A stretch of DNA of 64,000 bases from Candidatus Levyibacteriota bacterium (GTDB taxonomy: Bacteria; Patescibacteriota; Microgenomatia; Levybacterales; UBA12049): contig JACQHJ010000003.1 in the NCBI GenBank assembly GCA_016199085.1, positions 38,676 through 102,675 of the forward strand. Direction: 5' to 3'. The notes below the pieces were generated by a model, which searched no databases, was not told the DNA's origin, and was given only the letters and a program-made list of their open reading frames with translations. Position numbers and translations under genes: made by a program. Shown here in pieces: positions 1 through 64,000 of the stretch (its first letter is position 1; the number at the start of each line of letters is the position of its first letter).

Positions 1-689
1 AAGGATATATTCTAACCCTTATGGCTCTTATCGGAACGACAATTACGCCCTGGGGACAGTTTTTTATTCAAGGCTACGTTGTGGATAAAAAGCTTACCAA
101 AGACGATTTAAAGATTGAAAGAGGAGACGTATTTTTTGGCAGCTTTATAACTAACCTGGTAGCTTTCTTTATCATTATAACTACAGCCGGTGCCTTATTT
201 GCCCATGGCATACAAATTTCTGATGCAAAAGACGCTGCCCTTGCCTTAAGACCATTCTTTGGAGAGTTTGCCACCATTCTTTTTGGCTTTGGGCTTTTAA
301 ATGCATCGCTTTTTGGAGCGGCAATTGTTCCTATCAGCACGTCTTATGTTATAACAGAAGCTTTCGGTATGGAATCAGGACTAAACTACAGCTTTAAACA
401 AGCTCCTGAGTTTTACGGACTTTTTGCAATATCCTTGGTTTTAGGCGGACTTTTTGTAATCTTGCCATTCTTCCCGCTTCTGACAATCTTGGTTGTCTCC
501 CAAGCTATTAATGCGGTTTTACTTATTCCTATTTTTATATTCCTCTATTTGCTTTCAAATGACAAAAAAATCTTGGGTGAATACGCAAGCAATAAGGTTA
601 TGAATATAATAGTACTTCTAGCCTTAATGGCTATTTCCGCAACCGCTCTTATCTTTGTTGCAACAACTATTTTTCCAAACATCTTCTAG
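1..689 (+). CDS. Nramp-family divalent metal transporter (MntH-like), 5'-truncated by the window edge; C-terminal TM6-TM11 portion
   Basis: The reading frame is open from the window start. The segment ALIGTTITPWGQFFIQ aligns to the Nramp TM6 signature region (xIGATVMPHNLYLHS), and the remainder is polytopic and hydrophobic. Confidence 0.55.
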   Translation, partial: GYILTLMALIGTTITPWGQFFIQGYVVDKKLTKDDLKIERGDVFFGSFITNLVAFFIIITTAGALFAHGIQISDAKDAALALRPFFGEFATILFGFGLLNASLFGAAIVPISTSYVITEAFGMESGLNYSFKQAPEFYGLFAISLVLGGLFVILPFFPLLTILVVSQAINAVLLIPIFIFLYLLSNDKKILGEYASNKVMNIIVLLALMAISATALIFVATTIFPNIF

Positions 690-2995
690 AGGAGAAACAT
701 TCGAAGGGTATTTAGCCTAATCTTAAAAGGCACACCGGAAGCAAAAAGTTCTGCAATATACTGTCTTTTTCTAATAACTCTTAAGCTGCTGTATGCAGCA
801 ATTACTGCAACTAAAAGCAGAAATAACATTTGTTCTCTGGTTTGTCCTGCAGTAACTTTATCAAAGTTTTTAGAACCTAAAACCTCCGGTGGGTTTTGAG
901 TATTTGTAGAAAGAGTTGCCAGAGTAGTTTTACCAAAGATCTTAAAATTACTTTGAGCTTGTCCTGAAACCATGTGACCATCTGGGCCAACGTTTCCCTC
1001 TGCGAGTGCTACTGCAAAATATTCGCCCGGGAGCGCATTCTTGGAAAGCACTAAGCCTGTTGAAAGCTTTACAGATCTTCCGCCTGGTATGTCACCAATT
1101 TCAAACAAACCTCCTCCCATATTGACTCCGTCTTTAACTAAGAATAGCTTTAGTTTTGTTCCATAAACCTTTCCAGTTCCAAAGTTTTTTATTTTTACAA
1201 AAAATGTTACAGTATCTCCCGGATACACATATTCTCCTACGTTATTTGCTTGCTCAACGGAAAGTAATCCTCCCTCTTCCTGCTTTTGATCACCTTCGTT
1301 ATTTTCACCATCATTTTTACTTGTTAATTGCTCAGTTGTTTGTTCTTCTTCACTCTCTTTATTCAAGGCATCAAACTCTGCTTTTCCCCCAATATCTCCG
1401 GTCCAATCACCAAAAATATTTAAAAAACCAAAAAAACCTACCGAGTTTATAAAATTGGCATTTACAAAATTAATAAGTGAAACAGCGCTGAATGCATTCC
1501 CTGTATTTATATTTCCGTTTCCATTAATAGTGTTTGACCCACTGTTTGCAAGAGAGGTAACGTTATTTTCAACATAGGCACTGTTATAGATGCTTAAATC
1601 TCCGACACACGTTGAGCACCCACCAGATCCAGCAGGTAGAAAACCTCCTAAGGAGAAGAACATTAGACTTGAACCTCCAAGCTGGGCTGCTAGTCCGTTC
1701 CAGCCTATAAAGTTTCCAATCCAATTTCCCAAAAGATTGATAAACAATCCATATATACTTGTGTTGACAAAATTGGCATTAATTAAATTGAGGTTATTGA
1801 CAATAGAAGCAGCATCTCCGCTAACAATACTTCCATTACCATTAATTGTGTTTTCCCCGCTGTTTGCAGCTGAGTCAACGTTATTTACAACAGTGGCGCT
1901 ATTTGTTGCAACCAAAGACATCCCGCAATCACTGCAAGAAGCAGGTGTAAAATCAGGCAAGATTATGTTGCCGTTAAGCTTTCCGAAAACATTTATGGAA
2001 ACAATATGGATTACAGAATTTACAACCGTAAAGTTAACTTTGTTTAAAAGAGAAACTATGGAATATGCATCACCGCTGTTAATGATTGCCTCAACGCCTG
2101 ATACTCCACCGTTTATCGTGTTTCCTCCTGTATTTGCATAGGAAACTACATTGTTGGAAACAAAAGCATAGTTTTGTAGATTTGTAAAAGAAACGTTTAT
2201 TATTTCATCATCAGGGTGTTGTTGAATCATTTGCGATGCAACTTGAAACGGATCAGAAAGGTTTAAGTTTCCGCTTTCATCCACAAAAATATTTATTGTT
2301 TGATAGACAACTTGGGAATTAACAGAGTTTGTGTTAACAGAATTGTCTACTACTGTTTCAGAAAGTGCATCCCCGCTGTCAATTTCTCCACCACCTGCAT
2401 TTTCTACAGGACAAGAGTTATTGTTGTCATCAACTAGAGGCGTTGCCGAAGGGGTTGCAATCTTATTCTCTCCAGTATTACTGTCTGAATTAATATCGTT
2501 TTCTACATCTCCTTCATTGGCAAGACTTATGGAGTTAGAATTTGAATTATCATTGTTATTACTATTCGAGTTTTCTGTTTGATTATCTGTACTTTCCAGT
2601 TCTGCAGACTCCGTAGCTTGTTCCTCTTGGGGTGTGGGATCAGGAGTTGGGGAAACTTCCTCAGTTGTTGACTGCTCGGTTGGTGATTGTTCATCTGTTG
2701 CATCTTGCGTAGAATCATCTGTTGAATCTGTATTTTCCTCTGGAACAGGAGTTGGATTAATAGTATTATCCCCTGTATCAGATGTTGTTTGTACATCATT
2801 TTCAACTGTACCATCGTTAGTTTCTGTTGTTGCAGAAGTTTCAGAAGTTGGTGTTTCTTCTGTTACAGTTGGCTGTGGGTCCGGTGGTGTTTCATCTGCA
2901 AATACGACAGCAGGTATAACGCTTTGATATAGCATCAAAAATACTATTAAAAGTATTGCCAAACATTTTTTAAATTTTTCTATTTTCCCTGTCAT
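686..2995 (-). CDS. Large secreted repeat-containing surface protein (769 aa). It has an N-terminal signal peptide, a T/S/E/D-rich low-complexity region, three or more N/S/G-rich repeats (consensus V.NNV.S.ANSG.NTINGNG...SG.A.S.V.L...VN.NF), a CSTCVG motif, a DUF11/CARDB-like beta domain and a C-terminal hydrophobic anchor followed by basic residues
   Basis: The translation shows a signal-peptide-like N-terminus, internal repeats visible by eye, and a C-terminal LFLLLVAVIAAY TM segment followed by RKRQ. A sortase gene lies nearby. Confidence 0.6.
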   Translation of the reverse strand: MTGKIEKFKKCLAILLIVFLMLYQSVIPAVVFADETPPDPQPTVTEETPTSETSATTETNDGTVENDVQTTSDTGDNTINPTPVPEENTDSTDDSTQDATDEQSPTEQSTTEEVSPTPDPTPQEEQATESAELESTDNQTENSNSNNNDNSNSNSISLANEGDVENDINSDSNTGENKIATPSATPLVDDNNNSCPVENAGGGEIDSGDALSETVVDNSVNTNSVNSQVVYQTINIFVDESGNLNLSDPFQVASQMIQQHPDDEIINVSFTNLQNYAFVSNNVVSYANTGGNTINGGVSGVEAIINSGDAYSIVSLLNKVNFTVVNSVIHIVSINVFGKLNGNIILPDFTPASCSDCGMSLVATNSATVVNNVDSAANSGENTINGNGSIVSGDAASIVNNLNLINANFVNTSIYGLFINLLGNWIGNFIGWNGLAAQLGGSSLMFFSLGGFLPAGSGGCSTCVGDLSIYNSAYVENNVTSLANSGSNTINGNGNINTGNAFSAVSLINFVNANFINSVGFFGFLNIFGDWTGDIGGKAEFDALNKESEEEQTTEQLTSKNDGENNEGDQKQEEGGLLSVEQANNVGEYVYPGDTVTFFVKIKNFGTGKVYGTKLKLFLVKDGVNMGGGLFEIGDIPGGRSVKLSTGLVLSKNALPGEYFAVALAEGNVGPDGHMVSGQAQSNFKIFGKTTLATLSTNTQNPPEVLGSKNFDKVTAGQTREQMLFLLLVAVIAAYSSLRVIRKRQYIAELFASGVPFKIRLNTLRMFLL

Positions 2996-3096
2996 ATTTT
3001 TTACCTTTCATTTTTCCTTTATTTTTATTTCCTTTCCTCTGTCCAGGGGGAGAGCCCTAAAGTTTGTTGCCCTCCCCAAGGACAAAAAGAAATACT

Positions 3097-3588
3097 TTAG
3101 TTGGGACCAACCTGGTTGTAGTTGACTATACTGTCAACGACTGACACAGAGCTTGCTACTCCAGTTTTTGTACCCTGAAGTAGAACTAAACCTCCAGCGT
3201 TAAGGTTCCCACCTGTGTTTGCATTGGTGTGAACATGGTTGTAAACAAATCCGACATTTCTCTGTTCAATGTCCCCATTTGAAACTCCCAAGTTTACGGC
3301 ACTACCCGCACATCCACAAGTTACTAAATTTGTATTTAGTTGTGTTGAAACTAGTGATGCAGATGATGCGCTTCCGCTATTGATTCCTTGAACACCCGCT
3401 GCGAGAGCGAAGTTAGCGTTTCTTCCGCTGTTTGCACTGGTGTGAACACTGTTTACCACACCTCCAAAGTTGGATTGTTCAATGTCTCCATTTCCAACTC
3501 CAACATTGACTGTTAAAGCTAAGGCAGGAACTGCAGATCCAAATAGTAAAGCTGCTGTTGCTCCTGCTACTGCTAATCTTTTAAACAT
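3097..3588 (-). CDS. Small secreted protein with two copies of the same ANSG-type repeat seen in the 769-aa protein
   Basis: Signal peptide MFKRLAVAGATAALLFGSAVPALA. The repeats VVNSVHTSANSGRN... and VYNHVHTNANTGGN... resemble those in ORF 686..2995. Confidence 0.55.
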   Translation of the reverse strand: MFKRLAVAGATAALLFGSAVPALALTVNVGVGNGDIEQSNFGGVVNSVHTSANSGRNANFALAAGVQGINSGSASSASLVSTQLNTNLVTCGCAGSAVNLGVSNGDIEQRNVGFVYNHVHTNANTGGNLNAGGLVLLQGTKTGVASSVSVVDSIVNYNQVGPN

Positions 3589-3895
3589 TTATATTCACCT
3601 CCTTTCATTTGGGATTATCAATCATTAAATTTAGAGATTGATTGCAACCTGAGGAAAAATTTGAAGAAAATAATTTATCCATAACCTGCCTACGCATCCT
3701 ATAACTTTTTTGAACATTATATGTTACAAAGATTTTTAAACCTTTTTTTATTGATAAGCTAAGGTTTTTAATCATTAATACAAACAAAAAAGGCACCTTT
3801 AATTAATCTTTATTAATTAAGGCGCCTCCGTTTACGGTCAGCGAATATCTATTTTTATAATAATTTCACAAAATTTGTCAAGATATCAATTTAAT

Positions 3896-4063
3896 TTACT
3901 TGGCATTATTAGGCTTCTTTATGTTTTTTTCTGTAATTTGGGTTACTTTAAAATCCTGAATAAAAATTTCTACGCTTCCCCAACCCTTAACGCTTTGGAT
4001 AGAAGATAAAACCTCTTGTTTTAGTTTATCCGATAAGTTCTTTGTGGAATATTGATTAGCCAT
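3896..4063 (-). CDS. Small DUF2292/YezD-like protein (55 aa); not present in the supplied ORF track because it is under 60 aa
   Basis: Manual translation gives MANQYSTKNLSDKLKQEVLSSIQSVKGWGSVEIFIQDFKVTQITEKNIKKPNNAK. The G.GSVEI.IQD.KV.QI segment is the core of the YezD family. Confidence 0.35.
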   Translation of the reverse strand: MANQYSTKNLSDKLKQEVLSSIQSVKGWGSVEIFIQDFKVTQITEKNIKKPNNAK

Positions 4064-4251
4064 AAAAAAAATCCGCTTAGGGCAGATTCGATTGAAATAT
4101 AAACCTTTTCGATAGGTTTGTCAAGGATAACAATGCTGTAAAATAAAACCAACTCTCTTGAATTCTAATTGAGAGTTGGTTTTAAGAATTGCAATTACAG
4201 GATATTTCCTGAATCTTACGGTAAGACATCTATTTGATTTAGCCCTATATT

Positions 4252-4755
4252 TTAATGAGAAAAATATGCACCATACCCATTAGGTGTCGCATTGGCAAAC
4301 CAGAAATGTCCAGGACCCAAGCTTGGATCCATACCTTGATCCATTAATACTGCAAATTGTCCCCAAATGCAGTACCCACCATTTGGTAATGGTGTGTAAT
4401 CTGCTCCGCAAGAACCAACCCAAACAATTTTATAGTGCCAGATGGAACCAGATCCACCCTTTTTACCATTCCACTCATTGTCAGTCCAAGCGTTATAAGG
4501 TGGATTGCTCCAGTTTTCATCATTTCCCCTATCCCATTCGGCGTTCCATTTCATTACAAGTTTATCAGGGGAATAGATTCCCACGCAATTTGCTGCTTGA
4601 CCACCTGCTAGACACCAGCTTGAACCTGTTCCGTTAAAAATTCTGGCTGTATCATTATAACCATATTGGTCAAAACCACCTGCTGCAAAAGCGGACGAAG
4701 CAAAAAGTAAAATTGCAATAGACAAGATTCCAAATAGAGAAAGTTTCTTAAACAT
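4252..4755 (-). CDS. Secreted Trp-rich hypothetical protein with signal peptide
   Basis: N-terminal MFKKLSLFGILSIAILLFASSAFA. The protein is W/G/N-rich, and I recognised no family. Confidence 0.45.
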   Translation of the reverse strand: MFKKLSLFGILSIAILLFASSAFAAGGFDQYGYNDTARIFNGTGSSWCLAGGQAANCVGIYSPDKLVMKWNAEWDRGNDENWSNPPYNAWTDNEWNGKKGGSGSIWHYKIVWVGSCGADYTPLPNGGYCIWGQFAVLMDQGMDPSLGPGHFWFANATPNGYGAYFSH

Positions 4756-4774
4756 TTATTTCACCTCCTTCCAT

Positions 4775-5182
4775 TTATAAATTATTAAATATTCTTTTTA
4801 TAAGATTACTTAAAGTTTCAATAAAACTTTGAATAAAAGATTTCTTGGATAAATTTTCTTTTTGATCATCAACATCAGGCGTAGGAGTTGCTGAATGTGT
4901 AGCAGATTTTGTTGGAGTTGGCTTAACATTAGAAGAATTATCGGAATTAGACTCAACTTTTAATTCGTAAGTTCCGGGACTATCTGCATCCAAGACTTTC
5001 TTCTCCCCATTTGCCTCCACTTCTATATGAGTTTGTACGCTTCCATTTCCCTGAATATTTGTTTCAACTTTAGAATATGAAGAAGCATCACCAGTTTGGA
5101 TATACTGAGAAAAAACCCCAGGTGTAACTAAGAGAAAGAGTAATGAAAAGAAAAGTGTGGTTATTAACGCCCGCCTTTTCAT
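4775..5182 (-). CDS. Secreted hypothetical protein with signal peptide
   Basis: Signal-peptide-like N-terminus. It sits inside the sortase locus. Confidence 0.4.
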   Translation of the reverse strand: MKRRALITTLFFSLLFLLVTPGVFSQYIQTGDASSYSKVETNIQGNGSVQTHIEVEANGEKKVLDADSPGTYELKVESNSDNSSNVKPTPTKSATHSATPTPDVDDQKENLSKKSFIQSFIETLSNLIKRIFNNL

Positions 5183-5221
5183 ATGTTACTTTTTACTCCA
5201 ATATCAAATTTTTGTCAAATT

Positions 5222-5824
5222 TTAGCCTGAAGGGACTGCTGTTACAATTAATCTTTTTTCATCATAAAAACCACTACAGGTATATAGAGTCAGGGTCTCA
5301 TCTTTGGTAGGCTTAATAACTTCAATATTATTTGGATAAACTGCTGTTATTTTATTTACTTTATACCTAAACCATTTATCTTTTGTAAACACATAGATTG
5401 TGTCTCCGAGTTTTACATCTTTTAAGTTTAAAAATAAACCTTCCCTTGCATGCGCAAAAATAACGGTGTTTGACTTATTCCTTGGATTTCCGCTTCCTAA
5501 TCCATAAGAGGCTGTAGTTTCAGAAAGTTCCCAATATCCCTTAACTACTTTTGAGGGAGTTACTTTTAAGTCAATATCTGCCTTTGGGATAAGAATTCTC
5601 ACGGGAATATTTTTGGTTTCTTTTGATTCTAAAAGCTTTTCATTTATAACAATTGGGCTTTTTTCTAAGTTTTTTGAAATTGGAAGTTTATAAGTTAAAA
5701 CAATAAGTGAGGAAAGGATCAGTAAAAGACCCACTAGTTTATATAACAATGGGTGTGAAAAAATATTTTTCTTTGCCTTTTGAAGTTTTTTCAAAAAGGA
5801 GAATCTTTTCTTTGCCTTAGGCAT
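5222..5824 (-). CDS. Sortase family transpeptidase
   Basis: An N-terminal membrane anchor is followed by the catalytic His context IFAHA, the TLxTC motif (TLTLYTCSG) and a downstream conserved Arg (KRLIVTA). Confidence 0.85.
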   Translation of the reverse strand: MPKAKKRFSFLKKLQKAKKNIFSHPLLYKLVGLLLILSSLIVLTYKLPISKNLEKSPIVINEKLLESKETKNIPVRILIPKADIDLKVTPSKVVKGYWELSETTASYGLGSGNPRNKSNTVIFAHAREGLFLNLKDVKLGDTIYVFTKDKWFRYKVNKITAVYPNNIEVIKPTKDETLTLYTCSGFYDEKRLIVTAVPSG

Positions 5825-6284
5825 GTTTTTTGAAAAGTTTAAGACCTAAAATGCTTAAGGAAAGTGCTGCCAGAAGTTGTCCAAATTCAATAAGCATATT
5901 ATTACCGGATCCTGCTGCTGAAAGCCCAAGTACCGCTTGCGTAGGTCCTGATGGAGCACTTGCTCCTCCGTCTGATCTTCCATCGCCTGGTCCTCCACCA
6001 TTTCCACCTCCACCTGGAGTTGTAGTGGGAGTAGGGGTTGGTGCTCCTGTTGTTGGAGTTGGTGTAGGAGTTTCTTGTCCCGGAGTAGGAGTGACTGACG
6101 GCTGTGGTGTGGGAGTACAATCGCAATCTTTTATATTTGTATTTAGCTGGGTCTCTACAACCGTTGTGCTTGTCGCATCTCCTGTAGTTGTTTGCTGATT
6201 CCCTTGGGCAAAAACATCATGGGAAATAAAGGTGAATAAGGAAAGAGCAAAAACTAATATAAATATTTGTGATAAATTCTTCAT
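5817..6284 (-). CDS. Putative sortase substrate: a secreted Pro/Thr-rich protein with a C-terminal hydrophobic segment and a basic tail (…LSAAGSGNNMLIEFGQLLAALSLSILGLKLFKKHA)
   Basis: The likely true start is MKNLSQIFILVFALSLFTFISHDVFA (ATG at 6284). A PT-rich linker is followed by a C-terminal TM and KKHA. The gene overlaps the sortase gene by 8 nt. No canonical LPXTG is present. Confidence 0.55.
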   Translation of the reverse strand: MKNLSQIFILVFALSLFTFISHDVFAQGNQQTTTGDATSTTVVETQLNTNIKDCDCTPTPQPSVTPTPGQETPTPTPTTGAPTPTPTTTPGGGGNGGGPGDGRSDGGASAPSGPTQAVLGLSAAGSGNNMLIEFGQLLAALSLSILGLKLFKKHA

Positions 6285-6330
6285 TTTTAGATTGAGGCAG
6301 TTGAGGCAGTAAGTTTGGCAATTATATGAC

Positions 6331-7479
6331 TTATAAACTAGCTTTGTCAACTGCTAATTTATTAACGTTTATTCCAACGGCTTGTTTCACATTTTTATAC
6401 CCATCTTTTTTTAACAAACCTATCAGTTCCGAGTTAATAAGTGCCGCAGCAGCCGGTCCTTCAAAAATTAATCCTGTAATAAATTGCACAAGAGATGCTC
6501 CCAGTTTTATTTTGTGATATGCGTCTTGCCCGTTAAATACTCCACCGCAGCCAATGATAATTAATTTATCTTTGTAGTTTTTATATGCAAGTTCAATAAG
6601 ACGATTTGAGTCTTCCCAGGTCGGCTTTCCACTGAAATTTCCCACAGGATATTTCGCAGTTTCATTTTTGTCCAAAGTTTTATTATTTCTGTTTTTCTGA
6701 AGGTTTCCAAAAATTACACCATCCATTTTGTTTTTGGAAATAACGTCAAGCAAAGACAGCGCTTCTTTGTCGTTTTTATCAATCGGCATTTTGACAAAAA
6801 TTGGTTTTTTAATATTTAAAGCTTTAATCTTTGTTAAAAGCTCGTCAAGTTTATCAGGATCATAAAAAGTAACCTTTGTATTTAGGTTTGGGCAACTGAT
6901 ATTTAATTCGTAATATTTTGTTTTTAAATCGAATTCTTCGGCTTTTTTAAATGCCGTAACAATATCTTCTACCGCGCTTTCCTGAGTAAACTTTCCCGTA
7001 TTTGTTTGCCCAATGCTAATACCGATTGGAATTTGGAAGTTATAATTTTTAAGCTTATTGCCTACTGCATCAATTCCGTTATTTTTAAATCCTTTGTTAA
7101 CCATTAAGGATTTTGATTTCAAAAGCCTCGCAAGCCTTGGTTTTGGGTTTCCTTCAAAGGCATGGTTTGTAATAGTTCCAACTGTTCCAAAACCAAAACC
7201 TATTGATGGAAGAATCTGCGTAAGAGAGGCGGTATAATCAAATCCTGCAGCAAGACCTATTGGATTTTCAAAAGTTATTCCTTTTATGTTTTGCGAAAGA
7301 ATCGGAGATTTAATATTAAAAATAAAAAAAGCTAGCTTTCTGGTAAGCAGGGTTTTCCCTAAAATCTCTCCATATCTTACTAAAAGATTATGGATTAATT
7401 CGCTGTTAAATAGAAAAATTACCTTAGTTAAAAGATGTTTATAAATATAGTTATAAAACCTAAGCCAGTATTTTTTCAT
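6331..7479 (-). CDS. pyrD: Dihydroorotate dehydrogenase, membrane-anchored quinone-dependent type (class 2)
   Basis: NPIGLAAGFD, FGFGTVGTIT...GNPKPRLARL and ELNISCPN motifs, plus an N-terminal hydrophobic anchor. Confidence 0.8.
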   Translation of the reverse strand: MKKYWLRFYNYIYKHLLTKVIFLFNSELIHNLLVRYGEILGKTLLTRKLAFFIFNIKSPILSQNIKGITFENPIGLAAGFDYTASLTQILPSIGFGFGTVGTITNHAFEGNPKPRLARLLKSKSLMVNKGFKNNGIDAVGNKLKNYNFQIPIGISIGQTNTGKFTQESAVEDIVTAFKKAEEFDLKTKYYELNISCPNLNTKVTFYDPDKLDELLTKIKALNIKKPIFVKMPIDKNDKEALSLLDVISKNKMDGVIFGNLQKNRNNKTLDKNETAKYPVGNFSGKPTWEDSNRLIELAYKNYKDKLIIIGCGGVFNGQDAYHKIKLGASLVQFITGLIFEGPAAAALINSELIGLLKKDGYKNVKQAVGINVNKLAVDKASL

Positions 7480-7890
7480 TTAAACTTTTGGGGCAGGCTC
7501 TTTCTTAAAATCCAGGGCGCAAGAATTTATACAATATCTAAGACCCGTTGTTTCCTTGGGACCATCATTGAATAAATGTCCCAAATGCGATCCGCAATTT
7601 TTACAAACTACCTCAGTCCTTTTCATACCATAGCTTTCGTCATCTTGTAAAAGAATATTTTCCCTGTTAACTGGATTATCAAAGCTTGGCCATCCTGTTC
7701 CTGAATCAAATTTTGTTTCCGAAGAAAAAAGAGACTGTCCACAAGCTGCACAAATATACATTCCGGTTTCATGGTTGTCGTAAAGGTTTCCACTAAAAGC
7801 AGGTTCAGTTCCTTTTTCTCTTAAGACATGGTAAGCTTTAGGCGTAAGCTTTTTCCTCCAGTCTTCTTCTGACATGATTTTGGGGTTCAT
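7480..7890 (-). CDS. msrB: Peptide-methionine (R)-S-oxide reductase MsrB
   Basis: CxxC...GWPSF...[21 protein letters not shown]...GLRYCINS, which is the SelR/MsrB signature. Confidence 0.9.
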
Positions 7891-7906
7891 ATGTGTATTA
7901 TACCAA

Positions 7907-8938
7907 TCATGACAATTTTTTAAAAATTTTAATCTTATTTAAAACAAAAACTATAAATATTGAAGGAAAGAATATCACTACAAATTGAAGTACCGGATTT
8001 TGCAGAATTACGTTTTGTTTTGCTAAAACTAAAACCAGATCCAAAATTATAAAATGGATAAAAAAGATAGCGTAAGAATTTTTACTTATATATAAGTACA
8101 TTTGCTTTAGAACTGCATTTTGCCAAAACCTTAGCTTTCCTATTAACAGAGAAAAACAGGTTAAAGAAAGTCCAAAAAACAAATAGTAAAAATCTGGAGG
8201 ATATTTATGATCATAAAAGTTTAACGATTTACCAAACTTCATGTTTAGAAAATAAAATCCTAAATATAAAAGAAAGAATATTAAGCCAAATATGAAATAT
8301 CTCTTATTTGTCATGAATCCGTTTTCATCATGTTTTCCTTTTAAAGATATAAAAATTGAAAATATTAAAACCAATGACCAGGGAGCTAACATTGTAAAAC
8401 GGTATAAGGAATATGGTGAACCATAAAAAGTAAAAAATAGAGTTATAAAACCAGATAATAAAAGATAACCAGTCATAAACCATTTATTCTTGAAGAAATT
8501 TATAAAGATTGGGAAAAGTAACGTTAGCTCGACAAACAATATTACAAGAAAGTTGTAATTTGTTCCCCCTATTAAAAGTGCCGATTTTGCAATATAGGAG
8601 AGGTCTCTCGAAAGACCCAAGCCTGCAAATAGATTTGGAAAAAGAGTCCAAGGCCCCAAATGAACACCAAGATAAATATAGAAAGGTACTAGAAGCCTTA
8701 TTAATCTTTTCTTGTACCAGGTAAAAGTATTAGATATAGATGTAAATGCATTCTCATAGATTGAGGCGAGAACAAAACCTGAAGCAAAAACAAAAGATAT
8801 TACAAAAAATTGAAGATTGTTCCAAAGAAAAATATTAAAGGGATTTGTGAGACTTCGTGTAAGGATGTGAATTAGAATGACTGCAATAATTCCGAAAGCT
8901 CGCAGAATATCTACCTCGTCAAATCTTTTTCTCTCCAC
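7907..8938 (-). CDS. Acyltransferase family 3 (OafA-like) membrane protein
   Basis: Polytopic membrane protein. The N-terminal [15 protein letters not shown] matches the acyltransferase_3 R/H motif. Confidence 0.55.
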
Positions 8939-8952
8939 ATTTTTATTATACG

Positions 8953-9744
8953 CTATGATCCTGAAATAGCATATCTTGGATAATCAACTACATATACACC
9001 AAGTATTGCTCTTTCTCTGGCAGCATTTCCGAAAGGCAAAGTTAATGTTCTTGACTGTAAGGCACTTTTTCCATTATCTTTTGCAATTTGAGGTTGCATG
9101 GGATTAACTTGCACTTGGTCTTTATCATAAACGACAAGAGCAGGATGGATTAAAACTCTTTGTTCTGGATTAACCCTTGCTCTTGCATGAGAGGCTTTCC
9201 CGTACATTTCAGGAATAGACATTAAATTCTGGTCTGCAAGAGAGACACCGCTCCTTGTAACATCAACGACTGCTGGAGTTGGAGTGTCGGAAACCGTGGG
9301 AGAAGCAAGCCTCCAGACGGGTTTAACGTCATAAGATGGCCTGCCGTCTGATTCGGGTACTTCAATTCTTGGGCCAACAGAACAGGCAACACCCTGCAAT
9401 ACTATTTCTCTTCCTCTAAAATCTGGCTCGAGAGCTTTTAATAAGGGCGTCATTGCGGCAAACCTTGTTATCCTGTCCAGATCACGAGTTAAATTCGTCC
9501 CTTCACATGGACGACCCACTCGCAAAAAATATCTGTATCTTTCATCTGAGGGCATCTGGGCACCTACATATCTAACCCTTGAGCCCTGAATTGAAGCTAT
9601 AAATCTATCCGAAGGAGCTTGGAAATATCTTGCAAGAATTTCCCCATCAGAAACGACATGGGTATCCTTTCCTAAAAGCCTATTAAGCAAACTCTTTCTT
9701 GCAGGTCCTGTTGCTAGGCTAACACCATTTTCAGTCTTTGTCAT
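8953..9744 (-). CDS. Hypothetical protein; GC content visibly higher than its neighbours
   Basis: Long ORF of about 45% GC set in DNA of about 33% GC. I recognised no motifs. Confidence 0.4.
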   Translation of the reverse strand: MTKTENGVSLATGPARKSLLNRLLGKDTHVVSDGEILARYFQAPSDRFIASIQGSRVRYVGAQMPSDERYRYFLRVGRPCEGTNLTRDLDRITRFAAMTPLLKALEPDFRGREIVLQGVACSVGPRIEVPESDGRPSYDVKPVWRLASPTVSDTPTPAVVDVTRSGVSLADQNLMSIPEMYGKASHARARVNPEQRVLIHPALVVYDKDQVQVNPMQPQIAKDNGKSALQSRTLTLPFGNAARERAILGVYVVDYPRYAISGS

Positions 9745-9781
9745 ATCGGGTATTTTACATTATCCTATAGCCATTATCAAG

Positions 9782-10351
9782 CTAAAAGACGACTTTTAGC
9801 TTTGGCCACTTTTTAAGAGTCTTTTTTGTTTTCATTCTTTCTTTAAATACTTTCAAATCTTTTTTAAATTTAGGAGTTGGTCGCAAAATCAGATTTACCA
9901 AATCTTTTATTCCTATTGGCGTTGCTAAGATGAGTTTTCCATTCTTTATTCTTACGCCAATACAGGTTGCAGTCTCTACCCAATTTGATAATCCTTCCTC
10001 TGAGTTTTTATATGGTTTATCGTTATGCATCAAATGCATTCTTGCCTGATTGGTAACGCTCCAATTAATCTTTGGCATTTTTTTCTTTAGAACTTCTTGA
10101 TATCTTTCTTCAGCTTTGGTTGAAAAGGATTTTGCTTCAATCTTATCAAAATCTTTTTTATCAAAGTAGACTACATCTATATCGGGAAGTGGAGTTCTTT
10201 TCCTGTATCCATGCAGACTGTCCCAAACTTTTCCTCTTACAAAACCTGCTCCGACCCACCAATCAGATAAATTAAGCTTGCCAACGATTTTTAATACATC
10301 TATCATCCATTTATCTTTTTCTATAAGAGAGATTATGTCTTTTTTATTCAT
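9782..10351 (-). CDS. Nucleotidyltransferase family protein (DUF925/NTP_transf_6-like)
   Basis: WWVGAGFVRGKVWD...DIDVVYFD resembles the GG...D.D minimal nucleotidyltransferase fold. Confidence 0.45.
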   Translation of the reverse strand: MNKKDIISLIEKDKWMIDVLKIVGKLNLSDWWVGAGFVRGKVWDSLHGYRKRTPLPDIDVVYFDKKDFDKIEAKSFSTKAEERYQEVLKKKMPKINWSVTNQARMHLMHNDKPYKNSEEGLSNWVETATCIGVRIKNGKLILATPIGIKDLVNLILRPTPKFKKDLKVFKERMKTKKTLKKWPKLKVVF

Positions 10352-10368
10352 TAAAAAGTATATGTGTT

Positions 10369-11679
10369 TTAATTACAGGCACTTGAGGGATAATAATTGT
10401 CTGCTTTTGACCCAAACTTTTCTCCTGATCCGTTTTTGCTCATATTATTTCCACAAATCTTTCCCTGAGGCTCTGTTTCTATCTTTAATCCACCCTCTTG
10501 GTTTTGTCTGAAAGTATTGCCGTAGACGTCGTTTCCTATTCCGTAAACTACACTGTCAATCATGTGCCCCCCCAAACGTATGCCAGCGCCCCTGTTTCCA
10601 AAAGTATCGTTATATCTGAATATATTCCTGTCTCCCCTTGCGTCAAGTCCGCCCGAATCTGAATCCATCTGACCGGTGCATGAGTTATATTCGATAATAT
10701 TTTCACTTGAACCTTCTTTTATATCAACACATTCGTTGCCCTGGGTATTGATTGTATTGTGGTGAATAAAGTTTTTTGAAGATTTATCGGCATCTTTGGT
10801 TGGATTTTTTCCATCTCCCCATTGATCAGAAGAAGTACCCAGATATATTCCTTCCCCGTTTTTATTATTGCTTTCAAATTTAAAATCAAATGCACCGCAA
10901 GGACCTACTGCGTTATATGATATCTCGCTTGCCATCACATAGTATCTAAGCCTTATGCACTCTCCTCCGGCGTTTTGAATGACCATTCTTGTTATCTTAA
11001 GACCAGTAAGCGGTGTATATGCTTTTTTACCTAAGACATAAATTAATTTATCTCTGTAGTTTTTTTTATCATTTGGATCCCCTACTAAACCGTCAATCGT
11101 AAACCCCTCCAGGTAAATATTATTGTGATTTATCTCAATAACCCTGGGACCCCCAGATCCTTTTACAATTGCACCCTTTTCGCCCTTTATCGTAATTGGA
11201 GCATCTCCATTGCCATCCCTGACTGTTATAACATTTTGCATATATATCCCATTTGCAAGATTTATTACATCTGAGGGACTTGCAACCGATAGAGCCTTTT
11301 GAATTGTTTTAAAAGAAGAGTTTTTAGATGTTCCAATATTTGAGTCATTACCCGTATTTGGATCGACAAAATAACTTGTACCGACCTTTATTGTATTTGT
11401 GGGAGAATTTGTACCCGATGGATTATTTGTTGGTGTAGAAGTAGCATCTGGGCCCGTCTGAATGTCCTGGGGAATATTTTTACTTGGTTTATTATTTATC
11501 ACCGAAACTACGATTGAAATACCTAAAACAATGATAATTAAAAGTGCTAAAACTTTTATCATATTATTTGGGAATAGTTTGGATTTAACGGTAAGTTTTT
11601 TCTTACGTTTTTTAGATAACTTCTGACGGGACTTTCTTCTTGCCATATTTATTATGTAGAGTATAAACTGGGATTGCAA
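10369..11679 (-). CDS. Membrane-anchored or secreted right-handed beta-helix (pectin-lyase-fold) protein with a Pro/Thr-rich linker
   Basis: A basic N-terminus and TM are followed by a PT-rich region and repeats of the type NGIYMQNVITVRDG / ITIKGEKGAIVKG. Confidence 0.5.
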   Translation of the reverse strand: MQSQFILYIINMARRKSRQKLSKKRKKKLTVKSKLFPNNMIKVLALLIIIVLGISIVVSVINNKPSKNIPQDIQTGPDATSTPTNNPSGTNSPTNTIKVGTSYFVDPNTGNDSNIGTSKNSSFKTIQKALSVASPSDVINLANGIYMQNVITVRDGNGDAPITIKGEKGAIVKGSGGPRVIEINHNNIYLEGFTIDGLVGDPNDKKNYRDKLIYVLGKKAYTPLTGLKITRMVIQNAGGECIRLRYYVMASEISYNAVGPCGAFDFKFESNNKNGEGIYLGTSSDQWGDGKNPTKDADKSSKNFIHHNTINTQGNECVDIKEGSSENIIEYNSCTGQMDSDSGGLDARGDRNIFRYNDTFGNRGAGIRLGGHMIDSVVYGIGNDVYGNTFRQNQEGGLKIETEPQGKICGNNMSKNGSGEKFGSKADNYYPSSACN

Positions 11680-11708
11680 GAAGTGTCAAACACAAAAAGT
11701 CAACCTGT

Positions 11709-12620
11709 TTATAAAATATTCTTTTGCTCAAAGGCAAATTCGTGAAGACCAAGTGCGGTAACAAATTTATTGTTTACGTCAATTACCATCTTTAAAAGTG
11801 ATGCATCAAATCCGTGGGTCGTTGCCCAATAGTAAAAAGCCTGGGTATCTTTTGGCAAGCAACTTCCTTGGAACGGTCCCATATTTCTGATCCCATATTT
11901 TGGATTCCACATTCCCTCACAACTAATTGCAGTGTATTTAAAAATCTTATCTGCATCGACATCAATCTTTGCCGCAATTTCTCGCATCTCATTGTAGAAG
12001 CTTATCTTTGCCGCGTTAAATAGGTTATGGACATATTTTTGCATTTCCGCCTCCATTAATTTACATCTATGCTGTGGGCATGTAAATTTATTCTTATAGA
12101 CGGACTCTAATAGATCTCCTGATTTTTGATCATATTCCCCTATTAAAATTATCCAAGGATTTAGTGTATCATCGTATGCGGTTTCTTCCCGAAGATATTC
12201 CGGATTCATGCAGGCGCCGAAATCTTTACCTGCCTTTTTACCTGAATATTTTTCAATTAATGGAATAACCAGGTTTTGTGTTGTTCCCGGAGGCACTGTG
12301 CTTTTTACAACGACCAGATGATATTTCTTTGTGTTTTTGAGTCTTTTTCCAAGATCCGTTGCTGCTGATTCCAAAGCCTGTAGATTTATTTTTCCTTCTT
12401 TGGTTGGGGTTGGAACGGTAAGCATGGAAATATCGAAATTGTATCCTGAGTCCATAAGTTCATGTCTTTCATAAGCTTTATATCCTTCCCCTCTTAATTT
12501 TTTTACCTTTTCAATATTTCCACCCAAAAATGCAACCTCATAGCCTTTGGCTGCAAAGACTTTTCCCGTTGCCTGTCCTACAATTCCCGGACCAATAATA
12601 CAAATCGTTGGTTTATTCAT
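11709..12620 (-). CDS. UDP-glucose/GDP-mannose dehydrogenase family protein, C-terminally truncated (lacks the UDP-sugar-binding domain)
   Basis: N-terminal Rossmann motif IGPGIVGQA and central catalytic QGSCLPKD motif. The ORF stops at about 303 aa, where homologs run to about 430. Confidence 0.7.
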   Translation of the reverse strand: MNKPTICIIGPGIVGQATGKVFAAKGYEVAFLGGNIEKVKKLRGEGYKAYERHELMDSGYNFDISMLTVPTPTKEGKINLQALESAATDLGKRLKNTKKYHLVVVKSTVPPGTTQNLVIPLIEKYSGKKAGKDFGACMNPEYLREETAYDDTLNPWIILIGEYDQKSGDLLESVYKNKFTCPQHRCKLMEAEMQKYVHNLFNAAKISFYNEMREIAAKIDVDADKIFKYTAISCEGMWNPKYGIRNMGPFQGSCLPKDTQAFYYWATTHGFDASLLKMVIDVNNKFVTALGLHEFAFEQKNIL

Positions 12621-12728
12621 TTTTGAAAACTAAATCCAAAACTTACAGACGTAACTTTCGGGGCAGAAAGATAAGTTATCATATTTTAAAAAATAATTAT
12701 AAAAAATCAAGATGGATTTTTGGCAAAT

Positions 12729-14999
12729 TTAGTTTGCTAAATCTACCATTCCCATCACGTCTTTTCTATTCTTATATAACTGGTTAATACCCAAAATGTT
12801 ACTGACATCTGTTTTTACTTTTGTGTAGATTGCATAAACCCTGCTTTCTCTAATCTGGTTTTGGGCAAGTTTATTGCCAAGAGCGCTGTCTTGGAAATAT
12901 ATTCCGATTCCGTTATTGGTTAACAGATTTTTACTTATTTCATTCAAATCTGATTTTACATATACTCCTACTTTATTTCTGTCAAAAGTATTATTTGTTA
13001 TTAAATTATTATTTGCTTTATCATAAAAATATATTCCGTATAAAACGCTTCCTGAAATGTTATTTTCCACTACTGTGTTTTTATTTGAGGAAACATTTGC
13101 CCTAACACCGTGTCTATTGTTCTTAACGGTATTTCCTAGGACAATGTTATTACTAGATCTCCATAGGGCAATTCCACTGGTATTTCCGGAAACAGTATTA
13201 TTTTCAATAATGTTAAAGTCAGATTTTTCATGAAGCATTATTCCGTGGGATTTATTGTCATAGGAAATATTATCTCTAATTGTGTTATACATGCAGCGTT
13301 TTGAAAAGATTATCCCGTGGGTTCCGTTATTGTGGGCAATATTTTTTTCAACCAAGAACCCGTTTGAATCATCGTGGGGATCCAAACCGTATCTTATATT
13401 GTCATAGAATTCATTACCACGCCAGGTCATTCCCGTTGCGCCGTATGTGTATGCACCGAAATAGTTGTGATGGAATTTACTGTTAATAACTTCACCCGTT
13501 AATAAAACTTTTTTTAATTTCAAACTGGACAATTTCCACGAAATTCCGTATGGAGAAACTGAAATATCTGATTTGGTTGGATATCCAAGATATGAGATGT
13601 CAGAATCGTAAACATCAAGTCTTGAATTGTCTTTTACCATAATGAAGCTTCTTCCGTCAGCCAGTTCAAAATCATAATTTGACTTACTACTATCCCATGA
13701 AGTAACCTTGACTCCATTTATGATGATATCTCCGTTTCGAGATCTTAGCATTGCAAATCCCTTACTGTTACTTTCAAGTTTTAGCCAGGTAACTTCATTT
13801 TTATCAAGTTTTAAAGTTGCACCATCTGCCAGAAAGATTGTCGCCTTGGAAATCCAGACTTTTGGAGACTGCTCTAAGAGATAATTTGCACCGCCTCTTT
13901 GGGCAATATCTGAAAGAGTAAATACTCTTCCTCTTCCGCTTACCAAAAGAGTATTGGTAGATTTATCATAAGTAACACTGGCTGCAGGGACTTCAACCTC
14001 TCTTACAAGACCAAACTCAGGAACCAGTGCAATATCTTTGCCCGGAATCGATATTATCTGCCCGTTAGAAATTGTCCTGTTTGGCGCCTTTGCCATATTG
14101 GCAAAATATAGCTGATCACTGCTTATGCCGTATTCCTGTGCAATAGCTGAAAGAGTTTTATTATCCTTTACTTCTACGCGTTTAGTTAATAAATCCTTAT
14201 TAACGGTTTGCGTTCCCAAAACAGCTGCGCTTGCAATAGTATTTGAATTTGTAATCAATGCCTGTGCCAATATCTGATCTTTCTGTGTATGCGGCATTAA
14301 ATATGTATATTGTTTATAAAGATAAACACCATAGGCTAAAAACAAAACTACCGCCGCTGTGGCAACATATGCAGGAAGAGAGTTAATAAACTTAATATGA
14401 GGAAGCCTTGATTTATCCCATCTTGTTATCCAACCCTGAGTGTTTAACGTAAAGAAAGCATAGATTTTAATAAGTCCAGTAAGAAAAGAGTAGATAACGT
14501 ATCCTGGAAGTATATAAATGTTTTTGGGATCTTTTGATAAATAAGGATGAATTTTAATGGCTCTGCTTGTAAACCACCAGACAAAAATAACTGCGGCTGC
14601 TATCCAAATCCCAAGATACAAAGATACAAAAAAATAAATTGGACTTAGTATTACTACAAATGACTGGAGGAATTTATCTATTTGGAAAAATAAAAGTGCG
14701 GGATGTTTCAGTGGCCACCCATTAAAAATTGCTCCAAGATCCGCTCTCAAACCGTTTCTTGTCCATCTTAGTCTTTGTTTAAGATAAGCTCTTAAACTTT
14801 CCATCCCCGGCGTATAGACGTGTGAATTACTTTGATATGCAACCTTAAAACCTGCTTGTAAAACTAAATAGGTAAGTCTTTTATCATCGCCTGATATAAC
14901 AGGTCTTCCCAAAAACTTCTCATTAACTAATTTTTCAAGCATTGGGGTAATAATTTCTCTTATAAAAAGCTGTTCTTCCTGAAAGACAGACAAGTGCAT
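12729..14999 (-). CDS. C-terminal portion of a processive family-2 glycosyltransferase (chitin/cellulose/hyaluronan-synthase-like). It carries the SGDDKRLT and QRLRW motifs and TM helices, and is fused to a LysM domain and a C-terminal parallel beta-helix repeat domain
   Basis: GDDKRLT and QRLRWTRN (the QxxRW motif), a LysM segment (LSAIAQEYGISSDQLYFAN...ISNGQIISIPGKD), and NosD-like beta-helix repeats. It is contiguous with ORF 14935..15627 through a +1 frameshift. Confidence 0.75.
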   Translation of the reverse strand: MHLSVFQEEQLFIREIITPMLEKLVNEKFLGRPVISGDDKRLTYLVLQAGFKVAYQSNSHVYTPGMESLRAYLKQRLRWTRNGLRADLGAIFNGWPLKHPALLFFQIDKFLQSFVVILSPIYFFVSLYLGIWIAAAVIFVWWFTSRAIKIHPYLSKDPKNIYILPGYVIYSFLTGLIKIYAFFTLNTQGWITRWDKSRLPHIKFINSLPAYVATAAVVLFLAYGVYLYKQYTYLMPHTQKDQILAQALITNSNTIASAAVLGTQTVNKDLLTKRVEVKDNKTLSAIAQEYGISSDQLYFANMAKAPNRTISNGQIISIPGKDIALVPEFGLVREVEVPAASVTYDKSTNTLLVSGRGRVFTLSDIAQRGGANYLLEQSPKVWISKATIFLADGATLKLDKNEVTWLKLESNSKGFAMLRSRNGDIIINGVKVTSWDSSKSNYDFELADGRSFIMVKDNSRLDVYDSDISYLGYPTKSDISVSPYGISWKLSSLKLKKVLLTGEVINSKFHHNYFGAYTYGATGMTWRGNEFYDNIRYGLDPHDDSNGFLVEKNIAHNNGTHGIIFSKRCMYNTIRDNISYDNKSHGIMLHEKSDFNIIENNTVSGNTSGIALWRSSNNIVLGNTVKNNRHGVRANVSSNKNTVVENNISGSVLYGIYFYDKANNNLITNNTFDRNKVGVYVKSDLNEISKNLLTNNGIGIYFQDSALGNKLAQNQIRESRVYAIYTKVKTDVSNILGINQLYKNRKDVMGMVDLAN

Positions 15000-15627
15000 C
15001 TCCGCAAGCAGCTAGAAACGGGTATTCATGTTTATATCGAAGATCGAGTTGGACATCAAAGATCTTTTGAGCAAAGGTCTTGGGATTTAAAACGCTTTGA
15101 TAAGTTGCGACTCCGGCCATCCTTCTGTCATTAAACGGAGGAAGTCCGTTTTGAAGCGTATCGGGTGACCAGATCGTGTCACTATCAACGAGCGCAACGA
15201 TTTCTGATTTTGCCCTTGCTATTCCATCAGCCAAGGCTTGTCTTTTGCCAGGAACTTTTGTAACAATCAAAACTCCCCTTTTAAAGGATTTCTTAAACTT
15301 TTCAAAAATTTGGATACAGGTTTTATCTGTATAATCAATTACCGCAATTATCTCCGAAGGCTTATTATTCCTCCAGGACTCTAAAGCTTTTGTAAATACT
15401 TTTGGATCTTCATTGTAGACCGGAGTCACTATTGAGACTTCTGCCTCATATGGCTTTGTTCTAGGTTTATAATGAAGACCTATTATTTCTTTCATCATCC
15501 AGACAGACCATCTCCAAATCCCTATTACCCCTAAAGGAACAAGAAATGAATATCTGTCCAGATACTGCTCTGACCAAAAGGCAATGTCTGATAAGAATAA
15601 TTGAAAATTAATAATAAGTGCTTCCAT
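14935..15627 (-). CDS. N-terminal portion of the same GT2 glycosyltransferase (DxD motif VDSDT), separated from the downstream part by a frameshift in an A5/T5 homopolymer at about 14965-14969
   Basis: TPVYNED...VDSDT...ACGDALVCLSGRTAFY is a typical GT2 A-domain. The two ORFs overlap by 65 nt in different frames. Confidence 0.75.
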   Translation of the reverse strand: MEALIINFQLFLSDIAFWSEQYLDRYSFLVPLGVIGIWRWSVWMMKEIIGLHYKPRTKPYEAEVSIVTPVYNEDPKVFTKALESWRNNKPSEIIAVIDYTDKTCIQIFEKFKKSFKRGVLIVTKVPGKRQALADGIARAKSEIVALVDSDTIWSPDTLQNGLPPFNDRRMAGVATYQSVLNPKTFAQKIFDVQLDLRYKHEYPFLAACGDALVCLSGRTAFYKRNYYPNA

Positions 15628-16529
15628 TATTTCTTTCTCTTTCTTTTTGTAACTTTATTATTTGTTTTAGTTTTATAAGTAAACGTACTTTGGGCAAATT
15701 TAAAATTAACATTGATATATCTATTTTTATATAAAATAATAAATGCCATAAACACGATAATGCTTAACTGGATAAAATACTTACACCAGAAACTGTCATT
15801 TGGACAAAAACCATTAAGCTTATAAAAAGCTAGGTAGACTAAAAGAGGAATCAGAACTGAATAAATTTGCTTTAGCCTAAGATTTCTTTTGGAGAGATAG
15901 AAAAAGGCCAGTAAAAGCATCATCTCTATCCCAAGAAGCTGGAGTCCCACACAGGTTGAACAATTTAAAGATTGACCCGCTGCGGCAACTAATGGAGCCG
16001 GCGGTGGAGCTTTCTCGTCATCAAATTCTTCTGTTGGGGTAGCCGATGCGCTTGCAACAGCTACTGTTTTATAGATCGATAAGTTTGGCTGTTTAGGACC
16101 AGTAGAGGTAACGCTTTTTCTGTTTGGAAATCCGGGTATTGCTGAAAGTTTGTTGGAAAATTTTCCCGGCTTGCATCCATTTTCTCCCCTAACTTTAAAG
16201 TAATATTTTACTCCGTTTTCAAGTTCCGTAACCGAATAGGTTGTGGTTTTGCCGACATTGGGATTTCCATATTCAAGATTTATTTCATCTCTTGCATAGG
16301 CTACGAGGTAATGAGTAATGGGTTCAGGCGCCGGCTGCCATGTTAAAACAACACTTCTGTCTTTTGCTTCCGCCGATATTAAAACAGGAGGGATTTCAGG
16401 CCTTTGATTTTTGCAACTTAATGCATCAGCCTTTTGTATAAAAATTGGTGCCAATAAAACCGAAAAAAGTAGTATTAATACTACCAATAACTTTTTCCCC
16501 ATAGTATAAAATTGTGACAATTGTAACAT
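15627..16529 (-). CDS. Membrane protein with a signal peptide, a fibronectin type III domain and C-terminal TM helices; shares an NCSTCVG motif with the 769-aa surface protein
   Basis: The FN3-like segment is VVLTWQPAPEPITHYLVAYAR...YYFKVRGENG. The region LVAAAGQSLNCSTCVG precedes the TM helices. Confidence 0.5.
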   Translation of the reverse strand: MLQLSQFYTMGKKLLVVLILLFSVLLAPIFIQKADALSCKNQRPEIPPVLISAEAKDRSVVLTWQPAPEPITHYLVAYARDEINLEYGNPNVGKTTTYSVTELENGVKYYFKVRGENGCKPGKFSNKLSAIPGFPNRKSVTSTGPKQPNLSIYKTVAVASASATPTEEFDDEKAPPPAPLVAAAGQSLNCSTCVGLQLLGIEMMLLLAFFYLSKRNLRLKQIYSVLIPLLVYLAFYKLNGFCPNDSFWCKYFIQLSIIVFMAFIILYKNRYINVNFKFAQSTFTYKTKTNNKVTKRKRKK

Positions 16530-16594
16530 AAACTACAAAAAAATGTCTATAGTCTTTTTGAAGAATATTCAATCTTAATTATTCTTTTTCTTTA

Positions 16595-17230
16595 TTGAAA
16601 TTGTTTTTTTGTTTGTACTATACTTACTTTAACGTGAATGGATTCGTTCTTGTTGCAAATCCTTTTTGGGTAAACTTATTAATACTTATTCCATTCTTTC
16701 TTTTTTATTACTTTAGGAAACACAAGTTAGACATAAGTAGAAATACCTTATTAAAAACCGCAATGTTTGGAACAGCATTTGGTTTTATAGAAGCAGCTGT
16801 TGTTGTCTACCTTCGGGCCGCACTTGGTTTCCTGCCGGGATTTAAGGGTACATTGCCGGATATTTGGAGACAAGCTTCAACTTTTGACTATAATCAACAA
16901 TTGGTTATCAATGAACTTCCGGTAAGTCTTTTTACTGTTGAACTTGTAAGAGAAGCATTCACAATACTGATGCTTTTATCAGTTGCTTTTATTGCAGCTT
17001 ACAAATTTAGGGAAAGAATTGCTGTCTTTCTTTGGGCTTTTGCATTCTGGGATATTTTTTATTATGTATTTTTATACTTAACGGTTCGCTGGCCGATGAG
17101 CCTTACGACACCTGATCTGTTATTCTTAATACCAGTTCCCTGGACTTCCCAAGTCTGGTTTCCAATACTGATAAGTACGCTTACAATTTTTGCTGTTTTT
17201 ATAAACAGTAAAGTCAAGAAAAATGCATAA
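16595..17230 (+). CDS. Polytopic membrane protein, hypothetical
   Basis: Hydrophobic ORF with 5-6 predicted TM segments. Confidence 0.4.
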   Translation: MKLFFCLYYTYFNVNGFVLVANPFWVNLLILIPFFLFYYFRKHKLDISRNTLLKTAMFGTAFGFIEAAVVVYLRAALGFLPGFKGTLPDIWRQASTFDYNQQLVINELPVSLFTVELVREAFTILMLLSVAFIAAYKFRERIAVFLWAFAFWDIFYYVFLYLTVRWPMSLTTPDLLFLIPVPWTSQVWFPILISTLTIFAVFINSKVKKNA

Positions 17231-17621
17231 GCTTAATCTTTTATTTACACTTTCCTCCTTTTCCGTTCTTTTGGTAACCGTTGAAAGATTTTCTTTTACC
17301 GCAAAAATATTACTTCAGCCTTACAGTTTTTTCAGGCTTCATGAAATTATCCAAATGTCAGTACTTATTTTACTAACCGTAATTATTCCCGTACTGATAC
17401 TTAAAGAAATAACCCAAAATTTCAAAAACATCAAACAAAAAGAATTTGTTTTAATTCTTACTTTTATAACAGGCGTTTATTTCTACGCAACGGGAAACGG
17501 AGTTCATGAACTCGCAAGTTTTCTCTTTAACCATTACTGCAATACTATTAAATTTGCAGGAGACCTTTGCGGAGGGTTTTTCTTTAACGATTATTCACCG
17601 GAAATATCTTTTACTTTATAG
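17223..17621 (+). CDS. Membrane protein, hypothetical
   Basis: Hydrophobic ORF that overlaps the upstream gene's stop codon. Confidence 0.35.
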   Translation: MHKLNLLFTLSSFSVLLVTVERFSFTAKILLQPYSFFRLHEIIQMSVLILLTVIIPVLILKEITQNFKNIKQKEFVLILTFITGVYFYATGNGVHELASFLFNHYCNTIKFAGDLCGGFFFNDYSPEISFTL

Positions 17622-17629
17622 GAGGGTTT

Positions 17630-17926
17630 ATGATGGTTGCCTCACTACTACTTTTAGAATTCAAAAGGCCAAATGAAACTTACAAAAAAAAGGATTTTCC
17701 TATAACTATCATAAATGCTGTAATTTATGCTTTCGCAATATTTGCCTATGCAGCTTTTGACAAAGTTTTGGTAGGGATAGTTTATTCATTTATTACTACA
17801 GTTTTTTCCATATATCTTTTTATAAAGATAAGAGAGAATTATCTAAAATATCCTGTAATCACTTATACAACCATAACTTATATATTAGGTACTGTTGCCG
17901 CTTTTATTGTAAGGTTTGTTATGTAG
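17630..17926 (+). CDS. Small membrane protein, hypothetical
   Basis: Three predicted TM segments. Confidence 0.35.
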   Translation: MMVASLLLLEFKRPNETYKKKDFPITIINAVIYAFAIFAYAAFDKVLVGIVYSFITTVFSIYLFIKIRENYLKYPVITYTTITYILGTVAAFIVRFVM

Positions 17927-17990
17927 ATTGTGATGTGTAGTCTTTTGTCATATTGACACATATTCAAAATTTGATGATATACTGTAATCC

Positions 17991-18209
17991 ATGAACACTG
18001 CCACAAAAATTTTAGATAATGGGTATAATAACAAGTTCGAGCAAATTATGAGATTGCTTAATTACATTGGGCTTAAGTTAGACCTTATGCATCTGGAGAA
18101 TAGATTATGGCACGAATATCCGAATGAAATGAGCAAGGAGAGAAAAAGGTTATGTAGGAGATGGTTAGAGGAAGGATTCGTAAAATGCAAACATGAATCT
18201 GAGAGTTGA
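17991..18209 (+). CDS. Hypothetical small protein
   Basis: ORF only. Confidence 0.25.
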   Translation: MNTATKILDNGYNNKFEQIMRLLNYIGLKLDLMHLENRLWHEYPNEMSKERKRLCRRWLEEGFVKCKHESES

Positions 18210-18348
18210 TAATACCGTCGGAACTAATAAAATTCATGAATTAGATAAAACTACCAAAAACCACGAGGCACGAATAACAAAACTTGAATCCCCGAATTGA
18301 AAATTTTGGATTTACTACTTTACTTGAAAGATAAAAGGGTATTAAATA

Positions 18349-18615
18349 ATGTTGATGGTAAAGTTTGGATATTTTTGGAGCGTTATTATTGTTTTTCTAA
18401 TGGCTTTCCTTTTATGGCTTAATTTCTCCAATAGTCTTGAGTATGTAAAAATTAGAAAATATCCTACGATTACTCCTAGTTCCAATGTAACCTGTAAAAA
18501 TTTCCTGACACAAAAAGACGCACAGGATTTTTTTACTGCAAACGGAGGACCTGGTATCGATAAGTATAATTTAGACGGAGATAAAGATGGAAAAGTTTGC
18601 GAGAGTTTGCCTTAA
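18349..18615 (+). CDS. Excalibur calcium-binding domain protein with N-terminal TM/signal
   Basis: CKNFLTQKDAQDFFTANGGPGIDKYNLDGDKDGKVCE matches the Excalibur DxDxDGxxCE motif. Confidence 0.6.
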   Translation: MLMVKFGYFWSVIIVFLMAFLLWLNFSNSLEYVKIRKYPTITPSSNVTCKNFLTQKDAQDFFTANGGPGIDKYNLDGDKDGKVCESLP

Positions 18616-18908
18616 ATAAAATGATACATTTACCTAAAAAATCAAGAGAGTACCCTTTTTACATTTTAGTTTCCTGGCTAGCTCTTTGGGGAGCATACTT
18701 TCTAATGAATACCTTTATTACCCTTACCAATTTAACCCCAGATGGAAAATATGTACAAAAGGCAGACGACAGACCTTACTTTGTAACAGTAGGAGCCGAA
18801 CTTAAATATTCTTTTGTCTCATCAGGGGTTATCATTGGCTTTGGAACAATAATCGGGGGAAGCGTACTTGCTCTTAATAAATACTATAAGGAGAAAAAGA
18901 AGAAATAA
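18597..18908 (+). CDS. Small membrane protein, hypothetical
   Basis: Two hydrophobic segments and a K-rich tail. Confidence 0.35.
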   Translation: MREFALNKMIHLPKKSREYPFYILVSWLALWGAYFLMNTFITLTNLTPDGKYVQKADDRPYFVTVGAELKYSFVSSGVIIGFGTIIGGSVLALNKYYKEKKKK

Positions 18909-19009
18909 ATTATCTATTCATCTTTACCAAAACTACACCCGCAACCAGAATCTGAAGTAATGAATTTATAGACCAGCATGCAACCATTGAGAACGATATT
19001 GGAAACGTG

Positions 19010-19327
19010 CTATATGAAATTATCATTCCGGGAGTAATTCCGATAAGGAAAAAAAACAAGACCAAATGCAAAACCTCTTCTCAGGGATCTATCATCTTTA
19101 AAAAGAACTTTAATATAATCCCAAGCAATTGCCAGAAAAAATCCAAATACAAAGGGGTTGGCAAAATAGATTAGCATTAAAGGATCTGTCCATGGTCTGA
19201 AAAGGTGTACATTCTCATACTCTTTGGCAAGACCCGGAATAAATGTATTTGAAACGTATCCGCATAAAAGTGAAACGATCAACATACAAACTCCGGCAAT
19301 AAATCCGGGCAGAATAATTCTTTTCAT
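19010..19327 (-). CDS. Small membrane protein, hypothetical
   Basis: Hydrophobic ORF. Confidence 0.35.
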   Translation of the reverse strand: MKRIILPGFIAGVCMLIVSLLCGYVSNTFIPGLAKEYENVHLFRPWTDPLMLIYFANPFVFGFFLAIAWDYIKVLFKDDRSLRRGFAFGLVFFPYRNYSRNDNFI

Positions 19328-19482
19328 ACTAATGCACTCCCTTAATATTTACTAGATGAAGATAATCGTATTTGTCTTTTTGAGAAAGCCTGTCAAATCT
19401 ATCAGAAAATATAAATTGTATTTTTCTTACTTTTTGAAGAATTGACTGTTTATCCATTACTCCCCATTTCTTAATCATATTT

Positions 19483-19887
19483 TTATTTCGTAATAAAGTG
19501 TCTAAATGTTGATATTGCCCAAAGAACAAGAATGGTTACTGTAAGAAGGGTAAATGCCAATTCTGTCCCTGTTACCAAACCATAAATAATTAAAATCAAT
19601 GCTAAAAAGCCTAATACACCTGCTGCCATTACCAAAACACTTGATCCCGAGGAAAACCCAGGAGACGAAGCGCACATTAAAATGCCAAAAAACGCCAGAA
19701 GTAAGATTCCCGCCCTATAACCCGAAATTAGAGGAACATCTATTCCTTTTGTCATAGCAAAATAAAGACCAAGCGTAAGTAGCGCCAAAAGCGTTGTGGA
19801 TAAATCCTTCCACGTAAGCGACATATTTTCCCCTAACCAAAGCCCATAATAACAACCGGAAGCTAAAGACTCAGTGATAATTGTCAC
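19483..19887 (-). CDS. Membrane protein, hypothetical
   Basis: Four predicted TM segments. Confidence 0.4.
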   Translation of the reverse strand: MTIITESLASGCYYGLWLGENMSLTWKDLSTTLLALLTLGLYFAMTKGIDVPLISGYRAGILLLAFFGILMCASSPGFSSGSSVLVMAAGVLGFLALILIIYGLVTGTELAFTLLTVTILVLWAISTFRHFITK

Positions 19888-19915
19888 CCAAAGAATTTAA
19901 AAAAATGAGGAATTT

Positions 19916-20566
19916 TTAGGAGTAATGCTTTACTTTTTCCTTTAGTTTATCCGTATCCACCAAAAGCTGTTTTTTATTGCTTTCAACAATTTTCTCTTTG
20001 TGCATTTTCTCAAACTGTCTGCTTACGGTTTCCCGCCTTAATCCTAGCCAGCTTGCAATATCGTCATGCTGAAGAGGAATGGTTATTAGTACTTTTTTGT
20101 CTTTCTTTTCACCAAACTTATCGCAAAAATACAATAAAAGCCCTGCAATCCTATTATATGCATCTTCAAAAACAAGCGACTCTATTCTAAGGGATAGACC
20201 TGATATAGCATCTGAAAAACGGGTAGCAAGATCAAGTAAGACTTCATTATCGCTTTCAACAAACTCCATAACTTTCTCAACCGGAGCTTTAACCGTCTCT
20301 ACGTTTTCCAAAGCCTCAAAATAATATTTGCCGTAAACTTTGCTAAGCAGGATCATAATCGGGAAAAATGAACCCGGTCTGAAGATATGCAAAGTTACTT
20401 CCTGACCGTCGGGTGAGATAGCATACATCCTCACTTTTCCCCTTTTTAAAAGGAATACGTTTTGTATTTGTCCGTCTGGATGAATAATGGTCTTTCCTTT
20501 GGTAAAACTTACTTGGGGAAACTTAGAAAAAAACTTATCAATTTTATCAACAGCGTTTTGTTGCAT
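19916..20566 (-). CDS. Crp/Fnr family transcriptional regulator
   Basis: An N-terminal cNMP-binding-like beta-roll is followed by a C-terminal HTH, DIASWLGLRRETVSRQFEKM. Confidence 0.8.
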   Translation of the reverse strand: MQQNAVDKIDKFFSKFPQVSFTKGKTIIHPDGQIQNVFLLKRGKVRMYAISPDGQEVTLHIFRPGSFFPIMILLSKVYGKYYFEALENVETVKAPVEKVMEFVESDNEVLLDLATRFSDAISGLSLRIESLVFEDAYNRIAGLLLYFCDKFGEKKDKKVLITIPLQHDDIASWLGLRRETVSRQFEKMHKEKIVESNKKQLLVDTDKLKEKVKHYS

Positions 20567-20594
20567 AATCTCAAGTCAAAGTATACAGCTATAA

Positions 20595-20606
20595 ATGACA
20601 ATTGTC
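20595..20606. promoter_or_regulatory. Perfect 12-bp palindrome TGACAATTGTCA in the divergent intergenic region between the Crp/Fnr regulator and the Nudix gene; candidate operator
   Basis: Seen directly in the sequence. Dyad symmetry like this is typical of Crp/Fnr-type sites. Confidence 0.3.
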
Positions 20607-20645
20607 ACTATTGAACTTTTATAAACTTAGAGCTATTATCTTTTC

Positions 20646-21038
20646 ATGCAACCAACCCATGCAGGCGGAATAATCGTAAACCTAAAAGGGGAAATTCTTT
20701 TAGTCTTAAATAAGCTGGGATATTGGACTTTTCCAAGAGGACATATTGAGAAAAACGAAGATATTTTAGAAGCTGCCAAAAGAGAAGTAAAAGAAGAGAC
20801 AGGAGTAGAAAACTTAGAATATGTAGGAGCTCTTGGAACTTATGAAAGAAGAAGGTTAAATAAACCTGAGGTTATAATGGTAACCCAGATGTATTTATTT
20901 AAAACCTCCCAGGATAAAGTTCAATCCCAGGATGATCAAAATCCTGATGCGAAATGGTTTAGAAAAGAAAATGTAGTAAATGCTCTTACCGCCCAGGGAG
21001 ACAAAGATTTCTTCACACAAAAACAAAACCTACTTTGA
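20646..21038 (+). CDS. NUDIX hydrolase
   Basis: Nudix box GHIEKNEDILEAAKREVKEETGV. Confidence 0.8.
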   Translation: MQPTHAGGIIVNLKGEILLVLNKLGYWTFPRGHIEKNEDILEAAKREVKEETGVENLEYVGALGTYERRRLNKPEVIMVTQMYLFKTSQDKVQSQDDQNPDAKWFRKENVVNALTAQGDKDFFTQKQNLL

Positions 21039-21665
21039 TTTAAGTTTATATTTTAACCAATCTCCGCCGTTATATCTGTTTCTTCCTTTAACATGCCAGT
21101 CATGCGGATCAGATGTCTGAATTTGATCCCAAAGCTTCTTAGCTGATTTTGTAAATAGTCTGTCTCGTACGGCATATTTTCTGCTTCCCCGCCACTTTTT
21201 CCTTAAAGGAACTCCCATAGACTCCTGCTCTTTAAGTTCAAGGTCAACATCTAAACCGTCTGCATCTTTTACTATTTTTGATTCCACTGATTTTCTTTCT
21301 TCGTATTCTTTCCAAAGAGTCAGAAATTCTTGCTCAAATAAAGTCTCAAATAGCATGTCCTTTATTCCCAGATCTTCTGCTCTCTGTACATATTGGCGCG
21401 AAAGATAATCAACGTCTCCGGCTCTGCTTTCTGCAATGTCATGGATAAGAGCCATTTTCATAATCTTATCCGTATCTTTAACCTTTTCCATCTTTGCAAT
21501 TAGCAGTGCCATCCAGATAACTCTTAAATGATGCTCTGCCAGATTTTGAAAATTGGGATTAAAAAAACGTTGCCAGCTTCTTGGGATAAATCTTAGACAT
21601 CCAATTTCATACAAAAGTTCGAGGTTTCTTTTAAATGACTTTTTCATATAAGGGATATATAACAA
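21030..21665 (-). CDS. HD-domain phosphohydrolase (YfbR-like 5'-deoxynucleotidase family)
   Basis: HHLRV...ALIHDIAESRAGD shows the H...HD...D metal-binding pattern. Confidence 0.65.
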   Translation of the reverse strand: MLYIPYMKKSFKRNLELLYEIGCLRFIPRSWQRFFNPNFQNLAEHHLRVIWMALLIAKMEKVKDTDKIMKMALIHDIAESRAGDVDYLSRQYVQRAEDLGIKDMLFETLFEQEFLTLWKEYEERKSVESKIVKDADGLDVDLELKEQESMGVPLRKKWRGSRKYAVRDRLFTKSAKKLWDQIQTSDPHDWHVKGRNRYNGGDWLKYKLKSK

Positions 21666-21737
21666 TATTGTCAGTAAAACACAATAGTTTTGTTTTTAGA
21701 CTTTTCTAATATTTACCAAGGAGTATAATATTTATTA

Positions 21738-22454
21738 ATGAGATTAAAAGCAATTCTTGTCATTTTCGTATCTCTTTTTGTTTTTTCTTTTGTTTTTTGG
21801 TACTTTAATCAAGAAAATAAAAACGTAAATATGATAAACAAAAATTCAGGAAATGGGATCACTTATGTTGCTATAGGCGATTCATATACTATTGGTTATG
21901 GTGTAAACGAAGATGAGAGATGGCCGAATGTCTTAACCGAAAATTTAAAAAAAGAGGGGATTGAAATCAGTTTGGTTTCTAACCCTTCCGTTTCGGGATA
22001 TACGGTAAGAGATGTTATTTACTTTGAACTGCCAGAGGTTGAAAGAATTAAACCTGATTTTGTAACCGTTCTGATTGGAGCAAATGACAGTTTTGGTCAA
22101 AAAGAGATAGGTTTATACCAAAAAGATTTAGTAGAACTTTTGGATAAACTTGAGGATATGCTGCCAAATCCTAAAAATATCGTTTTAATTACCATCCCCG
22201 ACTATTCAGTATCTATCCAAGCTGCAGGATTTCCTAAAAATGAATTAGTCAGACTTATCAGTCAATATAACAACGTAATTAAAAAAGAGGCTAACAAAAG
22301 AGGACTTATGGTTGCCGATATATTTCCTGTCAGTAAGAATATGACTAAAGCAAGTGATTATACTTCGGATGGCTTGCACCCTTCGGCAATAGGTTATTTA
22401 AAATGGGAGAGAGTGATCTTTCCGGTTGTTTTTGATTTATTAAAGGATAAATAA
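21738..22454 (+). CDS. SGNH/GDSL hydrolase family lipase/esterase with N-terminal TM
   Basis: GDSL motif VAIGDSYTIGYG and C-terminal DGLHPS (DxxH). Confidence 0.8.
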   Translation: MRLKAILVIFVSLFVFSFVFWYFNQENKNVNMINKNSGNGITYVAIGDSYTIGYGVNEDERWPNVLTENLKKEGIEISLVSNPSVSGYTVRDVIYFELPEVERIKPDFVTVLIGANDSFGQKEIGLYQKDLVELLDKLEDMLPNPKNIVLITIPDYSVSIQAAGFPKNELVRLISQYNNVIKKEANKRGLMVADIFPVSKNMTKASDYTSDGLHPSAIGYLKWERVIFPVVFDLLKDK

Positions 22455-22485
22455 GTGCTTCCAAATTTATCTAAAATAGGGTATA

Positions 22486-22932
22486 ATGATAGCAATGCAT
22501 AAAGATTTTTATGCAAGCGGATTTCTTTATCACCCCAAGACCCAGCAAATTCTCTTGCAACAAATAACTTCTACAAGCGATAGCCCATCTTGGACCTTAC
22601 TTGGAAAAAACTCTACTAAAGGCAGATCCGGACAAGAAGTTTTGAAAGAACTTTTACAGGAAGTCCTAAATCTTAAAATAAAAATCGATAAGATAAAAGA
22701 GGTTTATTCATATTTTTCCAAAAAATTTAACCAAGATCACAATATCTATTACGTGGAGGTAAAAAGGCTCTATAGAAAATCCCCTTTAGAAAATACTACG
22801 GTCTCATGGTTTACGTTTAAACAAATACAAAAATTAAATGTTTCAGAACAAACAAAACAGGATATTATCATAGGTCAAAGAGTTATCGATTCCTCTATTA
22901 GAAAAAGTTTGGGACAAAGAACGATCGGATAG
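22486..22932 (+). CDS. Hypothetical protein, possibly a Nudix-fold protein with a degenerate Nudix box
   Basis: GKNSTKGRSGQEVLKELLQEVLNL sits at the position of a Nudix box but lacks the catalytic glutamates. Confidence 0.3.
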   Translation: MIAMHKDFYASGFLYHPKTQQILLQQITSTSDSPSWTLLGKNSTKGRSGQEVLKELLQEVLNLKIKIDKIKEVYSYFSKKFNQDHNIYYVEVKRLYRKSPLENTTVSWFTFKQIQKLNVSEQTKQDIIIGQRVIDSSIRKSLGQRTIG

Positions 22933-22943
22933 TAAGTGAAAAC

Positions 22944-24383
22944 TTAGGGCAATTTATTTTCCAGAAGTTTTTGATAAAGATTTAAATACTCTTTGGCATT
23001 TTTTCTCCAGGAAAAATCACTGGAAAGCGCGTTTTCAACCATAGTTTCGTAAGCTTTTTTATCATTTTTCCACATTTGGGCTGCCTTTAATACTTTTTGT
23101 TCCAAAGCTTCAGAGGTATATGCGGAAAACAGAAAACCGTTGAAACCGTCTTTAATAGAATCTTTAAGCCCTCCGGTTTTGTGAGCAATTGGAATTGTTC
23201 CAAAAAGCATGGCTATCATCTGTATTAGTCCGCATGGTTCATACTTTGAGGGAATAACGATAAAATCCGAACCAGCGTATATCTGATGGGCGAGTGTATC
23301 GTCGAATTTAAAACTGCAGGAAATATATTTTGGGTAGAAAGTAGAAAGCCATGTGAATCTTTCTTCCCACGCTCTTTCTCCGGTTCCCAAAATTACAAAC
23401 TGGAATTTGGTCTGATCAACGCGTCTTAACATTCTATGTAAAATCTCCAGTCCTTTTTGTTCTTCTGAAAGCCTTCCTACAAAACAAAACATGGGAATAT
23501 TTTTATCTACCTTTAAGCCTAGCTTTTTCTGCAAAAATTCTTTATCAAGTGGCTTACCCTCTTTCCAATTGTAATATTCTATTTCTCCGTCAGTACGCTT
23601 CTCCTTTGGTCCGTAAGGAAACCTAACCGCAGGATTTCTTGCAGTATGACGCCAGTCCGTATCTATTCCATTTAAAATTCCATAAATTAGCCCCTCTTTT
23701 CCTCTAAGTATCTCATGAAGACCGGATCCGAATTCTTCCGTAAGGATTTCTCTGGCATATGTGGGACTGACTGTTGTGATAATATCCGAATGGATAATTG
23801 CTTCCTGCAAAAAGTTAATTTGTCTTGATTTAATTTCCCATTGAAGTATTTTACAAAGATGTGGATCTAGACCCATTTTCTTAATAAGATCAACCGATCC
23901 TTTTCCCTGGTGTGCAAGATTATGAATTGTCAGCATTATCTTAAGGGGTAGTTTTTCCTGTCTTATTAAAAGAGGAACAAGACCACCATGGTAGTCGTTT
24001 ACGTGGACAATGTCTATGTTCCAGTCCAGAATCTTGGTTTTAAGAAGTTCAACGACTGCTTTATCAAAAAAAGCCCAAGTCTCTACAGGAATTACTACGT
24101 TAAGATATTTTTTGTTTTTTAAAAAATATCCAATAACCTTCGTATAGGGATTTAAGGCCTGCCAGACCTCAACCTTTGTGCTTTTTCCTGCATATATAAA
24201 GCTATAACTTCCTATTTTTGTTTTTTTGTTTCTTCCGAATTTTGAGACTTTGTAGTAGGGGGTGATAACGCGGATATCGACATTTAATGCTTTTAGGGCA
24301 CCTGGTAATGATCTTGCTATATCTCCAAGTCCTCCCAGTTTGAAAAATGGATCATTTTCCCAGACAACAAAGAGTACATTCAT
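22944..24383 (-). CDS. glgA: Glycogen/starch synthase (GT5, ADP-glucose type)
   Basis: N-terminal KLGGLGDI (the KTGGLGDV motif), about 480 aa in length, and a C-terminal GT-B domain. Confidence 0.85.
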   Translation of the reverse strand: MNVLFVVWENDPFFKLGGLGDIARSLPGALKALNVDIRVITPYYKVSKFGRNKKTKIGSYSFIYAGKSTKVEVWQALNPYTKVIGYFLKNKKYLNVVIPVETWAFFDKAVVELLKTKILDWNIDIVHVNDYHGGLVPLLIRQEKLPLKIMLTIHNLAHQGKGSVDLIKKMGLDPHLCKILQWEIKSRQINFLQEAIIHSDIITTVSPTYAREILTEEFGSGLHEILRGKEGLIYGILNGIDTDWRHTARNPAVRFPYGPKEKRTDGEIEYYNWKEGKPLDKEFLQKKLGLKVDKNIPMFCFVGRLSEEQKGLEILHRMLRRVDQTKFQFVILGTGERAWEERFTWLSTFYPKYISCSFKFDDTLAHQIYAGSDFIVIPSKYEPCGLIQMIAMLFGTIPIAHKTGGLKDSIKDGFNGFLFSAYTSEALEQKVLKAAQMWKNDKKAYETMVENALSSDFSWRKNAKEYLNLYQKLLENKLP

Positions 24384-24385
24384 AT

Positions 24386-25564
24386 TTATTCCATAAAGGT
24401 TAGGGCAATACCCTTTTTATTGGCTCTACCTGTTCTTCCGATTCTATGTACATAGTCATCATATGTTGCCGGCATATCAAAATTTATCACATGGCTTACA
24501 TTTGGTATATCCAAGCCTCTTGACGCAACATCCGTTGCAATCAAAACCGAAATTTCATTGCTTTTAAACTGTTCCAAAGCCCTTTGTCTTTGTCCCTGGC
24601 TTTTATTGCCATGGATTACACCAGCTTTTATTCCCCTTCTTAAAAGCTCATTGGTAAGTCTTTGCATTCCCCATTTAGTCCTTCCGAAAACCAATACTTT
24701 TTCAAACTCTTGCAAAGACAGTAAATCATGCAACTTATCTATTTTATCATGTTTTTCTATTTTTATTACCCTTTGTTCTATATTTTCGGCTGTTATCTGT
24801 TTTTCAACGGAAACTGTAACGGGATTTGTTACAAATGACGACAATATTTCTTTTACTTTAGGAGATATTGTTGCAGAGAAAAAAAGAGACTGACGGTTTG
24901 GACTTAGAAGAGAAATAAAATATTTAATATCCCCTATAAAACCAATATCAACCATTCTATCCGCTTCATCTAAAACAACGTTATTAAAAGTTGATAAAAC
25001 AAGGCTTCTTTCCCCAATTAACTCTTTTATTCGCCCAGGTGTTCCAATAACGAAATTAATGTTTTGTCTTAGTTCATTTTTTTGCCTCCATAGACTCATT
25101 CCGCCTATACAAAGTACAGCTTTTATACCAAGGCCTTTAGAAAAATCTCTTAATTCTTCCTGAATTTGTAAAGCAAGTTCTCTGGTTGGCGTTATAATTA
25201 AAACTTTTTGGTTTCTGTTAAGAAAGACTTTGTTTATTAAAGGGATTAAGAAAGCTGCTGTTTTACCCGTTCCCGTATTGGCTATACCGATTAAATCTTT
25301 GCCCATTAAAATGTGGTCAATCGCTTGATCTTGTATTGGTGTGGGAACAGCATATTTCTTGGCTGAAATATTTGCCTTTAACTCACTAACAATTGCAAAA
25401 TCCGAAAAACCGTTTCTTGGAGAATAGTTTTCTTCTAAGCTTTCCTTTTTATTGCTTCCTATAATCTCAACAGCTCTAATTGCTTCCAGAAGTTGCCTGT
25501 TTGGAAGTTTTTTGGGCACAAAACGCCTGTTTTGCTTATGTCTTGGGTAAAACTTTTTGTACAT
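24386..25564 (-). CDS. DEAD-box ATP-dependent RNA helicase
   Basis: Motif I ANTGTGKTAAF, DEAD (VLDEADRM), SAT, and HRIGRTGR. Confidence 0.9.
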   Translation of the reverse strand: MYKKFYPRHKQNRRFVPKKLPNRQLLEAIRAVEIIGSNKKESLEENYSPRNGFSDFAIVSELKANISAKKYAVPTPIQDQAIDHILMGKDLIGIANTGTGKTAAFLIPLINKVFLNRNQKVLIITPTRELALQIQEELRDFSKGLGIKAVLCIGGMSLWRQKNELRQNINFVIGTPGRIKELIGERSLVLSTFNNVVLDEADRMVDIGFIGDIKYFISLLSPNRQSLFFSATISPKVKEILSSFVTNPVTVSVEKQITAENIEQRVIKIEKHDKIDKLHDLLSLQEFEKVLVFGRTKWGMQRLTNELLRRGIKAGVIHGNKSQGQRQRALEQFKSNEISVLIATDVASRGLDIPNVSHVINFDMPATYDDYVHRIGRTGRANKKGIALTFME

Positions 25565-25770
25565 AAATTTAGATTAAAAGAATAAAGCTGCTTAAAAAAA
25601 TGTGGATTAGAGGAAAGATACTGATTTCTAAAAAATGTGTAAAGTTACTTATCTTGTACTAATCGAAAATATTTAAAGCAGATGTATTATCTCAATCTGC
25701 CTTTACTATTTAGTATTATACCAGTTAATAAGGCATAAGTCAATAACACTATGGGATTAAACGGAAAAGG

Positions 25771-26085
25771 TTAGCGTGTGAATAATATAAGCAGGATCAA
25801 GGCTACGAGAGTAATTGCAGAAAATGAGATAAGGGTATAGGTAATTAGCGATATTGCTTCTTTCTTCTTGCCGTCCACATACATTTGAGCTGGTTGTCCA
25901 AAGATTAAAAATCCTGTTAAAGCTGCCGAAAACACAAAAAGAAGTAGCATTGCAATGGGTACAATAAACATGTTTGCTCTTCCTATTTTTATAAGAGATC
26001 CATAATACATAAATATTCCAACTGCGACTATATAAAGGGCTGTTAATGAAGCGTTGATGAAACCCTTTTTCTGTAACTGACTCAT
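25771..26085 (-). CDS. Small membrane protein, hypothetical
   Basis: Three predicted TM segments. Confidence 0.35.
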   Translation of the reverse strand: MSQLQKKGFINASLTALYIVAVGIFMYYGSLIKIGRANMFIVPIAMLLLFVFSAALTGFLIFGQPAQMYVDGKKKEAISLITYTLISFSAITLVALILLILFTR

Positions 26086-26136
26086 ACCGGCATTATATCA
26101 CTTTTTGTAAATATGCAATTTATCGCGTCGTACAAT

Positions 26137-27537
26137 CTATTTAATAGACAAAAATTGAGCATAGATAACATAGAGGCTAAATCCTCCATAGAACAAAAAT
26201 GCTAGAGCCATCACGCCAATCCTAAAAAATGATGGACGGATTGATTTTTCAAGTGAGGTCATATTAAGCCAAAGAACCAACCCAGTATGGACAAACATAG
26301 CAATAGCATTAAGTACGGCTGCTATGATTACAAGCTGCAGCGGTTCAGTAAAACCCAAAAGCAATATAATAATTCCCGCAATAATTTGTAGCCATAAGAC
26401 CAAATAATACAAAGGGCGAATGTTTTTTTCTTTTAGTCTTCCAAAAGCACCCAAAATTACATTCTCCGATAAAATCCTGCTCGTTGCATCAAATACTCCA
26501 AGCTGTGTTCCAAATAATGTAAGCGAAACGATTAAAAGGAAGAATGTCCCAACAGCGGGAAAGATTCTCTCACCGATAAATCTTGCCTCATGAATAATAA
26601 AGTTAACTCCCTGTTCAATTCCCGGCTGTCCGAAAACAGCTGAGTAAGAAAGAAGGGAAAGAAGAAGTATTGTAATCGATCCCGTGAGCCAAAAGATTAG
26701 AAAATGTTCGATATTAATATTCCTCCACCATAAATTAAATCTTTTGGTGTTCTCTGCAGTTTCTTCAAACTTAGTCCCTGTTATAGAGATTTCTTCACTT
26801 TTTCCCGTAAGTAAACTTGTAATTCTTCCTGCATACTTTCCCATACCATACCCTTTCTCCTTAATATAAAAAGACTGGGCTAGGTTAAGATTGCCTCCTG
26901 CACCTGCATAGGCGAGTGCTGCTAGAAAAGTAGCGATACTAATGCCTGCCGGAAGAAAAAGGAATCCCTCGCCAACCCCAACCGTACCCAAAAACAATGC
27001 GGTTAAGTCTTGTGGCTTGGCAAGAATAAAGCTCAGGATAAAAATTGAAGGAACGCCTATTAAGATGATAGTTTTCTGGAATACCTCAAGTGTTTTATAA
27101 AGAATTGGTCCCAATGAAAGAATTACCCCAATTAGAATTAAAAGGACTATGGCCAAATAATGAGAGTCCCCAATTCCAATAATGGTGCCTAAAAACTTGG
27201 CGGATGACGCGATTATTCCTGGCCACATCCAGGGAATAAACGTTGATATAAGAAACCAAAACGAAATTAATTTAAGTTTTCGGGAAAGACCTACAAAAAT
27301 ACTTTCACCATGAGCCAGCGCATATCTTTCTATTTCCATATTGATGAAAAACTGGAAAGTTATCCCAAGCAATGCTCCCCAAATAATTCCTAAACCGTAA
27401 TTTGCGCTAAGATAAGGCCAAAGAATTACCTCACCGCTTCCTAAACCCAGCGCCAGAAGAATAAAACTTGGACCTATTAATTTCCTTAACGACAAAGGGT
27501 CGGGCAAGAGATTAACCGATAAAGATTTAAGAGACAT
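26137..27537 (-). CDS. Polytopic membrane transporter, distantly Nramp-like (11-12 TM)
   Basis: GLGSGEVILWPYL near TM1 and AGAGGNLNLAQSFYIKEKG near TM6 resemble the Nramp DPGN/MPH regions. The match is divergent. Confidence 0.4.
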   Translation of the reverse strand: MSLKSLSVNLLPDPLSLRKLIGPSFILLALGLGSGEVILWPYLSANYGLGIIWGALLGITFQFFINMEIERYALAHGESIFVGLSRKLKLISFWFLISTFIPWMWPGIIASSAKFLGTIIGIGDSHYLAIVLLILIGVILSLGPILYKTLEVFQKTIILIGVPSIFILSFILAKPQDLTALFLGTVGVGEGFLFLPAGISIATFLAALAYAGAGGNLNLAQSFYIKEKGYGMGKYAGRITSLLTGKSEEISITGTKFEETAENTKRFNLWWRNINIEHFLIFWLTGSITILLLSLLSYSAVFGQPGIEQGVNFIIHEARFIGERIFPAVGTFFLLIVSLTLFGTQLGVFDATSRILSENVILGAFGRLKEKNIRPLYYLVLWLQIIAGIIILLLGFTEPLQLVIIAAVLNAIAMFVHTGLVLWLNMTSLEKSIRPSFFRIGVMALAFLFYGGFSLYVIYAQFLSIK

Positions 27538-27631
27538 AAGCTAATTATATAAGGCCTATTAATATTTTACCAATCGATACATCTAAAAAAATGGCTGCTT
27601 ACTAGTTGCACTCATCTGTTATAATCCAAAT

Positions 27632-28420
27632 ATGGGATTTCTTCAAGAAGGAGATCCTGCCCGCTATCATCTTGCTACTACCGAAAGCGGACTTGATATT
27701 GCTGTTCACAAAAAGGCGCTACCTAAGCCTTCTGATATTGATACTAGGCAAGCCAGTAGGCTCGCTAGGTATCTAAAACTTCCTGGCGATTTAGTTCTTC
27801 CATCTGCCGATCATGAATGGGGTTTTGGTCCTGTTCTTAGACAAATAGAAAGCCCTCATCCTGATTGGGTACTTTATTCCTGCGATCTTCCCCAAGGTCA
27901 ACAAAGGAATATAGGAAAGACCGGTGTTGCACAATCGACAACTCTATCTCTTTTATTTGAATTATTGGAAAGGGAAGGAAAGGAAACTGATTCTGTGGTA
28001 CAACAACACCAAACTGTTAATGTAATGGTCAACGGGATAGGAGTTCCCGAAGGATTTGGCTTAATTGCACACTTAAATCCTCCTCTTCTTTCTTGGCTTG
28101 GCGAAAATATGTCTGATCCCGTTTCCGAAGTTATTACCGATGCAATGATAAAAAGTTTTCATAAAATGTATGGGAGTAAACCTTCGATTTATGATGCACG
28201 AGAATTTTACGTTGATTGGCAAGAATCAGGACTATTGTTTACCTCAGTTCCTAGGGCGTTTTTTAATACTGCTCGTGGAACCGTTATTCCAGGAATGGGT
28301 TATGATATGACAACAAATAACTCTGATTTTCCGCATCAACAACTCTCTTTACTAGTAGGACTTGCAAAAATTGAAGAACTTGCAACCGGAGAATATTTCA
28401 GAAAAGCTCCCCAAGCTTAA
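27632..28420 (+). CDS. Hypothetical protein; GC-richer than its neighbours
   Basis: Long ORF with no recognisable motifs and anomalous composition. Confidence 0.4.
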   Translation: MGFLQEGDPARYHLATTESGLDIAVHKKALPKPSDIDTRQASRLARYLKLPGDLVLPSADHEWGFGPVLRQIESPHPDWVLYSCDLPQGQQRNIGKTGVAQSTTLSLLFELLEREGKETDSVVQQHQTVNVMVNGIGVPEGFGLIAHLNPPLLSWLGENMSDPVSEVITDAMIKSFHKMYGSKPSIYDAREFYVDWQESGLLFTSVPRAFFNTARGTVIPGMGYDMTTNNSDFPHQQLSLLVGLAKIEELATGEYFRKAPQA

Positions 28421-28726
28421 GTATTTAATTATTTTCTAAAGATTTATTAATATCGTAGTCTGTTTTAGGATCTTCCATTGATGCTCTCACGCTGGTTTAA
28501 GCCGCCAAATGAAAAATTACATTGGGCTTAACATCTTTTACGACTTTGTATAGTTGTTCAGAATTTCTAATGTCAACGTTATAAAATTTTGAACGAGGGT
28601 TAAGGTTTTGAGAGCTTCCCTTGCTTAAATTATCTACTACTGTTACCGCATAATCTAAACCCATAATGCATCTTGAATATGCGATCCAATAAAACCAGCG
28701 CCTCCTGTAATTAAAGCTTCTTTCAT
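28421..28726 (-). pseudogene. Remnant of an NAD-dependent epimerase/dehydratase (GalE/RmlB-like). Only about the N-terminal 95 codons remain, with a 1-nt frameshift and an in-frame TAA replacing a conserved Gln codon
   Basis: Manual translation gives MKEALITGGAGFIGSHIQDAL, then a frameshift, then MGLDYAVTVVDNLSKGSSQNL...VIFHLAA, then a stop, then TSVRASMEDPKTDYDINKSLENN. The rest of the gene is absent. Confidence 0.6.
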
Positions 28727-28846
28727 TCAGAATATTATAAGATAAATATATTTAAATAACAAATTTAGTACATAATTATTTTTTGTTATTTTAGCAATTA
28801 AAGATTTATTTAAATATTAAATTATGCTAGTATTATAAGATTAAAT

Positions 28847-30004
28847 ATGTCGAGAGAAATTAAAGAACTATCGGGTGTGAATAATAGGCCTGATATTTTG
28901 TTTGCACATAGAGATCTTGCCACAATTGATAGGGGCGGTATTTGTGTTCTTTTTAAATCATTATCTGCAGGCTTAGCGTCAAAAGGTTATAAAGTTCATT
29001 TACTAAGTACAAGAGATATATCTTTGGAGGGAGTATCAGTTCATAGGTTACCTGACATCGAAGATCCAAGAAAATATTCCCAGGTTGTCACTGAAGCAGT
29101 TGAAGATATTGATCCTTTAATAGCTGAGTGTTCAACTTGGAGGTATGAATTACTAGACTATTCAAACAGGCATGGTAGAAGATCTAGGTTAGTAGTAAGA
29201 GCTGACCCAAGTGCAGAGACATTATTTCAAAATGCTGAACATCATTCAGAAGGTGAAAGAGTTCTTTGTGCAAATGCGGATCTTATTTTAGCAGTAAGTG
29301 ATTTTGCTAAACGCGACATACAAACAAGATATGGTGTAAGTGACGACAAGATTCATGTGGTTTATAACGGAATTCCAGTAGTGGAAACTCCTACTCAAAA
29401 TTCAACTATAACATCAGGAGAAATTTTACATCCTGAATTAAATGATGCACAAAGAATACAAAGCTTAAGACTCCAAGATGTTTTAAAACCACAAAGGATT
29501 AATATTATTTGGATAGGAAAGCCAACAAGCATGAAGGGTTTCGATTTTTTAGAAGCTTTGGTTGCAAACGCTACGGATGAATTTAATTTTGTTGTTAACT
29601 TAGGTTATTCTCCCAACGAGATTATGTGGAAAGATGAAAATTATAGAAAATGTACATTTATTAGAGGTTTGAGCAAAAGCGACCAAGCAAAATTGATTAG
29701 TGGATCCGATGTGCTTTTGTCAACTTCTCGATTTGAAGGATTTGGTATTGTGGTTGCAGAAGCACTCCAGTTTGGAGTTCCTGCAGTGATAAACCTAGGG
29801 TGTGAAGTATTTAATGAATTTAAAGATATAAATGGAGTAAGTTTAGTAGATGTACTTAATCTGGAAAAAGTATACTCGACGCTAAGAGCAAGTAAACTTT
29901 TAAAAACTAGGTCATCCCTGCTTCCAGATTTTTTCACTCAAAATCAAATGGTTAATAAAAGCCTGGAATATTATCAAGAACTCTTAGGGTCTAACAAATC
30001 ATAA
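28847..30004 (+). CDS. Glycosyltransferase family 1/4 (GT-B)
   Basis: C-terminal SRFEGFGIVVAEALQFGVPAV (the EX7E motif). Confidence 0.8.
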   Translation: MSREIKELSGVNNRPDILFAHRDLATIDRGGICVLFKSLSAGLASKGYKVHLLSTRDISLEGVSVHRLPDIEDPRKYSQVVTEAVEDIDPLIAECSTWRYELLDYSNRHGRRSRLVVRADPSAETLFQNAEHHSEGERVLCANADLILAVSDFAKRDIQTRYGVSDDKIHVVYNGIPVVETPTQNSTITSGEILHPELNDAQRIQSLRLQDVLKPQRINIIWIGKPTSMKGFDFLEALVANATDEFNFVVNLGYSPNEIMWKDENYRKCTFIRGLSKSDQAKLISGSDVLLSTSRFEGFGIVVAEALQFGVPAVINLGCEVFNEFKDINGVSLVDVLNLEKVYSTLRASKLLKTRSSLLPDFFTQNQMVNKSLEYYQELLGSNKS

Positions 30005-30027
30005 GCTTATAGTTTATGATATAATAT

Positions 30028-32817
30028 GTGCTCATGAGCGCTATTGAAACACAAAGTGGGCAACATGGAATTGATTATTCTCATTATCCACATTTACATG
30101 TAGAAGATTCTCCAAGAAAAGTAATGGAGATTAAATCGGTCATGCCTGCAAACTTTAGAGCAAGAGGATTAATGGATATAGGTTGCGATGCAGGAGTAAT
30201 AACAAAATCTGTTGGACAACTAATAGGGGCTGAAAGGGTTGACGCCGTAGAACCGTCAGAGGACGCCATTTCCTATGCTAGGGATAATTTACAAATATTT
30301 CCATATGGTCAAGTGCACCATATGGAATTTACAAAATTTAATCCAAGCAATAAGCCAGACCTTACTATGCTCATAGATGTGTTAGAGCATTTAGATAATC
30401 CAGCTGAAGCACTTAAAAAAGCAGCTGCTCTTACAAGATTTTCAATTATTAGAACTCCACTTGAGGGGAGCATGGCCGTACAGATTCACCAAAGATTATT
30501 CGGAGAAGATATACAAGCTTTAATGGAGCAAAGATATGGGCATATTCATCACTATACAAAGCAAGGATTAAAAGACTTAATTGAAGATAACGGATTTGAT
30601 ATTGTAAGAGAATCTATTACAAGAATTCCTCAAGGGGCAACAATTTTAGATAGAAGAATAAGTAAAATATTAGAATCGACAGTTTGGAGGTTGTTAAGAA
30701 GTAAATATCCTGACTTATGGGGAGGGTTTTATGTTGCGTTTGCAAAAAGTAGAGAAAGACAAGTTTTAGAAGATGATGTATATCAAAAAATACAAGGTGC
30801 AATAAATCAAGTTTTAGGAGAGTCAAACGTAGTTTCTGTTATTGTATTTGGATCAACAACGGCTGATAGAGACAAAACTCACTCAGATTATGATTTCACT
30901 GTAATTGCTCGCGATTTAAATAGAGACATTAATCAGAGAGAGCAAGCTTCACCTACGATAAAAAAAGTTCTTCAAGATGAGGGAATAAAACAACTATGTG
31001 CGTTCAATATTTACTCTCCTGAAGAATTTGCCTCAGCTGCAAGAAAGGGATCTTGGTTGGTTGAGACTATGAAGACAAACAATAGGATTGTATATGATCC
31101 TGAAGGATTTATGGCTATGGCTTTAGGTGTTACAGCTCCAAACGTTTCTCAAACAGGAGAATTTTCATGGAATGGAGTATCCCACGAGTCAGAGACTCAT
31201 GTACAAGAGGTAATTCAAAGATATAATCGGTTATCACATATAATCTCTCCTATTGACCAAAAAATGGCTAACTACTATAGAAGAGAGGCAATAAGAGGTC
31301 AATTAATATTGAGACTATTTGAGCACGGTGAATATGATACTAGAGGGTCAATTTTTTCACTTGCAAAGAAATTAAGGTATAAGTATGGAGCGCAGCTAGA
31401 TCTACAAAACTTACAGGTTGAAGATTTTTATCAAGAGATTGAGGGTAAGAAAAGAATATTAGATTATGATAGTTCAAATCTTCATTTAAGAATTGCAGAT
31501 GAATTAAATGCTCAAGGATTACATTTAGATGCTCTTGCCCACACTTACCATGCATTAAAAGCAGTTTATTTAAGGTCATTACATAAAAGCGGAAGGTATA
31601 TCGTTGAAGGAGAAATAACTCAATTATTTGTTAAAGAATTTGCTCATATTTTACCTAAAGAAGTAGTTGACTTAATTTTTGCAAATTCATTCAAAGCAGA
31701 ACAAATACTAGGAAGGTCAGGATTTACAACTTTCGACTTAGATAAAGAAGGCTCACCGCTATATGAAGATCAAGTTAACCAAGGGAACAATTACGAGACA
31801 ATTCAAAATAATCTAAGATCAATTATTAATAGTTTGGGCGCAAAAGAAGAAATCTTAAAAAGCAGCACTTCTCCTAAAATTTCCATAGTAATTGCAACAT
31901 ATAATAGGCCTGATAAGATCATTAACTGCATAACAGCTTTAAATACTTTATTAATTCCCGATGATCAAGTAGAGTTAATCGTTGTTAACGATGGATCTAC
32001 TGCCGAATACGATGAGGCATCAATTATTAACTCAAGTAAATTTCCTGTTAAATACGTTGCAAAAGAACACTCAGGAATATGTGGAACAAAAAATGAAGGA
32101 ATTCATCAAAGCCAAGGCGATTATGTAGCGTTTTTAGATGATGACATGGTTACCTCTCCATTCTGGTTAATCAATTTAGTGGCTGGTTTTAAAAACGAAA
32201 GAATTGCAGGAGTAGGATCAACAAACCTAACATATCCTGATAATAACCCAATCTCTGAATATGCTGATTATAGGGAATTAGCTAGGAGAGCATTCAAAGA
32301 CGAATCAGGTGAAATATTAAATGTTTTAACAGGAAGCGCCTGTATTAGAAGAGACGTTTTGCTTCAAGTTGGAGGGTTCAACATGAGACAGTCAGAGCTT
32401 GGTGTAGGATTTGGTGGAGACGATGTTGACTTAACATGGAGAATTAGAAATGCCGGATATTCATTAAATCATGTTAATGAAGCAGTGTGCTTCCATAATC
32501 ATAGGGCAGATCTTGGGTCACTAATTAAGCAGCATGTTGGGTACGGTGAAGGAACAATGTTTCATTGTCTTGATACACAAAGAGATCCTGAATCATTGGG
32601 TATTCCGAGTCCTGACTACATCTCAGTAGCCAAAGACTTATTGGCATATACCTATCTTGAAGTGCCCAAAAGAATGATTAGATCATATAAAGACGGATTA
32701 GGCTTAATAAGATCACTTCAGTATCCTTTATTAGACTTATTAAGAAGGGGAAGTTATGATGTAGGTATACTAAAAGCAAAAAGATTTAAAACAGCCTTAG
32801 ACAAATTTAATAAATAA
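30028..32817 (+). CDS. Multidomain fusion: class I SAM-dependent methyltransferase, then a Pol-beta-type nucleotidyltransferase domain, then a helical domain, then a family-2 glycosyltransferase
   Basis: DIGCDAGVIT (methyltransferase motif I), VIVFGSTTADRDKTHSDYDFTVIA (GS...DxD nucleotidyltransferase motif), and a C-terminal ISIVIATYNRPD...VVNDGS...FLDDD GT2 A-domain. Confidence 0.7.
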   Translation: MLMSAIETQSGQHGIDYSHYPHLHVEDSPRKVMEIKSVMPANFRARGLMDIGCDAGVITKSVGQLIGAERVDAVEPSEDAISYARDNLQIFPYGQVHHMEFTKFNPSNKPDLTMLIDVLEHLDNPAEALKKAAALTRFSIIRTPLEGSMAVQIHQRLFGEDIQALMEQRYGHIHHYTKQGLKDLIEDNGFDIVRESITRIPQGATILDRRISKILESTVWRLLRSKYPDLWGGFYVAFAKSRERQVLEDDVYQKIQGAINQVLGESNVVSVIVFGSTTADRDKTHSDYDFTVIARDLNRDINQREQASPTIKKVLQDEGIKQLCAFNIYSPEEFASAARKGSWLVETMKTNNRIVYDPEGFMAMALGVTAPNVSQTGEFSWNGVSHESETHVQEVIQRYNRLSHIISPIDQKMANYYRREAIRGQLILRLFEHGEYDTRGSIFSLAKKLRYKYGAQLDLQNLQVEDFYQEIEGKKRILDYDSSNLHLRIADELNAQGLHLDALAHTYHALKAVYLRSLHKSGRYIVEGEITQLFVKEFAHILPKEVVDLIFANSFKAEQILGRSGFTTFDLDKEGSPLYEDQVNQGNNYETIQNNLRSIINSLGAKEEILKSSTSPKISIVIATYNRPDKIINCITALNTLLIPDDQVELIVVNDGSTAEYDEASIINSSKFPVKYVAKEHSGICGTKNEGIHQSQGDYVAFLDDDMVTSPFWLINLVAGFKNERIAGVGSTNLTYPDNNPISEYADYRELARRAFKDESGEILNVLTGSACIRRDVLLQVGGFNMRQSELGVGFGGDDVDLTWRIRNAGYSLNHVNEAVCFHNHRADLGSLIKQHVGYGEGTMFHCLDTQRDPESLGIPSPDYISVAKDLLAYTYLEVPKRMIRSYKDGLGLIRSLQYPLLDLLRRGSYDVGILKAKRFKTALDKFNK

Positions 32818-32832
32818 AGATACAATTAACAA

Positions 32833-33393
32833 ATGATTATTACTTCATATTTTGTTGGAATTTTACTTGATGATATATTTATTGATTTGTATAATGAAAT
32901 AGGTCAATATTTATCAGACAATAAAATTAAACATTTAATTACTCTTCAAAATAAATCTAGTCTACATATTACACTTTATTATTTTAAGAAAGATATTGAT
33001 AAAGAAACTATAAGCAGTATTCTACTTGATATAAAAACAATTAAGATTCCTCTTATTAAAATTGATGAGGTTAAATATTTTAAGAATAATAATAAATATT
33101 TGTTATGTTACTTAAATTGCGATAAGCAGAAAATTTTTGAAAAAATAAATTCTTATTTTGCGCAAAAATACAAAAATGATCAAGTATTAGATAATCAATA
33201 CCAATATATTCCTCATATTTCATTTTTTAAGATAAACGATCAAATTAATTTTTTAAGACATAAAGAATCAATCGAAAAAATTATATACAAACATATTAAA
33301 TTAATAGATAATAAAAGAGTATTAGACTCAGTTAGGCTATTTAAGGTTAATTCAAAAACAGACCCAGAAACTCAAATCCCCATGTATACTTGA
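32833..33393 (+). CDS. 2H phosphoesterase superfamily (LigT-like) protein
   Basis: Two H-x-T/S motifs, SLHITLYYF and PHISFFK, spaced as in the 2',5' RNA ligase family. The gene is very AT-rich. Confidence 0.45.
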   Translation: MIITSYFVGILLDDIFIDLYNEIGQYLSDNKIKHLITLQNKSSLHITLYYFKKDIDKETISSILLDIKTIKIPLIKIDEVKYFKNNNKYLLCYLNCDKQKIFEKINSYFAQKYKNDQVLDNQYQYIPHISFFKINDQINFLRHKESIEKIIYKHIKLIDNKRVLDSVRLFKVNSKTDPETQIPMYT

Positions 33394-33435
33394 AATCTAT
33401 TGTTGTATTTGCTATACTATAGGTTAAATTTTGGT

Positions 33436-34257
33436 ATGAATGTTAAAATTAACAATATAATAGCGTCAAATAAAAAGCCTTTTATTTTAATTGCAGGGCC
33501 CGATTCGATTGAGTCATTAGACCATGCAATGCTTATGGCTAAGAGCATTAATAAAATTGCAAAACAATTTCAAATTCCCTATGTATTTAAAGCTTCATAC
33601 GATAAGGCAAATAGAACTTCTGTTACTTCTTTCCGTGGGGTCGGTATGGAAGAAGGAGTAAAAATTCTAACTAAAATTCAAGACACTCTTAAAATTCCGG
33701 TTACGACTGATGTCCATACCGTAGAACAGGCAGAATATGTTGGTAAATTTATAAATTTAATACAAGTGCCAGCGCTTTTAAGCAGGCAGACGGACTTATT
33801 AGTTGCAGCAGGAAAAACAAAAAAGGCAGTGAATATTAAAAAGGGACAATTTATTGCACCTCAAAATGCAAATAACTTAATAGGAAAAGTTACATCGACG
33901 GGAAATACAAACGTATTAATAACAGAAAGAGGAACAACCTTTGGTTACAATGATGTAGTAACTGATATGCGTGGATTAGAAATAATGAAAAGGTTCGGTT
34001 ACCCAGTAATATTTGATGCTTCCCATACAGTTCAATTTCCATCAAATCTAGGAAATAAATCAGGTGGAGATAGAAGTTTAATTCCAGCTTTAGCAAAAGC
34101 AGCAATTGCTGTTGGAATTGCGGGCATATTCATGGAGATACATAATAATCCTTCCAAGGCACCTGTAGATGGATTAAGTTCTTTAGATTTGAAGGATCTT
34201 AAAGGATTATTGAGAACATTAAAGTCTATAGATAAAATAGTTAAGAATTATGAATAA
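33436..34257 (+). CDS. kdsA: 3-deoxy-8-phosphooctulonate (Kdo-8-P) synthase
   Basis: KASYDKANRTSVTSFRGVGMEEGVKIL matches KdsA FKSSFDKANRSS..SYRGPGLEEGMKIF. The length is about 275 aa. I placed the start at the MNVKINN ATG at 33436. Confidence 0.85.
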   Translation: MNVKINNIIASNKKPFILIAGPDSIESLDHAMLMAKSINKIAKQFQIPYVFKASYDKANRTSVTSFRGVGMEEGVKILTKIQDTLKIPVTTDVHTVEQAEYVGKFINLIQVPALLSRQTDLLVAAGKTKKAVNIKKGQFIAPQNANNLIGKVTSTGNTNVLITERGTTFGYNDVVTDMRGLEIMKRFGYPVIFDASHTVQFPSNLGNKSGGDRSLIPALAKAAIAVGIAGIFMEIHNNPSKAPVDGLSSLDLKDLKGLLRTLKSIDKIVKNYE

Positions 34258-34864
34258 AGATTTAATAATAAAAGCTGGAAAAGCAGTGCTAAAAAATGCT
34301 GCAAGAAATATATTAATTACAGAAAAGAAACTAGACAATAATTTCGTTGAAGCAGTAAATATTCTAAAACGAAGAAAGGGTAAGATAATTGCTGTTGGTA
34401 TTGGGAAATCAGGGATAATAGCTAATAAATTTTCTTCAACTATATCTAGTACAGGAAACCTTTGCATATTCGTTCACCCAACCGAAGCATTTCACGGAGA
34501 CTTTGGAAAAATTAATGAAAAAGATGTCTTAGTAATTTTTTGCCATAGTGGTGAAACAAAAGAAATTATCGATTTCTTAATGTTTTGTAAACAAAAAAAT
34601 AAAAATATTAAGATTATATCTATTACCTCAAAATTTGATTCAACTATTTCACTTATGTCAAATGTAACTTTAACTACTTGGGTAGAAGAAGAGCATGCAG
34701 ATCCAAGATTTAAGTTGATTCCGACAACAAGTGCTTCTGTAACATTGGCCTTATCAGATGCTTTAATAATATCTCTGCAGACAATTAACAAATTTCAAGC
34801 ACATAGATTCTATAAAAATCACCCTGGAGGACATATTGGTGAAATATCAAGAAACTATAATTAA
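34250..34864 (+). CDS. SIS-domain arabinose-5-phosphate isomerase (KdsD/KpsF-type, single SIS domain without CBS)
   Basis: GKIIAVGIGKSGIIANKF...FVHPTEAFHGDFGKI...FCHSGETKEI closely follows the KdsD SIS motifs (GKSG, FVHPGEAAHGDLG, SNSGES). Confidence 0.75.
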   Translation: MNKDLIIKAGKAVLKNAARNILITEKKLDNNFVEAVNILKRRKGKIIAVGIGKSGIIANKFSSTISSTGNLCIFVHPTEAFHGDFGKINEKDVLVIFCHSGETKEIIDFLMFCKQKNKNIKIISITSKFDSTISLMSNVTLTTWVEEEHADPRFKLIPTTSASVTLALSDALIISLQTINKFQAHRFYKNHPGGHIGEISRNYN

Positions 34865-35525
34865 TAACTCCCTACCTAAATCATTCATTTTTGACATGGA
34901 TGGTGTATTAATTGATAGTGAGTCTGCCTGGGTTCCTTTCCAAGATGCATTCTCAACCTCATTATTTGGCCTAGAAATATATAAAAAAGTTGGTGCCTCA
35001 GTAGGAATAACAATAAACGACATTTATAAAAAGGCAAGTAGATTTGGTTTTTCAATGAATATGGATCAATATTATTCTAGATATGATCAGCAAGCAATTG
35101 AGGTGTATAAAAATGCTAAGCCGACAAAGGAAATAAAGAAATTGGTAACTTTCTTAAAACATAGGGGATTTAAAATAGGGCTTGTTTCATCCTCAAGAAA
35201 AACTTGGATTAAATTTGTACTAAATAAACTCGATTTAGAAGGGCTATTTGATGACATTTTATCTATAAATGATGAGAAAATTGAATCAAAACCAAAACCA
35301 ACTGCATATAGCAAAATAATTAACAAACTTGGTGTAAAAGAATCTCAGGCTATTGTTCTAGAAGATACAAATAATGGAATTAATTCTGCTAAAAAAGCTG
35401 GTGCAATTGTAATAGGTTTTCAAGAAAATATTCCTAATAATTACATACAGAAAAACGCTGATTACTATGCTATCAATGTAAATGATGTTATAAATGTTGT
35501 AAATAGATTAATAGATGGCAGGTGA
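34836..35525 (+). CDS. HAD-superfamily hydrolase (subfamily IA), candidate sugar-phosphate phosphatase
   Basis: Motif I FIFDMDGVLIDSE plus downstream HAD motifs. It overlaps the stop codon of the kdsD-like gene. Confidence 0.75.
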   Translation: MVKYQETIINNSLPKSFIFDMDGVLIDSESAWVPFQDAFSTSLFGLEIYKKVGASVGITINDIYKKASRFGFSMNMDQYYSRYDQQAIEVYKNAKPTKEIKKLVTFLKHRGFKIGLVSSSRKTWIKFVLNKLDLEGLFDDILSINDEKIESKPKPTAYSKIINKLGVKESQAIVLEDTNNGINSAKKAGAIVIGFQENIPNNYIQKNADYYAINVNDVINVVNRLIDGR

Positions 35526-36339
35526 AAGAAAAGATTTACCAACTCCAAAGCTTGCAACTGCAAGAGATGCATATGATTCATATGCTAAATACTATGACGA
35601 ATCAACTAATTGGTTTGATCAAGATCTTCCTTTTTATTCCAGATTACTGCAAACAACTGTACCGCCGTTTATTGAAGTAGGCTGTGGAACTGGACGAGTA
35701 CTCAATTACTTATTGACATCATCTGGAGCTAATAAACCAAAGGGGGAATCTCCTGCCTACATAACTGGTGTTGATATATCAGAGGAGATGCTTGAAGTTT
35801 GTAGAAGAAAAGCTAAAAAATTTATTGATAAAAAAGTATTAATATTAATAAATCATGATCTCGCTGAAGAACCGTTGCCAGATGTAAGTTTTAATGCTGC
35901 GCTTGTGACATTTTACGTTATGAACTATATACCGGAGGAATTACAAGCTAGATTTTTAGAAAATATTTATTCAATGTTAAATCCTAGAGGAATTATAGCA
36001 ATAAATTTATTCTATCCTAGAATACAAAGAGAACCATCTATCGCAAATGCATGGAAAAGCCATTCTATACCCACGCGCGAAGGACCAGTTTCTTTCGATG
36101 AAAGACAAAGATTAATAGAAGACGTAGAAGAAAGAGAGCTAATATTTAATCCAACCATGTTTGGAGGTGAAAGAATTTTCTTAAGGAGATTTTATATTTC
36201 TCCAACCAAGGGGAAAACGTTGCTTGAGCAAGCTGGTTTTACTGACGTAGAGCACTTAAAAGGTTTTAATAGGCACAACCTTGGAAATTTCGAGGAAGAT
36301 CCCAATTCTTATAGCTTTACATTAATTGCTAGAAAATAA
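35515..36339 (+). CDS. Class I SAM-dependent methyltransferase
   Basis: Motif I EVGCGTGRV. Confidence 0.7.
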   Translation: MAGERKDLPTPKLATARDAYDSYAKYYDESTNWFDQDLPFYSRLLQTTVPPFIEVGCGTGRVLNYLLTSSGANKPKGESPAYITGVDISEEMLEVCRRKAKKFIDKKVLILINHDLAEEPLPDVSFNAALVTFYVMNYIPEELQARFLENIYSMLNPRGIIAINLFYPRIQREPSIANAWKSHSIPTREGPVSFDERQRLIEDVEERELIFNPTMFGGERIFLRRFYISPTKGKTLLEQAGFTDVEHLKGFNRHNLGNFEEDPNSYSFTLIARK

Positions 36340-36465
36340 AATTTAACGTCTGATATCTTGAGTTATGCGACGATTTTGGTCAGCTTAGAAGCGAAAAAAC
36401 AAATTTTTGAGTAATACAGGCTATATATTGCTAGTCTAAAGCGGTCTCGTGTAGCGCTCGAATAC

Positions 36466-36500
36466 AGTTGTGCTGAGCATACCGCTCTCGACCCATTACA
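36466..36500. repeat. Intergenic repeat copy A (consensus about tTGtGCTGAGCATaCCGgTCTaGAACC), one of three
   Basis: Seen directly by aligning 36468-36500, 37168-37200 and 37706-37740. Confidence 0.5.
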
Positions 36501-36552
36501 TCATTATAGCGGTCGGGCTGAAGCTGAATAAGGCAATATCAGAATATTTAAT

Positions 36553-37137
36553 TTATGGCTTAATTTTAATACCTGACTTTTCCAAAAGAGGAATTATAAT
36601 TTCCATTGGCAATCCATGAGTAAGACCTGTTAATGAACCGTTAACTTTTGAAATTGTTGTTAATCCATATGTATTTGCAGGACAAAATGCACCAGACCAA
36701 GTAAGCACGGGGTATTTATTTATAACTTCTTCTATCTCTTCTTCACTAAACTTTCTTGTTGAAAAATCAACTACAATACATGTTGAGAAATCAATACTAT
36801 TTTGTTTATCTAAATAACAAACACCTGCATAAAGCTTAGAATTTTCATTCCCGGATTCTTCTCGCAGCATTTGTTTTGCTTCTTCAATAGTTTGAGGCTT
36901 TTCATAGACTTTTCCATTATGAACTGCAAAAGAATCTGCCGAAATAATTATTCCTTTATGTTTCATAGCGACATTTTCAGCTTTTGCTCGGGCTATTTTT
37001 TCTGCCCTCTTTGCTAAATCGCTATCTCTTATTAATTTTTCATCTATATTGGCTGGAATAATTTCATAGGGGATATTTAATACATCCATTAACATTTTTC
37101 TGTTGGCTGAGCCCGAAGCTAAAATAATTCTTTGCAT
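36553..37137 (-). CDS. maf: Maf-like nucleoside triphosphate pyrophosphatase
   Basis: N-terminal IILASGSANRKMLM (the Maf signature) and a length of about 190 aa. Confidence 0.8.
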   Translation of the reverse strand: MQRIILASGSANRKMLMDVLNIPYEIIPANIDEKLIRDSDLAKRAEKIARAKAENVAMKHKGIIISADSFAVHNGKVYEKPQTIEEAKQMLREESGNENSKLYAGVCYLDKQNSIDFSTCIVVDFSTRKFSEEEIEEVINKYPVLTWSGAFCPANTYGLTTISKVNGSLTGLTHGLPMEIIIPLLEKSGIKIKP

Positions 37138-37165
37138 TTTATTTAAAATTATTATTTATCAAAAC

Positions 37166-37200
37166 CACGTTTTTGTGCTGAGCATACCGGTCTAGAACCG
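37166..37200. repeat. Intergenic repeat copy B
   Basis: The sequence tgtgctgagcataccggtctagaacc is seen directly. It lies 30-60 bp upstream of the maf start. Confidence 0.5.
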
Positions 37201-37214
37201 TTTTGTCGTTATAA

Positions 37215-37664
37215 CTACTTGTCTAGTTTGAATATGCTTATATCTTCTTCTGATAAATTATCCTTCTCCCAAAATTTGAGCCTGTGCCAAATAGTTTGTC
37301 CTTTCATATCTTTTTGAATTGCGACTACTAGCTTTTTATAGAAATCGTCACTATCGCCGCCTGCTGGTTTTTTGCTAGAATGCGCAGCGATAAATTTATT
37401 AGCTAAGCGAATAACAGTTGCCGAAGCATAAAGGGGAGCATGAGTATAAAGTTCTTCCATGAAATTCTTTTGTCTTTCCTTATCAATCCATCCCTCAAAA
37501 AAACCAATTATATTTTCGAGAAATTTTTTATATTGATCTTCTTTCCTTTCTCTTGCGTAAAGCTCCCGCTCTCTGTTTCTTTCGAATCGATCATTAAGAT
37601 ATGCGCCAATAAGGCCACCCAATCCTAACGATCCGACTAGGGCAATAAGTATTTCAGAATTCAT
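37215..37664 (-). CDS. Hypothetical protein with N-terminal TM
   Basis: ORF only. Confidence 0.4.
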   Translation of the reverse strand: MNSEILIALVGSLGLGGLIGAYLNDRFERNRERELYARERKEDQYKKFLENIIGFFEGWIDKERQKNFMEELYTHAPLYASATVIRLANKFIAAHSSKKPAGGDSDDFYKKLVVAIQKDMKGQTIWHRLKFWEKDNLSEEDISIFKLDK

Positions 37665-37705
37665 TTATTATTAAAACTGCAGACACGCTCATGATTGTGT
37701 TTGTT

Positions 37706-37765
37706 TTTGCTGAGCATCTCGGTTTAGAACCACCTTATCTTTATTGCTATTCTAGATTGCCTACT
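37706..37765. repeat. Intergenic repeat copy C, followed by an att-like TATTCTAG...CCTACT segment
   Basis: The sequence tttgctgagcatctcggtttagaacc...gctattctagattgcctact is seen directly. Confidence 0.5.
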
Positions 37766-38321
37766 CTTGTTTAACGCCTATTGTGCGTTGAGACTCTAAT
37801 TTATTGGCCGCTTCTAAAAAAGATGCTCTATCATTCAAGTCTATATCTTTACTCATTTCCTTAAAACTTTCTAATTGTTCTTTTGTTTGAGCTATTAAGA
37901 TGTCTTTATGTTTTAGATAAAACCACAGACGAAATGCAGTCATGAAGCCTGTAATCTCAATGGTTAACTCTTGATACATCCTAATATCGTCCCAGATAAC
38001 AAATTCGCTTGATGCTGGATTAAATCTCAGTAATTTATCAGGATCACTATTTGCATGTTTAAAAAAATTATAGGGTTCATTAAGTTTTTTTAGCACAAAG
38101 GCCTGTTTCTCTGGTTTTATGTATCCATCCATCTGGGATTTAAAAGATTTTATGCCTGAGGCTTTTCCTATTCCAGATAGTATTTCTTCGGCAGCGCAAG
38201 CAGAAAGGTGAATTATTACAAAATCTCCATAATTAAAAAACAATTTAATAGCATGCTCTAATTCTCTTTTTGCAACATCTAGCTTTGAGACGTTTATGAT
38301 TTTTTTAGTTTCTTCGTCCAT
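37761..38321 (-). CDS. Hypothetical protein
   Basis: ORF only. Confidence 0.4.
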   Translation of the reverse strand: MDEETKKIINVSKLDVAKRELEHAIKLFFNYGDFVIIHLSACAAEEILSGIGKASGIKSFKSQMDGYIKPEKQAFVLKKLNEPYNFFKHANSDPDKLLRFNPASSEFVIWDDIRMYQELTIEITGFMTAFRLWFYLKHKDILIAQTKEQLESFKEMSKDIDLNDRASFLEAANKLESQRTIGVKQE

Positions 38322-38333
38322 ATACTATTCAAT

Positions 38334-38422
38334 CTTGCTGGCTACTTACGAAAAATGTCGAACTTCGTTTCTTAAATAGTCGCTTCGCTCCTACTATTTT
38401 AGAGCTCGGCCTCGCCTCGCTC
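38334..38422. repeat. Inverted repeat X (89 bp), a perfect reverse complement of 43622..43710; begins with the 7-bp core CTTGCTG
   Basis: Direct base-by-base comparison of the two segments. Confidence 0.9.
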
Positions 38423-38439
38423 TTTTGTATTTTTTGCCA

Positions 38440-38900
38440 GAACGAACAAACCTTTTCGCGCGATTTTTATTATACCAAATAACCCGCCCGCCCGACGGAA
38501 AGGAGCGGCGACCCCGCCTTTATGCGAGAGGACTTCCTAGGGGAAGTCTCGCCAGTATCTTTACTTTTTTAAAACTCTTTACAGTCTCTTACTCGCCCCG
38601 CTTCGGCGGGGCTAAATTTCTTCTAACTTAAAACCGCCTGCAGTCAGCGGGGTACTTCCGCTTTTCGCCCCCGCCGATGTTATTCTACCCCCTATTTAGT
38701 TTACGATCTTTGGGATAAACCATATTGGCTCGCCCCGCAAGGTTTCAAGTAAAAGAAGTTTCCGCGGGGCTCGCTTTGGTCGGACTGCCTATACCAAGTC
38801 GGTGGTAAATAAAGTTTTCCTAACGGCAGTTCTCCTTTTAAGGGCGTAATCCTCACGGTGCGGGGGCGGCGGACGCTGCCAATCATTTTTGTCTGAAAAA
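38440..38900 (+). ncRNA. Candidate structured non-coding RNA of unknown class. It is a GC-rich island of about 460 nt in AT-rich DNA with multiple perfect hairpins, including a UUCG tetraloop (GCCCCGC-UUCG-GCGGGGC)
   Basis: There is no plausible ORF; the six-frame ORFs are R-rich artefacts. Hairpins include gacttcc-tagg-ggaagtc, gccccgc-ttcg-gcggggc, and gccccgc...gcggggc. Confidence 0.3.
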
Positions 38901-38988
38901 TTTGACGATAACAGACATTAATAGCTTACAAACTTACGTGAGATAACAGCCTCAAATATACTACATTCAGCCTATTTAATAGTATATC

Positions 38989-39017
38989 TTGACAATAATA
39001 GTAAGATATGTTATAAT
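38989..39017 (+). promoter_or_regulatory. Perfect sigma70-type promoter TTGACA-17 bp-TATAAT, 7 nt upstream of the ATG of the first operon gene (a near-leaderless transcript)
   Basis: TTGACA at 38989-38994, a 17-nt spacer, TATAAT at 39012-39017, and an ATG at 39025. Confidence 0.6.
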
Positions 39018-39024
39018 ACAAGCC

Positions 39025-39243
39025 ATGAAAGAAGATAGAGCACAAAGATTTAAGAGAATCGCCACATATAGAACAAACGAGGTCTTGGATAAGCTCAGGC
39101 TCTTAGGGAATCTCTCCAACAAAGCTAATTATGAATATACAGAGGACGAGGTAAACAAAATATTTTCAGCTATAGAGATTCAGTTAAGAATTGCTAAGGC
39201 TAAATTTTCTTCTTCAAAGAAAAAGAAAGAGTTTTCGCTATGA
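39025..39243 (+). CDS. Small hypothetical protein (72 aa), first gene of the four-gene operon
   Basis: The ORF from the ATG at 39025 overlaps the next gene by 4 nt (ATGA). Confidence 0.45.
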   Translation: MKEDRAQRFKRIATYRTNEVLDKLRLLGNLSNKANYEYTEDEVNKIFSAIEIQLRIAKAKFSSSKKKKEFSL

Positions 39244-39845
39244 GTAATGAAGAATTAACAAATGTTGATATCGTCTTGTACTCGCTTTATTTGCTTGGTG
39301 GTAGTAGAAGAAAGATTTTTACCGAAGATATCGCCAAAAAGTGTTTTGAATTAGCACAAGATCGTTTTTCTTGGAGAAGATATCCAGAATACCCAGATAT
39401 TGAGCCTGCAAGAAAATCTTTAATGGAAGCAAGAAACCAGAAAGACTTAATAAGCGGCAGGGCAGGAGAAGTTAAGGGTACAAAACCATCTGATGGATGG
39501 ATTTTCTCTCCTGAAGGTGTGTTCTGGATAGAAAAAAATAAATCACGTATTGAAAAAGCGCTAGGCAAAAAACAAAAACCTATCAAGAGAACAGAACTTT
39601 CCAAAAAAATTGCCGAGCTTGAATCTTCAAGCGCATTCTTAGAATTTTTGAAAGAAAAGACGTGCAACAATATCAAAGCTTATGAATTCACTGATTTTCT
39701 AAACGTTAGCCTTGATACCCCATCATCAGTAATCAAGAGTAGAATTCAAACTGTTAAGGCTCTTGCAGCATCAGAAAAAAGAGAAAAACTTCTTACATTT
39801 ATTGCGCTTTGCGAAAAAAATTTTTCCAAATTAATTAATAATTAA
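39240..39845 (+). CDS. Hypothetical protein (201 aa), second gene of the operon
   Basis: Translationally coupled to both flanking genes. Confidence 0.5.
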   Translation: MSNEELTNVDIVLYSLYLLGGSRRKIFTEDIAKKCFELAQDRFSWRRYPEYPDIEPARKSLMEARNQKDLISGRAGEVKGTKPSDGWIFSPEGVFWIEKNKSRIEKALGKKQKPIKRTELSKKIAELESSSAFLEFLKEKTCNNIKAYEFTDFLNVSLDTPSSVIKSRIQTVKALAASEKREKLLTFIALCEKNFSKLINN

Positions 39846-39846
39846 C

Positions 39847-42096
39847 ATGAATCCAAATTCTAATATAATTTTTGGCCAACCACAAAAATTTGATATATCT
39901 GATAGATACTTTCTTCAAACAGCTGAGAGCGCAATGAAAGGAGATGTAATAAGGGGGTTAGTTGAATTAATTACCAATGCTGATGACAGTTACGAAGAAG
40001 TTGAGTCAAAAGGATTAACTAGTAGCGGGAAAATACTCATTGAAATAATAAGAAAAAAGCAAGGCAAAAATAGTTTAATTAAGGTCGTTGATAAAGCTGA
40101 AGGAATGAAGCTGGAAGAAATGGTTATTAAGTTAAAAAGGGTTGGGGGGATGACAAGCCATTTTATTGAAAGCAAAGGATTAAAAACGAGAGGATTAATG
40201 GGTAGAGGTAGCAAAGAATGTGTGGTTTTTGGTCCTTTAACTTTCAAATCAATAAAAGACAATATTTATTCTGAAGTTGTTTTAAAAAAACCTGCAATCT
40301 TTATTCCGCAAATCGAAAGACCTGTAACAGAAGTCGACAGAGTAAAGCTAGATATTAAAGGGAATGGAACAGTTGTGGAATTAAAAGTTGAACCACATTT
40401 TCAAATTCCGAGCCATAACTCTTTAGTAGAGAATTTACCAAAATATTACAGTCTGAGGGATATTACATCCAATCCCAAAAGAATAATTGAGTTAAGTGAC
40501 GGTAAAAGATCTGATAGGCTAGTTTACAATCCTAAAAAAGGCACTGTTGTACTAGATGAAGTAATTAATGTTATGGAATATCCTGGCGCGCAGGCTCATC
40601 TCATTCTAATAAAAACGCCTGAATCAATTGAGGTTGAAAGTAATTCTCCTTTTTGGGAAGGTGGAATATTAATTCAAAGCGGGCATGCAGTTCACGGCGT
40701 AACGGGATTCACTAGAGATATCGAGAATAATCCTTATTTTGTACATTATTTTGGAAGATTGGTTTGTACTTATATTGATATTCTTGCAATAGAATATGAA
40801 GAATATGAAAAAAATAATCAAGCGCATACCGCGTTAAACCCATCGAGAATTATCGAACCATTAAGAAAGGAAGGATTATTCTCTAACCATCCCTTTACTA
40901 AGATTTTGTATAGAGAAGCTTCACGGAGAATAAAAAATCTTTTGAAAAAAGACGAGGAACTCTCTACCTCAATGATTAAAGAAATAGAAAATAAAAAAAC
41001 AAAAGATAGACTCAAAAGGCTGGCTGACGCAGTTAGCAGGTTTATTAAAGAAAGGACTGAAGATTTGGAAATAGAAGATGATAACTATCTTTCTGGTTCT
41101 GACATTCCCGTTGGTGGGATGATTGTGATACCTGGTGGACTTAGAGTTCCAATTGGTGAAGAAAAAAGGTTTTATGTTTATGTTAAACCAAAAATACAAC
41201 AGGATAGATTTGTTACGCTTTTTACTCAGTCCAGCGCAATAGCCCTAAGCTCTAAAAAGGAAGAGCTAATTGAAAGGAATGATGGAACTTTTTACGCCCA
41301 GTTCTCTGTAAAAGGAGTTGATTATGTCAATGACGCTATAGTTAAGGTAAATTGGTCGAATATAGAAAATAATGTTCCTGTTTCAGTAATTAAAAAGGAA
41401 GAAGATCATCCATTTATTACTGACTTCTCTTTTGAAAAAAATAAATATAATTTACGTGAAGGTAAACAGAAGGATATTTATTTATTGGCTAAATGGCCTG
41501 ATTTTGTCCACGGATGGGCGGAATGTACTATTGAGACAAACAAAAATGAATTTTTAACAGTTTTGGGTAATAAAACTAGATTAAAATATAAACGATTTAA
41601 CGATGGGACACAGATGGCCATAGGAAAAGTCAAAATATATGGGGTAAAAACGGGAGGCCCAACCATAATTAAAACGTCTATAAATAATAAAACAGTGCAA
41701 ACAGAAATAAATGTTCTTCCAAAATTGGAGTTAGGACATAATATCGAGATCAAATTGGTTGATGAAGAAGCGGGAGCACAGAGAGCAGTTTGGGATGGGG
41801 ACATTTTAAAAATAAATACGAGACATAAAACTATTCATAGATATTCCGGTCCACCACCTGACTATTTAGGACAAGATTCAATTCATTTTCATTTGTTGTT
41901 GGCAGAATTGATAGCAGATAATGTAGCTAGGCGAGTTTTAGAATTAAATGCTGAAAAAAATATACATAAATATCAAGATATGGATATATATGGTTTTTAT
42001 GATATACACAGAAAGTATGTAAATGATTTCTTAGAAGTTGCCCATAACATTCAAATTCCCGATAATGAACTTGTAAATATTGTCCTTAATTCTTAG
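39847..42096 (+). CDS. Large protein (749 aa) with a putative N-terminal GHKL-type (Bergerat-fold, MORC/Hsp90/MutL-like) ATPase domain, then a coiled coil and a beta-rich C-terminal region
   Basis: N-box-like ELITNADDS, G1-box-like VVDKAEGMKLEEM (a degenerate DxGxG), and G2-like TRGLMGRGSK. I recognised nothing in the remainder. Confidence 0.5.
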   Translation: MNPNSNIIFGQPQKFDISDRYFLQTAESAMKGDVIRGLVELITNADDSYEEVESKGLTSSGKILIEIIRKKQGKNSLIKVVDKAEGMKLEEMVIKLKRVGGMTSHFIESKGLKTRGLMGRGSKECVVFGPLTFKSIKDNIYSEVVLKKPAIFIPQIERPVTEVDRVKLDIKGNGTVVELKVEPHFQIPSHNSLVENLPKYYSLRDITSNPKRIIELSDGKRSDRLVYNPKKGTVVLDEVINVMEYPGAQAHLILIKTPESIEVESNSPFWEGGILIQSGHAVHGVTGFTRDIENNPYFVHYFGRLVCTYIDILAIEYEEYEKNNQAHTALNPSRIIEPLRKEGLFSNHPFTKILYREASRRIKNLLKKDEELSTSMIKEIENKKTKDRLKRLADAVSRFIKERTEDLEIEDDNYLSGSDIPVGGMIVIPGGLRVPIGEEKRFYVYVKPKIQQDRFVTLFTQSSAIALSSKKEELIERNDGTFYAQFSVKGVDYVNDAIVKVNWSNIENNVPVSVIKKEEDHPFITDFSFEKNKYNLREGKQKDIYLLAKWPDFVHGWAECTIETNKNEFLTVLGNKTRLKYKRFNDGTQMAIGKVKIYGVKTGGPTIIKTSINNKTVQTEINVLPKLELGHNIEIKLVDEEAGAQRAVWDGDILKINTRHKTIHRYSGPPPDYLGQDSIHFHLLLAELIADNVARRVLELNAEKNIHKYQDMDIYGFYDIHRKYVNDFLEVAHNIQIPDNELVNIVLNS

Positions 42097-42138
42097 CTGT
42101 GAAGAGAGAGTAACGAGGATATAATCCAGTTAGAATTT

Positions 42139-43425
42139 ATGCCAAAGAAATCATACAGAATAGGTGAATTACCTCAAGAGCTTAAAACAAAAAGTGTTTT
42201 TTATTACGTTAACGAAAAGCAAGGTTTAAAAGTAAAATCAAAAGAAGTATTCAAAAATGGAGAAAAAGTTGTTCACTATCCATTTAAAAGGGATGGCACT
42301 CCTAAATATAGAAATATAAGAAAAATTACATATGAAAATATGCCAGAGAATTTACCAAGAGGATTTTATAAAGAATGGACTAAAGGTTATGGTTTTACTC
42401 GTGTATATAATCCCTTAATTTATCGACTTGATGATGCATTAAAAATTCAAGAAGTTATAGTTAGCAAAAACATAATCACAAAATTTGAAAATGGAAAACT
42501 ATATTTGAACTCTGATAAATTAGACTCATCTTATCCCAAAATAGATTTGCTTTTAAAAAAACACAATGTTGAAATTGATAATTTAGCTAATGATATTTTG
42601 TCGAAGTATTTCCCTCAAACTTTCAAGAATAAATCTCAGAAATACATAAAAGGAAGCTTAGCGCAATTTATAGATAAAAATGTAACTCAAATCTCTGATT
42701 TATCAGAAGCAGACACGCAATCCTTATTTGATCTTGCCTCTAGAATTTCAAAAGATGATTTTCTAGAAAGTAAAACCAGTGTATTAAAGACTAAAGAAAA
42801 AATTGAAGAAGTTTATATTGAAGAAGTAATTGAAGAATTTGAAAAATTATTATCTAGAAAGAATTTGACTAAAAATTTAGAAGAAAGATGGCAGAAGTTT
42901 TTTACGCAATATAATTGGATCTTTTCTCAATTATTTTCATTTCCAGTTTTAATTTTTAAAGATAAGGCTTATGTGGGAGGGAAAGGTATAGAAAATGCAA
43001 ATGGGAAAATCTCTGATTTTATCTACAAAAATAAATTAACAAACAATATTGCTTTTATAGAAATTAAGACTCATAAAACTCCAATACTTATTGATAAACC
43101 ATATAGAGGAAATGATGTTTATTCTGTAAGTAAAGACATGAGCGGAGCTGTTAATCAGGTATTAGATCAAAGAGATAATTTTCAGAAAGAATTTTATTCT
43201 CTTAAATCTAAAAGTAAAAATAAGAATTTTGAATCTTACAATTCTAAGTGTATCATTATCACTGGTAGCTTAAGTAAGCTCTCGGAAGAAGAAAAGAAAT
43301 CCTTTGATTTAATGAGAAGCAATAGTAGAGATGTAGACATAATCACATTTGACGAAGTGTTAGAGAAAATTAAAGGACTAGAATCTTTACTTTTTGGTTC
43401 TAAGCAAAAATCTACTGCAAATTAA
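42139..43425 (+). CDS. Protein (428 aa) with a C-terminal DUF4263/Shedu-like PD-(D/E)xK nuclease domain
   Basis: DFIYKNK...IAFIEIKTHK (D...ExK), QVLDQ...Y, and C-terminal IIITGS...DIITFDEV resembling the DUF4263 C-terminus. Confidence 0.45.
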   Translation: MPKKSYRIGELPQELKTKSVFYYVNEKQGLKVKSKEVFKNGEKVVHYPFKRDGTPKYRNIRKITYENMPENLPRGFYKEWTKGYGFTRVYNPLIYRLDDALKIQEVIVSKNIITKFENGKLYLNSDKLDSSYPKIDLLLKKHNVEIDNLANDILSKYFPQTFKNKSQKYIKGSLAQFIDKNVTQISDLSEADTQSLFDLASRISKDDFLESKTSVLKTKEKIEEVYIEEVIEEFEKLLSRKNLTKNLEERWQKFFTQYNWIFSQLFSFPVLIFKDKAYVGGKGIENANGKISDFIYKNKLTNNIAFIEIKTHKTPILIDKPYRGNDVYSVSKDMSGAVNQVLDQRDNFQKEFYSLKSKSKNKNFESYNSKCIIITGSLSKLSEEEKKSFDLMRSNSRDVDIITFDEVLEKIKGLESLLFGSKQKSTAN

Positions 43426-43500
43426 TACACCTTGCGTTATTGTAAAAGTTTTGTTTTTTGCTATAGTAAAACGGTAGTCAAACTTTTCTTTTCGGTTTTT

Positions 43501-43553
43501 TAATGGCCGCATTGGACAGATCCGAAAAGGGTTTGACTACACCAGTGCGGCCA
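43501..43553. other. 13-bp-stem hairpin (aatggccgcattgg...ccagtgcggccatt) immediately downstream of the operon; candidate terminator or recombination site
   Basis: Inverted repeat with one mismatch and a 24-nt loop, seen directly. Confidence 0.3.
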
Positions 43554-43621
43554 TTTGAGTACTTTAAAATTTTTGCGTTTTTCTCCCAAAGACGATTTGG
43601 GAACGAGTCGACAGTTTTTGA

Positions 43622-43710
43622 GCGAGGCGAGGCCGAGCTCTAAAATAGTAGGAGCGAAGCGACTATTTAAGAAACGAAGTTCGACATTTTTCGTAAGTAG
43701 CCAGCAAGCT
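43622..43710. repeat. Inverted repeat X' (reverse complement of 38334..38422)
   Basis: Direct comparison. Confidence 0.9.
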
Positions 43711-43809
43711 AGAATAATTAAACCTACGAGGACCTAAACCCTCCGCCGGAAAACTTTCAGAAAGAACGGCAAATCCGGCCTTTTTGAAATCAGCAGACAG
43801 TCGTCGAAA
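43704..43809. repeat. Inverted repeat Y' (reverse complement of 45245..45349; 93 bp perfect plus an extension with 2 mismatches). It abuts and overlaps X' at the shared core CAGCAAG
   Basis: Direct comparison. Confidence 0.9.
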
Positions 43810-43849
43810 GAAAAAGAAGAGAAAAACGCAAAAATTTAAGAATAAGAAC

Positions 43850-45406
43850 ATGATTAAATACATAGCATACTGTAGGAAATCAACAGATGAACCGGACAGA
43901 CAAATTTTGTCTATTGAAGCTCAAGTTGCCGAACTTGAGGAATTCGCCGCAAAAGAAAATTTGAAAATTGTTTTATTTATTACCGAAAGTAAAACCGCCA
44001 AAGAGCCGGGAAGAGAAAAATTTGCTCAAGTTTTAGAAATGATAGAAAAAGGAGAAGCAAGCGGCATAATCTCCTGGCATCCTGATAGATTAGCCAGAAA
44101 TTCTGTTGATGGCGGAAAGATTATCTATTTACTTGATACCGGAAAACTTTTGGATTTAAAATTTCCCTCTTTTTGGTTTGAGAATACTCCACAAGGAAAA
44201 TTTATGTTATCGATCGCCTTTGGGCAGAGTAAGTATTATGTCGATAATCTTTCCGAAAATGTTAAAAGAGGAAACAGGCAAAAATTGAGACGCGGTGAAT
44301 GGCCTAATCAAGCGCCTTTTGGTTATTTAAATATAAATAAGAAAATCGAAGTTGATAAAAAACGAGCAAGGTTTGTTAAAAAGGCATTTCAACTTTACTC
44401 AACCGGTGCTTATGGTTATGCCGATATCCGCAAATTTTTCACTCAAAACAAAATTTTCAATAAATCAGGCCATAAACTTCACTTAGATAAAATAAAAAAG
44501 ATTTTAACAGACCCTTTTTATTATGGCCTGATGAAGTTTTGCGGCGAATTATACGAAGGAAGCCACCTGCCCCTAATTTCTAAGAAACTTTTTGATAAAT
44601 GCCAAGAAATTGTTAAGCTAAAGAGCAGGAAAGTTAAAAATAATAAACATCTTTTTAATTTCTTGGGAATGATTAAATGCGGCGAGTGTGGCTCTATGAT
44701 TACTGCCGAAAAACATACAAAGATTTACAAAAGAACTAATAGAAGGGTTGAATATGTTTATTACCGCTGCTCCAAAAAGAAAGGTAAATGCTTGCAAAGA
44801 TATATTAGTAAAGAAGAAATTGAGGAACAGATAAGAAATATCCTTTTGCAAGCTTCTTTAACCCAATTCGCCGCCAAAAAGTTTCTTGAATGGGCAGAAA
44901 AAGACATAGCCAAAGAAAAACAACAATCATCAAGCGTTACTTTGGATTACAAAGACCAAATTAAAGATACTGATGAAAAACTAGAGCGGTTACTTGATGG
45001 TTATTTAGATAAGGTTATTTCTCCCGAAGATTACCAAAAGAAAAAGAACGAACTTGTTGATACAAAATCGGTTATTAACTCCAAAATTAAGGATATTTCT
45101 ACAAACGGAGTTGAATGGCTCGAACCTTTTCAAGAATTCGTAAATAACGCACTGCAGTGCGGAAAAATCGCACGGGCAAAAAATACAAACGAAGAATTGG
45201 CATTCTTCGCAAAAACTGTCGGCTCGAACTTCTCTTTACTCAATCGGCGACTGTCGGCTGATTTCAAAAAGGCCGGATTTGCCGTTCTTTCTGAAAGTTT
45301 TCCGGCGGAGGGTTTAGGTCCTCGTAGGTTTAATTATTCTAGCTTGCTGTCGGACTTGGATTCGAACCAAGATTACCAGATTCAGAGTCTGGATGCCTAC
45401 CATTAG
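43850..45406 (+). CDS. Large serine recombinase (resolvase catalytic domain, recombinase domain, zinc ribbon and coiled coil)
   Basis: YCRKSTDEPDRQ...SIEAQ (catalytic Ser context), SWHPDRLARN, recombinase-domain GEWPNQAPFGYLN, and zinc ribbon CGECGS...YYRCSKKKGKC. The start is set at the ATG at 43850, because the upstream part of ORF 43784 lies in the inverted repeat. The last 50 codons are encoded by repeat Y and the antisense of tRNA-Gln. Confidence 0.9.
   Translation: MIKYIAYCRKSTDEPDRQILSIEAQVAELEEFAAKENLKIVLFITESKTAKEPGREKFAQVLEMIEKGEASGIISWHPDRLARNSVDGGKIIYLLDTGKLLDLKFPSFWFENTPQGKFMLSIAFGQSKYYVDNLSENVKRGNRQKLRRGEWPNQAPFGYLNINKKIEVDKKRARFVKKAFQLYSTGAYGYADIRKFFTQNKIFNKSGHKLHLDKIKKILTDPFYYGLMKFCGELYEGSHLPLISKKLFDKCQEIVKLKSRKVKNNKHLFNFLGMIKCGECGSMITAEKHTKIYKRTNRRVEYVYYRCSKKKGKCLQRYISKEEIEEQIRNILLQASLTQFAAKKFLEWAEKDIAKEKQQSSSVTLDYKDQIKDTDEKLERLLDGYLDKVISPEDYQKKKNELVDTKSVINSKIKDISTNGVEWLEPFQEFVNNALQCGKIARAKNTNEELAFFAKTVGSNFSLLNRRLSADFKKAGFAVLSESFPAEGLGPRRFNYSSLLSDLDSNQDYQIQSLDAYH
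45245..45349. repeat. Inverted repeat Y, ending in the core CTTGCTG, which overlaps the 3' end of tRNA-Gln
   Basis: Direct comparison with 43704..43809. Confidence 0.9.
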
Positions 45407-45417
45407 CAGATCCGACA
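45347..45417 (-). tRNA. tRNA-Gln (anticodon CUG), 71 nt, CCA not encoded
   Basis: Manual cloverleaf: acceptor UGUCGGA/UCCGACA (U1:A72), D-stem UGCU/GGCA with loop AAUGGUA, anticodon stem CCAGA/UCUGG with loop CUCUGAA, T-stem CUUGG/CCAAG with loop UUCGAAU, and discriminator G. Confidence 0.8.
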
Positions 45418-45526
45418 ATGCACTACAATTTTACTAGAATTTATGTTAAAAAGCTAATAAATTTTATGTCGCACAATAATATTGATACTTTTCAAAAGGG
45501 GAGTGGATTTTGTAAAACGATAATTC

Positions 45527-46591
45527 ATGCTAAAAAATAAAAATCTTCTAATCATTGCTCTAATTGCGATTGTTAATGCCTTAGGCTATGGAATAATCAT
45601 ACCCATCCTCTACTCTTATTCAATTAAATTTGGCCTGTCTGACTTTGATAACGGGCTACTCTTCTCTCTTTTTTCAATCTGTCAGTTTGCGTCAACTCCG
45701 ATTATCGGAAGACTATCTGACAAATACGGCAGAAAACCTCTTTTAATAATATCCCTAGCTGGAACAGCTTTGTCTTTTTTCATGACAGCTTTTGCACCAA
45801 GCGCTGCAATTTTATTTCTAGCAAGAGCCTTAGATGGAATTACGGCAGGAAATATTCCCGTAGCATCAGCTGTAATTTCCGATACGACAGAGCCAAAAGA
45901 CAGAGCTAAGGGTTTTGGGATAATAGGAGCATCTTTTGGGTTTGGATTTATTTTCGGTCCCGCAATATCTGCATTTACCGTAGGCCTTGGAGCTTCAATT
46001 CCCTTTATCATAGCGGGAATAATAACGCTTATTGCAGTAGCCCTTACCTGGGTTTTCCTACCTGAAACAAACAAACACATAGGAGAAGTAAAGCATGGAA
46101 AACTCTTTGATTTTCCAAAACTTATCCATGCTGCGATAGACCCCAATGTTGGGCCAACGCTTCTTATTATGCTTGTTTATTCATTTTCTTTTGGAATGTT
46201 AATCTATGCTTTCCAGCCTTATTCTGTAAAAGCAATGCATTTATCCGCAAATGAAATTTCAGGATTATTCACTTTGTTTGGAGCCGTAGGACTTGTTACC
46301 CAGATTCTTCTTCTACCAAGAATTGCGAGAATCTTAGGCGAAAAAAATACATTTAAGTTTTCATTGATACTTATGGCTTTGGCTTTCCTGGGTATTTTTT
46401 TAACTACAAATTTAATTCTATTTGTAATCTTCTCCGTTCTTTTTGGCTTTTCCAATTCATTTGTCCAGCCTTTAATCCAAACAATACTTTCCAAAGAAAC
46501 AGATGAAAAAAGCCAAGGGTCAATCATGGGAATAAGCGCATCTTATATGAGTATCGGAACAATACTGGGCCCTATTGGGGAGGCGCAATAG
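45527..46591 (+). CDS. MFS transporter. The C-terminus continues in another frame to about 46703; the frameshift is at the G4 run at 46577-46580
   Basis: MFS motif GRLSDKYGRKPLL and 10 or more TM segments. If the G4 run is read as G5, the ORF continues ...LGPIGGGAIATIGIAYPYFAGAIASLVCLALT... Confidence 0.75.
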   Translation: MLKNKNLLIIALIAIVNALGYGIIIPILYSYSIKFGLSDFDNGLLFSLFSICQFASTPIIGRLSDKYGRKPLLIISLAGTALSFFMTAFAPSAAILFLARALDGITAGNIPVASAVISDTTEPKDRAKGFGIIGASFGFGFIFGPAISAFTVGLGASIPFIIAGIITLIAVALTWVFLPETNKHIGEVKHGKLFDFPKLIHAAIDPNVGPTLLIMLVYSFSFGMLIYAFQPYSVKAMHLSANEISGLFTLFGAVGLVTQILLLPRIARILGEKNTFKFSLILMALAFLGIFLTTNLILFVIFSVLFGFSNSFVQPLIQTILSKETDEKSQGSIMGISASYMSIGTILGPIGEAQ

Positions 46592-46700
46592 CAACGATTG
46601 GCATTGCCTATCCATATTTTGCCGGAGCAATTGCATCTTTAGTTTGCCTTGCGTTAACTTCACAAATCTTAAGAAAAGGAATTAAAAAAGAATCTGCTTT

Positions 46701-47930
46701 CTAGCTTTGCAGATTCTTAATAAGGTGATCTTTACCGTAAATTTGATTTAACTCAAGTATTCCAATCCCAGATTCTTTTCCAGTCATCAGAAAAAATATT
46801 GTTTTAAATGAAATATCATTTTCTTTGCTAAATTGCCTCATTGCTGCAAGTAATTCCTCATCTTTCCACTTTTCTCCCATTTTTTCGTTTAAAAAGTTAA
46901 GGAGTTTTCGGGCAATTTCTTTTTCTTTATCTGTTTTTTCTCTTGCAGGATTTTTATCTACCAAAGCTTTAAAATCCAATAGAGTCTTCATTCTGGATTT
47001 GGCTGCATTTACAATTTCTTTTGCTTTTTCACTTCTTAAAACATCTAACACATCCTTATCATTACTATAAAACTCTTCCAATCTTTTATCTAAATCATTT
47101 ATACTTCTTATCCAAACCCCGTTTAACCATTCAAATTTTGCCTGATCAAAAATAGGATTTGCCGTATTTATATCTTCCAACTTAAATAGCTTCACCATTT
47201 CGTCTAAGGAAAGCTGTTCTCTTTTTCCTCCAGGATTCCAGCCTAAGAATGCCATATAGTTTAAGATTGTTTCCTTAAGATACCCTTCTTTTTTGTAATC
47301 CAGAGCTGATTTTGCACCGTGTCTTTTAGAAAGTTTTTTCTTATCGGCTCCTAAAATAACAGGCAGGTGGACAAACTGCGGCGGTTCCCAGCCAAAACTC
47401 TCATATAAATATAAATGCTTGGGGGTTGAAGAAATCCATTCCTCTCCTCTAAAGACATGTGAAATTTCCATTAGATGGTCATCTACCACATTTGCCAGGT
47501 GATAAGTTGGAAAACCGTCTGACTTAAGGACAACAAAGTCCTCCTGTGTCTTTCCGCCAAAACTTATCTTTTTATTGCCTACCAGATCTGTCCAGGAAAA
47601 AGTCTTCTCACCTGGCACTTTTACAAAGACTGCTCCTTGACTTTCATAAGCAATACCTTTATCAACTAGCTCCTTTGTGTATTTTTTGTATAATTCTAGC
47701 CTTTGGGATTGGTAAATAATCTCACCTGTCGGCTTAATACCCAGCCACTCTAAAATCTCAAGCAAGGCCTCAATCGAGCCTTTAACGAGCCTTTTTTGAT
47801 CGGTGTCTTCAATACGTAGAATAAACTCGCCATTATTTTTCTTTGCAAAAAGATAGTTAAAAAGCGCTGTTCTTGTTCCTCCTATATGTTGTATTCCTGT
47901 GGGGCTTGGAGCGTATCTCACTCTTACCAT
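46701..47930 (-). CDS. gltX: Glutamate--tRNA ligase (short form, about 409 aa)
   Basis: RYAPSPTGIQHIGGTRTALFNYLFAK...ILRIEDTD (HIGH region) and KLSKR (KMSKS). Confidence 0.9.
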   Translation of the reverse strand: MVRVRYAPSPTGIQHIGGTRTALFNYLFAKKNNGEFILRIEDTDQKRLVKGSIEALLEILEWLGIKPTGEIIYQSQRLELYKKYTKELVDKGIAYESQGAVFVKVPGEKTFSWTDLVGNKKISFGGKTQEDFVVLKSDGFPTYHLANVVDDHLMEISHVFRGEEWISSTPKHLYLYESFGWEPPQFVHLPVILGADKKKLSKRHGAKSALDYKKEGYLKETILNYMAFLGWNPGGKREQLSLDEMVKLFKLEDINTANPIFDQAKFEWLNGVWIRSINDLDKRLEEFYSNDKDVLDVLRSEKAKEIVNAAKSRMKTLLDFKALVDKNPAREKTDKEKEIARKLLNFLNEKMGEKWKDEELLAAMRQFSKENDISFKTIFFLMTGKESGIGILELNQIYGKDHLIKNLQS

Positions 47931-47970
47931 ATGCTTGCATTGTACAGTAATCTTTTTCTATACTCAATAT

Positions 47971-49014
47971 ATGTTCACTCTTAGTGATGCTTCCAAAGAG
48001 GTTAAGGGAATTTTGAAATGGGGACTTGTAATAATCATTCTAATTAGCCTTGCTTTTGCAATTTTTAGGATAGGACTTATCGTAAAAGAAATGCTCTATC
48101 CGACTCCGCCGCCGCCGCCAACGGTTTTATTCAGTAAGCTTTCGCAAATTGTTTTTCCTTCCAATGCAACAGTGGAAAAACTTGAGTTTAAAATAAAGAC
48201 TATTTCCGGATCCCTTCCCCAAACTGAGTCGCAGATAAGCGTATATAAGATATTTACCCCAAAACCCGATCTTTTGGCCCTGGATAGAATAAAACAAACA
48301 GCCAAGAAAGGTAAATTTGATAACGGACCATATAAAGTCTCCGAAACTGTTTTTGATTTTTCCACAAACGAAGATATCGTAAAAACGATAAGAATTAACA
48401 CTGAAGATTTCAATTTCCAGGTAACGAGTAATTACCTACAAAACGAAGATGCAGTATCAGGAAGAAACATTCCCGATGAGAAAAAGGCAATTGAAATGGC
48501 CAAAGACTATTTTTCTAATCTTGGCTACGGCTCAGGAGATCTGGATTTTGAAAACCCGTTGGTAAATATGCTAAGTATTGAAAACGGTAGGTTTGTAAAA
48601 GCAACAAGTCTTTCCAATACAAAACTTGTCCAAGTTAACTTTTATAAACAAAATATTGACGACCTTCCCGTCTATAACGAAAGACCGACCGAATCAAACG
48701 TCAATGTTATTATAGCTGGAGGCAATTCTGCCCAGATTGTTGCAGCAATCTTTATTAACCCTGATCTTTCAGAAGAGTCTTCCACTTATCCTCTAAAAAC
48801 AGTCGGACAGGCTTTTGAAGAGCTAAAAAACGGCAAAGCCTATATCGCGTCATATTTCGGAGAAAAACCTGAGGTTTCCATAACTGATGCTTATCTCGCT
48901 TACTATTTGGGGAGGAATGAAAAAAACTATGTAATGCCGGTCATTGTCTTTGTTGGAGACGACGGGTTTTATGCTTATGTCTCAGCGGTTAGGGATGAAT
49001 GGATAGGAAACTGA
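47971..49014 (+). CDS. Hypothetical membrane-anchored protein (N-terminal TM, PPPPP linker)
   Basis: ORF only. I chose a start that avoids the overlap with gltX; it may lie further upstream at 47899. Confidence 0.4.
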   Translation: MFTLSDASKEVKGILKWGLVIIILISLAFAIFRIGLIVKEMLYPTPPPPPTVLFSKLSQIVFPSNATVEKLEFKIKTISGSLPQTESQISVYKIFTPKPDLLALDRIKQTAKKGKFDNGPYKVSETVFDFSTNEDIVKTIRINTEDFNFQVTSNYLQNEDAVSGRNIPDEKKAIEMAKDYFSNLGYGSGDLDFENPLVNMLSIENGRFVKATSLSNTKLVQVNFYKQNIDDLPVYNERPTESNVNVIIAGGNSAQIVAAIFINPDLSEESSTYPLKTVGQAFEELKNGKAYIASYFGEKPEVSITDAYLAYYLGRNEKNYVMPVIVFVGDDGFYAYVSAVRDEWIGN

Positions 49015-49966
49015 GATTGTTGTGGACGAGGTCTAATAGTTTTTGCGTATCCTCAAATCTATTCTCGCTTCCCATAACTACAATGATAAGAGTTTTCCCC
49101 TGTTCAATTTTTGAAGTTACTAAAACTTCCCCAGCTTCCTGGGTATAGCCTGTTTTTACTCCGTTTACGCCCTCAACACCTAGAAGTTTATTTAAATTCT
49201 CTACTCTATAGACAAAGGTACCGGTCGTATCCGTTATTATTTTCTCTTTGGTTGAAACAACAGTTGCAATTAATTTGTTTTGTATCGCAAACGAAGCAAG
49301 CCTTGCAAGATCAAATGGCGTCGTATAGTTTTGGGCATCCAATAGTCCCGCACTATCGCCGTAGTGTGTATTCAAAAGCTCTAAGTCTTTGGCTTTTTGG
49401 TTCATCTGTTCTACAAAGCTCCCATTTCCGTCTTTGTAGTTTTGGGAGATTGTAAAGGCAGCGTCATTGGCAGAGGGTAAAAGCATTGCGTATAAAAGGT
49501 TTTCCAGAGTTATTCTCTCGTTTTGGACAAGACCTAGTATCGACCCTTCCCTGCTTGCAATTCTAACTGTAAGTATATCTTCCGGCTTAAAATGATCAAG
49601 GGCTGTTAAAGCCGTCATAAGCTTGGTCGTTGAGGCTGGAGAAAACCTTAAATCAGGGTTTTTAGAAAAAAGGACGACTTTTGAATCAGCATCCATGATT
49701 ATTGCCCCTGTTGCAGAAATTTTAGGGACAAATTCAGTTTTTATAACAGGGTATTTAAAGCTTGTATTTGTATTAATAGGAGAGGTAAAGGTAACGTTTT
49801 TCTCTATCCAGATTTTAAGCAGTAAGTTTGCAATAAAAAGGATTAAAAAACCTGCAAACAAAAGGGCGGGCAGGATAAAATATATGTATTTAAACTTACT
49901 GTTTTGCAGAAAACTTTTCATCAACTCTTTCCATATCGCGTGGGAAAATACTAGCTTCTCTGACAT
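48989..49966 (-). CDS. D-alanyl-D-alanine carboxypeptidase (S11 peptidase, PBP5-like)
   Basis: SxxK (ASTTKLMT) and SxN (LPSANDAAF) motifs, plus an N-terminal TM. Confidence 0.85.
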   Translation of the reverse strand: MSEKLVFSHAIWKELMKSFLQNSKFKYIYFILPALLFAGFLILFIANLLLKIWIEKNVTFTSPINTNTSFKYPVIKTEFVPKISATGAIIMDADSKVVLFSKNPDLRFSPASTTKLMTALTALDHFKPEDILTVRIASREGSILGLVQNERITLENLLYAMLLPSANDAAFTISQNYKDGNGSFVEQMNQKAKDLELLNTHYGDSAGLLDAQNYTTPFDLARLASFAIQNKLIATVVSTKEKIITDTTGTFVYRVENLNKLLGVEGVNGVKTGYTQEAGEVLVTSKIEQGKTLIIVVMGSENRFEDTQKLLDLVHNNLSFLSIHP

Positions 49967-51245
49967 TTGAAAGTGATAATATCTGCATAGTCATTCTCTC
50001 CGCTCCGAAAGCAAAACCTCCTTCAGGAGGAACTCCAAACCTAAATGCTTCTAGAAACATGGAGATTTTGGCTGGGTCCATTTTCCAGAGCTTAACGTGT
50101 TCCATAAGCTGGTTGTAATCATTGATTCTTCTTCCGCCCGACAGCCATTCAAGGCCGCGGCAGAGTAAATCCATTCCTTCGTTAAACTCCGGGTTTTTGG
50201 GGTTTGGATAGACATAGAAAGGTTTGTTTCTTGTATGATAGCCGTAGATAAAGACAAAATCCGAGCCTGATTCCTCTTTTATAATTTCGCAAATCTCCCT
50301 TTCATCTTCAGGATTTAAGTCTTTTTGGCCCCTGACGTCTCTTTTGAAATGTTTAAATATCTTTTCCTGAGCTTGACTGAGGCTAATTGAGGGTGTTTTG
50401 TCAATCATTACAGGAAGAGTTGTCTTAAAAAGACTAAGCTCCTTTTTACATTTCTTTTCTACTCTTTCTAAAATAAACCTAACCGTATTTTCAGCCATGT
50501 CCCGAACATCCTCCCAGGAGTCTATAAAAGCCATTTCAGCGTCCAATGACACTACTTCGGCCAAATGCCTTGTCGTAACGGATGGTTCTGCCCTAAAGAT
50601 CTTATTGACGCTAAAAACCCTTTCGAATGCAGACATGACTATTTGCTTATAAAGCTGCGGGCTCTGTGTTAGATAGGCTTTGTGGTCAAAGTAACTTACC
50701 TCAAATACCTCAGCTCCACCCTCAGCAACTGCCGGAGCAATGCTTGGTGCCTGGAATTCCATAAAACCCTCTCCTTTTAGGTATTCCCTAAATGCATCGA
50801 TAATAACAGCCTGGACTTTAAAAATAGCCTGGATCTTGGGGTGTCTTAGCGTCAAGGCTCTATGATCCAAAAGTGTTGGAAGTTCAAGGTTAAGCTCGTC
50901 TGAGCCCATATCAAAAGGGAGAGTATCAGCCTTGGCTATGACCTTAATATCTGTTGCCTCAAGTTCGACATTTCCGCTCTCAAGGTTGGTATTGGCAGCT
51001 TTACCCGGCCTCTCATTGACTTTACCCTCAATCTCAACCACATATTCAGGTTTTAACTTCTGGGCGGCCTTATACGAAGCCTCTGAAACTGTAGGATTAA
51101 CCACAACCTGAATTATTCCGCTTCTGTCTCTTACATCTAAGAAAATGAGCTTGCCGTGGTCTCTTCTGATCCTTACCCAGCCTGCAATTTTAATTGTTTT
51201 ACCTATGTGTTTATTTGCTTCTGAGGCTAAAACCCTTTGTTTCAT
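49896..51245 (-). CDS. aspS: Class IIb aminoacyl-tRNA synthetase, most likely archaeal/eukaryal-type aspartate--tRNA ligase (AsnRS not excluded)
   Basis: Motif 2 FRAEPSVTTRHLAEVVSLDAEMAF and motif 3 GGFAFGAERMTMQIL, plus an N-terminal OB anticodon-binding domain. The start is placed at MKQRV; the ORF track's upstream extension begins with TTG. Confidence 0.8.
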   Translation of the reverse strand: MKQRVLASEANKHIGKTIKIAGWVRIRRDHGKLIFLDVRDRSGIIQVVVNPTVSEASYKAAQKLKPEYVVEIEGKVNERPGKAANTNLESGNVELEATDIKVIAKADTLPFDMGSDELNLELPTLLDHRALTLRHPKIQAIFKVQAVIIDAFREYLKGEGFMEFQAPSIAPAVAEGGAEVFEVSYFDHKAYLTQSPQLYKQIVMSAFERVFSVNKIFRAEPSVTTRHLAEVVSLDAEMAFIDSWEDVRDMAENTVRFILERVEKKCKKELSLFKTTLPVMIDKTPSISLSQAQEKIFKHFKRDVRGQKDLNPEDEREICEIIKEESGSDFVFIYGYHTRNKPFYVYPNPKNPEFNEGMDLLCRGLEWLSGGRRINDYNQLMEHVKLWKMDPAKISMFLEAFRFGVPPEGGFAFGAERMTMQILSLSNVREASIFPRDMERVDEKFSAKQ

Positions 51246-51277
51246 AACCTCTAAATGATACCACTTGACTGGTATCC

Positions 51278-51306
51278 TTGACAAGCTGTAGAGCTAGTGA
51301 TATGAT
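51278..51306 (+). promoter_or_regulatory. Candidate promoter TTGACA-17-TATGAT, directed rightward toward ORF 51424/51532
   Basis: Seen directly. Two hairpins follow it: cttccaaatggaag, and cttccaaaaaggaag followed by TTTTTT. Confidence 0.35.
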
Positions 51307-51531
51307 CTGATATTGTGAGTATTAATTTGAGACAACTTTCCAAGAGATTTAATATTATGTAACTTCCAAATGGAAGCCATTTTGTTGCGCTTCCAAAAAG
51401 GAAGTTTTTTAATGTCAAAAATATGAATATATACGAAGGGTCAACATTTACGCCGGAAGATCAAGCACCAGGTGATAAAGAACCAGGTTCTGCAGTTATG
51501 GCAAAATTAAAAAAAAACTTATAGAAAAGCT

Positions 51532-51921
51532 TTGAGAGGACTCGGGGTAGATAAGGCTGATGTTGCGAGATTACTTAGAGTAATGGGAGACCCAGAAGCT
51601 AGAGCCAGAAGAGCTGCCGAAGAGGGCACAATTGAGATGGATGAAGTATTCGAGCCGGGAAGAGCACAAGATTATGTTTTCAGCTTTGTTAATGAAGACG
51701 GTGGCAATCAACGCACCGTTCCTGCAAGCCGAACGCTTCTTATGGGAATAGAAGATTTGAGAGAAGTTGGAAGATGCGGAACCCGCGTTGCAAGAAAAGT
51801 ACAGCAAGGTTCAGGCATCGTATATGACGCAGTACATGAAGCAACTCAGGCTGCAAAAAGTTTGGCAGAAATAAGGGTAGCTGGTGGTGGAAACGGCGCG
51901 AAAGTTTTACCACGCAAATAA
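51532..51921 (+). CDS. Hypothetical protein, GC-richer than surroundings. It may start at the ATG at 51424 if one A is removed from the A9 run at 51503-51511
   Basis: The ORF track start at 51532 is TTG. An upstream 33-codon ORF ends just after the A9 run, and a -1 shift in that run fuses the two into one ORF. Confidence 0.4.
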   Translation: MRGLGVDKADVARLLRVMGDPEARARRAAEEGTIEMDEVFEPGRAQDYVFSFVNEDGGNQRTVPASRTLLMGIEDLREVGRCGTRVARKVQQGSGIVYDAVHEATQAAKSLAEIRVAGGGNGAKVLPRK

Positions 51922-51923
51922 AA

Positions 51924-53561
51924 CTATAATTTCCTTATATCTTTCACTTTTAACTGTAATCTTTTATTCCCATTCCACTCGTTTTCCTCAAGAGTATAGA
52001 CCACGTCAACAACGTCTTTAATTTTAAAGGAGTTTAATTCACCCATTCCAAATGCAATAGCATCAAGCCAAAAGCTGGAATATTTAGGTTTTAAGCCAAG
52101 TTTAAGATGTTTTCCGTCTTTTCCGATTATCCTTAAGCTTTCAACGGTAAGATTTCTAGTAACAAAGGTGGGCTCTGGGTTTGCCATGCCAAACGGTTTA
52201 AACTTACAAACCAATTCATAAGTTTTAAAGTTAATAAGCTCACTGGGTAATTCCAGATCAATATTTAATACTCTTTCCAGAGTTTTCTTTTTTAGAAGCT
52301 TTGCCGCGAGTTTATAAAGTTTTTGTTCTAAAAGATCTAGGTTCTTTGTTTCCACCGTAAATCCTGCAGCCATAGGATGTCCGCCGACATCAACCAAAAG
52401 GTCTGATGCTTCTCTTAAAAACTCAATGATATTAAATCCCTTGACCGATCTAACAGAAGCCTTGCTGTAAACTTTTCCTTTTGAGATAACAATTGAAGGA
52501 AGATAAAACTCCTCAACCAGTCTTCCGGCAACCAAACCGATTATCCCCTCCCTATAAGACTCATCCGCAATAAACAAAAGGTTATTGATAATTTTTGTCT
52601 TTGCCATATCTTTTGCATGAATTAACGCTTCTGTCGTAAATCTTTGTCTTTCAAAATTGGTGTCAGATAACGCTTTTGCCAAAATATCAGCTCTTTGACG
52701 ATCTTTTGTACAAAGAAGCCTTAATGAATCCATTGCGCTTGAGAGTCTTCCCATGGCATTTAAACGTGGAGCAATAATATGCCCAATCTCGTAAACATCA
52801 ATTGACCCACTCTCTATTACCGCACTTCTAAAAAGAGACAAAAGACCTATGCGTTTTGTTTTTCTTAAAGCCTCTAGGCCAAAATAGACAAAGATCCTGT
52901 TAGCATAAGTTAAGGGCACTAAGTCCGCAATTGTTGCCAAAACTACAAGTTCCAAATGATTATCCTCTTTTTCTTTTTTAAGTTGTTTGGACAAAAGATA
53001 GGCAACGCCGGCTCCGCATAAAAGAGTCGTATGGACAATTGAATACGCATTTGGATTTTTTTTAGATGGAACATGGTGATCGGTGATAATAACGTCTATT
53101 CCCAATTTAACCGCATATTCAACTGCGTCATTTGCAACAATACCGTTATCAACGGTTATGATTAGATCAATCTCGGGAATAGTTTTTAGTAAATTATCAA
53201 TTCCTTTTACCGAAAGCCCATATCCTTCTTCAAATCTACTTGGTATATAGGGAAGAACTTTTGCGCCGATATCATTTAAGGTTTCCCAGAGAATGGCGGT
53301 CCCACAAATTCCGTCTACGTCATAGTCTCCAAAAACAATTATTTGTTTTTTCTTGCTAACTGCCCTTTTTATTCTCTCGGTTGCCTTTTTAAGCTGCCTT
53401 TTATCAATCCCCACGCTTTCTATTGTCACTTCAGATAATTTCGGAGACAAAAATTTTTGCTTTTGAATCTTTGTTTTTAATCCTCTGTTTTCCAAAAGAA
53501 TGTCTAAAAGTTTTTCTTCTGATAAATCTTTTTTACTATTTATTATGTTCCATTTCTTCAT
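51924..53561 (-). CDS. recJ: Single-stranded-DNA-specific exonuclease RecJ (DHH/DHHA1)
   Basis: FGDYDVDGICG and IITDHH motifs, and a length of about 545 aa. Confidence 0.85.
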   Translation of the reverse strand: MKKWNIINSKKDLSEEKLLDILLENRGLKTKIQKQKFLSPKLSEVTIESVGIDKRQLKKATERIKRAVSKKKQIIVFGDYDVDGICGTAILWETLNDIGAKVLPYIPSRFEEGYGLSVKGIDNLLKTIPEIDLIITVDNGIVANDAVEYAVKLGIDVIITDHHVPSKKNPNAYSIVHTTLLCGAGVAYLLSKQLKKEKEDNHLELVVLATIADLVPLTYANRIFVYFGLEALRKTKRIGLLSLFRSAVIESGSIDVYEIGHIIAPRLNAMGRLSSAMDSLRLLCTKDRQRADILAKALSDTNFERQRFTTEALIHAKDMAKTKIINNLLFIADESYREGIIGLVAGRLVEEFYLPSIVISKGKVYSKASVRSVKGFNIIEFLREASDLLVDVGGHPMAAGFTVETKNLDLLEQKLYKLAAKLLKKKTLERVLNIDLELPSELINFKTYELVCKFKPFGMANPEPTFVTRNLTVESLRIIGKDGKHLKLGLKPKYSSFWLDAIAFGMGELNSFKIKDVVDVVYTLEENEWNGNKRLQLKVKDIRKL

Positions 53562-53610
53562 AAATGCTTTTTTAAAGATTTCTTTGCTATACTATACCAA
53601 GAGAAGGATT

Positions 53611-54966
53611 ATGATTCCAGATGAAGTTTTAAAGATATATAAAAAACTCCAAGAGGCAGGGTTTGAAGTTTTTTTTGTCGGTGGAAGTGTTAGAAATCTT
53701 CTTTTAAAACGTCTGGTTAAAGACTGGGATCTAACCACAAACGCAACGCCCCAGGAAATTCTCAAAGTATTCCCCAAGGGTTTTTATGACAACGAGTTTG
53801 GAACCGTTGGCGTTCCCTACCAGATAGGAAAAGAGAGAAAAGTTGCCGAAGTAACGACATTTCGAACCGAAAAAAGTACAAGCCCGACGCATAAACCAGA
53901 CAGGGTTTTGTGGGGAAAGACAATTGAAGAAGATTTGGCAAGAAGGGATTTTACTATTAACGCCATTGCCCTTTCCCTGGTTGGTAAATCAAATTCTTTT
54001 GAAATGATTGATCCGTATAACGGAGAGTCAGATTTAAAGACAAAGACTATAAAGGCGGTCGGAGTTGCTAGCCAAAGATTTAAGGAAGACGCATTAAGAT
54101 TAATGCGGGCAATAAGAATTGCAACCGAGCTAGAATTTAAAATTGAGAAAAAAACCTTTGAACAGCTTGTTAAAGACGCTCACCTTTTAGAACATATTTC
54201 CAAAGAAAGAGTCCAAATTGAACTTTTAAGAATATTATCTTCTGATAATGGCTACGGCGGAGTAATACTTTTATACAAAAGCGGACTTTTAAAACACATA
54301 ATTCCTGAACTATTAGAAGGAGTCGGAGTTTCCCAGGCAAGACCCGGAAGACATCACAAAGACGATGTGTTTACGCATAACCTTTTGTCACTTAAGTTTT
54401 GCCCTTCCAAAGATCCGATCGTTAAATTTGCGGCATTAATCCATGACATCGGAAAACCAAAGGTAATGGGAAAAGATGAGAAAGGACTTGTTATTTTCCA
54501 TAACCACGAAGTGGAAGGCGCAAAAATTGCAGAAAAGATTTGTGAAAGACTTAAGTTTTCCAAAAAGGACAAAGAAAAAGTAGTAACATTAATCCGCTAT
54601 CATATGTTTTCGGTTAATGAAAACATTACCGATTCTGCTGTCAGAAGATTTATTCGAAAAATTGGTGTTGAAAATGTAAAAGATATGATGGATTTAAGAG
54701 TTGGAGACAGACTTGGCGGAGGAACTCAAACTGCACAAAGCTGGAGACTTAAACTCTTTAAAGAAAAGATAGGGAGTCAACTTAAACCCGGTCCTTTTTC
54801 AATTAATGACCTAAAAGTTGATGGAAATGATATAATGAAATTACTACAGATAAAACCAGGTCCCAAAGTTGGGGACATATTAAAGAAATTATTTGAAGAG
54901 GTAGACCAAGATTTATCAAAAAATAATAGAGAGTATCTCCTCGGCCGCATAAAGGATCTCGCCTAA
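53611..54966 (+). CDS. cca: CCA-adding enzyme / poly(A) polymerase family with HD domain
   Basis: FFVGGSVRNLLL...DWDLTT (class II nucleotidyltransferase head) and the HD motif IHDIGK. The start is placed at the ATG at 53611 after an AGAAGGA ribosome-binding site. Confidence 0.85.
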   Translation: MIPDEVLKIYKKLQEAGFEVFFVGGSVRNLLLKRLVKDWDLTTNATPQEILKVFPKGFYDNEFGTVGVPYQIGKERKVAEVTTFRTEKSTSPTHKPDRVLWGKTIEEDLARRDFTINAIALSLVGKSNSFEMIDPYNGESDLKTKTIKAVGVASQRFKEDALRLMRAIRIATELEFKIEKKTFEQLVKDAHLLEHISKERVQIELLRILSSDNGYGGVILLYKSGLLKHIIPELLEGVGVSQARPGRHHKDDVFTHNLLSLKFCPSKDPIVKFAALIHDIGKPKVMGKDEKGLVIFHNHEVEGAKIAEKICERLKFSKKDKEKVVTLIRYHMFSVNENITDSAVRRFIRKIGVENVKDMMDLRVGDRLGGGTQTAQSWRLKLFKEKIGSQLKPGPFSINDLKVDGNDIMKLLQIKPGPKVGDILKKLFEEVDQDLSKNNREYLLGRIKDLA

Positions 54967-54981
54967 TCTGTTTCGTATTAT

Positions 54982-55899
54982 ATGTCTCAAAAAGTACTTG
55001 AGGTAAAAAACCTTACTAAAAAATTTGGCAAATTTACTGCCGTTAACAATATCTCTTTCGAAATCAGAGAGGGAGAGATATTGGGTTTGCTTGGTCCGAA
55101 CGGAGCAGGCAAAACCACAACAATTCATATGCTTTTGGATGTTATGGATCCAACAAGCGGAACTATTTCCTATTTTGGAAAAAATCTAAAGGAGAAAAGA
55201 AGTGAAATATTAAAGCAGGTTAATTTTTCATCGGCCTACATTTCCCTTCCCTGGCTTTTTACGGTTGAAGAGGTCTTGCGAGTCTATGCAAACCTTTATG
55301 AAGTTCCACATAAGGAATACAGAATAAAAAGGCTTTTATCTGAATTTGAAATAGAGCACTTGAGAAAAAAAACTATTCATATGCTATCAGCCGGAGAAAT
55401 GGCAAGGCTGCTTCTTACAAAAGCGTTTATAAATTACCCAAGAATTATTCTTTTGGACGAACCGACTGCATCCTTAGATCCGGATATTGCAGTAAAAATA
55501 AGAGAATTTTTAAGAAGACAGCAGAAAGAATATAAAGTAAGCATGCTTTTTACCTCACACAACATGGCAGAGGTTGAAGAGATGTGTGACAACATTGTCT
55601 TTTTAAATAACGGCAAGATTATTGCCAAAGACAAACCCGAGAATTTGTCAAAACAGATTCCGGAATCCGAAGTTGAGTTTATTACAAAACACATAGAAGA
55701 AACCAAAAAGTTTTTAAATTCTCAACAGATTTCTTTTGTACAAAACAGAAATACTTTTAGGATAAACATTAAAACCAAAGAGATTTCAAGATTTCTAACG
55801 CTTATGGCAAGCCAAAATTTGGAATATGAAGATATAAGTATTAATAAACCAAACTTGGAAGATTATTTTCTTAAAATGTCTGAGAGGAGAAATCTATGA
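54982..55899 (+). CDS. ABC transporter ATP-binding protein (ABC-2 type)
   Basis: Walker A GPNGAGKTT, signature LSAGEMARL, and Walker B ILLDEPTASLD. Confidence 0.9.
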   Translation: MSQKVLEVKNLTKKFGKFTAVNNISFEIREGEILGLLGPNGAGKTTTIHMLLDVMDPTSGTISYFGKNLKEKRSEILKQVNFSSAYISLPWLFTVEEVLRVYANLYEVPHKEYRIKRLLSEFEIEHLRKKTIHMLSAGEMARLLLTKAFINYPRIILLDEPTASLDPDIAVKIREFLRRQQKEYKVSMLFTSHNMAEVEEMCDNIVFLNNGKIIAKDKPENLSKQIPESEVEFITKHIEETKKFLNSQQISFVQNRNTFRINIKTKEISRFLTLMASQNLEYEDISINKPNLEDYFLKMSERRNL

Positions 55900-56681
55900 A
55901 CATTAATAGAATAATGGCAATGGTTCAAAGATATTTTTATAATGTCAAACACAGTTACGACAGATTAACTGATATGTTTTACTGGCCAATGATGGATTTA
56001 TTAATCTGGGGACTAACTGGACTTTATTTTGCAAAACTTGGCGGAGATTCCCAGCATGCGACAACTGTGCTTTTAACAGGAATAATATTTTGGATTGTTA
56101 CCTGGAGAGCTCAATATGAGATAACAACCAATTTACTTTCTGAAATGTGGGACAGAAACCTTGTTAATATTTTTGCCTCTCCTTTGACTGTCTATGAATG
56201 GATCTCTGCTGTCACAATCTTTGGAGGATTAAAAATGATCATTAGCCTTTTGTTTTCAGCAGGCGTTGCATTTTTACTTTACCAATATGCATTTTTGCAG
56301 TTTGGCTTATGGCTTTTCCCAATTGTCGTAAGCCTTGTAATAACAGGCTGGGCTGCGGGATTCGTAGTTGCGGCAATTATCATCAGATTTGGAATGAAAG
56401 TCCAGACCATTGCCTGGGCAGGAGCATATTTAATAGCTCCTTTTTCAGCACTTTACTACCCTATCTCGGTACTTCCCGACTGGGCACAAAAAGTAGCGCT
56501 AATTTTTCCGTCAAGCTATATTTTTGAAGCAATGAGACAGCATATTTTTACAAACACAATCTCTGTTGACAAAATTGTGATAAGTTTTGCAATTAATCTT
56601 GTATTTCTGGTATTATCAATTTGCCTATTTGTCCTTAGCTTTAATAAAAGCAAACAAATGGGACTGGGAAGACTTATTTAA
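55896..56681 (+). CDS. ABC-2 type transporter permease
   Basis: Six TM segments. It overlaps the ATPase gene stop codon. Confidence 0.7.
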   Translation: MNINRIMAMVQRYFYNVKHSYDRLTDMFYWPMMDLLIWGLTGLYFAKLGGDSQHATTVLLTGIIFWIVTWRAQYEITTNLLSEMWDRNLVNIFASPLTVYEWISAVTIFGGLKMIISLLFSAGVAFLLYQYAFLQFGLWLFPIVVSLVITGWAAGFVVAAIIIRFGMKVQTIAWAGAYLIAPFSALYYPISVLPDWAQKVALIFPSSYIFEAMRQHIFTNTISVDKIVISFAINLVFLVLSICLFVLSFNKSKQMGLGRLI

Positions 56682-56684
56682 CTT

Positions 56685-57137
56685 ATGGATAAAGCAAAAC
56701 TACAGGAAGAACTTAAAAACTCAATGCTTTCTAAAAACGAGCTTAAGACCTCAGTCTTAAGAATGCTTCTTTCTGCAATTAATTATTATGAAATCCAAAA
56801 AGGCGGAGCAGGATATAGCGCAACCGAAGAAGACGTTGCCTCAGTCATCGGATCCCAGGCAAAACAAAGAAGAGATTCTATTGAGGAATATACCAAAGCA
56901 AACCGCCCCGAGCTTGCGGGAAAAGAACAAATGGAGCTTGAGATCTTACAAACCTATATGCCTAAGCAAATGAGTAAAGAGGAAGTTAAAAAACTAGTTG
57001 TTGAGGCAATCTCCCAGACAGGTGCCTCAACAATCCAAGACATGGGAAAAGTTATGGGAGCATTAATGCCTAAGGTTAAAGGGAAAGCTGATGGAGGAAT
57101 GGTTAGTAATCTTGTAAAACAAGCGCTTACTTCTTAA
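56685..57137 (+). CDS. yqeY: GatB/YqeY domain protein
   Basis: Full-length similarity to the YqeY family (LK..MLS..E..T.VLRML.SAI...E...). Confidence 0.8.
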   Translation: MDKAKLQEELKNSMLSKNELKTSVLRMLLSAINYYEIQKGGAGYSATEEDVASVIGSQAKQRRDSIEEYTKANRPELAGKEQMELEILQTYMPKQMSKEEVKKLVVEAISQTGASTIQDMGKVMGALMPKVKGKADGGMVSNLVKQALTS

Positions 57138-58029
57138 ATCTTCTATTTATCAAATCCTGCCAGACAACTAGAATCGGAGCCGCATTAAAGATTGATGAAT
57201 AAGTACCGCTAATTATTCCTATTAAAAGGGCAACTACAAACCATCTGATTGTTTCTCCTCCGAAAAGCAAAAGTGCAAATAACACCAAAACTACTGTTAA
57301 AGACGTATTAAATGACCTGTCCAAGGTCTGCAGTATGGAATCATTAACTGTTTGTTCAAAATCTTGCCCTCCGACTTTTTTAAGGTTTTCTCTAATCCTG
57401 TCAAAAACAACAATTGTATCATGGACGGAAAAACCGATAACGGTAAGTACCGCTGTTACAAATAAGCTGTCAATTTCAACACCAAAGATTTGACCAAGTA
57501 TTGAAAAAAACCCTATCAAAACCAGTACATCATGAATTAAAGCAACAATTGCCGCAATTCCAAACCTAAAGCTACTTGTCGGCTTTGGAACTTTCCTAAA
57601 AGACCAGGTGATATATAAAACTATTAAGAAAGATGCTATAACAAGTCCTTTTAAGGCATTAAGGGTTGTTTCTCCTCCGATTGTTGGACCTACCGTTTCA
57701 TATTGAGATTGCTTAAACTCTCCTATCCTTGCCTTAAGATCTGATATTAAAAACTCGTCCTCAGATTGACTTATAGGCCTTGTTCTTACAAAGACGTCTT
57801 TTTGGGCTCTTTCAAGCGTTGCCACTTTTATTTTCTTCTCGGCAAAAGTGTCTTCAATACCTTTTATCTGTTGATCTGTTATAGGCTTTTCAAAAGTTAA
57901 GGTAAGCCTTGATCCTCCTGTGAATTCAATTGATAAATTTAAACCGTAAAGATACAAAGAAATTAGACCCGGAATGATAATTATTGTCGAAATTATAAAA
58001 TACCAATATTTTTTACCTATTATATTCAT
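57127..58029 (-). CDS. secF: Protein translocase subunit SecF
   Basis: N-terminal ...LNLSIEFTGGSRLTL, six TM segments, and a length of about 300 aa. Confidence 0.9.
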   Translation of the reverse strand: MNIIGKKYWYFIISTIIIIPGLISLYLYGLNLSIEFTGGSRLTLTFEKPITDQQIKGIEDTFAEKKIKVATLERAQKDVFVRTRPISQSEDEFLISDLKARIGEFKQSQYETVGPTIGGETTLNALKGLVIASFLIVLYITWSFRKVPKPTSSFRFGIAAIVALIHDVLVLIGFFSILGQIFGVEIDSLFVTAVLTVIGFSVHDTIVVFDRIRENLKKVGGQDFEQTVNDSILQTLDRSFNTSLTVVLVLFALLLFGGETIRWFVVALLIGIISGTYSSIFNAAPILVVWQDLINRRFKK

Positions 58030-58031
58030 AT

Positions 58032-59324
58032 TTATCTATAGATTAATCTTAAGAAAGTTCTGGTAATAACAATTGCTGAAAACATTGAAATTAAAACACC
58101 GATTGCCAAAACTAAAGCAAATCCTTTGACTATTCCTGTTCCAAAAGAGTATAAGACAAGACATGTAATTAAAGTTGAGATGTTTGAATCCCTGATTGAT
58201 GTCCAAGCTCTTGAGAACCCAAGTTCAATTGCCACATCTTTTGATTTATCCGCTCTTAACTCTTCCTTCATTCTTTCAAAGATTAAAATGTTTGCATCAA
58301 CTGCCATTCCTATTGAAAGAATAAAACCTGCAATACCGGAAAGTGTCAAAGTTATTCCGTAAGGAGTTAGGGAACTTAGTTTAAAAATGGCAAGAGTAAA
58401 AAGAGTGTATAAAACCAAAGCAATACTTGCCACAACGCCAAGTCTTCCGTATAAAACAACCATAAAAATGACTATTATTATAAAACCGACAATTCCCGCA
58501 AATAGACTTTTCTCCAAAGACTGGGCACCAAGTGTCGGAGCAATTACGCTACTGGAAAGAATTTTAAGAGGAACGGGAAGTGCTCCCGCATTTAGCTGCG
58601 TACTTAACGCATTAGCCGTATCTATTGTAAAGCTTCCCGTAATAACTGCGTCTCCTGTTAGAATTGCCTGCTGGACTGTTGGCTGTTCTATTAATTGATT
58701 ATCCAAAACAATTGCCACGGGTTTTCCGATATTTCTTTTTGTAATGTCGGCAAACTTTTTGGTTCCATCTGACGTAAACTGAAGTGTGACCTGAGGCTTT
58801 CCGGTATTTGGATCAAAGGAAACGCTTGTCTGTTTTATGTCTGCACCGCTTAGGTTTGTTTGCACAAAGTTTGGCTGGGCTGAAGGACTAGCTGTTGCAG
58901 ATCTACTTGCCTCTTGCTCCCAAAACGTCAACTGGGCTGTTGTTCCTATAAGGCTTCTTACCTGTTGTGTATCAGTAACTCCGGGCAGTTCAACAATTAT
59001 CCTGTAATCATTATTGACAACAGATGTTTGGACAATAGGCTCTGATACTCCAAATAAATTTACCCTTCTATCAATAACTACTTTAGCGCTTTCCAAAGCA
59101 GATGTTTTTTGAGTTGAAGAAATCTTTGCCATATCGGCCTGGAGAATAAGACTTGTACCGCCTTCTAGGTCAAGACCTTTTCTAAAGACTAGTTCTTTTT
59201 GAATATTTAATTTTTCAAAAACAATATTGGGGTCAAACTTGCCAATCTTTGGCAGGTTAAAAAATACTGCCAAAACCGTAAGAACAATAATTAACCAAAA
59301 AAGGTAGCGCGGAGATCTTCTCAT
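58032..59324 (-). CDS. secD: Protein translocase subunit SecD
   Basis: Periplasmic domain with LDLEGGTSLIL and the C-terminal six-TM SecDF core. Confidence 0.9.
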   Translation of the reverse strand: MRRSPRYLFWLIIVLTVLAVFFNLPKIGKFDPNIVFEKLNIQKELVFRKGLDLEGGTSLILQADMAKISSTQKTSALESAKVVIDRRVNLFGVSEPIVQTSVVNNDYRIIVELPGVTDTQQVRSLIGTTAQLTFWEQEASRSATASPSAQPNFVQTNLSGADIKQTSVSFDPNTGKPQVTLQFTSDGTKKFADITKRNIGKPVAIVLDNQLIEQPTVQQAILTGDAVITGSFTIDTANALSTQLNAGALPVPLKILSSSVIAPTLGAQSLEKSLFAGIVGFIIIVIFMVVLYGRLGVVASIALVLYTLFTLAIFKLSSLTPYGITLTLSGIAGFILSIGMAVDANILIFERMKEELRADKSKDVAIELGFSRAWTSIRDSNISTLITCLVLYSFGTGIVKGFALVLAIGVLISMFSAIVITRTFLRLIYR

Positions 59325-59896
59325 GAAAGCATACTCTCTTCATCACCGATAAGCATCACTCTTGAACCAGCCAGGATTGATAGAATAAACGGATCCCTTT
59401 TTTTCTTTCTGAAATCAAATTCATCTTCAGTCATAACCGTATAGTTAATTTCAGTTGCAAGTCTTTTCTCTTCCTCCCTAACTAAAAGTGCAAGCTCGGG
59501 CAGAACAACCGTTCCGACAACCAATAAATCTACTTCATCGGGTTGGTCTTTTATTTTTCTTAGGAATCTGCCGGAAAACATGGCATATTTTATTTTTCCA
59601 AGCTTGACTTTATTTTTTAGGACTTGTTCTCCAAGACCGATATTTTTAGATCCGATTCGAAGTAAATCAAAATAGAAGGGATAGTTTTTGGAAAGAGAGT
59701 AGTAGACTCTGTTTGCCCTGGGTTCTTTGTTTAAAATCCCTTTTCCTTCTAAGAACGCAAGCTCCCGTCTTACAGCATTAATCTCATCCTTCGTTCTTCT
59801 AACTAACTCTCTTACGTGGAACATCTCTGTGGGATTTGCCAAAAAGACATTTAAAAGTTTTACCCGGGATTTTGATGTAATAAGATCTGAAAACAT
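59321..59896 (-). CDS. Hypothetical protein with N-terminal winged-helix-like region
   Basis: HVRELVRRTKDEINAVRRELAFLEGKGIL. I did not recognise a family. Confidence 0.35.
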   Translation of the reverse strand: MFSDLITSKSRVKLLNVFLANPTEMFHVRELVRRTKDEINAVRRELAFLEGKGILNKEPRANRVYYSLSKNYPFYFDLLRIGSKNIGLGEQVLKNKVKLGKIKYAMFSGRFLRKIKDQPDEVDLLVVGTVVLPELALLVREEEKRLATEINYTVMTEDEFDFRKKKRDPFILSILAGSRVMLIGDEESMLS

Positions 59897-59966
59897 ATTT
59901 TGTTCTTTTTATAGGCAGCGTTGAAGATACTATACAACAAAGTTAAAGGCTTGTAAATAATCTTTC

Positions 59967-61142
59967 CTACTTTACACTAAATTCGCCGTCAGTTGCTAAA
60001 ACCTCAAACCAGATGGGCCCCCTGTTGAAGGTTATTTCCTTACCTTTAGTATCCGTAAGTATTGTTCTTGAAGTTCTGTTGGCTTTTTTCCAGGTTGCGT
60101 CAATTCTTTCCCCGTTTTTTAGAACAACTGCTTTTCCTGTTCCCTTGGTCTGGTACAAAAGGTGTACATTATTCTCATAACCGTCATTGGCATTCGATTC
60201 TTTCATCAGCAGAATGACTACATTTTTTGCGCTTAATTGTTTTTTGTTATTCAAATCTGTATGTGGTTTCCCTCCGTTACTTCTAAGATATGTATTTGTC
60301 TTTGGATCATATTTCCAATCAACTCCGTATTGCGGATTATCCCAAAAGTTAATGTGTATGGCTTGTGTTACCGGCCTTTCCGAGACAGGTGCATCTTCAG
60401 CGAACTTATATTCTACGAATTTCTTATCCCAAGGACTGCCGTCCTCTGAAACGTTTGTCAGTTTTCTTGTCGCTGCGGCATAGTTCCAAAGCTTTGTCAG
60501 CGTTGAATACATAGTGTGTTCTGTGGCAACAGTACGACCTAGCCTGTCATAATCTCTCCAAAAGGTAGGAAAGCCAATGGAGAATTGGTTTAGGTCATTA
60601 TATGCCGTCCAACCGTAGTCTGAAAGCTGGGAGAGTGCATCTGCAGGTCCTGGTTGATTTGCTCCTCCAACGTGGGCATATAAAGGATAGTCTGCGTATT
60701 CTGATGCAAAATCCATAAAGTATGTTCTGGCGGACCTTACTGGTCCTATTTGCCCGCTGTCTTGGCAATAGTACATTGCCAGAAATCGTGTTATTCCGCC
60801 TTCTGCCACCGCTTCATAGATAACGTCTGCTCCAAAAAGACCCGATTGTGGCCTTGATTCCTGATGGTTTTCTATCATGACTCCTAGAGGTCTGTGCTGC
60901 TGCCACCAAGCTTCTTGTTGCTTAGAATACATTGCTCCGTTTAAAGGACACTCCTGGGTCCTAGGGAGTTTGGGATCGAATGTTACCTGACCGTTAGTGC
61001 TAACCGTTGGGGCGGGAAGAGGAGTACTGATTATATTTTTGGAGATTGTCTGGGAGAAGATAAGGTAAGAGGCGCCTGCGGACAGGAAATATAGGGAAAG
61101 GGCCAGAATTAAAAAAAGTGTTGTATTTTTATTTAACTTCAT
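59967..61142 (-). CDS. DUF3048 domain-containing secreted or lipo-protein (YerB-like)
   Basis: Signal peptide, then PLGVMIENHQESRPQSGL...ADVIYEAVAEGGITRFLAMY, which is characteristic of DUF3048. Confidence 0.65.
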   Translation of the reverse strand: MKLNKNTTLFLILALSLYFLSAGASYLIFSQTISKNIISTPLPAPTVSTNGQVTFDPKLPRTQECPLNGAMYSKQQEAWWQQHRPLGVMIENHQESRPQSGLFGADVIYEAVAEGGITRFLAMYYCQDSGQIGPVRSARTYFMDFASEYADYPLYAHVGGANQPGPADALSQLSDYGWTAYNDLNQFSIGFPTFWRDYDRLGRTVATEHTMYSTLTKLWNYAAATRKLTNVSEDGSPWDKKFVEYKFAEDAPVSERPVTQAIHINFWDNPQYGVDWKYDPKTNTYLRSNGGKPHTDLNNKKQLSAKNVVILLMKESNANDGYENNVHLLYQTKGTGKAVVLKNGERIDATWKKANRTSRTILTDTKGKEITFNRGPIWFEVLATDGEFSVK

Positions 61143-61603
61143 TTGGCAGTTTGTGATCCGTTTAGAACTTTACGTTCTTCCTCAGAGAGATCGTACTCTA
61201 CTCCTTTTCCGTTTTTAACCTTCTTAGCATACCATCTTGTACCGGATCTTGAATAGAGGGCTGAGATTATTACTCCCGTGTCTTGTCTGTCTACAAGCGA
61301 CAAAATAAAACTCTGGTCTCCTCCCGTATCCTTAAAAGGATTGAACCTTAAAAGGCCGATTTTCTGGATGTGTAATAAACCGTCCTTTTCTAATTTTAAT
61401 GAATAATCCTTTAAATAGTCAATATCCTTTTTATTAACTTCAGTCTCTCTTAGAAGCTCTTCTAAGACAGTTTTAAGGCTTTTGGTCGATACGCCTTTTG
61501 TGATTCTATTATAGTGGCTTAAAATCTTTGCGAAGAAAAAGCTTAACGTGACAAGCCAAACAAAGATTACGGCAATACTTAAAAAGAGGAAATTGTCCAG
61601 CAT
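61139..61603 (-). CDS. DUF4446 family membrane-anchored protein
   Basis: N-terminal TM, then GLLRFNPFKDTGGDQSFILSLVD...SRSGTRWYAKKV, which is typical of DUF4446. Confidence 0.6.
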   Translation of the reverse strand: MLDNFLFLSIAVIFVWLVTLSFFFAKILSHYNRITKGVSTKSLKTVLEELLRETEVNKKDIDYLKDYSLKLEKDGLLHIQKIGLLRFNPFKDTGGDQSFILSLVDRQDTGVIISALYSRSGTRWYAKKVKNGKGVEYDLSEEERKVLNGSQTAK

Positions 61604-61666
61604 AATATCTACTTATATTAGCCTCTTGACAGCCATGATGTCAATAGTGTAATCTAGCCTCTATAC

Positions 61667-61939
61667 ATGGCTAAAAGAAGAAAAACAAGGGAACAGAAAA
61701 AACTTTCAGATTTACGCCATACCTTTACACATCAAATAGTTACTAATACTTTTGAGACTAGGCCCTCTTCTACCCAAATTTCACCTAAAGTTATTGCAGT
61801 GGCTACGTCAAACTATCCATATCTTGTTAAGGATCTTTCCAAGACTTTTATCCTTACCGCTTCTATAATCGGACTTCAGATACTTTTATTTATATCCTTA
61901 AAAACTCACTTAATTAAAATTCCGGGAATTTCGTATTAA
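61667..61939 (+). CDS. Hypothetical small protein
   Basis: ORF only. Confidence 0.25.
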   Translation: MAKRRKTREQKKLSDLRHTFTHQIVTNTFETRPSSTQISPKVIAVATSNYPYLVKDLSKTFILTASIIGLQILLFISLKTHLIKIPGISY

Positions 61940-61963
61940 ATTGAAAGGAGGTGACTTAAATCT

Positions 61964-62107
61964 ATGGCAACAATGTATTGTGTAAAATGTAGAGCAAAGA
62001 GAGACGATCCTAACGCAGAGAAGGTAACCATGAAAAATGGAAAACCAGCTCTTAAGGGAAAGTGTCCAGTCTGTGGTACAGGAATGTACAAGATCGGAGC
62101 TTCCTAA
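61964..62107 (+). CDS. Small zinc-ribbon protein (47 aa; CxxC...CPxCG), not in the ORF track
   Basis: Strong Shine-Dalgarno AAAGGAGGTGA placed 8 nt upstream of the ATG. Translation is MATMYCVKCRAKRDDPNAEKVTMKNGKPALKGKCPVCGTGMYKIGAS. An intrinsic terminator follows. Confidence 0.6.
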   Translation: MATMYCVKCRAKRDDPNAEKVTMKNGKPALKGKCPVCGTGMYKIGAS

Positions 62108-62132
62108 TTTTTCTTTGTCTTTAAGAGATAAT

Positions 62133-62166
62133 AAAAAACCCCTCGCCAATTTGGAAGGGGTTTTTT
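62133..62166 (+). terminator. Rho-independent terminator (GC hairpin ccccTcgCC-aatt-GGaaGGGG followed by TTTTTT)
   Basis: Seen directly, downstream of the zinc-ribbon ORF. Confidence 0.55.
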
Positions 62167-62198
62167 GTATGAAAGCTATGCTATACTCGAAATGATTA

Positions 62199-63215
62199 AT
62201 GATTATGGAAATGGGAGAAGGACTTCCCGTAAGTACACCCACAACGGGAAGAAATGAATATAGAGTCGGAGAGGCAAATATTGGTGTTTCCTGGAGAGTC
62301 TTTGAACCTCAAGGACCAAAACCTGAACAAGATGGAACTGGGAAAGCAGTTATCTATATCCCAGGCTGGTCTATAACAGAAAAGGCAAAATCAGTAGAAG
62401 CATTGGGCCAGGCATTTGCAGATTATGCACTTGTCCCCGTATACGCTGTTGATACCAAATCAGATAGAATTGGCCAGAGTTCTTTATCCCAGGAAGCTGA
62501 AGCAGTACGTCAAGACATAGAACAAAGGAAATTAGACAAAATAACAATAGTTGGTAATTCACAAGGCGGAGCCGAGGCAATTCATCTTGCCTCTCTCTTA
62601 CAGCAACAAAATCCCGAAGTAACAATTGAAGGATTGGTTCTTCTTGATTCAATAGGACTGTATCGTCAGAAAGGATCCCAACTTTTAGCTAACTATGCTA
62701 AAGATGTGATTGGAACTACGGTTAAAACCGGGGTGGAGGTTGGAAAAGCTTTACTTCGCCGTCCTTTAATGAGACATGGAAACCGGATGCTTTCTCAAAT
62801 GCGAAGTTATGCTCCAGATGCTATTTCTGAAATACTAAGAGAAGTTGCACAGTTTCAGACTCGTTGGCCAGGAAAAACCGTAAGCGAGATAAGAGAAATG
62901 GTTAGGGATATATCCCCCATAACAGGAGAGATTGCAGCTCCCATTGTTATTGTTCAGGGAGCAAATGATACAGTCTCAAATCCAAGTACAATAATCCCTC
63001 CTCAATCACCCGAAGATGAAGAAAAAGGGTATATCAGAAATATCAACGAAAGAGAACGATTTCTTAAAGAAACTGTATTCCCAAATAGCCCTTCTGTGAT
63101 GATGGTTGTTGCAGAAAGAATAGGAGTACACAGCGTAAGTTATCTTAGACCAGAATCCGTTGCTAGATCTTCTTTATATTTACTAAAGGGGGGCCTAAGA
63201 GTTCCAACGAAATAA
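62199..63215 (+). CDS. Alpha/beta hydrolase fold protein
   Basis: Nucleophile elbow IVGNSQGGAEA (GxSxG) and the overall alpha/beta hydrolase layout. Confidence 0.7.
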   Translation: MIMEMGEGLPVSTPTTGRNEYRVGEANIGVSWRVFEPQGPKPEQDGTGKAVIYIPGWSITEKAKSVEALGQAFADYALVPVYAVDTKSDRIGQSSLSQEAEAVRQDIEQRKLDKITIVGNSQGGAEAIHLASLLQQQNPEVTIEGLVLLDSIGLYRQKGSQLLANYAKDVIGTTVKTGVEVGKALLRRPLMRHGNRMLSQMRSYAPDAISEILREVAQFQTRWPGKTVSEIREMVRDISPITGEIAAPIVIVQGANDTVSNPSTIIPPQSPEDEEKGYIRNINERERFLKETVFPNSPSVMMVVAERIGVHSVSYLRPESVARSSLYLLKGGLRVPTK

Positions 63216-63351
63216 GCTATTCACAACATGGATCTTTATATCCACAACTTGGGCAATACGCGTCTCTACTTCCTGGCATATCGCCCATTTGGGTTTGACA
63301 CATAGGGCAAGGCTTTGTTCTTAAATCTCTTTTCTTACTTATACTTTCCAT
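63214..63351 (-). CDS. Possible small zinc-ribbon protein (45 aa; CPMC...CPSCG), not in the ORF track
   Basis: Manual translation of the reverse strand gives MESISKKRDLRTKPCPMCQTQMGDMPGSRDAYCPSCGYKDPCCE. It overlaps the ends of both neighbouring genes. Confidence 0.3.
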
Positions 63352-64000
63352 CTATATCTTCAATAATATCAATAATTTCCAATAGGTTGTCAATTTTTTT
63401 AAAAGCAAGTCGTTCCAGTTTTTCATCTTTTATTTTATATAAAATTCCTCTTTTAGTAAACCTGAAAGCATCCATATCATTATATGCATCTCCTATAAAA
63501 AGCGAATCTTGAGGAGAAATATTTAAAAGTTTACAGATAGATTTTATTTCGACAACTTTTGCCTTAGGATCTTCGTCAACACACTGAAATCTTACAAAAT
63601 TATCATTCTTATCAAATACCATGGTGATATTTGCGCGCCAGTATTTGATACTAAAATGCCTTGCTACTTTTGAAACGTACTCTCCGGTACCGCTTGAGAT
63701 AATTGCAATTTCAATATCACGGCTTTTAATATATTCGACAAGTTTTTTTCCCTCCTTATTGATTGTATAATTTTTAAGATCAACAATTTCCTCAAACTTT
63801 TTTCTGTTGAGACCTGCCTTCTTATAGTAGTCTTCAATGTTTTTATTCCACTTATCAAAAGGGAGTTTGTTGCTATAATAATCTAGATACCACTTTAAAT
63901 CTAATTTTTCCGAGATACCTGTTGCTTTTGCAAGTTTTCCCCAGGGGTTTCCAAAAAGAAGGATACCGTCGCAGTCAAAGAAAACTATTTTTACTTTCAT
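63335..64000 (-). CDS. HAD-superfamily hydrolase (subfamily IB, phosphoserine-phosphatase-like); the start codon sits at the window edge
   Basis: Motif I FFDCDGIL and downstream HAD motifs (SSGTGEY, GDAYNDMDAF). Confidence 0.75.
   Translation of the reverse strand: MKVKIVFFDCDGILLFGNPWGKLAKATGISEKLDLKWYLDYYSNKLPFDKWNKNIEDYYKKAGLNRKKFEEIVDLKNYTINKEGKKLVEYIKSRDIEIAIISSGTGEYVSKVARHFSIKYWRANITMVFDKNDNFVRFQCVDEDPKAKVVEIKSICKLLNISPQDSLFIGDAYNDMDAFRFTKRGILYKIKDEKLERLAFKKIDNLLEIIDIIEDIDGKYK

Follow-up and report, generated by a model that had tools for sequence, protein, structure and literature searches.

A putative dedicated sortase and the adjoining gene of its probable substrate in a surface-protein locus of Candidatus Levybacteria

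Described sortase systems and the sortase of the window

A large share of bacterial diversity belongs to the CPR/Patescibacteria, whose envelope biochemistry is almost blank. The "class GN / marine" sortase modeled by TIGR03784 has a single adjacent target, the pair having been defined in silico. In Streptomyces, the class E sortases SrtE1 and SrtE2, whose motif is LAXTG, anchor the long chaplins ChpA to ChpC (PMC5148588). Within the CPR, a sortase occurs in more than half of the genomes and is near ubiquitous in Microgenomates, according to the portion of Meheust et al. 2019 consulted here (PMC6744442). That family, fam000526, and the sortase analyzed below are probably the same enzyme family; the substrate, sorting motif, and gene cluster are absent from the description in that portion. 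In the sources as consulted, we found no substrate or motif described for the sortases of Microgenomates.

We analyzed a 64-kb stretch of DNA (the window) from a Candidatus Levybacteria MAG. Coordinates are positions in the window, and every feature named lies on the minus strand. The sortase gene (5222 to 5824) encodes 200 amino acids (aa) with a basic N-terminal tail, one transmembrane (TM) helix, and a catalytic domain containing H125, C183 (in TLYTC), and R191. Its initial annotation as a sortase is borne out by Pfam PF04203 (E = 7.6e-22; 77.8 bits, above the cutoff of 26.6), by TIGR01076 (51 bits, above the cutoff of 39.35), and by the TLYTC motif itself. A homologue search returned 732 proteins, one of them 100% identical and named as a Candidatus Levybacteria MAG protein, and the triad H125, C183, and R191 was invariant in 28 of 28 aligned homologues. 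When the enzyme was classified by HMM, it reached the cutoff of no NCBIfam model for classes A to F or GN; scores against cutoffs were 52 versus 160 bits for class C, 46 versus 165 for class D, 50 versus 140 for SrtD, 42.6 versus 160 for class E, 26 versus 166 for class F, and 31 versus 158 for GN (TIGR03784). The best PDB sequence matches gave only about 45 bits, class C-like and class A chains alike. The protein ends with the catalytic domain, and no C-terminal TM helix is evident in its sequence. By sequence comparison, the sortase is a member of a large, tight clade that lies below all class A to F cutoffs.

The gene of the probable substrate and its predicted sorting signal

Immediately upstream, and overlapping the sortase gene by exactly 8 nt (ATGCCTAA) as initially annotated, lies the gene of the putative substrate (5817 to 6284; 155 aa). 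This protein comprises a signal peptide, half of a repeat module (TTGDATSTTVVETQLNTNIKDCDC), a PT-rich linker, a G-rich/GDGRSDGG spacer, and a C-terminal sorting domain; the earlier description of a secreted, PT-rich protein that lacks LPXTG and whose C terminus consists of a motif, a hydrophobic segment, and KLFKKHA stands. The start had been placed at TTG 6350, which must be revised: the true start is ATG 6284, and the TTG is part of a promoter −35 hexamer. This σ70-like element, TTGACA-18 nt-TATAAT (6321 to 6350), matches at 12 of 12 positions, overlies the pyrD stop codon, and probably drives the substrate-sortase operon.

The sorting domain (5820 to 5933; 38 aa) reads VLGLSAAGSGNN, MLIEFGQLLAALSLSILGL, and KLFKKHA, and has the general layout of LPXTG-like signals: at the very C terminus of a Sec-secreted protein, a motif is followed by a hydrophobic stretch and then by a basic tail. 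Its hydrophobic segment holds E and Q and is only moderately hydrophobic. Across loci, the family consensus is (A/Q)VLGLS-x-T-S-G-[E/D]..N, followed by roughly 20 hydrophobic residues, among which a Q and a G are conserved, and then by FKKNA. Among 41 unique signals, residue counts were V41, L37, G41, L40, S38, x, T35, S32, and G32, and the length from V to the C terminus was 36 to 43 aa. The window carries a degenerate copy, VLGLSAAGSG, with three substitutions relative to the consensus (A for T, G for S, and S for G). The "SAAG" singled out by the initial annotation is therefore a degenerate copy of part of VLGLS-x-T-S-G, and the LPXTG register of LSAAGSG corresponds to L-S-x-T-S.

Enzyme and signal were found together whichever was used as the query. 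When loci were fetched by sortase similarity, 20 of 22, plus the window, contained exactly one open reading frame ending in V[LMIQ]G[LI][SA]..., and every time this was the gene abutting the sortase upstream; in the two loci without the signal, the sortases were only about 30% identical. Conversely, a profile of the signal alone retrieved 28 metagenome loci with a sortase directly downstream in 27, and in the remaining locus the contig stops 195 nt past the signal gene. Moreover, three loci (L013, L014, and L016) have a second, different sortase directly beside genes that end in IATGD, LSSKTG, and FAPTG, which indicates that signal and enzyme covary; in L013, a further gene just upstream ends in LPATG. 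That LPATG tail, from a Gottesmanbacteria locus, served as a positive control for the NCBIfam LPXTG model TIGR01167 (21.4 bits versus a cutoff of 15.9), which found no match to the tails of the window or of locus L010 at E ≤ 10. The VLGLSxTSG signal with its membrane helix is missed by every curated model tried. Cargo differs between loci while the signal is retained (half module, full module, FN3, or Cys-rich domains), and spacers rich in PT and in G stand ahead of the signal, like wall-spanning regions. No other LPXTG-type substrate was detected in the 64-kb window. As had been proposed, the adjoining PT-rich protein is very probably the substrate of the sortase; it is probably the single target.

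Taken together, these data suggest, with a probability that we put at roughly 65%, a dedicated sortase anchoring a stalk protein, the two forming a gene pair typical of Microgenomates (CPR) within a conserved surface-protein cluster. Once exported by Sec, the substrate would be kept in the membrane by its hydrophobic segment and basic tail. The sortase would then cut between T and S of L-S-x-T-S-G, the register of cleavage between T and G in LPXTG with Ser in place of Pro, and would join the PT/G-rich stalk protein to an amine of the cell wall, for example lipid II; cleavage site and acceptor are predictions.

Comparison with the described systems places the pair near several of them. It shares with LPXTG proteins and class A enzymes the order of motif, hydrophobic helix, and basic tail, the PT-rich wall-spanning spacer ahead of the signal, and an enzyme with an N-terminal anchor and no evident C-terminal TM helix; however, it has Ser for Pro, an invariant VLG prefix, and a G one residue later (T-S-G), and TIGR01167 misses the tails of the window and L010 while detecting the Gottesmanbacteria LPATG tail. 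As in the TIGR03784 system, one sortase gene is coupled to one target with a variant signal, recognized by comparative genomics, but lineage (CPR), motif, and cargo differ, and the window sortase scores 31 bits against 158. Likenesses to class E and the chaplins are the non-proline second residue of the pentapeptide (Ser here, Ala in class E), the tripartite layout, and a set of secreted paralogues with one common module, of which only some carry the signal (PMC5148588). On the other hand, the motif is VLGLSxTSG and not LAXTG, the class E score is far from its cutoff (42.6 versus 160 bits), the module and the chaplin domain are unrelated, and enzyme and single substrate form an overlapping gene pair. 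The analogy with chaplins and functional amyloid is one of genetic architecture alone.

A coupled enzyme-signal pair would open this envelope to experiment, with a short peptide such as QAVLGLSTTSGEEN set against the 140-residue soluble domain, and would allow reagents against the anchored protein and mining of metaproteomes for the processed C terminus. It would also give the sortase toolbox a new specificity, with a non-proline P3 and T-S-G.

Repeat-module proteins and gene order

The pair stands amid paralogous repeat proteins, as initially described. The largest ("big"; 686 to 2995; 769 aa) has a signal peptide, an acidic T/P/E-rich region, a partial and four full modules, an Ig-like domain, a VLG tripeptide, a TM helix, and a conserved cytoplasmic tail. 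The four full modules (1382 to 2542) span aa 152 to 246, 271 to 347, 354 to 433, and 460 to 538, with CxxC motifs (CSDC and CSTC) ahead of modules 3 and 4; the putative Ig-like beta-sandwich domain, a candidate CARDB/DUF11-like fold, covers about aa 575 to 690 (926 to 1273). The "small" secreted protein (3097 to 3588; 163 aa) consists of a signal peptide and two ANSG/ANTG modules with CGC between them. The N/S/G-rich repeats reported as common to these two proteins were recovered both in the DNA, where a 43-nt unit occurs five times (three times in the gene of the 769-aa protein and twice in that of the 163-aa protein), and in module HMM matches (E about 1e-6 for the 163-aa protein). The repeats are modules of about 75 aa, beta-rich and N/S/G-containing, with the pattern ANTGxN...TGDA...NxNxxN...CxC; the 769-aa protein has four or five, the 163-aa protein has two, and the substrate has half of one, for which the HMM match is marginal (E about 2e-3). 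The modules had no Pfam match, Pfam gave no sign of kinship to chaplins or curlin repeats, and, although their fold is predicted with confidence, none of the PDB matches listed for it covered the module region. The family of the 769-aa protein numbers 1,100 or more clusters when grouped at 50% identity, and the locus points to a large unannotated family of surface proteins built from repeats.

Many Levybacteria loci share the order substrate-sortase, "tiny," DUF2292, "small," and "big," not all genes being present in every locus. A rearranged order (DUF2292, small-like, big-like, substrate, and sortase) is found repeatedly in Gottesmanbacteria and Amesbacteria, whose substrate bears a full module. 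In about one-third of loci, the substrate-sortase pair has no adjoining module genes; thus, the pair may work independently of them. The locus is lineage specific with an uncharacterized sortase specificity, and in this respect the initial interpretation is supported; taken whole, it is supported in part, and the observation behind it, which was confirmed in part, is largely real except for the proposed motif.

Since the substrate carries half a module, the 163-aa protein two, and the 769-aa protein four, we propose, more speculatively, that the anchored half-module protein tethers or nucleates a surface layer or fiber of the 163-aa and 769-aa paralogues. Such a model would resemble Streptomyces, in which sortase-anchored long chaplins hold fibers of short chaplins. 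A bolder reading, which we offer only tentatively, is that VLGLSxTSG and its conserved helix constitute an uncatalogued sorting domain with its own Microgenomates/CPR-restricted sortase class and that the stalk protein, attached to the wall, may serve as base or nucleator for a new kind of surface fiber or layer made of these beta-rich modules. If so, the module-built structure could belong to the surface layers or appendages that cryo-EM has revealed on CPR cells.

Two items had been overlooked in this neighborhood. One is a gene (3896 to 4063; 55 aa) for a small cytoplasmic protein of the DUF2292/YezD family (Pfam PF10055, 23.8 bits versus a cutoff of 22); it was found in 17 sources (the window and 16 related loci) and, where mapped, lies just upstream of the "small" module gene. 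The other is the kinship of the "tiny" secreted protein (4775 to 5182; 135 aa) to a conserved family kept directly 3' of the sortase in many loci. This protein has a signal peptide, an IQTGDA...VETNIQGNG segment, a PT linker, and an amphipathic C-terminal helix, and its match to the module HMMs was not significant. Between them, a secreted Cys/Trp/Asn-rich protein (4252 to 4755; 167 aa) has no family match, and no counterpart was seen at the same position in related loci inspected by eye, so its gene looks like a variable insert.

A general VLG motif and alternative readings

The initial annotation had also proposed [LV][STA]AG[QS] as a recognition motif shared with the 769-aa protein and with an FN3 protein. 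The literal pattern matches the 769-aa protein alone (1 observed versus 0.24 expected), its columns are unconserved or gapped across 75 homologues of that protein, and it is absent from FN3 orthologues; neither TAGQ of the former nor AAAGQS of the latter is conserved in orthologues, and the proposal is not supported. What the 769-aa and FN3 proteins have in common is a general VLG motif before C-terminal anchors. With this correction, the idea becomes an alternative that we consider unlikely: a housekeeping sortase recognizes VLG-x-[S/T]-T on many anchored substrates, among them the 769-aa protein, and the gene next to the sortase simply matches best. Indeed, [VI]LG occurs within 60 aa before the C-terminal TM helix in 24 of 32 secreted single-anchor proteins, compared with 6.8% of background windows (P = 1e-20). 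In the 769-aa protein, VLG (aa 705 to 707; 875 to 883) lies about 15 residues ahead of the TM helix and is kept in 61 to 63 of 75 family members, followed by [A/T/S][S/T][T], and many substrates carry a tandem VLGASTGP-xVLGLSxTSG. However, VLG also precedes FAPTG and LSSKTG, the signals of genes abutting a different sortase, as well as the LPATG of the neighboring gene in L013, and is therefore not specific to this enzyme; it lies anywhere from 6 to 45 aa ahead of the TM helix. What is conserved specifically beside the sortase is L3, T6, S7, and G8 plus the TM sequence. Furthermore, past the TM helix, members of the 769-aa family keep a conserved helical tail of about 30 aa, which suggests that the C terminus is retained; such an end resembles a permanent membrane anchor more than it does a sorting signal.

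Compared with a dedicated sortase-substrate pair, a function of the C-terminal domain as a conserved membrane anchor or interaction helix, making the protein a partner or regulator of a sortase that acts elsewhere, is very improbable. Cleavage of the substrate is inferred, and the TM segment is unusually conserved (Q, G, and FFKKNA), as would befit helix-helix contact; nevertheless, the extracytoplasmic motif is conserved, in the register of LPXTG and with constant spacing to the C terminus, and persists across wholly different cargo domains, a pattern like that of known dedicated sortase-target pairs, and the window offers no alternative LPXTG-type substrate. Marginally less probable still is a sortase-assembled pilus, in which the substrate and/or module proteins would be polymerized through isopeptide bonds in class C fashion. 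Pilus-like appendages have been reported on CPR cells, several secreted paralogues cluster with the sortase, and the sortases that it matches best in NCBIfam (52 bits) and in the PDB (45 bits) are of class C or fimbrial. Against this, those scores fall far under the class C cutoff of 160 with class A about equal, there is one sortase, with a single signal-bearing protein per locus, and the enzyme has no evident C-terminal TM helix. The mature substrate of locus L001 contains no lysine, and the only Lys of the window's 163-aa protein is unconserved in its family; thus, no lysine is conserved in either the substrate or the 163-aa family. The pilus-like system initially suggested is accordingly disfavored.

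The FN3 protein (15627 to 16529; Pfam fn3, 44.1 bits versus a cutoff of 25) is only loosely linked to the sortase locus. It is a membrane protein whose C-terminal domain has three TM segments; its conserved cysteines are a CxxC where TM1 begins and a pair in a loop. The CSTCVG reported as common to the FN3 and 769-aa proteins is present in both, but the exact match is not significant: 24 exact 6-mers are common to two genes in the window (shuffles, mean of 11 and maximum of 22), and BLASTP between the two proteins gave E = 0.18. A CxxC is nonetheless conserved in both families.

The sortase gene cluster

The cluster occupies the minus strand of the window, which derives from a Microgenomates/CPR genome with a GC content of ~35%. 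A sigma-70-like promoter (TTGACA-18-TATAAT; 6350-6321; 12/12 matches) overlaps the stop codon of pyrD (6331-7479) and is followed by genes encoding a 155-aa secreted PT-rich protein, the putative substrate (6284-5817), a sortase (5824-5222), secreted proteins of 135 aa (5182-4775) and 167 aa (4755-4252), a 55-aa DUF2292 protein (4063-3896), and proteins of 163 aa (3588-3097) and 769 aa (2995-686), all in the minus orientation. The maximal ORF of the substrate gene opens at TTG 6350; since this TTG coincides with the −35 hexamer of the promoter, the true start is almost certainly ATG 6284 (MKNLSQIF..., 155 aa), 22 codons shorter, in agreement with the 142 to 155 aa of its orthologues. The 8-nt overlap of the sortase gene with the upstream substrate gene, described in the initial annotation, is present and has the sequence ATGCCTAA.

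The earlier identification of the second gene as a sortase was sound: its product matches Pfam Sortase (E=7.6e-22), scores above the cutoff of TIGR01076, carries TLYTC, and shares 100% identity with the protein entry "MAG: sortase [Candidatus Levybacteria bacterium]." H125, C183 (in TLYTC), and R191 are unchanged across 28 homologues. The enzyme has a basic N-terminal tail and one transmembrane (TM) helix, without an evident C-terminal TM helix. None of the NCBIfam sortase class models came near its cutoff, the top one being class C (52 bits versus 160), and the family profile matched PDB chains at only ~45 bits, to class C-like and class A enzymes alike. Meheust et al. 2019 (PMC6744442) described a sortase family, probably this one, that is nearly ubiquitous in Microgenomates; the passages of that paper used here name no substrate or motif for it, and literature searches turned up no account of a substrate or motif for any CPR sortase.

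We compared the cluster with related genome and metagenome loci (numbered with the prefix L). In Levybacteria, the run of substrate, sortase, 135-aa, DUF2292, 163-aa, and 769-aa genes recurs (the window, L001, L002, L007 to L009, L023, L028, L032, L042, L043, and L049), with not all genes in every locus, while Gottesmanbacteria and Amesbacteria show the order DUF2292, 163-aa-like (with four modules), 769-aa-like, substrate, and sortase. At about a third of loci the substrate-sortase pair stands alone. The DUF2292/YezD ORF, which lies below the 60-aa minimum of the ORF list, scored 23.8 bits against a Pfam cutoff of 22, and its product has no signal peptide. By tblastn, it occurs in 17 sources in total, the window and 16 related loci; where mapped, it lies directly 5' of the gene for the 163-aa protein, including in the reordered Gottesmanbacteria and Amesbacteria loci.

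A dedicated sortase-signal gene pair

The sortase and the C-terminal signal encoded next to it form a dedicated enzyme-signal gene pair, with which a family of repeat-module proteins is clustered. As initially proposed, the C-terminus of the substrate has the tripartite layout of a sorting signal without LPXTG, and a canonical LPXTG-type signal is missing from all real secreted proteins of the 64-kb window. Alignment of 41 unique signals gave the consensus V(41) L(37) G(41) L(40) S(38) x T(35) S(32) G(32) [E/D], followed by ~20 hydrophobic residues, among which a Q and a G are conserved, and by FKKNA; 36 to 43 residues separate the V from the C-terminus. The window copy, LSAAGSG in peptide QAVLGLSAAGSGNN, is a degenerate form. 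In the LPXTG register the signal reads L-S-x-T-S(-G), with Pro replaced by Ser, which resembles the class E motif LAXTG, where Ala takes the place of Pro (PMC5148588). The NCBIfam LPXTG_anchor model matched a control LPATG tail (from the Gottesmanbacteria locus L013) and missed the tails of the window and L010, and the other curated sorting-domain models gave no match to them. Upstream of the signal the cargo differs among loci, being a half module, a full module, or an FN3, Cys-rich, or other domain, and a PT-rich and then G-rich/DGRSDGRS spacer almost always precedes the signal.

The association was tested in both directions. In the forward test, 22 loci from GTDB species-representative genomes were picked by sortase similarity. 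All 20 loci with a sortase at least 40% identical hold exactly one ORF with V[LMIQ]G[LI][SA] in its last 60 residues, as does the window, and this ORF always abuts or overlaps the sortase start; in the 2 loci whose sortase is only ~30% identical, the signal is absent. The signal-positive loci are labeled Levybacteria, Gottesmanbacteria, Amesbacteria, Patescibacteria group, plain "bacterium," and, in several cases, uncultured Gammaproteobacteria MAGs. In the reverse test, metagenomes were scanned with a profile of 5 close signals that contained no sortase information; a sortase lies immediately 3' in 27 of 28 loci, and the contig of the remaining one stops 195 nt past the signal gene. A 46-aa signal profile gave just 4 short matches in a 5.8-billion-protein database, for which the domain is too short. 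Altogether, comparative genomics strongly supports the assignment of the signal-bearing protein as the probable sortase substrate.

A different recognition signal, [LV][STA]AG[QS], had been proposed from the substrate and the 769-aa and FN3 proteins. This proposal was wrong, and the signal is instead VLGLSxTSG. The literal motif is found in the 769-aa protein only, and we rejected it as a common element: across 75 aligned members of the 769-aa family, the columns of VTAGQ show gaps or no conservation, and AAAGQS is replaced by ITGEEK or KSTNEE in FN3 orthologues. With that motif unconserved in both families, the element truly common to them is VLG, which lies 9 residues upstream of the VTAGQ columns in 61 to 63 of those 75 sequences, with [A/T/S][S/T][T] after it. 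In large surface proteins of Microgenomates (L001 to L020; window 875-883), the sequence [VI]LG-x-[S/T]-T, which is often repeated, shows strong enrichment shortly ahead of the membrane anchor at the C-terminus. Of the 32 secreted single-anchor proteins of these loci, 24 have [VI]LG in the 60 residues that precede the C-terminal TM helix, compared with 6.8% of background windows (Fisher p=1e-20). These frequencies would fit a sortase that recognizes VLG-x-[S/T]-T generally, with many anchored surface proteins, the 769-aa protein among them, as substrates of a housekeeping enzyme. We consider this unlikely. A second, divergent sortase occurs in Gottesmanbacteria, Amesbacteria, and one Levybacteria locus (L013, 181-2075; L016, 575-1958; L014, 5625-7267), where it abuts genes with IATGD, FAPTG, and LSSKTG ends; an additional L013 gene just upstream ends in LPATG. 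Because VLG is likewise found ahead of the signals encoded beside the second sortase and of the LPATG signal, it appears to be a general trait of surface proteins of this lineage and not the specificity determinant of this sortase. The differing signals beside the second enzyme support a cognate enzyme-signal pairing, and these genomes appear to hold two sortase-signal systems.

For the dedicated pair, the hydrophobic helix and basic tail would retain the substrate in the membrane. Cleavage would then fall between T and S of L-S-x-T-S-G, after T6 in the peptide QAVLGLSTTSGEENY, and the stalk protein would be transferred to a wall amine.

Repeat modules and the role of the anchored protein

The ANSG-type repeat noted as common to the 769-aa and 163-aa proteins was confirmed, with a 43-nt DNA unit present in 3 copies in the 769-aa gene and 2 in the 163-aa gene. 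HMMs of the ~75-aa module, built from homologues of the 769-aa protein, placed four full modules (aa 152-246, 271-347, 354-433, and 460-538) and one partial module in that protein. The 163-aa protein has two (E~1e-6), and aa 47-76 of the substrate match the second half of one (E~2e-3). Scores for the 135-aa protein were weak (E of 0.2 to 0.6), and the FN3 protein gave no match. The substrate of Gottesmanbacteria and Amesbacteria bears a complete module. The 769-aa family comprises 1,112 representatives at 50% identity (E<=1e-3). No model for the module exists in Pfam or NCBIfam, and a relation to curli-like repeats was dropped, as neither Pfam Curlin_rpt nor any other model matched.

AlphaFold modeling of the 769-aa protein with 75 homologues gave a mean pLDDT of 77, exceeding 90 over modules 2 to 4 and the next domain. 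Each module is predicted to form three long strands (17 to 18, 11, and 9 to 10 residues) plus short ones, and the modules are followed by a predicted helix, an Ig-like sandwich, a TM helix, and a tail of two short helices. Among the PDB matches listed, none was to the module region. For the 163-aa protein, 4 homologues were found, and the model from this shallow alignment had a pLDDT of 27.

We speculate that the anchored half or full module might tether the 163-aa and 769-aa paralogues, the first secreted and the second anchored in the membrane, or nucleate an assembly of them; by analogy, chaplins follow a similar logic of a tethered module protein with secreted paralogues. A pilus-like system, as initially suggested, is disfavored because there is no conserved Lys and no second signal-bearing protein: the mature L001 substrate is without Lys, and the one in the 163-aa protein is unconserved.

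The FN3 protein and other elements of the window

The CSTCVG hexamer is indeed exactly shared by the 769-aa and FN3 proteins. This identity is not significant: we rejected it as evidence of homology between the two proteins, since BLASTP gave an E value of 0.18 and chance alone often produces shared 6-mers. A CxxC at this position is kept in five aligned orthologues of the 769-aa family (for example, CTSCVGD, CDLCP, CASCSAN, and CDLCTGD) and, at the start of TM1, in three aligned sequences of the FN3 family. The FN3 protein, with a three-TM C-terminal domain, is encoded at 15627-16529 (minus strand) in the window and in L002 (1161-2081), L004 (6198-7046), and L008 (12110-13102); in the latter two, the gene adjoins the sortase cluster. 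The CxxC of the FN3 protein, at the outer face of TM1, is conserved, as is a pair of Cys residues in the loop that follows (NGFCPNDSFWCKYF); together they might constitute a membrane thiol-disulfide element. The stretch from the sortase cluster to the FN3 gene includes genes for right-handed beta-helix proteins (DUF1565; NosD/Beta_helix with LysM and a glycosyltransferase-2 part) at 10369-11679 and 12729-15627, both on the minus strand, which suggests a wider cell-surface/polysaccharide neighborhood.

Elsewhere in the window, a large serine recombinase (Resolvase, Recombinase, and Zn-ribbon; 43784-45406, plus strand) has 119-nt inverted repeats with 93% complementarity on either side (43702-45349), next to a tRNA gene (45347-45417). 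A further 97-nt inverted repeat (98%) joins 38326-38422 with 43620-43716. This region is probably an integrative or invertible element. Finally, three ORFs of ~200 to 260 aa at 8953-9744 (minus strand), 27632-28420 (plus strand), and 39240-39845 (plus strand) have no Pfam match and, by eye, an amino-acid composition that looks unlike that of their neighbors. PARKSL is a hexamer common to the first and third, WLGENMS occurs in the second and in 19483-19887, and the three may be paralogous or mobile sequences.

Follow-up and report, generated by a model that had tools for sequence, protein, structure and literature searches.

The window, by which we mean the whole 64-kb stretch of DNA that was analysed, carries on its minus strand two overlapping open reading frames, at 14935..15627 (230 aa) and 12729..14999 (756 aa), which, judged by comparison with their homologues, are a single conserved and uncharacterised gene with a product of 966 amino acids. 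Their neighbours encode an fn3-TM protein, a short dehydrogenase, a PL31-like protein and an NTP_transf_6 protein. The features of the locus, with residues numbered on the 966-aa protein, are as follows:

15627..16529, minus strand: protein with an fn3 domain (E 2e-11) and a C-terminal multi-TM region; its stop overlaps the synthase start
14935..15627, minus strand: upstream ORF, 230 aa, residues 1-224 being the true synthase N-terminus; two N-terminal helices and the first half of the GT-A domain, including D148-S-D150
12729..14999, minus strand: downstream ORF, listed at 756 aa and called by NCBI at 737 aa (P0005); second half of the GT-A domain, TM and interface helices, LysM and AlgG-like beta-helix
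14730..15438, minus strand: GT-A catalytic domain, aa 64-300, of a putative HAS/NodC-type family-2 processive synthase, spanning the break; motifs DSD, SGRTAFYKR, GDDKRLT and QRLRW
14964..14968: A5 run on the plus strand, T5 on the minus strand, within the in-frame codons GCT TTT TAT (Ala-Phe-Tyr); not the lesion
14954..14962, minus strand: frame-break site, purine tract TAT|AAGAGAAA|TT, with 2 nt fewer than the closest relatives have
14259..14729, minus strand: membrane region, aa 301-457, interface and TM helices that follow the GT domain
14421-14432, minus strand: W400-I-T-R403, WGTR-like gating-loop motif
14046..14183, minus strand: LysM module, aa 483-528 (Pfam PF01476, 26.3 bits against a cut-off of 20.9)
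12750..13982, minus strand: AlgG-like right-handed beta-helix, aa 550-960 (PDB AlgG, NCBIfam, Foldseek)
13371-13382 and 13296-13301, minus strand: equivalents of the AlgG catalytic site in the beta-helix, D750-P-H752-D753 and K777-R778 respectively, together with Y747
11709..12620, minus strand: nucleotide-sugar 6-dehydrogenase of short form (303 aa), a conserved synthase partner
10369..11679, minus strand: membrane-anchored beta-helix protein resembling PL31 alginate lyases, candidate trimming or release enzyme

More than 110 full-length homologues, mostly of 960-970 aa (range 946-983), align with the 966-aa protein from end to end at 50-82% identity, with scores of up to 1845 bits that lie far above chance; they occur in Microgenomates, WWE3 and Parcubacteria, and relatives in Caldilineaceae share 40-42% identity with it. 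The whole protein stands in one frame at 112 of 150 loci, and public protein sets also contain exactly the 230-aa product of the upstream ORF (P0383). Several relatives have a second copy of the gene, either in tandem or at a distance. The preliminary description was therefore right to see in the two ORFs a single gene whose frame is broken, although the protein is 966 rather than about 985 aa long, and the architecture that it called unusual turns out, with these homologues, to be the standard form in Patescibacteria. Its suggestion that homologues be compared for fused or separate parts comes out in favour of the fused reading for this clade, the modules being fused at those 112 loci; in more distant relatives the synthase and the LysM-beta-helix modules are separate proteins, a pattern that provides support of the Rosetta-stone type for a functional link between them. 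The contigs that carry these separate genes are only 2.9-3.4 kb long. By its homology, the 966-aa product is an integral-membrane enzyme conserved in Patescibacteria (CPR), a group of ultra-small bacteria. A literature search found the fusion of synthase, LysM and beta-helix nowhere described, and no described member of the family; in the one paper that pairs Microgenomates with 'hyaluronan synthase', the term is just an annotation listed in Parcubacteria MAGs.

The position of the break can be read from the homologues. With intact homologues as tblastn queries, the frame -2 match extends over 15627..14956 (ending ...AFYKR) and corresponds to residues 1-224 of P0002/P0004, so that the last six residues of the 230-aa ORF (NYYPNA) are out of frame, while the true coding frame of the downstream ORF runs from 14957 to the stop at 12729-12731; bases 14956-14957 are shared by both reading frames. 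The junction in this assembly reads AAGAGAAATT on the minus strand. At the same site the closest relatives read TAC AAA AGA GAA ATT (DNA of L001, L002, L004, L082 and L102 compared), and what is missing may be AA of the A4 run or GA of AGAGAA, as the loss can be placed at more than one point in the tract. Restoring two nucleotides gives ...SGRTAFYKREIITPML..., which is identical to a real homologue. By this comparison, the lesion is a net loss of 2 nt in the AAAAGAGAAA-type purine tract that adjoins the A5 run, and not a change inside the run. The preliminary description had placed it in the run itself, as one surplus base at about 14965-14969, and deletion of one T does open a frame, SGRTAFIREIITPMLEKL, of 965 aa, so that this part of the claim stands. 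We nevertheless rejected the corresponding repair of the run at 14964-14968, with its 965-aa product ...SGRTAFIREIIT..., and a single surplus A as the true cause is hardly credible. The intact orthologue L001 has the identical GCTTTTTAT in frame, with GCT TTT TAT unaltered, and intact orthologues generally keep GCT TTT TAT/TAC; homologue matches remain in the upstream frame down to 14956; and the pattern SGRTAFY[RK][RKH]x[IV][IVL] is ungapped in all 113 full-length homologues compared. The codons that follow the T5 run, TAT AAG AGA, encode Y K R, and these are conserved positions (Tyr in 113/113, R/K in 113/113 and R/K/H in 112/113 homologues). A peptide repaired in the run would be one residue short and would lose the invariant Tyr; where AFIRE had been proposed, the homologues give AFYKRE.

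The break falls, on the aligned sequences, within the GT-A domain and just after the invariant SGRTAFY(K/R)R motif, and to judge from this the gene as written cannot encode an active synthase. No decay is seen beyond the break, since the repaired protein keeps 138/138 invariant and 158/161 near-invariant columns, the same as intact homologues; the lesion is either very recent or an artefact. On balance we lean towards a real mutation or a strain variant. An assembly or consensus artefact, with an intact 966-aa gene in the organism, is a possibility that we take seriously without favouring it: at conserved columns the repaired protein cannot be told from intact homologues, the surroundings of the lesion are a low-complexity purine tract beside short homopolymers, and broken frames are uncommon in other assemblies, with 2 of 150 loci affected (L031 and L128), each at a different place. 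Against it, a clean 2-nt deletion is atypical of homopolymer error, and the assembly does not appear to be prone to indels, since the roughly 50 Pfam-covered genes in the window have full profile coverage with no other split domain. A comparison with an independent contig of the same population would bear on this question, but JGI metagenomes scanned for the exact junction pattern, with 0-3 extra bases permitted, gave no match, and a protein-guided metagenome scan returned relatives of at most 83% identity and no such contig. Uniform AAGAGAAATT in the reads would point to a real pseudogene, and a mixture, or AAAAGAGAAATT/AAGAGAGAAATT, to strain variation or an error of the consensus. It is very improbable that the break is tolerated or used, whether by ribosomal recoding (a +1/-2 shift) or by termination and reinitiation to give two polypeptides that reassemble. 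The sequence CCA ATG CTT GAA does overlap AAT GCT TGA, with the conserved ATG of ...TPML... standing 5 nt before the TGA of the upstream ORF, and the 737-aa NCBI call begins at this very ATG; but there is neither a slippery heptamer nor a long homopolymer, no Shine-Dalgarno sequence is evident, and the cut lies inside the GT-A fold and would cost the residues EIITP. In homologues the frame is unbroken at this site, which leaves no conservation on which recoding could rest, and a programmed ribosomal frameshift or a phase-variable tract was rejected with 113/113 homologues in frame and ungapped and the breaks in L031 and L128 lying elsewhere.

The order of a GT2 A-domain, a TM bundle, a LysM domain and a C-terminal parallel beta-helix, which had been proposed from the ORFs, is borne out by Pfam, AF2 and Foldseek, and the Pfam models for GT2, LysM and NosD/Beta_helix all score above their gathering values. 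The AF2 model of the repaired protein has a mean pLDDT of 90.2. Sequence and model together identify the N-terminal half as a GT2 synthase of HAS/NodC type that has a TM channel. The GT domain matches Pfam Glyco_tranf_2_3 (E 7e-28), the NodC model (E 4.5e-27) and HAS1 (E 5e-18), and is 28.6% identical to HasA (E 8e-26); Foldseek places CvHAS/XlHAS1 (E ~1e-17 to 1e-18, TMt 0.56-0.63) ahead of BcsA and the chitin synthases. The motifs named in the preliminary description are all present (DSD at 15178-15186, GDDKRLT at 14871-14891 and QRLRW at 14763-14777). D148-S-D150 and Q285-R-L-R-W289 are invariant in 83 sequences, G247DDKRLT253 is present, and in the gating loop W400, T402 and R403 are invariant in the same 83 sequences, with the Gly of WGTR replaced by Ile. 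GDD(K/R)xLT and a WGTR-type gating loop are marks of the HAS/NodC clade.

With class I HAS and NodC (CvHAS 7sp6, XlHAS1 8smm, B. anthracis HasA) the protein shares the GT-A fold, DxD, GDD(K/R)xLT, QxxRW, a WGTR-like loop (here WITR), an N-terminal TM pair, and interface and TM helices that form the channel, but it is only 25-29% identical to them and has about 500 extra residues, the LysM and the beta-helix. In the AF2 model the membrane region consists of helices at 310-339, 342-359, 368-393 and 413-457. Whereas HAS and NodC have two TM helices after the gating loop, here there is one, so that the C-terminus would exit the cell; on hydropathy, K/R counts and the AF2 helices, this last TM helix (~aa 413-435) is predicted to put the rest of the chain outside. 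The LysM module that follows has a predicted beta-alpha-alpha-beta arrangement (strands 483-486 and 525-528, helices 493-499 and 504-510; AF2).

The C-terminal region had been described as a NosD-like repeat. A beta-helix is indeed shared with that family (Pfam NosD, E 5e-41), but the label is too generic and AlgG is a much better match: the NosD family model TIGR04247 scores 55.3 bits against a cut-off of 300, and the synthase locus has none of the nos context of NosD, a nitrous-oxide reductase maturation protein. PDB AlgG entries match aa 570-876 (phmmer with 4ozz/4nk6, E ~2e-32), NCBIfam AlgG matches with E 2e-39, and AlgG 4nk6 is the top Foldseek match (TMt 0.70). The right-handed beta-helix of the periplasmic Pseudomonas AlgG (4nk6) aligns over ~307 residues, with the segments YG(I/L)DPHD, HGII(I/F)S(R/K) and N-S-x-x-NK common to both. 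Y747-G-L-D750-P-H752-D753 aligns to Y314...D317-P-H319-D320 of AlgG, with Y, D, H and D invariant, and the position of Arg345 is taken by Lys777, with Arg778 adjoining it and both invariant. In AlgG, the His of DPHD is the catalytic base, Tyr314 positions the proton-donor water and Arg345 neutralises the carboxylate (PMC4444821). The beta-helix here differs in its extra C-terminal coils, in the exchange of Arg345 for Lys, and in being covalently joined to a synthase and a LysM in a single-membrane cell. The AlgG equivalog model NF038177 gives 135.4 bits, far below its cut-off of 700, and the domain is accordingly an AlgG relative and not an orthologue.

We infer from the conserved active-site residues that the beta-helix is a C5-epimerase. 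That it degrades polyuronate as a lyase or depolymerase instead, or is a non-catalytic module of the generic NosD/CASH kind that guides or binds the chain, we regard as unlikely: epimerases and lyases share both their proton-abstraction chemistry and their fold (PMC4444821), the equivalog threshold is missed and Lys stands at the position of Arg345, but the best match in sequence and in fold is AlgG and no lyase, the water-positioning Tyr of AlgG is invariant here (Y747), and the cassette already encodes a separate lyase-like protein.

Two of the conserved neighbours of the synthase gene are compatible with a polyuronate pathway. The 303-aa dehydrogenase, whose gene is adjacent to and co-directional with the synthase gene at 99 of 150 loci, has the NAD-binding and central domains (PF03721 and PF00984) and keeps the Cys of GSCLPKD; its best PDB match is the GDP-mannose dehydrogenase AlgD, at 151.6 bits. 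The three-domain layout of UDP-glucose/GDP-mannose 6-dehydrogenases is not seen in it, as the C-terminal nucleotide-sugar-binding domain is missing: of the 413 positions of TIGR03026, 2-296 are matched, and all 120 homologues compared are likewise short (248-349 aa, two domains). The C-terminal domain of such dehydrogenases normally binds nucleotide, so the substrate of this one is uncertain. The product of 10369..11679 (AF2 pLDDT 89.3) has as its best match PsAly, a mannuronate-specific PL31 lyase (6kfn), by Foldseek (E 9e-11, TMt 0.76, rmsd 3.5 A) and by profile (E 3.4e-8), with the segments GEGIY(I/V)G and DIKEG shared; such a neighbour occurs at 40 of 150 loci, and the fn3-TM partner stands upstream of the synthase at 60 of 150, in the closer clade. 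Nothing significant came from Rfam searches or from folding two intergenic stretches that are rich in GC.

A synthase gene beside a nucleotide-sugar 6-dehydrogenase gene recalls hasA-hasB. The alginate system of Pseudomonas and Azotobacter (algD-alg8-alg44-algK-algE-algG-algX-algL-algIJF-algA) is paralleled in four functions by one cassette here, namely by the AlgD-matching dehydrogenase, the GT2 synthase, the AlgG-like candidate epimerase domain and the PL31-like lyase-like protein. The two systems differ in that the synthase here resembles HAS/NodC, the dehydrogenase is without its C-terminal domain and the lyase-like protein is of PL31 rather than PL5 (AlgL) type; no Alg44/PilZ, AlgK/AlgE, AlgX/I/J/F or AlgA is found among the genes beside the synthase. 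AlgG belongs to a polymerisation and export complex (PMC4444821), and both AlgG and, presumably, the beta-helix act on a chain that leaves a GT2 synthase. A census of alginate operons, which located them mainly in Pseudomonas, mentions neither Patescibacteria nor Chloroflexi (PMC7112194).

We read the locus, on these similarities, as a compact cassette for the synthesis, epimerisation and trimming of a polyuronate that may be alginate- or GAG-like. In the proposed pathway the short AlgD/UGDH-like dehydrogenase would provide activated uronate; a cytosolic HAS/NodC-type GT2 domain, placed on a TM channel by homology and predicted fold, would use nucleotide sugars to build a glycan that contains uronic acid, and would extrude it; the extra C-terminal TM helix would, by the predicted topology, place the remainder of the protein outside, where the LysM may attach it to peptidoglycan or to a GlcNAc-containing chain; and the AlgG-type beta-helix would act on the emerging chain by C5 epimerisation at the polymer level, with His752 of DPHD taking H-5, Tyr747 positioning the proton-donor water and Lys777/Arg778 neutralising the carboxylate. 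The membrane-anchored PL31-like protein might then trim or free the polymer. The earlier proposal, a polymer that is processed outside the membrane once it has been made, agrees with the evidence. The pointers to the sugar conflict, in that the HAS/NodC-like synthase suggests UDP-sugars whereas alginate enzymes are the closest matches of the dehydrogenase, the epimerase-like domain and the lyase-like protein. A specific functional link, in which synthesis of a polyuronate would be coupled to its epimerisation outside the membrane, is supported by the covalent joining of HAS-like synthase and AlgG-like putative epimerase and by the conserved linkage to an AlgD-like dehydrogenase and an alginate-lyase-like protein, and we consider the explanation as a whole, a single broken CPR gene for a synthase-epimerase in a polyuronate cassette, to be probable. 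The wider proposition, that Patescibacteria and some Caldilineaceae make a C5-epimerised alginate- or GAG-like polyuronate with a minimal cassette in which polymerase, wall anchor and epimerase form one polypeptide, is put forward tentatively and may well prove wrong.

In this genome, the annotation presents one copy of a conserved envelope-polymer synthase as two proteins that have nothing to do with each other; this copy is probably dead or mis-assembled, and for annotation and metabolic reconstruction the ORF pair is best treated as one gene. CPR bacteria depend on host attachment, and we know of little experimental work on their surface polymers. To our knowledge, polymer-level uronate epimerisation for alginate has so far been tied to Pseudomonas, Azotobacter and brown algae. 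If the proposed pathway is true, it would take place in the envelope of ultra-small episymbiotic bacteria as well, with a PL31-type lyase standing in for AlgL and with a dehydrogenase whose loss of the nucleotide-binding domain would imply a new way of substrate recognition or hand-over. The family is widespread in CPR bacteria, and the fusion may offer a natural one-protein model for coupled polymerisation and modification in synthase-dependent systems.

The synthase gene is carried by two overlapping minus-strand ORFs, as the preliminary description had it; the frame break is real, and so is the domain order of the joined product (GT2 families, LysM, NosD/Beta_helix), each domain lying above its Pfam gathering score. 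The suggestion that this fused architecture is unusual did not hold, as it is normal for the lineage: more than 110 proteins of 946-983 aa came up in a protein search, with 50-82% identity and the same Pfam content, under source names such as Levy-, Ames-, Roizman-, Davies- and Chisholmbacteria. Species-representative genomes contain 227 stretches coding for a relative; these belong to Microgenomates groups, WWE3, Parcubacteria groups (Moran-, Falkow-, Andersen- and Staskawiczbacteria) and Caldilineaceae, the relatives in the last being 40-42% identical across nearly the full length. TPA_asm MAG records with the CPR-type gene are often titled "uncultured Gammaproteobacteria bacterium" or "Bdellovibrionales" (loci L003, L004, L010, L012-L014 and others); the taxon labels of such records look unreliable. 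Several genomes hold two synthase copies, in tandem as synthase-dehydrogenase-synthase (loci L011, L014 and L035). An exhaustive phmmer search of 1.84 billion cluster representatives (E<=1e-30) yielded 577 clusters, about 17 of them full-length and fused; the others include stand-alone synthases of 400-520 aa matching aa about 20-440, stand-alone LysM-beta-helix proteins of 430-550 aa matching aa about 483-920, and giant proteins with several AlgG-like modules. The fusion therefore joins modules that are separate elsewhere, classical evidence that synthase and LysM-beta-helix modules would work together. Abundant as the gene family is in databases, no description of it was found in the searched literature.

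An AlphaFold2 model from 83 sequences (mean pLDDT 90.2) ranks AlgG, the alginate C5-epimerase, and hyaluronan synthases ahead of cellulose and chitin synthases in the PDB. AlgG (4nk6) is the best match of the C-terminal half (TMt 0.70), and the beta-helix aligns with P. syringae AlgG over about 307 residues (E 2e-32). Counted along this alignment, Y747 is equivalent to Tyr314, D750 to Asp317, H752 to His319 and D753 to Asp320, and K777 aligns with Arg345; all of these and R778 are invariant. For AlgG, the proposed base that takes H-5 is the His of DPHD; Tyr314 positions a water as the possible proton donor, and an Arg neutralises the carboxylate (PMC4444821). Judged by sequence, the domain is AlgG-like and not an AlgG orthologue; the AlgG model gives 135 bits against a cut-off of 700. 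The earlier label "NosD-like" captures only a generic repeat (NosD family model, 55 bits against 300).

The N-terminal half best resembles the Chlorella-virus and Xenopus hyaluronan synthases in the PDB (TMt about 0.6). Hyaluronan synthases are also its best sequence matches among solved proteins (HAS1, E 5e-18), the NodC model aligns with it end to end (E 4.5e-27), and the best named matches among plasmid genes are HasA of B. anthracis pXO1 (28.6% identity, E 8e-26) and NodC. The described motifs DSD, GDDKRLT and QRLRW were confirmed; invariant residues include D148/D150, G247-D249-K250-T253 and Q285/R288/W289, together with W400/T402/R403 of a WGTR-like loop. This loop is followed by a single hydrophobic helix (about aa 413-435), itself preceded by a K/R-rich loop, and on the positive-inside rule and the analogy with HAS the remainder of the protein should lie outside the membrane. 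The Pfam LysM domain (aa 483-528) has the expected beta-alpha-alpha-beta pattern in the model.

The synthase and its neighbours form a co-directional cassette, also conserved in relatives; the neighbours are:
15627..16529, minus strand: fn3 and multi-TM protein of 300 aa, upstream, its stop overlapping the synthase start; in 60 of 150 loci
11709..12620, minus strand: UDP-glucose/GDP-mannose dehydrogenase-family protein of 303 aa; adjacent and on the same strand as the synthase in 99 of 150 loci
10369..11679, minus strand: membrane-anchored beta-helix protein; in 40 of 150 loci

The dehydrogenase never has the C-terminal nucleotide-sugar-binding domain at these loci (stop-to-stop ORF median 314 aa, maximum 376 aa), and its 120 best homologues are without exception proteins of 248-349 aa with only PF03721 and PF00984 (60-89% identity). 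The catalytic Cys of GSCLPKD is retained. Among solved proteins the dehydrogenase is closest to AlgD (151.6 bits), the GDP-mannose 6-dehydrogenase that serves alginate synthesis; the best UDP-glucose dehydrogenase scores 127.6 bits and typical bacterial ones about 84; the NCBIfam HMM for archaeal AglM also scores well. For the model of the beta-helix protein (pLDDT 89.3) the best match is PsAly (6kfn), an alginate lyase (EC 4.2.2.3) of family PL31 with a beta-helix fold (PMC8618178); the match has E 9e-11, TMt 0.76 and rmsd 3.5 A. A profile of the protein's family also matches 6kfn by sequence (E 3.4e-8), with GEGIY(I/V)G and DIKEG segments in common. This ORF and its homologues, about 397-436 aa long, each carry a TM helix at the N-terminus and a linker rich in Pro, Thr and Ser; the NCBI annotation (P0247, locus tag HY344_02230) covers no more than the last 290 aa. 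In the fn3 protein, a signal/TM segment and a single fn3 domain are joined by a Pro-rich linker and a multi-TM C-terminus that contains Cys; this protein is a possible co-polymerase-like partner.

The break itself involves these features:
14935..15627, minus strand: upstream ORF, 230 aa, overlapping the downstream ORF
12729..14999, minus strand: downstream ORF, 756 aa
14964-14968 exactly, plus strand: A5 run, reading T5 on the coding strand

Removing one base from the A5 run does open a 965-aa frame reading ...SGRTAFIREIITPMLEKL..., as claimed. This repair was rejected because it would delete one residue and an invariant Tyr: SGRTAFY[RK][RKH]x[IV][IVL] is ungapped in 113 of 113 full-length homologues. 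A DNA alignment with the intact orthologues L001 (coding for P0001, 82% identical in aa) and L002 (coding for P0004) shows the T5 run kept and in frame (GCT TTT TAT, Ala-Phe-Tyr) and the window short of 2 nt immediately downstream, so that the lesion is not an extra base in the run. The three closest relatives compared at the DNA level (L004, L082, L102) read GCT TTT TAC AAA AGA GAA ATT ATT ACC, and the window GCT TTT TAT AAG AGA A ATT ATT ACC. With intact homologues as tblastn queries, the upstream frame is held to 14956 (…AFYKR), bases 14956-14957 being common to both frames. The simplest event is the loss of two bases, either AA out of the A4 run or GA out of AGAGAA, at a position that is ambiguous within 14954-14962. 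Restoring two bases gives AFYKREIITPML, identical to P0004 over that stretch, and a product of 966 aa. The frameshift is thus ordinary, and was earlier mislocated by a few bases.

Whether the two bases were lost in the cell or in the assembly has to be weighed. The repaired protein keeps 138 of 138 columns invariant in 82 homologues and 158 of 161 near-invariant columns (intact homologues in the same test, 155-161 of 161-163), so at the sequence level there is no decay. Across the window's other ORFs, a Pfam scan found about 50 domain-bearing genes with essentially full profile coverage. No other split gene turned up, so the assembly is not riddled with indels. Only two others of the 150 related loci have a frame break, at other positions. 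There is no recurrent variation at this site, nor any hint of programmed recoding. Those two breaks, in other public assemblies, lie at about 3539-3543 (L031) and 2038-2048 (L128). The same population was sought in other collections and not found, and both fragments stand as separate proteins in public sets (P0005, 737 aa; P0383, 230 aa). We regard a real, recent deletion as probable, and an assembly artefact as a serious but lesser possibility.

Elsewhere in the window, a probable integrated island (about 38900..45417) comprises:
39240..42096: a 201-aa protein with no assigned function and a 749-aa protein
42139..43425: Shedu SduA_C-domain protein
43784..45406: large serine recombinase, its ORF 3' end overlapping the tRNA gene
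45346..45417, opposite strand to the recombinase: tRNA-Gln(CTG)

Two intergenic stretches, 38322..38988 and 51285..51923, are much GC-richer (ORF-like pieces 0.47-0.52) than the window (0.356); Rfam gave nothing at or below gathering scores for them, and folding reached z-scores of only -1.7 and -2.1. Structured RNAs of an unclassified kind are one possibility, no feature at all the other. A GT4 glycosyltransferase (28847..30004) precedes a plus-strand protein of 929 aa (30028..32817) with SAM-methyltransferase, Pol-beta-type nucleotidyltransferase and C-terminal GT2 domains. Around a sortase (5222..5824) lies a minus-strand series of proteins, secreted or of low complexity, that match no Pfam family (686..6350; 769 aa at 686..2995, others of 163, 167, 135 and 177 aa); they are possible cell-surface substrates of the sortase.

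From the homology and predicted folds of four proteins, the conservation of catalytic-site residues, the gene linkage and the fusion, we propose that the dehydrogenase would make an activated uronic acid, that the GT2 domain would polymerise and translocate a uronate-containing chain, and that the tethered external beta-helix would carry out C5 epimerisation of uronates on the emerging chain; LysM may fix the machine to peptidoglycan or bind a GlcNAc-containing product, and the PL31-like protein may trim or release the chain. As to the sugar, three of the components favour chemistry of the alginate type (ManA/GulA). The synthase favours polymers made from UDP-sugars, like HA or chitin, and the alternative epimerisation would then be GlcA to IdoA. 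Because Alg44, AlgK/E and AlgX/I/J/F are absent from the synthase neighbourhood, the cassette is not a Pseudomonas-type alginate operon, and a census of such operons, which located them mainly in Pseudomonas, does not mention Patescibacteria or Chloroflexi (PMC7112194). We class it as a putative polyuronate system of the synthase-dependent kind, in which epimerase and synthase are fused, and its interest rests on the family and the cassette, not on the break.

Follow-up and report, generated by a model that had tools for sequence, protein, structure and literature searches.

What would a bacterium do with a single polypeptide that joins a methyltransferase, a nucleotidyltransferase and a glycosyltransferase and is encoded close to genes for making Kdo? 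The question is raised by an open reading frame from Candidatus Levyibacteriota, and we addressed it in a window of 64 kb taken from a 182-kb contig (features in Table 1). Almost nothing is known of the surface chemistry of CPR/Patescibacteria, uncultured bacteria with tiny genomes that live attached to the cells of their hosts. A Kdo pathway is unexpected in bacteria without lipopolysaccharide; here it is wired to a glycosyltransferase (GT), a methyltransferase (MT) and a nucleotidyltransferase (NT) of the antibiotic-resistance type, and the fusion cassette offers a concrete, testable entry into CPR surface chemistry.

Table 1. Features of the fusion cassette, in window coordinates.
Feature	Position	Strand	Remarks
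GT4 glycosyltransferase, directly upstream of fusion	28847..30004	+	conserved only in closest relative, L011
Whole fusion ORF	30028..32817	+	929 codons from GTG 30028, stop 32815-32817
Class I SAM methyltransferase domain, aa ~40-242	30145..30753	+	Pfam, Foldseek, invariant columns
Pol-beta-superfamily minimal nucleotidyltransferase (MNT), aa ~243-385	30754..31182	+	
HEPN-fold helical domain and linker, aa ~386-610	31183..31857	+	
GT2 (GT-A fold) glycosyltransferase domain, aa ~611-850	31858..32577	+	Pfam, PDB, Foldseek
C-terminal amphipathic helices, aa ~851-929	32578..32814	+	part of GT2 subfamily; no transmembrane segment
2H (LigT-like) phosphoesterase, 186 aa	32833..33393	+	H45-I-T, H128-I-S; profile match to LigT
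KdsA, 3-deoxy-8-phosphooctulonate (Kdo8P) synthase	33400..34257	+	NCBIfam
SIS-domain sugar-phosphate isomerase, KpsF/GutQ/KdsD type	34250..34864	+	arabinose-5-phosphate isomerase catalytic domain, no CBS pair
HAD-IA phosphatase, inferred Kdo8P phosphatase substitute	34836..35525	+	function from position only
Second, separate class I methyltransferase, cassette end	35515..36339	+	

The reading frame is real and intact, as a sequence-only reading of this DNA had assumed. Its likelier start is the ATG at 30034, which matches a 927-aa NCBI protein; the product is identical to that protein, from a Candidatus Levybacteria MAG. NCBI, JGI, ENA and Logan assemblies supplied 16 more full-length homologs, 918-928 aa long and 46-63% identical. 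All align end to end with no domain missing, and the order that had been proposed, MT, minimal NT, helical (HEPN) domain and GT2, is retained in 17/17 family members. Since these colinear proteins come from independent assemblies, a mis-joined frame or assembly artefact is ruled out, and an open frame of this length cannot have arisen by chance in DNA of 34% G+C. The motifs originally quoted were also recovered, as DIGCDAG (aa 50-56) and GS-x10-DxD (G275 S276, D287 Y D289). Mean column identity is 0.63 for the MT, 0.66 for the NT, 0.63 for the HEPN and 0.74 for the GT2 part. The fusion protein has no hydrophobic or transmembrane segment (maximum Kyte-Doolittle 19-residue mean 1.19), ruling out a membrane protein. 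Judged from its sequence, it is a genuine four-module cytoplasmic enzyme with predicted activities: SAM methyltransferase, MNT, non-RNase HEPN and GT2. Members have been seen almost wholly in CPR/Patescibacteria, and the family is rare among species representatives; a genome-collection scan for further loci gave one true relative, on a 2.8-kb contig.

The N-terminal domain matches Methyltransf_23 at aa 40-194 (Pfam, 55.7 bits against a cut-off of 27) and superposes by Foldseek on 2p7h and 3cc8 with target-normalised TM-scores of 0.66-0.71 (0.69-0.71 for 2p7h). It holds 37 invariant columns. In motif I, D50-I-G-C-D-A-G, the middle glycine of GxGxG is replaced and the last is alanine in three homologs; D50 and the motif DVLEH (aa 117-121) are invariant, and every family member has an acidic residue (E/D76) after strand 2. 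This divergent motif I appears compatible with SAM binding. At the other end, PF00535 is matched at aa 619-778 (Pfam, 75.3 bits against 23.3), with PDB sequence matches to K4CP (1.2e-15), PglI-like AvpGT (8.9e-14) and DPM synthase, and Foldseek matches to PcManGT, K4CP and ppGalNAc-Ts (probability 1.00 to GT-A enzymes). D655, D704-D705-D706 (17/17) and G796-G-D-D-V-D801 are invariant. The domain is assigned to family 2 with a GT-A fold, and is predicted to transfer from an activated donor. Its subfamily resembles polysaccharide and lipid-linked glycan enzymes; given the DxD motif and a resemblance to UDP-sugar enzymes, it is unlikely to take NMP-Kdo as its donor.

The middle region is a nucleotidyltransferase, as had been proposed. 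Polbeta PF18765 scores 24.7 bits at aa 259-316 of the full protein, under the 26.9 cut-off, and 27.5 bits in a scan restricted to the middle part; 11/11 homologs match both Polbeta and NTP_transf_2 (best E 1.6e-7), and fold and profile alike place the domain among the Pol-beta MNTs (PF18765/PF01909). LicD/FKRP-type phosphotransferases are NT-fold domains that act on glycans; the fusion protein has no match to the LicD Pfam family. The catalytic aspartates, whose conservation had been singled out as a check, are kept at two of three positions. G275-S276 and D287-x-D289 are invariant in 17 sequences, and both Asp are present in 141/141 aligned relatives, but the third-carboxylate position on strand 3 is an invariant asparagine, N327 (C-A-F-N-I-Y), across the whole clade; only some distant relatives of about 270 aa have Asp there. 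Six residues further on, E333 is invariant in the family and is E/D in 97/129 aligned relatives (75%), and may substitute for the third carboxylate. For catalysis, that place would have to be taken by E333 or by a residue of the HEPN part, for example E529 or E558. A degenerate regulatory role, which had been suggested, is improbable, since the module is also encoded by a gene of its own in operons that carry these partners.

A helical domain is present as described, but the NT is not an isolated minimal one: the helical part has a four-helix up-down HEPN fold, so that MNT and HEPN together form one embedded, fused module of the KNTase/ANT type, with MNT antitoxins among its nearest matches in sequence and fold. 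A conserved Rx4-6H RNase motif is absent from aa 386-610 (best case 5/17 sequences), so the HEPN is non-RNase, as in NT-associated HEPN domains. For the same reason, and because the partners are sugar enzymes, an RNase or RNA-repair reading of the MT, NT, HEPN and 2H combination is unlikely. The conserved HEPN motifs are GE(I/V)TQ(L/M)F (528-534) and FKAEQxLGR (555-563), and these polar motifs are kept even in stand-alone relatives at about 25% identity. Y514, on a helix with vestigial R/K...H residues, is invariant in the family and absent from the wider-family proteins P0036, P0041 and P0044.

The strongest conserved partner of the fusion, which the sequence-only reading had missed, is the 2H gene. 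It lies directly downstream in every locus with enough flank, the MT-less relative L006 included, with a 4-8 nt overlap or an 8-15 nt gap. Both H45-I-T and H128-I-S are invariant in 7/7 members, PF13563 is matched by all seven, and the profile aligns both HxT motifs with PDB LigT 1vdx/2fyh (E 1.4e-8), confirming the predicted product as a member of the 2H phosphoesterase superfamily. Enzymes of this superfamily cleave 2'-5' oligoadenylate and related phosphodiesters.

The genes that follow make up most of a Kdo pathway. KdsA passes equivalog cut-offs (NF003543, 376 bits against 242; TIGR01362, 359 bits against 314), is 67-81% identical in homolog loci and is retained in L012 despite rearrangement; the SIS isomerase falls below full-length cut-offs because its CBS domains are absent. 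KdsA, the KdsD-like isomerase and the HAD phosphatase are found in all six four-domain loci with enough flank, window included, and this Kdo-making set is an addition of the fusion clade. Compared with the canonical KdsD-KdsA-KdsC-KdsB set it is incomplete: it has KdsA, a SIS-only KdsD and a HAD-IA phosphatase for KdsC, with no KdsB in the window. Nothing resembling KdsB turned up by tblastn with an approximate query, either in the window or across homolog loci L001-L014 (best E 0.6); the gene could lie in a part of the genome outside these regions. KdsB, the CMP-Kdo synthetase, converts NTP and Kdo to NMP-Kdo and PPi and has a GT-A-like fold. This step is the one missing from the cassette, and its chemistry is that of sugar O-nucleotidylation, although the fold differs from that of the NT; a KdsB-like role for the NT is purely hypothetical.

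The proposal that the fusion, the GT4 and the Kdo genes form a glycan-modification locus thus holds in part. The Kdo link is conserved (KdsA in 6/6 loci), but the GT4 is kept only in the closest relative and so is no defining part of it. Flippase, polymerase and exporter genes are absent from the cassette's immediate surroundings in the window, where an ABC-2 pair comes no closer than 19 kb. A scan of the cassette for promoters and terminators gave counts at or below shuffled expectation. The window methyltransferase at the cassette end gave no tblastn match to the stand-alone methyltransferases found close to the fusion in L001, L003 and L011. The fusion, the 2H gene and the Kdo set point to an undescribed way to build or decorate a surface glycan.

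Distant lineages show how the fusion can be taken apart. There, NT-HEPN, the same GT2 subfamily, a 2H or NUDIX protein, a class I/II aminotransferase and kinases are separate neighbouring genes. The GT2s of operons with free-standing NT-HEPN match over the whole GT2 and C-terminal helices (blastp E 2e-37 and 3e-34, alignment to aa 913-919), and these operons also carry homologous aminotransferases, 2H or NUDIX proteins and kinases. The aminotransferases, MocR/GntC/MppQ-like, recur in at least 6 lineages, the kinases near NT-HEPN are APH-like or P-loop, and NUDIX, His_Phos and PHP domains occur in the neighbourhoods; the window has no aminotransferase or kinase of the split-system kind. The conserved core is, as far as sequence can define it, NT-HEPN with a particular GT2 subfamily, working with a downstream LigT-like 2H protein of predicted activity; the MT was added in the fusion clade. 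Because L006 has the 2H gene but no Kdo genes, Kdo is not a universal substrate. Settings vary: L001 lies within a clear surface-polysaccharide locus (Wzy_C, Bac_transf, CDP-OH_P_transf and GT1 genes), L016 adjoins MurD-like and FtsW genes, and several homolog loci are in mobile or defence-rich regions with restriction, TA, conjugation or Shedu genes. PADLOC returned no defence-system match, only weak generic MT and MNT hits, and a known anti-phage system is unsupported. Literature searches on this architecture, on Kdo in CPR and on 2H enzymes with glycosyltransferases gave nothing specific.

We tentatively prefer, at somewhat short of an even chance, a catalytic NT that shares a single glycoconjugate pathway with the GT2, MT and 2H enzymes. 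KNTase-like enzymes, among them ANT(4'), ANT(3'')(9) and Lnu, nucleotidylate sugar hydroxyls. We infer that the NT-HEPN module is probably a pathway enzyme rather than a linker. It would be an active nucleotidyltransferase like those that act on kanamycin, streptomycin and lincosamides, with G275-S276 and D287/D289 holding NTP-Mg, and would join an NMP to a hydroxyl of a sugar, or to a sugar phosphate, that the neighbouring gene products supply; in the fusion clade, with no KdsB visible, the substrate might be Kdo or Kdo8P. The GT2 would then add a sugar from an NDP-sugar, the methyltransferase would modify the product of that step, and the 2H enzyme would cleave or resolve the nucleotide phosphodiester, so that a Kdo-containing, methylated glycoconjugate is built or capped. 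Against this reading stand N327 in strand 3, the borderline full-length Pfam score, a GT2 unlike a user of NMP-Kdo, the absence of Kdo genes from L006, the chance of a KdsB elsewhere in the genome and the lack of a flippase, polymerase or exporter next to the cassette. The known enzymes also differ: ANT(4') kanamycin nucleotidyltransferase, ANT(3'')(9)/AadA and LinB are stand-alone resistance enzymes of about 250 aa, whereas the NT-HEPN has about 370 aa, a larger HEPN-type bundle, an asparagine at the strand-3 position and a place between two enzymes. No sequence similarity of the NT to ANT(4'), AadA or LinB was found beyond the GS...DxD region.

The sequence-only reading had compared the fusion with modular terminators that combine an MT with a GT, and such enzymes have been described (PMC11231755, PMC3482155). 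Two of them, K. pneumoniae O7 ORF6 and E. coli O9a WbdD, share with the fusion an N-terminal SAM MT, a phosphotransfer-type second domain and a helical region, and act in cytoplasmic glycan assembly, where Kdo or methylphosphate terminates related systems (PMC11231755, PMC3482155); ORF6-O7 also has C-terminal GT2 modules (PMC11231755). In these proteins, however, a protein-kinase/APH-like kinase takes the place of the Pol-beta nucleotidyltransferase and a long coiled-coil ruler that of the HEPN bundle, and there is an ABC transporter link and no 2H partner. We found no sequence relationship of the fusion to them beyond generic MT and GT2 folds; with no kinase domain match, no coiled coil and no adjacent ABC transporter, it is similar in layout alone and is not a terminator of that type. 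A counterpart of these methyltransferase-kinase-ruler-GT2 enzymes could still be imagined in which the NT adds NMP to the terminal sugar, the 2H enzyme removes the nucleoside to leave a (cyclic) phosphate, the MT methylates this to a methylphosphate-like cap, the GT2 extends the chain and the HEPN is a dimerising spacer. In its favour, the fusion's module order is that of ORF6-O7, with its MT, initially unannotated phosphotransfer domain, helical spacer and GT2 (PMC11231755; WbdD, PMC3482155), the 2H partner is obligatory, and Kdo itself is a known chain terminator (PMC11231755). Kinases near the split systems look as if kinase and NT plus 2H were alternative phosphate-adding routes, yet those systems have NT-HEPN and kinases together and the two are not simple alternatives. 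We regard this capping as rather unlikely: besides lacking the coiled coil, the cassette adjoins no ABC transporter, Wzm/Wzt pair or carbohydrate-binding module, phosphorylation by nucleotidylation and cleavage is without precedent in glycan capping, and the aminotransferase association is unexplained. That association suits instead a soluble phosphorylated or nucleotide-linked metabolite resembling an amino-sugar acid, in which an aminotransferase acting on a 2-oxo acid such as Kdo is followed by kinase, NT, GT and MT, a scheme reminiscent of natural-product or resistance chemistry of the nucleoside or aminoglycoside type. APH-like kinases with an ANT-like NT resemble aminoglycoside-modifying enzymes, the NUDIX, His_Phos and PHP domains nearby and the mobile or defence-rich loci would fit, and neither membrane or export genes in the cassette nor a transmembrane segment in the fusion ties it to the surface. 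The window cassette has no aminotransferase or kinase, however, L001 sits in a surface-polysaccharide locus and L016 beside MurD-like and FtsW genes, and the GT2 subfamily is akin to polysaccharide and lipid-linked glycan enzymes, which makes a small-molecule product quite unlikely.

Two explanations remain. MntA/HepT and FhepTA resemble the NT-HEPN module in having an MNT followed by a HEPN, in GSx10DxD and in being among its closest sequence and fold matches (PMC7641770, PMC13000451), and the FhepTA MNT auto-oligoAMPylates tyrosine (PMC13000451; PMC7641770). The MNT could likewise auto-(oligo)AMPylate the fused HEPN, perhaps at Y514, sense ATP and gate the MT and GT2, with the 2H enzyme erasing the AMP chain as 2'-5' oligoadenylate is cleaved. 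But those toxin modules, of two genes or one, have an R-phi-xxxH RNase motif with an adjacent acceptor Tyr, both absent here, whereas the fusion's NT-HEPN is flanked by metabolic enzyme domains; with R-phi-xxxH-x-Y missing (criteria in PMC13000451), embedding in a 929-aa enzyme and weak PADLOC MNT hits, a type VII MntA/HepT or FhepTA TA module is ruled out. Y514 is lost in the wider family, and free-standing NT-HEPN among GT2, aminotransferase, kinase and NUDIX genes, with no PADLOC defence-system match, is more typical of a pathway enzyme. A regulatory switch is accordingly improbable to much the same degree as a soluble metabolite. Finally, the NT-HEPN could be catalytically dead, serving only for dimerisation or as a spacer between the active enzymes on either side: HEPN domains commonly dimerise, the loop after GS (aa 276-284) is modelled at low confidence, the third-carboxylate position is an asparagine and the Pfam score is borderline. 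An inert scaffold is nevertheless very unlikely, as GS and DxD are unchanged down to 46% identity and both Asp are universal among relatives, NT-HEPN is as conserved as the MT domain, the HEPN polar motifs persist in distant stand-alone relatives and the module is an independent gene in conserved operons.

If the NT-HEPN does activate or nucleotidylate a sugar, it would be a new enzyme class in nucleotide-sugar biochemistry; its obligatory 2H partner would be explained, and the KNTase/ANT fold would gain a natural metabolic role beyond antibiotic resistance and toxin-antitoxin systems. In a bolder form, which we hold to be improbable, the NT-HEPN would be a previously unrecognised Pol-beta-fold sugar-activating or glycan-nucleotidylating enzyme that, with the obligatory 2H, lets CPR bacteria make Kdo-containing (or phosphate/methylphosphate-capped) glycoconjugates without KdsB. 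A single channelling enzyme would then unite the synthetase with the transferase and the methyltransferase, and NT-HEPN, GT2, 2H/NUDIX, aminotransferase and kinase would form the toolkit of a new, widespread, undescribed pathway. Should its function prove ordinary, the fusion is still a clean case of gene fusion and fission delimiting a functional module.

Among modular glycan enzymes the fusion is an uncharacterised variant. WsaE, the methyl-/rhamnosyltransferase of the Geobacillus stearothermophilus S-layer glycan, is a Gram-positive-type envelope enzyme without an NT or HEPN module and without a 2H partner; compared by description only, it resembles the fusion in joining an MT to GT2-type domains, and combines elongation with capping (PMC2943079).

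The ATG at 30034, two codons inside the fusion ORF, agrees with the start of a 927-aa NCBI protein, labelled Candidatus Levybacteria (CPR/Microgenomates lineage), whose sequence is 100% identical to the fusion. Among 5.8 billion proteins searched, 16 full-length relatives besides the fusion (918-928 aa, 46-63% identity), from NCBI, JGI, ENA and Logan assemblies, could be aligned end to end, and this colinearity rules out a mis-joined ORF. The sequence-only reading had described a methyltransferase (MT), a Pol-beta-type nucleotidyltransferase (NT), a helical domain and a GT2 glycosyltransferase in one polypeptide; the intact frame, the end-to-end relatives and the Pfam matches (see table) bear this out, and all the motifs it cited are present. 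One full-length homolog, P0014, sits on a 4.2-kb contig and bears the NCBI label Candidatus Heimdallarchaeota, which is probably a binning error given the CPR origin of all other members.

Features in the window and Pfam domains of the fusion protein (residues numbered from the GTG)
Feature	Position	Strand	Details
Beta-helix protein	12729-14999	-	756 aa
Fusion ORF	30028 (GTG)-32817	+	929 codons, uninterrupted
Methyltransf_23	residues 40-194		55.7 bits, cut-off 27
Polbeta	residues 259-316		24.7 bits in full-length protein, slightly below cut-off 26.9
Glycos_transf_2	residues 619-778		75.3 bits, cut-off 23.3
Hairpin	30299-30327	-	perfect 11-bp stem, then T-rich tail
2H phosphoesterase gene (predicted)	32833-33393	+	186 aa, directly downstream of fusion
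Kdo-making set	33400-35525	+	KdsA, KdsD-like SIS without CBS, HAD-IA phosphatase; CPR genome
Probable integrative island	39240-45417		
Shedu-type nuclease (SduA_C)	42139-43425		in probable integrative island
Large serine recombinase	43784-45406		end adjoins window's only tRNA
tRNA-Gln	45346-45417	-	sole tRNA in window

The Polbeta score rises to 27.5 bits when the middle part of the fusion is scanned by itself, and the middle parts of all 11 homologs scanned match both Polbeta and NTP_transf_2 (best E 1.6e-7). Mean column identity is 0.63 in the MT, 0.66 in the NT, 0.63 in the helical part, 0.74 in the GT2 and 0.64 in the C-terminal helices, indicating that the middle region is constrained equally to the recognisable enzymes. 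The MT has D50 (motif I) and D117-V-L-E-H121 among its invariant residues, and the GT2 has D655-G-S, D704-D-D706 and G796-G-D-D-V-D801. UDP-sugar GT-A enzymes match the GT2 domain in sequence (K4CP, 1.2e-15; PglI-like AvpGT, 8.9e-14) and in fold (PcManGT, K4CP, ppGalNAc-Ts and WrtF); the MT matches 2p7h and 3cc8, uncharacterised class I methyltransferases. The fusion belongs to GT2 and to the class I methyltransferases. No transmembrane segment was found in the protein.

AlphaFold models were obtained for the full-length fusion (pLDDT 77.3, pTM 0.72) and for residues 243-612 with 11 aligned homologs (pLDDT 82.7, pTM 0.85), the latter being a confident model. The N-terminal half of the modelled module resembles MNT antitoxins (8xeh_E, 9.1; 5yep_A, 8.9; HI0073, 8.9) as well as ANT(3'')(9) (8.7), DrrA (8.6), KNTase (8.3), ANT(4')-IIb (8.1) and LinB (6.9). 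The domain previously noted as helical is indeed so, and the fold matches of the model sharpen the assignment to a predicted HEPN fold; as modelled, MNT and HEPN are fused into one embedded module with the same arrangement as kanamycin nucleotidyltransferase. An Rx4-6H motif is not conserved in the HEPN part, the best candidate being present in 5 of 17 sequences, and the domain is therefore not of the RNase type. Its polar motifs, GE(I/V)TQ(L/M)F at 528-534 and FKAEQxLGR at 555-563, are retained in relatives of only ~25% identity.

The GS (G275-S276) and DxD (D287-Y-D289) of the NT are invariant within the family, and both Asp are kept in 141/141 aligned relatives. Conservation of the catalytic Asp residues, which the sequence-only reading had offered as a check, thus holds at two of three positions and fails at the third: at the strand-3 site, which in Pol-beta enzymes usually has a carboxylate, the fusion family invariably has Asn, N327 (C-A-F-N-I-Y), with Asp in this column only in a few distant ~270-aa relatives (P0044, P0053, P0054, P0060). 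Distant stand-alone MNTs likewise have no strand-3 carboxylate and carry an acidic residue six positions on, in a T/S-x-x-E-F motif; of 129 aligned sequences, 97 have E or D in the corresponding column, that of E333, which is invariant in the fusion family. The catalytic bases of ANT(3'')(9) (Glu87) and KNTase (Glu145) lie outside strand 3, so N327 alone is no argument for a dead enzyme. With the third carboxylate as a caveat, the fusion NT belongs to the Pol-beta MNTs, and the HEPN domain joined to it is non-RNase.

Pfam gave nothing above threshold for the 186-aa product encoded directly downstream. This protein has two H-x-T/S motifs (LHITL and PHISF), a profile of seven orthologs matches the LigT structures 1vdx and 2fyh (E 1.4e-8) with both motifs aligned, and 7/7 family members match PF13563, which together identify it, by sequence, as a predicted LigT-like 2H phosphoesterase. 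In every locus with enough flank (L001/2, L003/4, L005, L009, L011, L012 and the MT-less relative L006) the 2H gene lies directly 3' of the fusion, with a 4-8 nt overlap or an 8-15 nt gap, making it the most constant neighbour across all lineages examined.

The 2H gene is followed by KdsA, a KpsF/GutQ/KdsD-type SIS isomerase without CBS domains, a HAD-IA phosphatase and a second methyltransferase. One would not expect Kdo in bacteria believed to be without lipopolysaccharide. KdsA clears both equivalog cut-offs (376 bits against 242, 359 against 314) and is found at 67-81% identity in 6/6 four-domain loci with enough flank, the window being one of them; in L012, KdsA and SIS are relocated upstream on the opposite strand. 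The GT4 gene upstream of the fusion is conserved in the closest relative only, so that of the GT4 and Kdo locus proposed from sequence the Kdo part stands and the GT4 part does not. An approximate KdsB query found no similar sequence in the window, which covers 64 kb of the 182-kb contig, or in L001-L014 (best E 0.6).

A middle-module profile searched against 1.84 billion representatives matched 209 proteins, 18 of which scored below 1e-30. These relatives form three groups: NT-HEPN-GT2 proteins of 661-684 aa that have no methyltransferase (P0033, P0036 and P0042), NT-HEPN proteins whose C-termini are degenerate, and free-standing NT-HEPN proteins of ~270 aa. Several (P0032, P0035, P0036, P0038, P0042, P0045, P0056; L006, L007, L014) show W in place of an expected conserved G (FWS for FGS) because code-25 lineages, in which UGA encodes Gly, were called with UGA as Trp; retranslated with table 25, L006 reads cleanly with all motifs restored. 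In distant lineages the components occur in operons as separate neighbouring genes, in the order aminotransferase, NT-HEPN, P-loop kinase, GT2 (L015); His_Phos, GT2, APH-PHP, P-loop kinase-aminotransferase, NT-HEPN, NUDIX, then MurD-like and FtsW (L016); or 2H-aminotransferase fusion, NT-HEPN, GT2, APH-like kinase (L018/L019). The GT2s of these split systems match the fusion GT2 domain from end to end, C-terminal helices included (E 2e-37, 3e-34 and 5e-19), and six loci have aminotransferases, of the MocR/GntC/MppQ-like class I/II type, that are homologous to one another (E 1e-29 to 1e-77). This pattern of fusion and fission indicates that NT-HEPN and this GT2 subfamily serve one pathway. Unusual composite proteins also occur here: a class I/II aminotransferase joined to a 2H phosphoesterase (L018/L019 4356-6023, 555 aa), the same aminotransferase joined to a P-loop kinase (AAA_33/KTI12-like; L016 3468-5285, 605 aa) and an APH-like kinase with a PHP phosphoesterase domain (L016 1669-3489, 606 aa).

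These data allow us to infer, tentatively, a model in which a KNTase-like NT, the GT2, the MT and the 2H act in one pathway. NT-HEPN would be an active nucleotidyltransferase that transfers an NMP onto a hydroxyl or phosphate group of a sugar supplied by the products of neighbouring genes, Kdo or Kdo8P being the obvious candidate in the fusion's clade given that KdsB, the activating enzyme, is not seen; the GT2 would transfer sugar from an NDP-sugar, the MT would modify the product and the 2H would cleave a nucleotide phosphodiester. Difficulties for this model are the Asn at the third carboxylate position, an NMP-Kdo donor that is not expected for a DxD-type GT2, and the MT-less relative, which is without Kdo genes. 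That a sugar-activating or glycan-nucleotidylating enzyme of Pol-beta fold, with the 2H, provides a KdsB-independent route to Kdo glycoconjugates we consider unlikely. The earlier interpretation stands in part and is sharpened by the HEPN fold, the 2H partner and Asn327/Glu333; nucleotidylation of a glycan or sugar is a predicted function. An inert NT-HEPN scaffold, to which N327 might point, is very improbable, and the fusion/fission pattern argues that the module is an independent component and no mere linker.

Alternatively, in a terminator-like capping reaction, NT and 2H could put on a phosphate that the MT then methylates. The layout is like that of K. pneumoniae O7 ORF6, in which a domain between the MT and a helical spacer, at first unannotated, is the kinase of a methylphosphate terminator and GT2 modules follow (PMC11231755); WbdD is a related comparison system (PMC3482155). 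The fusion has no kinase, coiled coil or ABC transporter, however, and so is not a WbdD/ORF6-type terminator; we regard such capping as doubtful. An auto-AMPylation switch, as in the fused MNT-HEPN FhepTA (PMC13000451), with the 2H as eraser, is quite unlikely: the R-phi-xxxH-x-Y motif is absent, which places the fusion outside the MntA/HepT and FhepTA toxin-antitoxin family, and PADLOC matched it to no defence system. The aminotransferase, kinase and NUDIX partners of the split systems would suit a soluble small-molecule pathway, which we likewise hold to be distinctly improbable; no homolog of the split-system aminotransferases or kinases was found in the window, and the fusion's clade has Kdo genes and an N-terminal MT in their place. 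We class the fusion as a putative modular glycan-assembly enzyme within an undescribed conserved gene set. The literature searched contained no description of its architecture or of Kdo synthesis in CPR bacteria, and no precedent for a 2H enzyme as partner of, or coupled to, a glycosyltransferase.

The cassette may be horizontally mobile. In one homolog lineage (L003/L004) the fusion-2H-KdsA-SIS-HAD genes lie between T4SS pilin/TrbC-like genes and a relaxase with a TraG/VirD4-like ATPase, and the cassette thus sits inside a conjugative-element-like region. Elsewhere it is found beside toxin-antitoxin pairs in L005, beside restriction and GmrSD genes in L006, and beside an AAA_15/SMC-like ATPase in L012. 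The G+C content of the window falls to 0.31 over 32-36 kb.

Pfam found no match for sizeable ORFs round the cassette (27632-28420 (+), 37215-38321 (-), 39240-42096 (+); 262, 149, 186, 201 and 749 aa); the 262-aa ORF had no NCBIfam or PADLOC match either and is not conserved beside the fusion in other loci. The probable integrative island comprises two ORFs of unassigned family (201 and 749 aa), the Shedu-type nuclease and the large serine recombinase. The hairpin (TTCCATATGGT...ACCATATGGAA), antisense within the MT-coding part of the fusion, is the sole terminator-like site in 10 kb; this is fewer than the shuffled expectation, so the hairpin is probably due to chance. Besides its NosD/right-handed beta-helix repeats, the beta-helix protein carries a LysM domain and a GT2 match that looks like a fragment; it is possibly a cell-wall-bound glycan-active protein.
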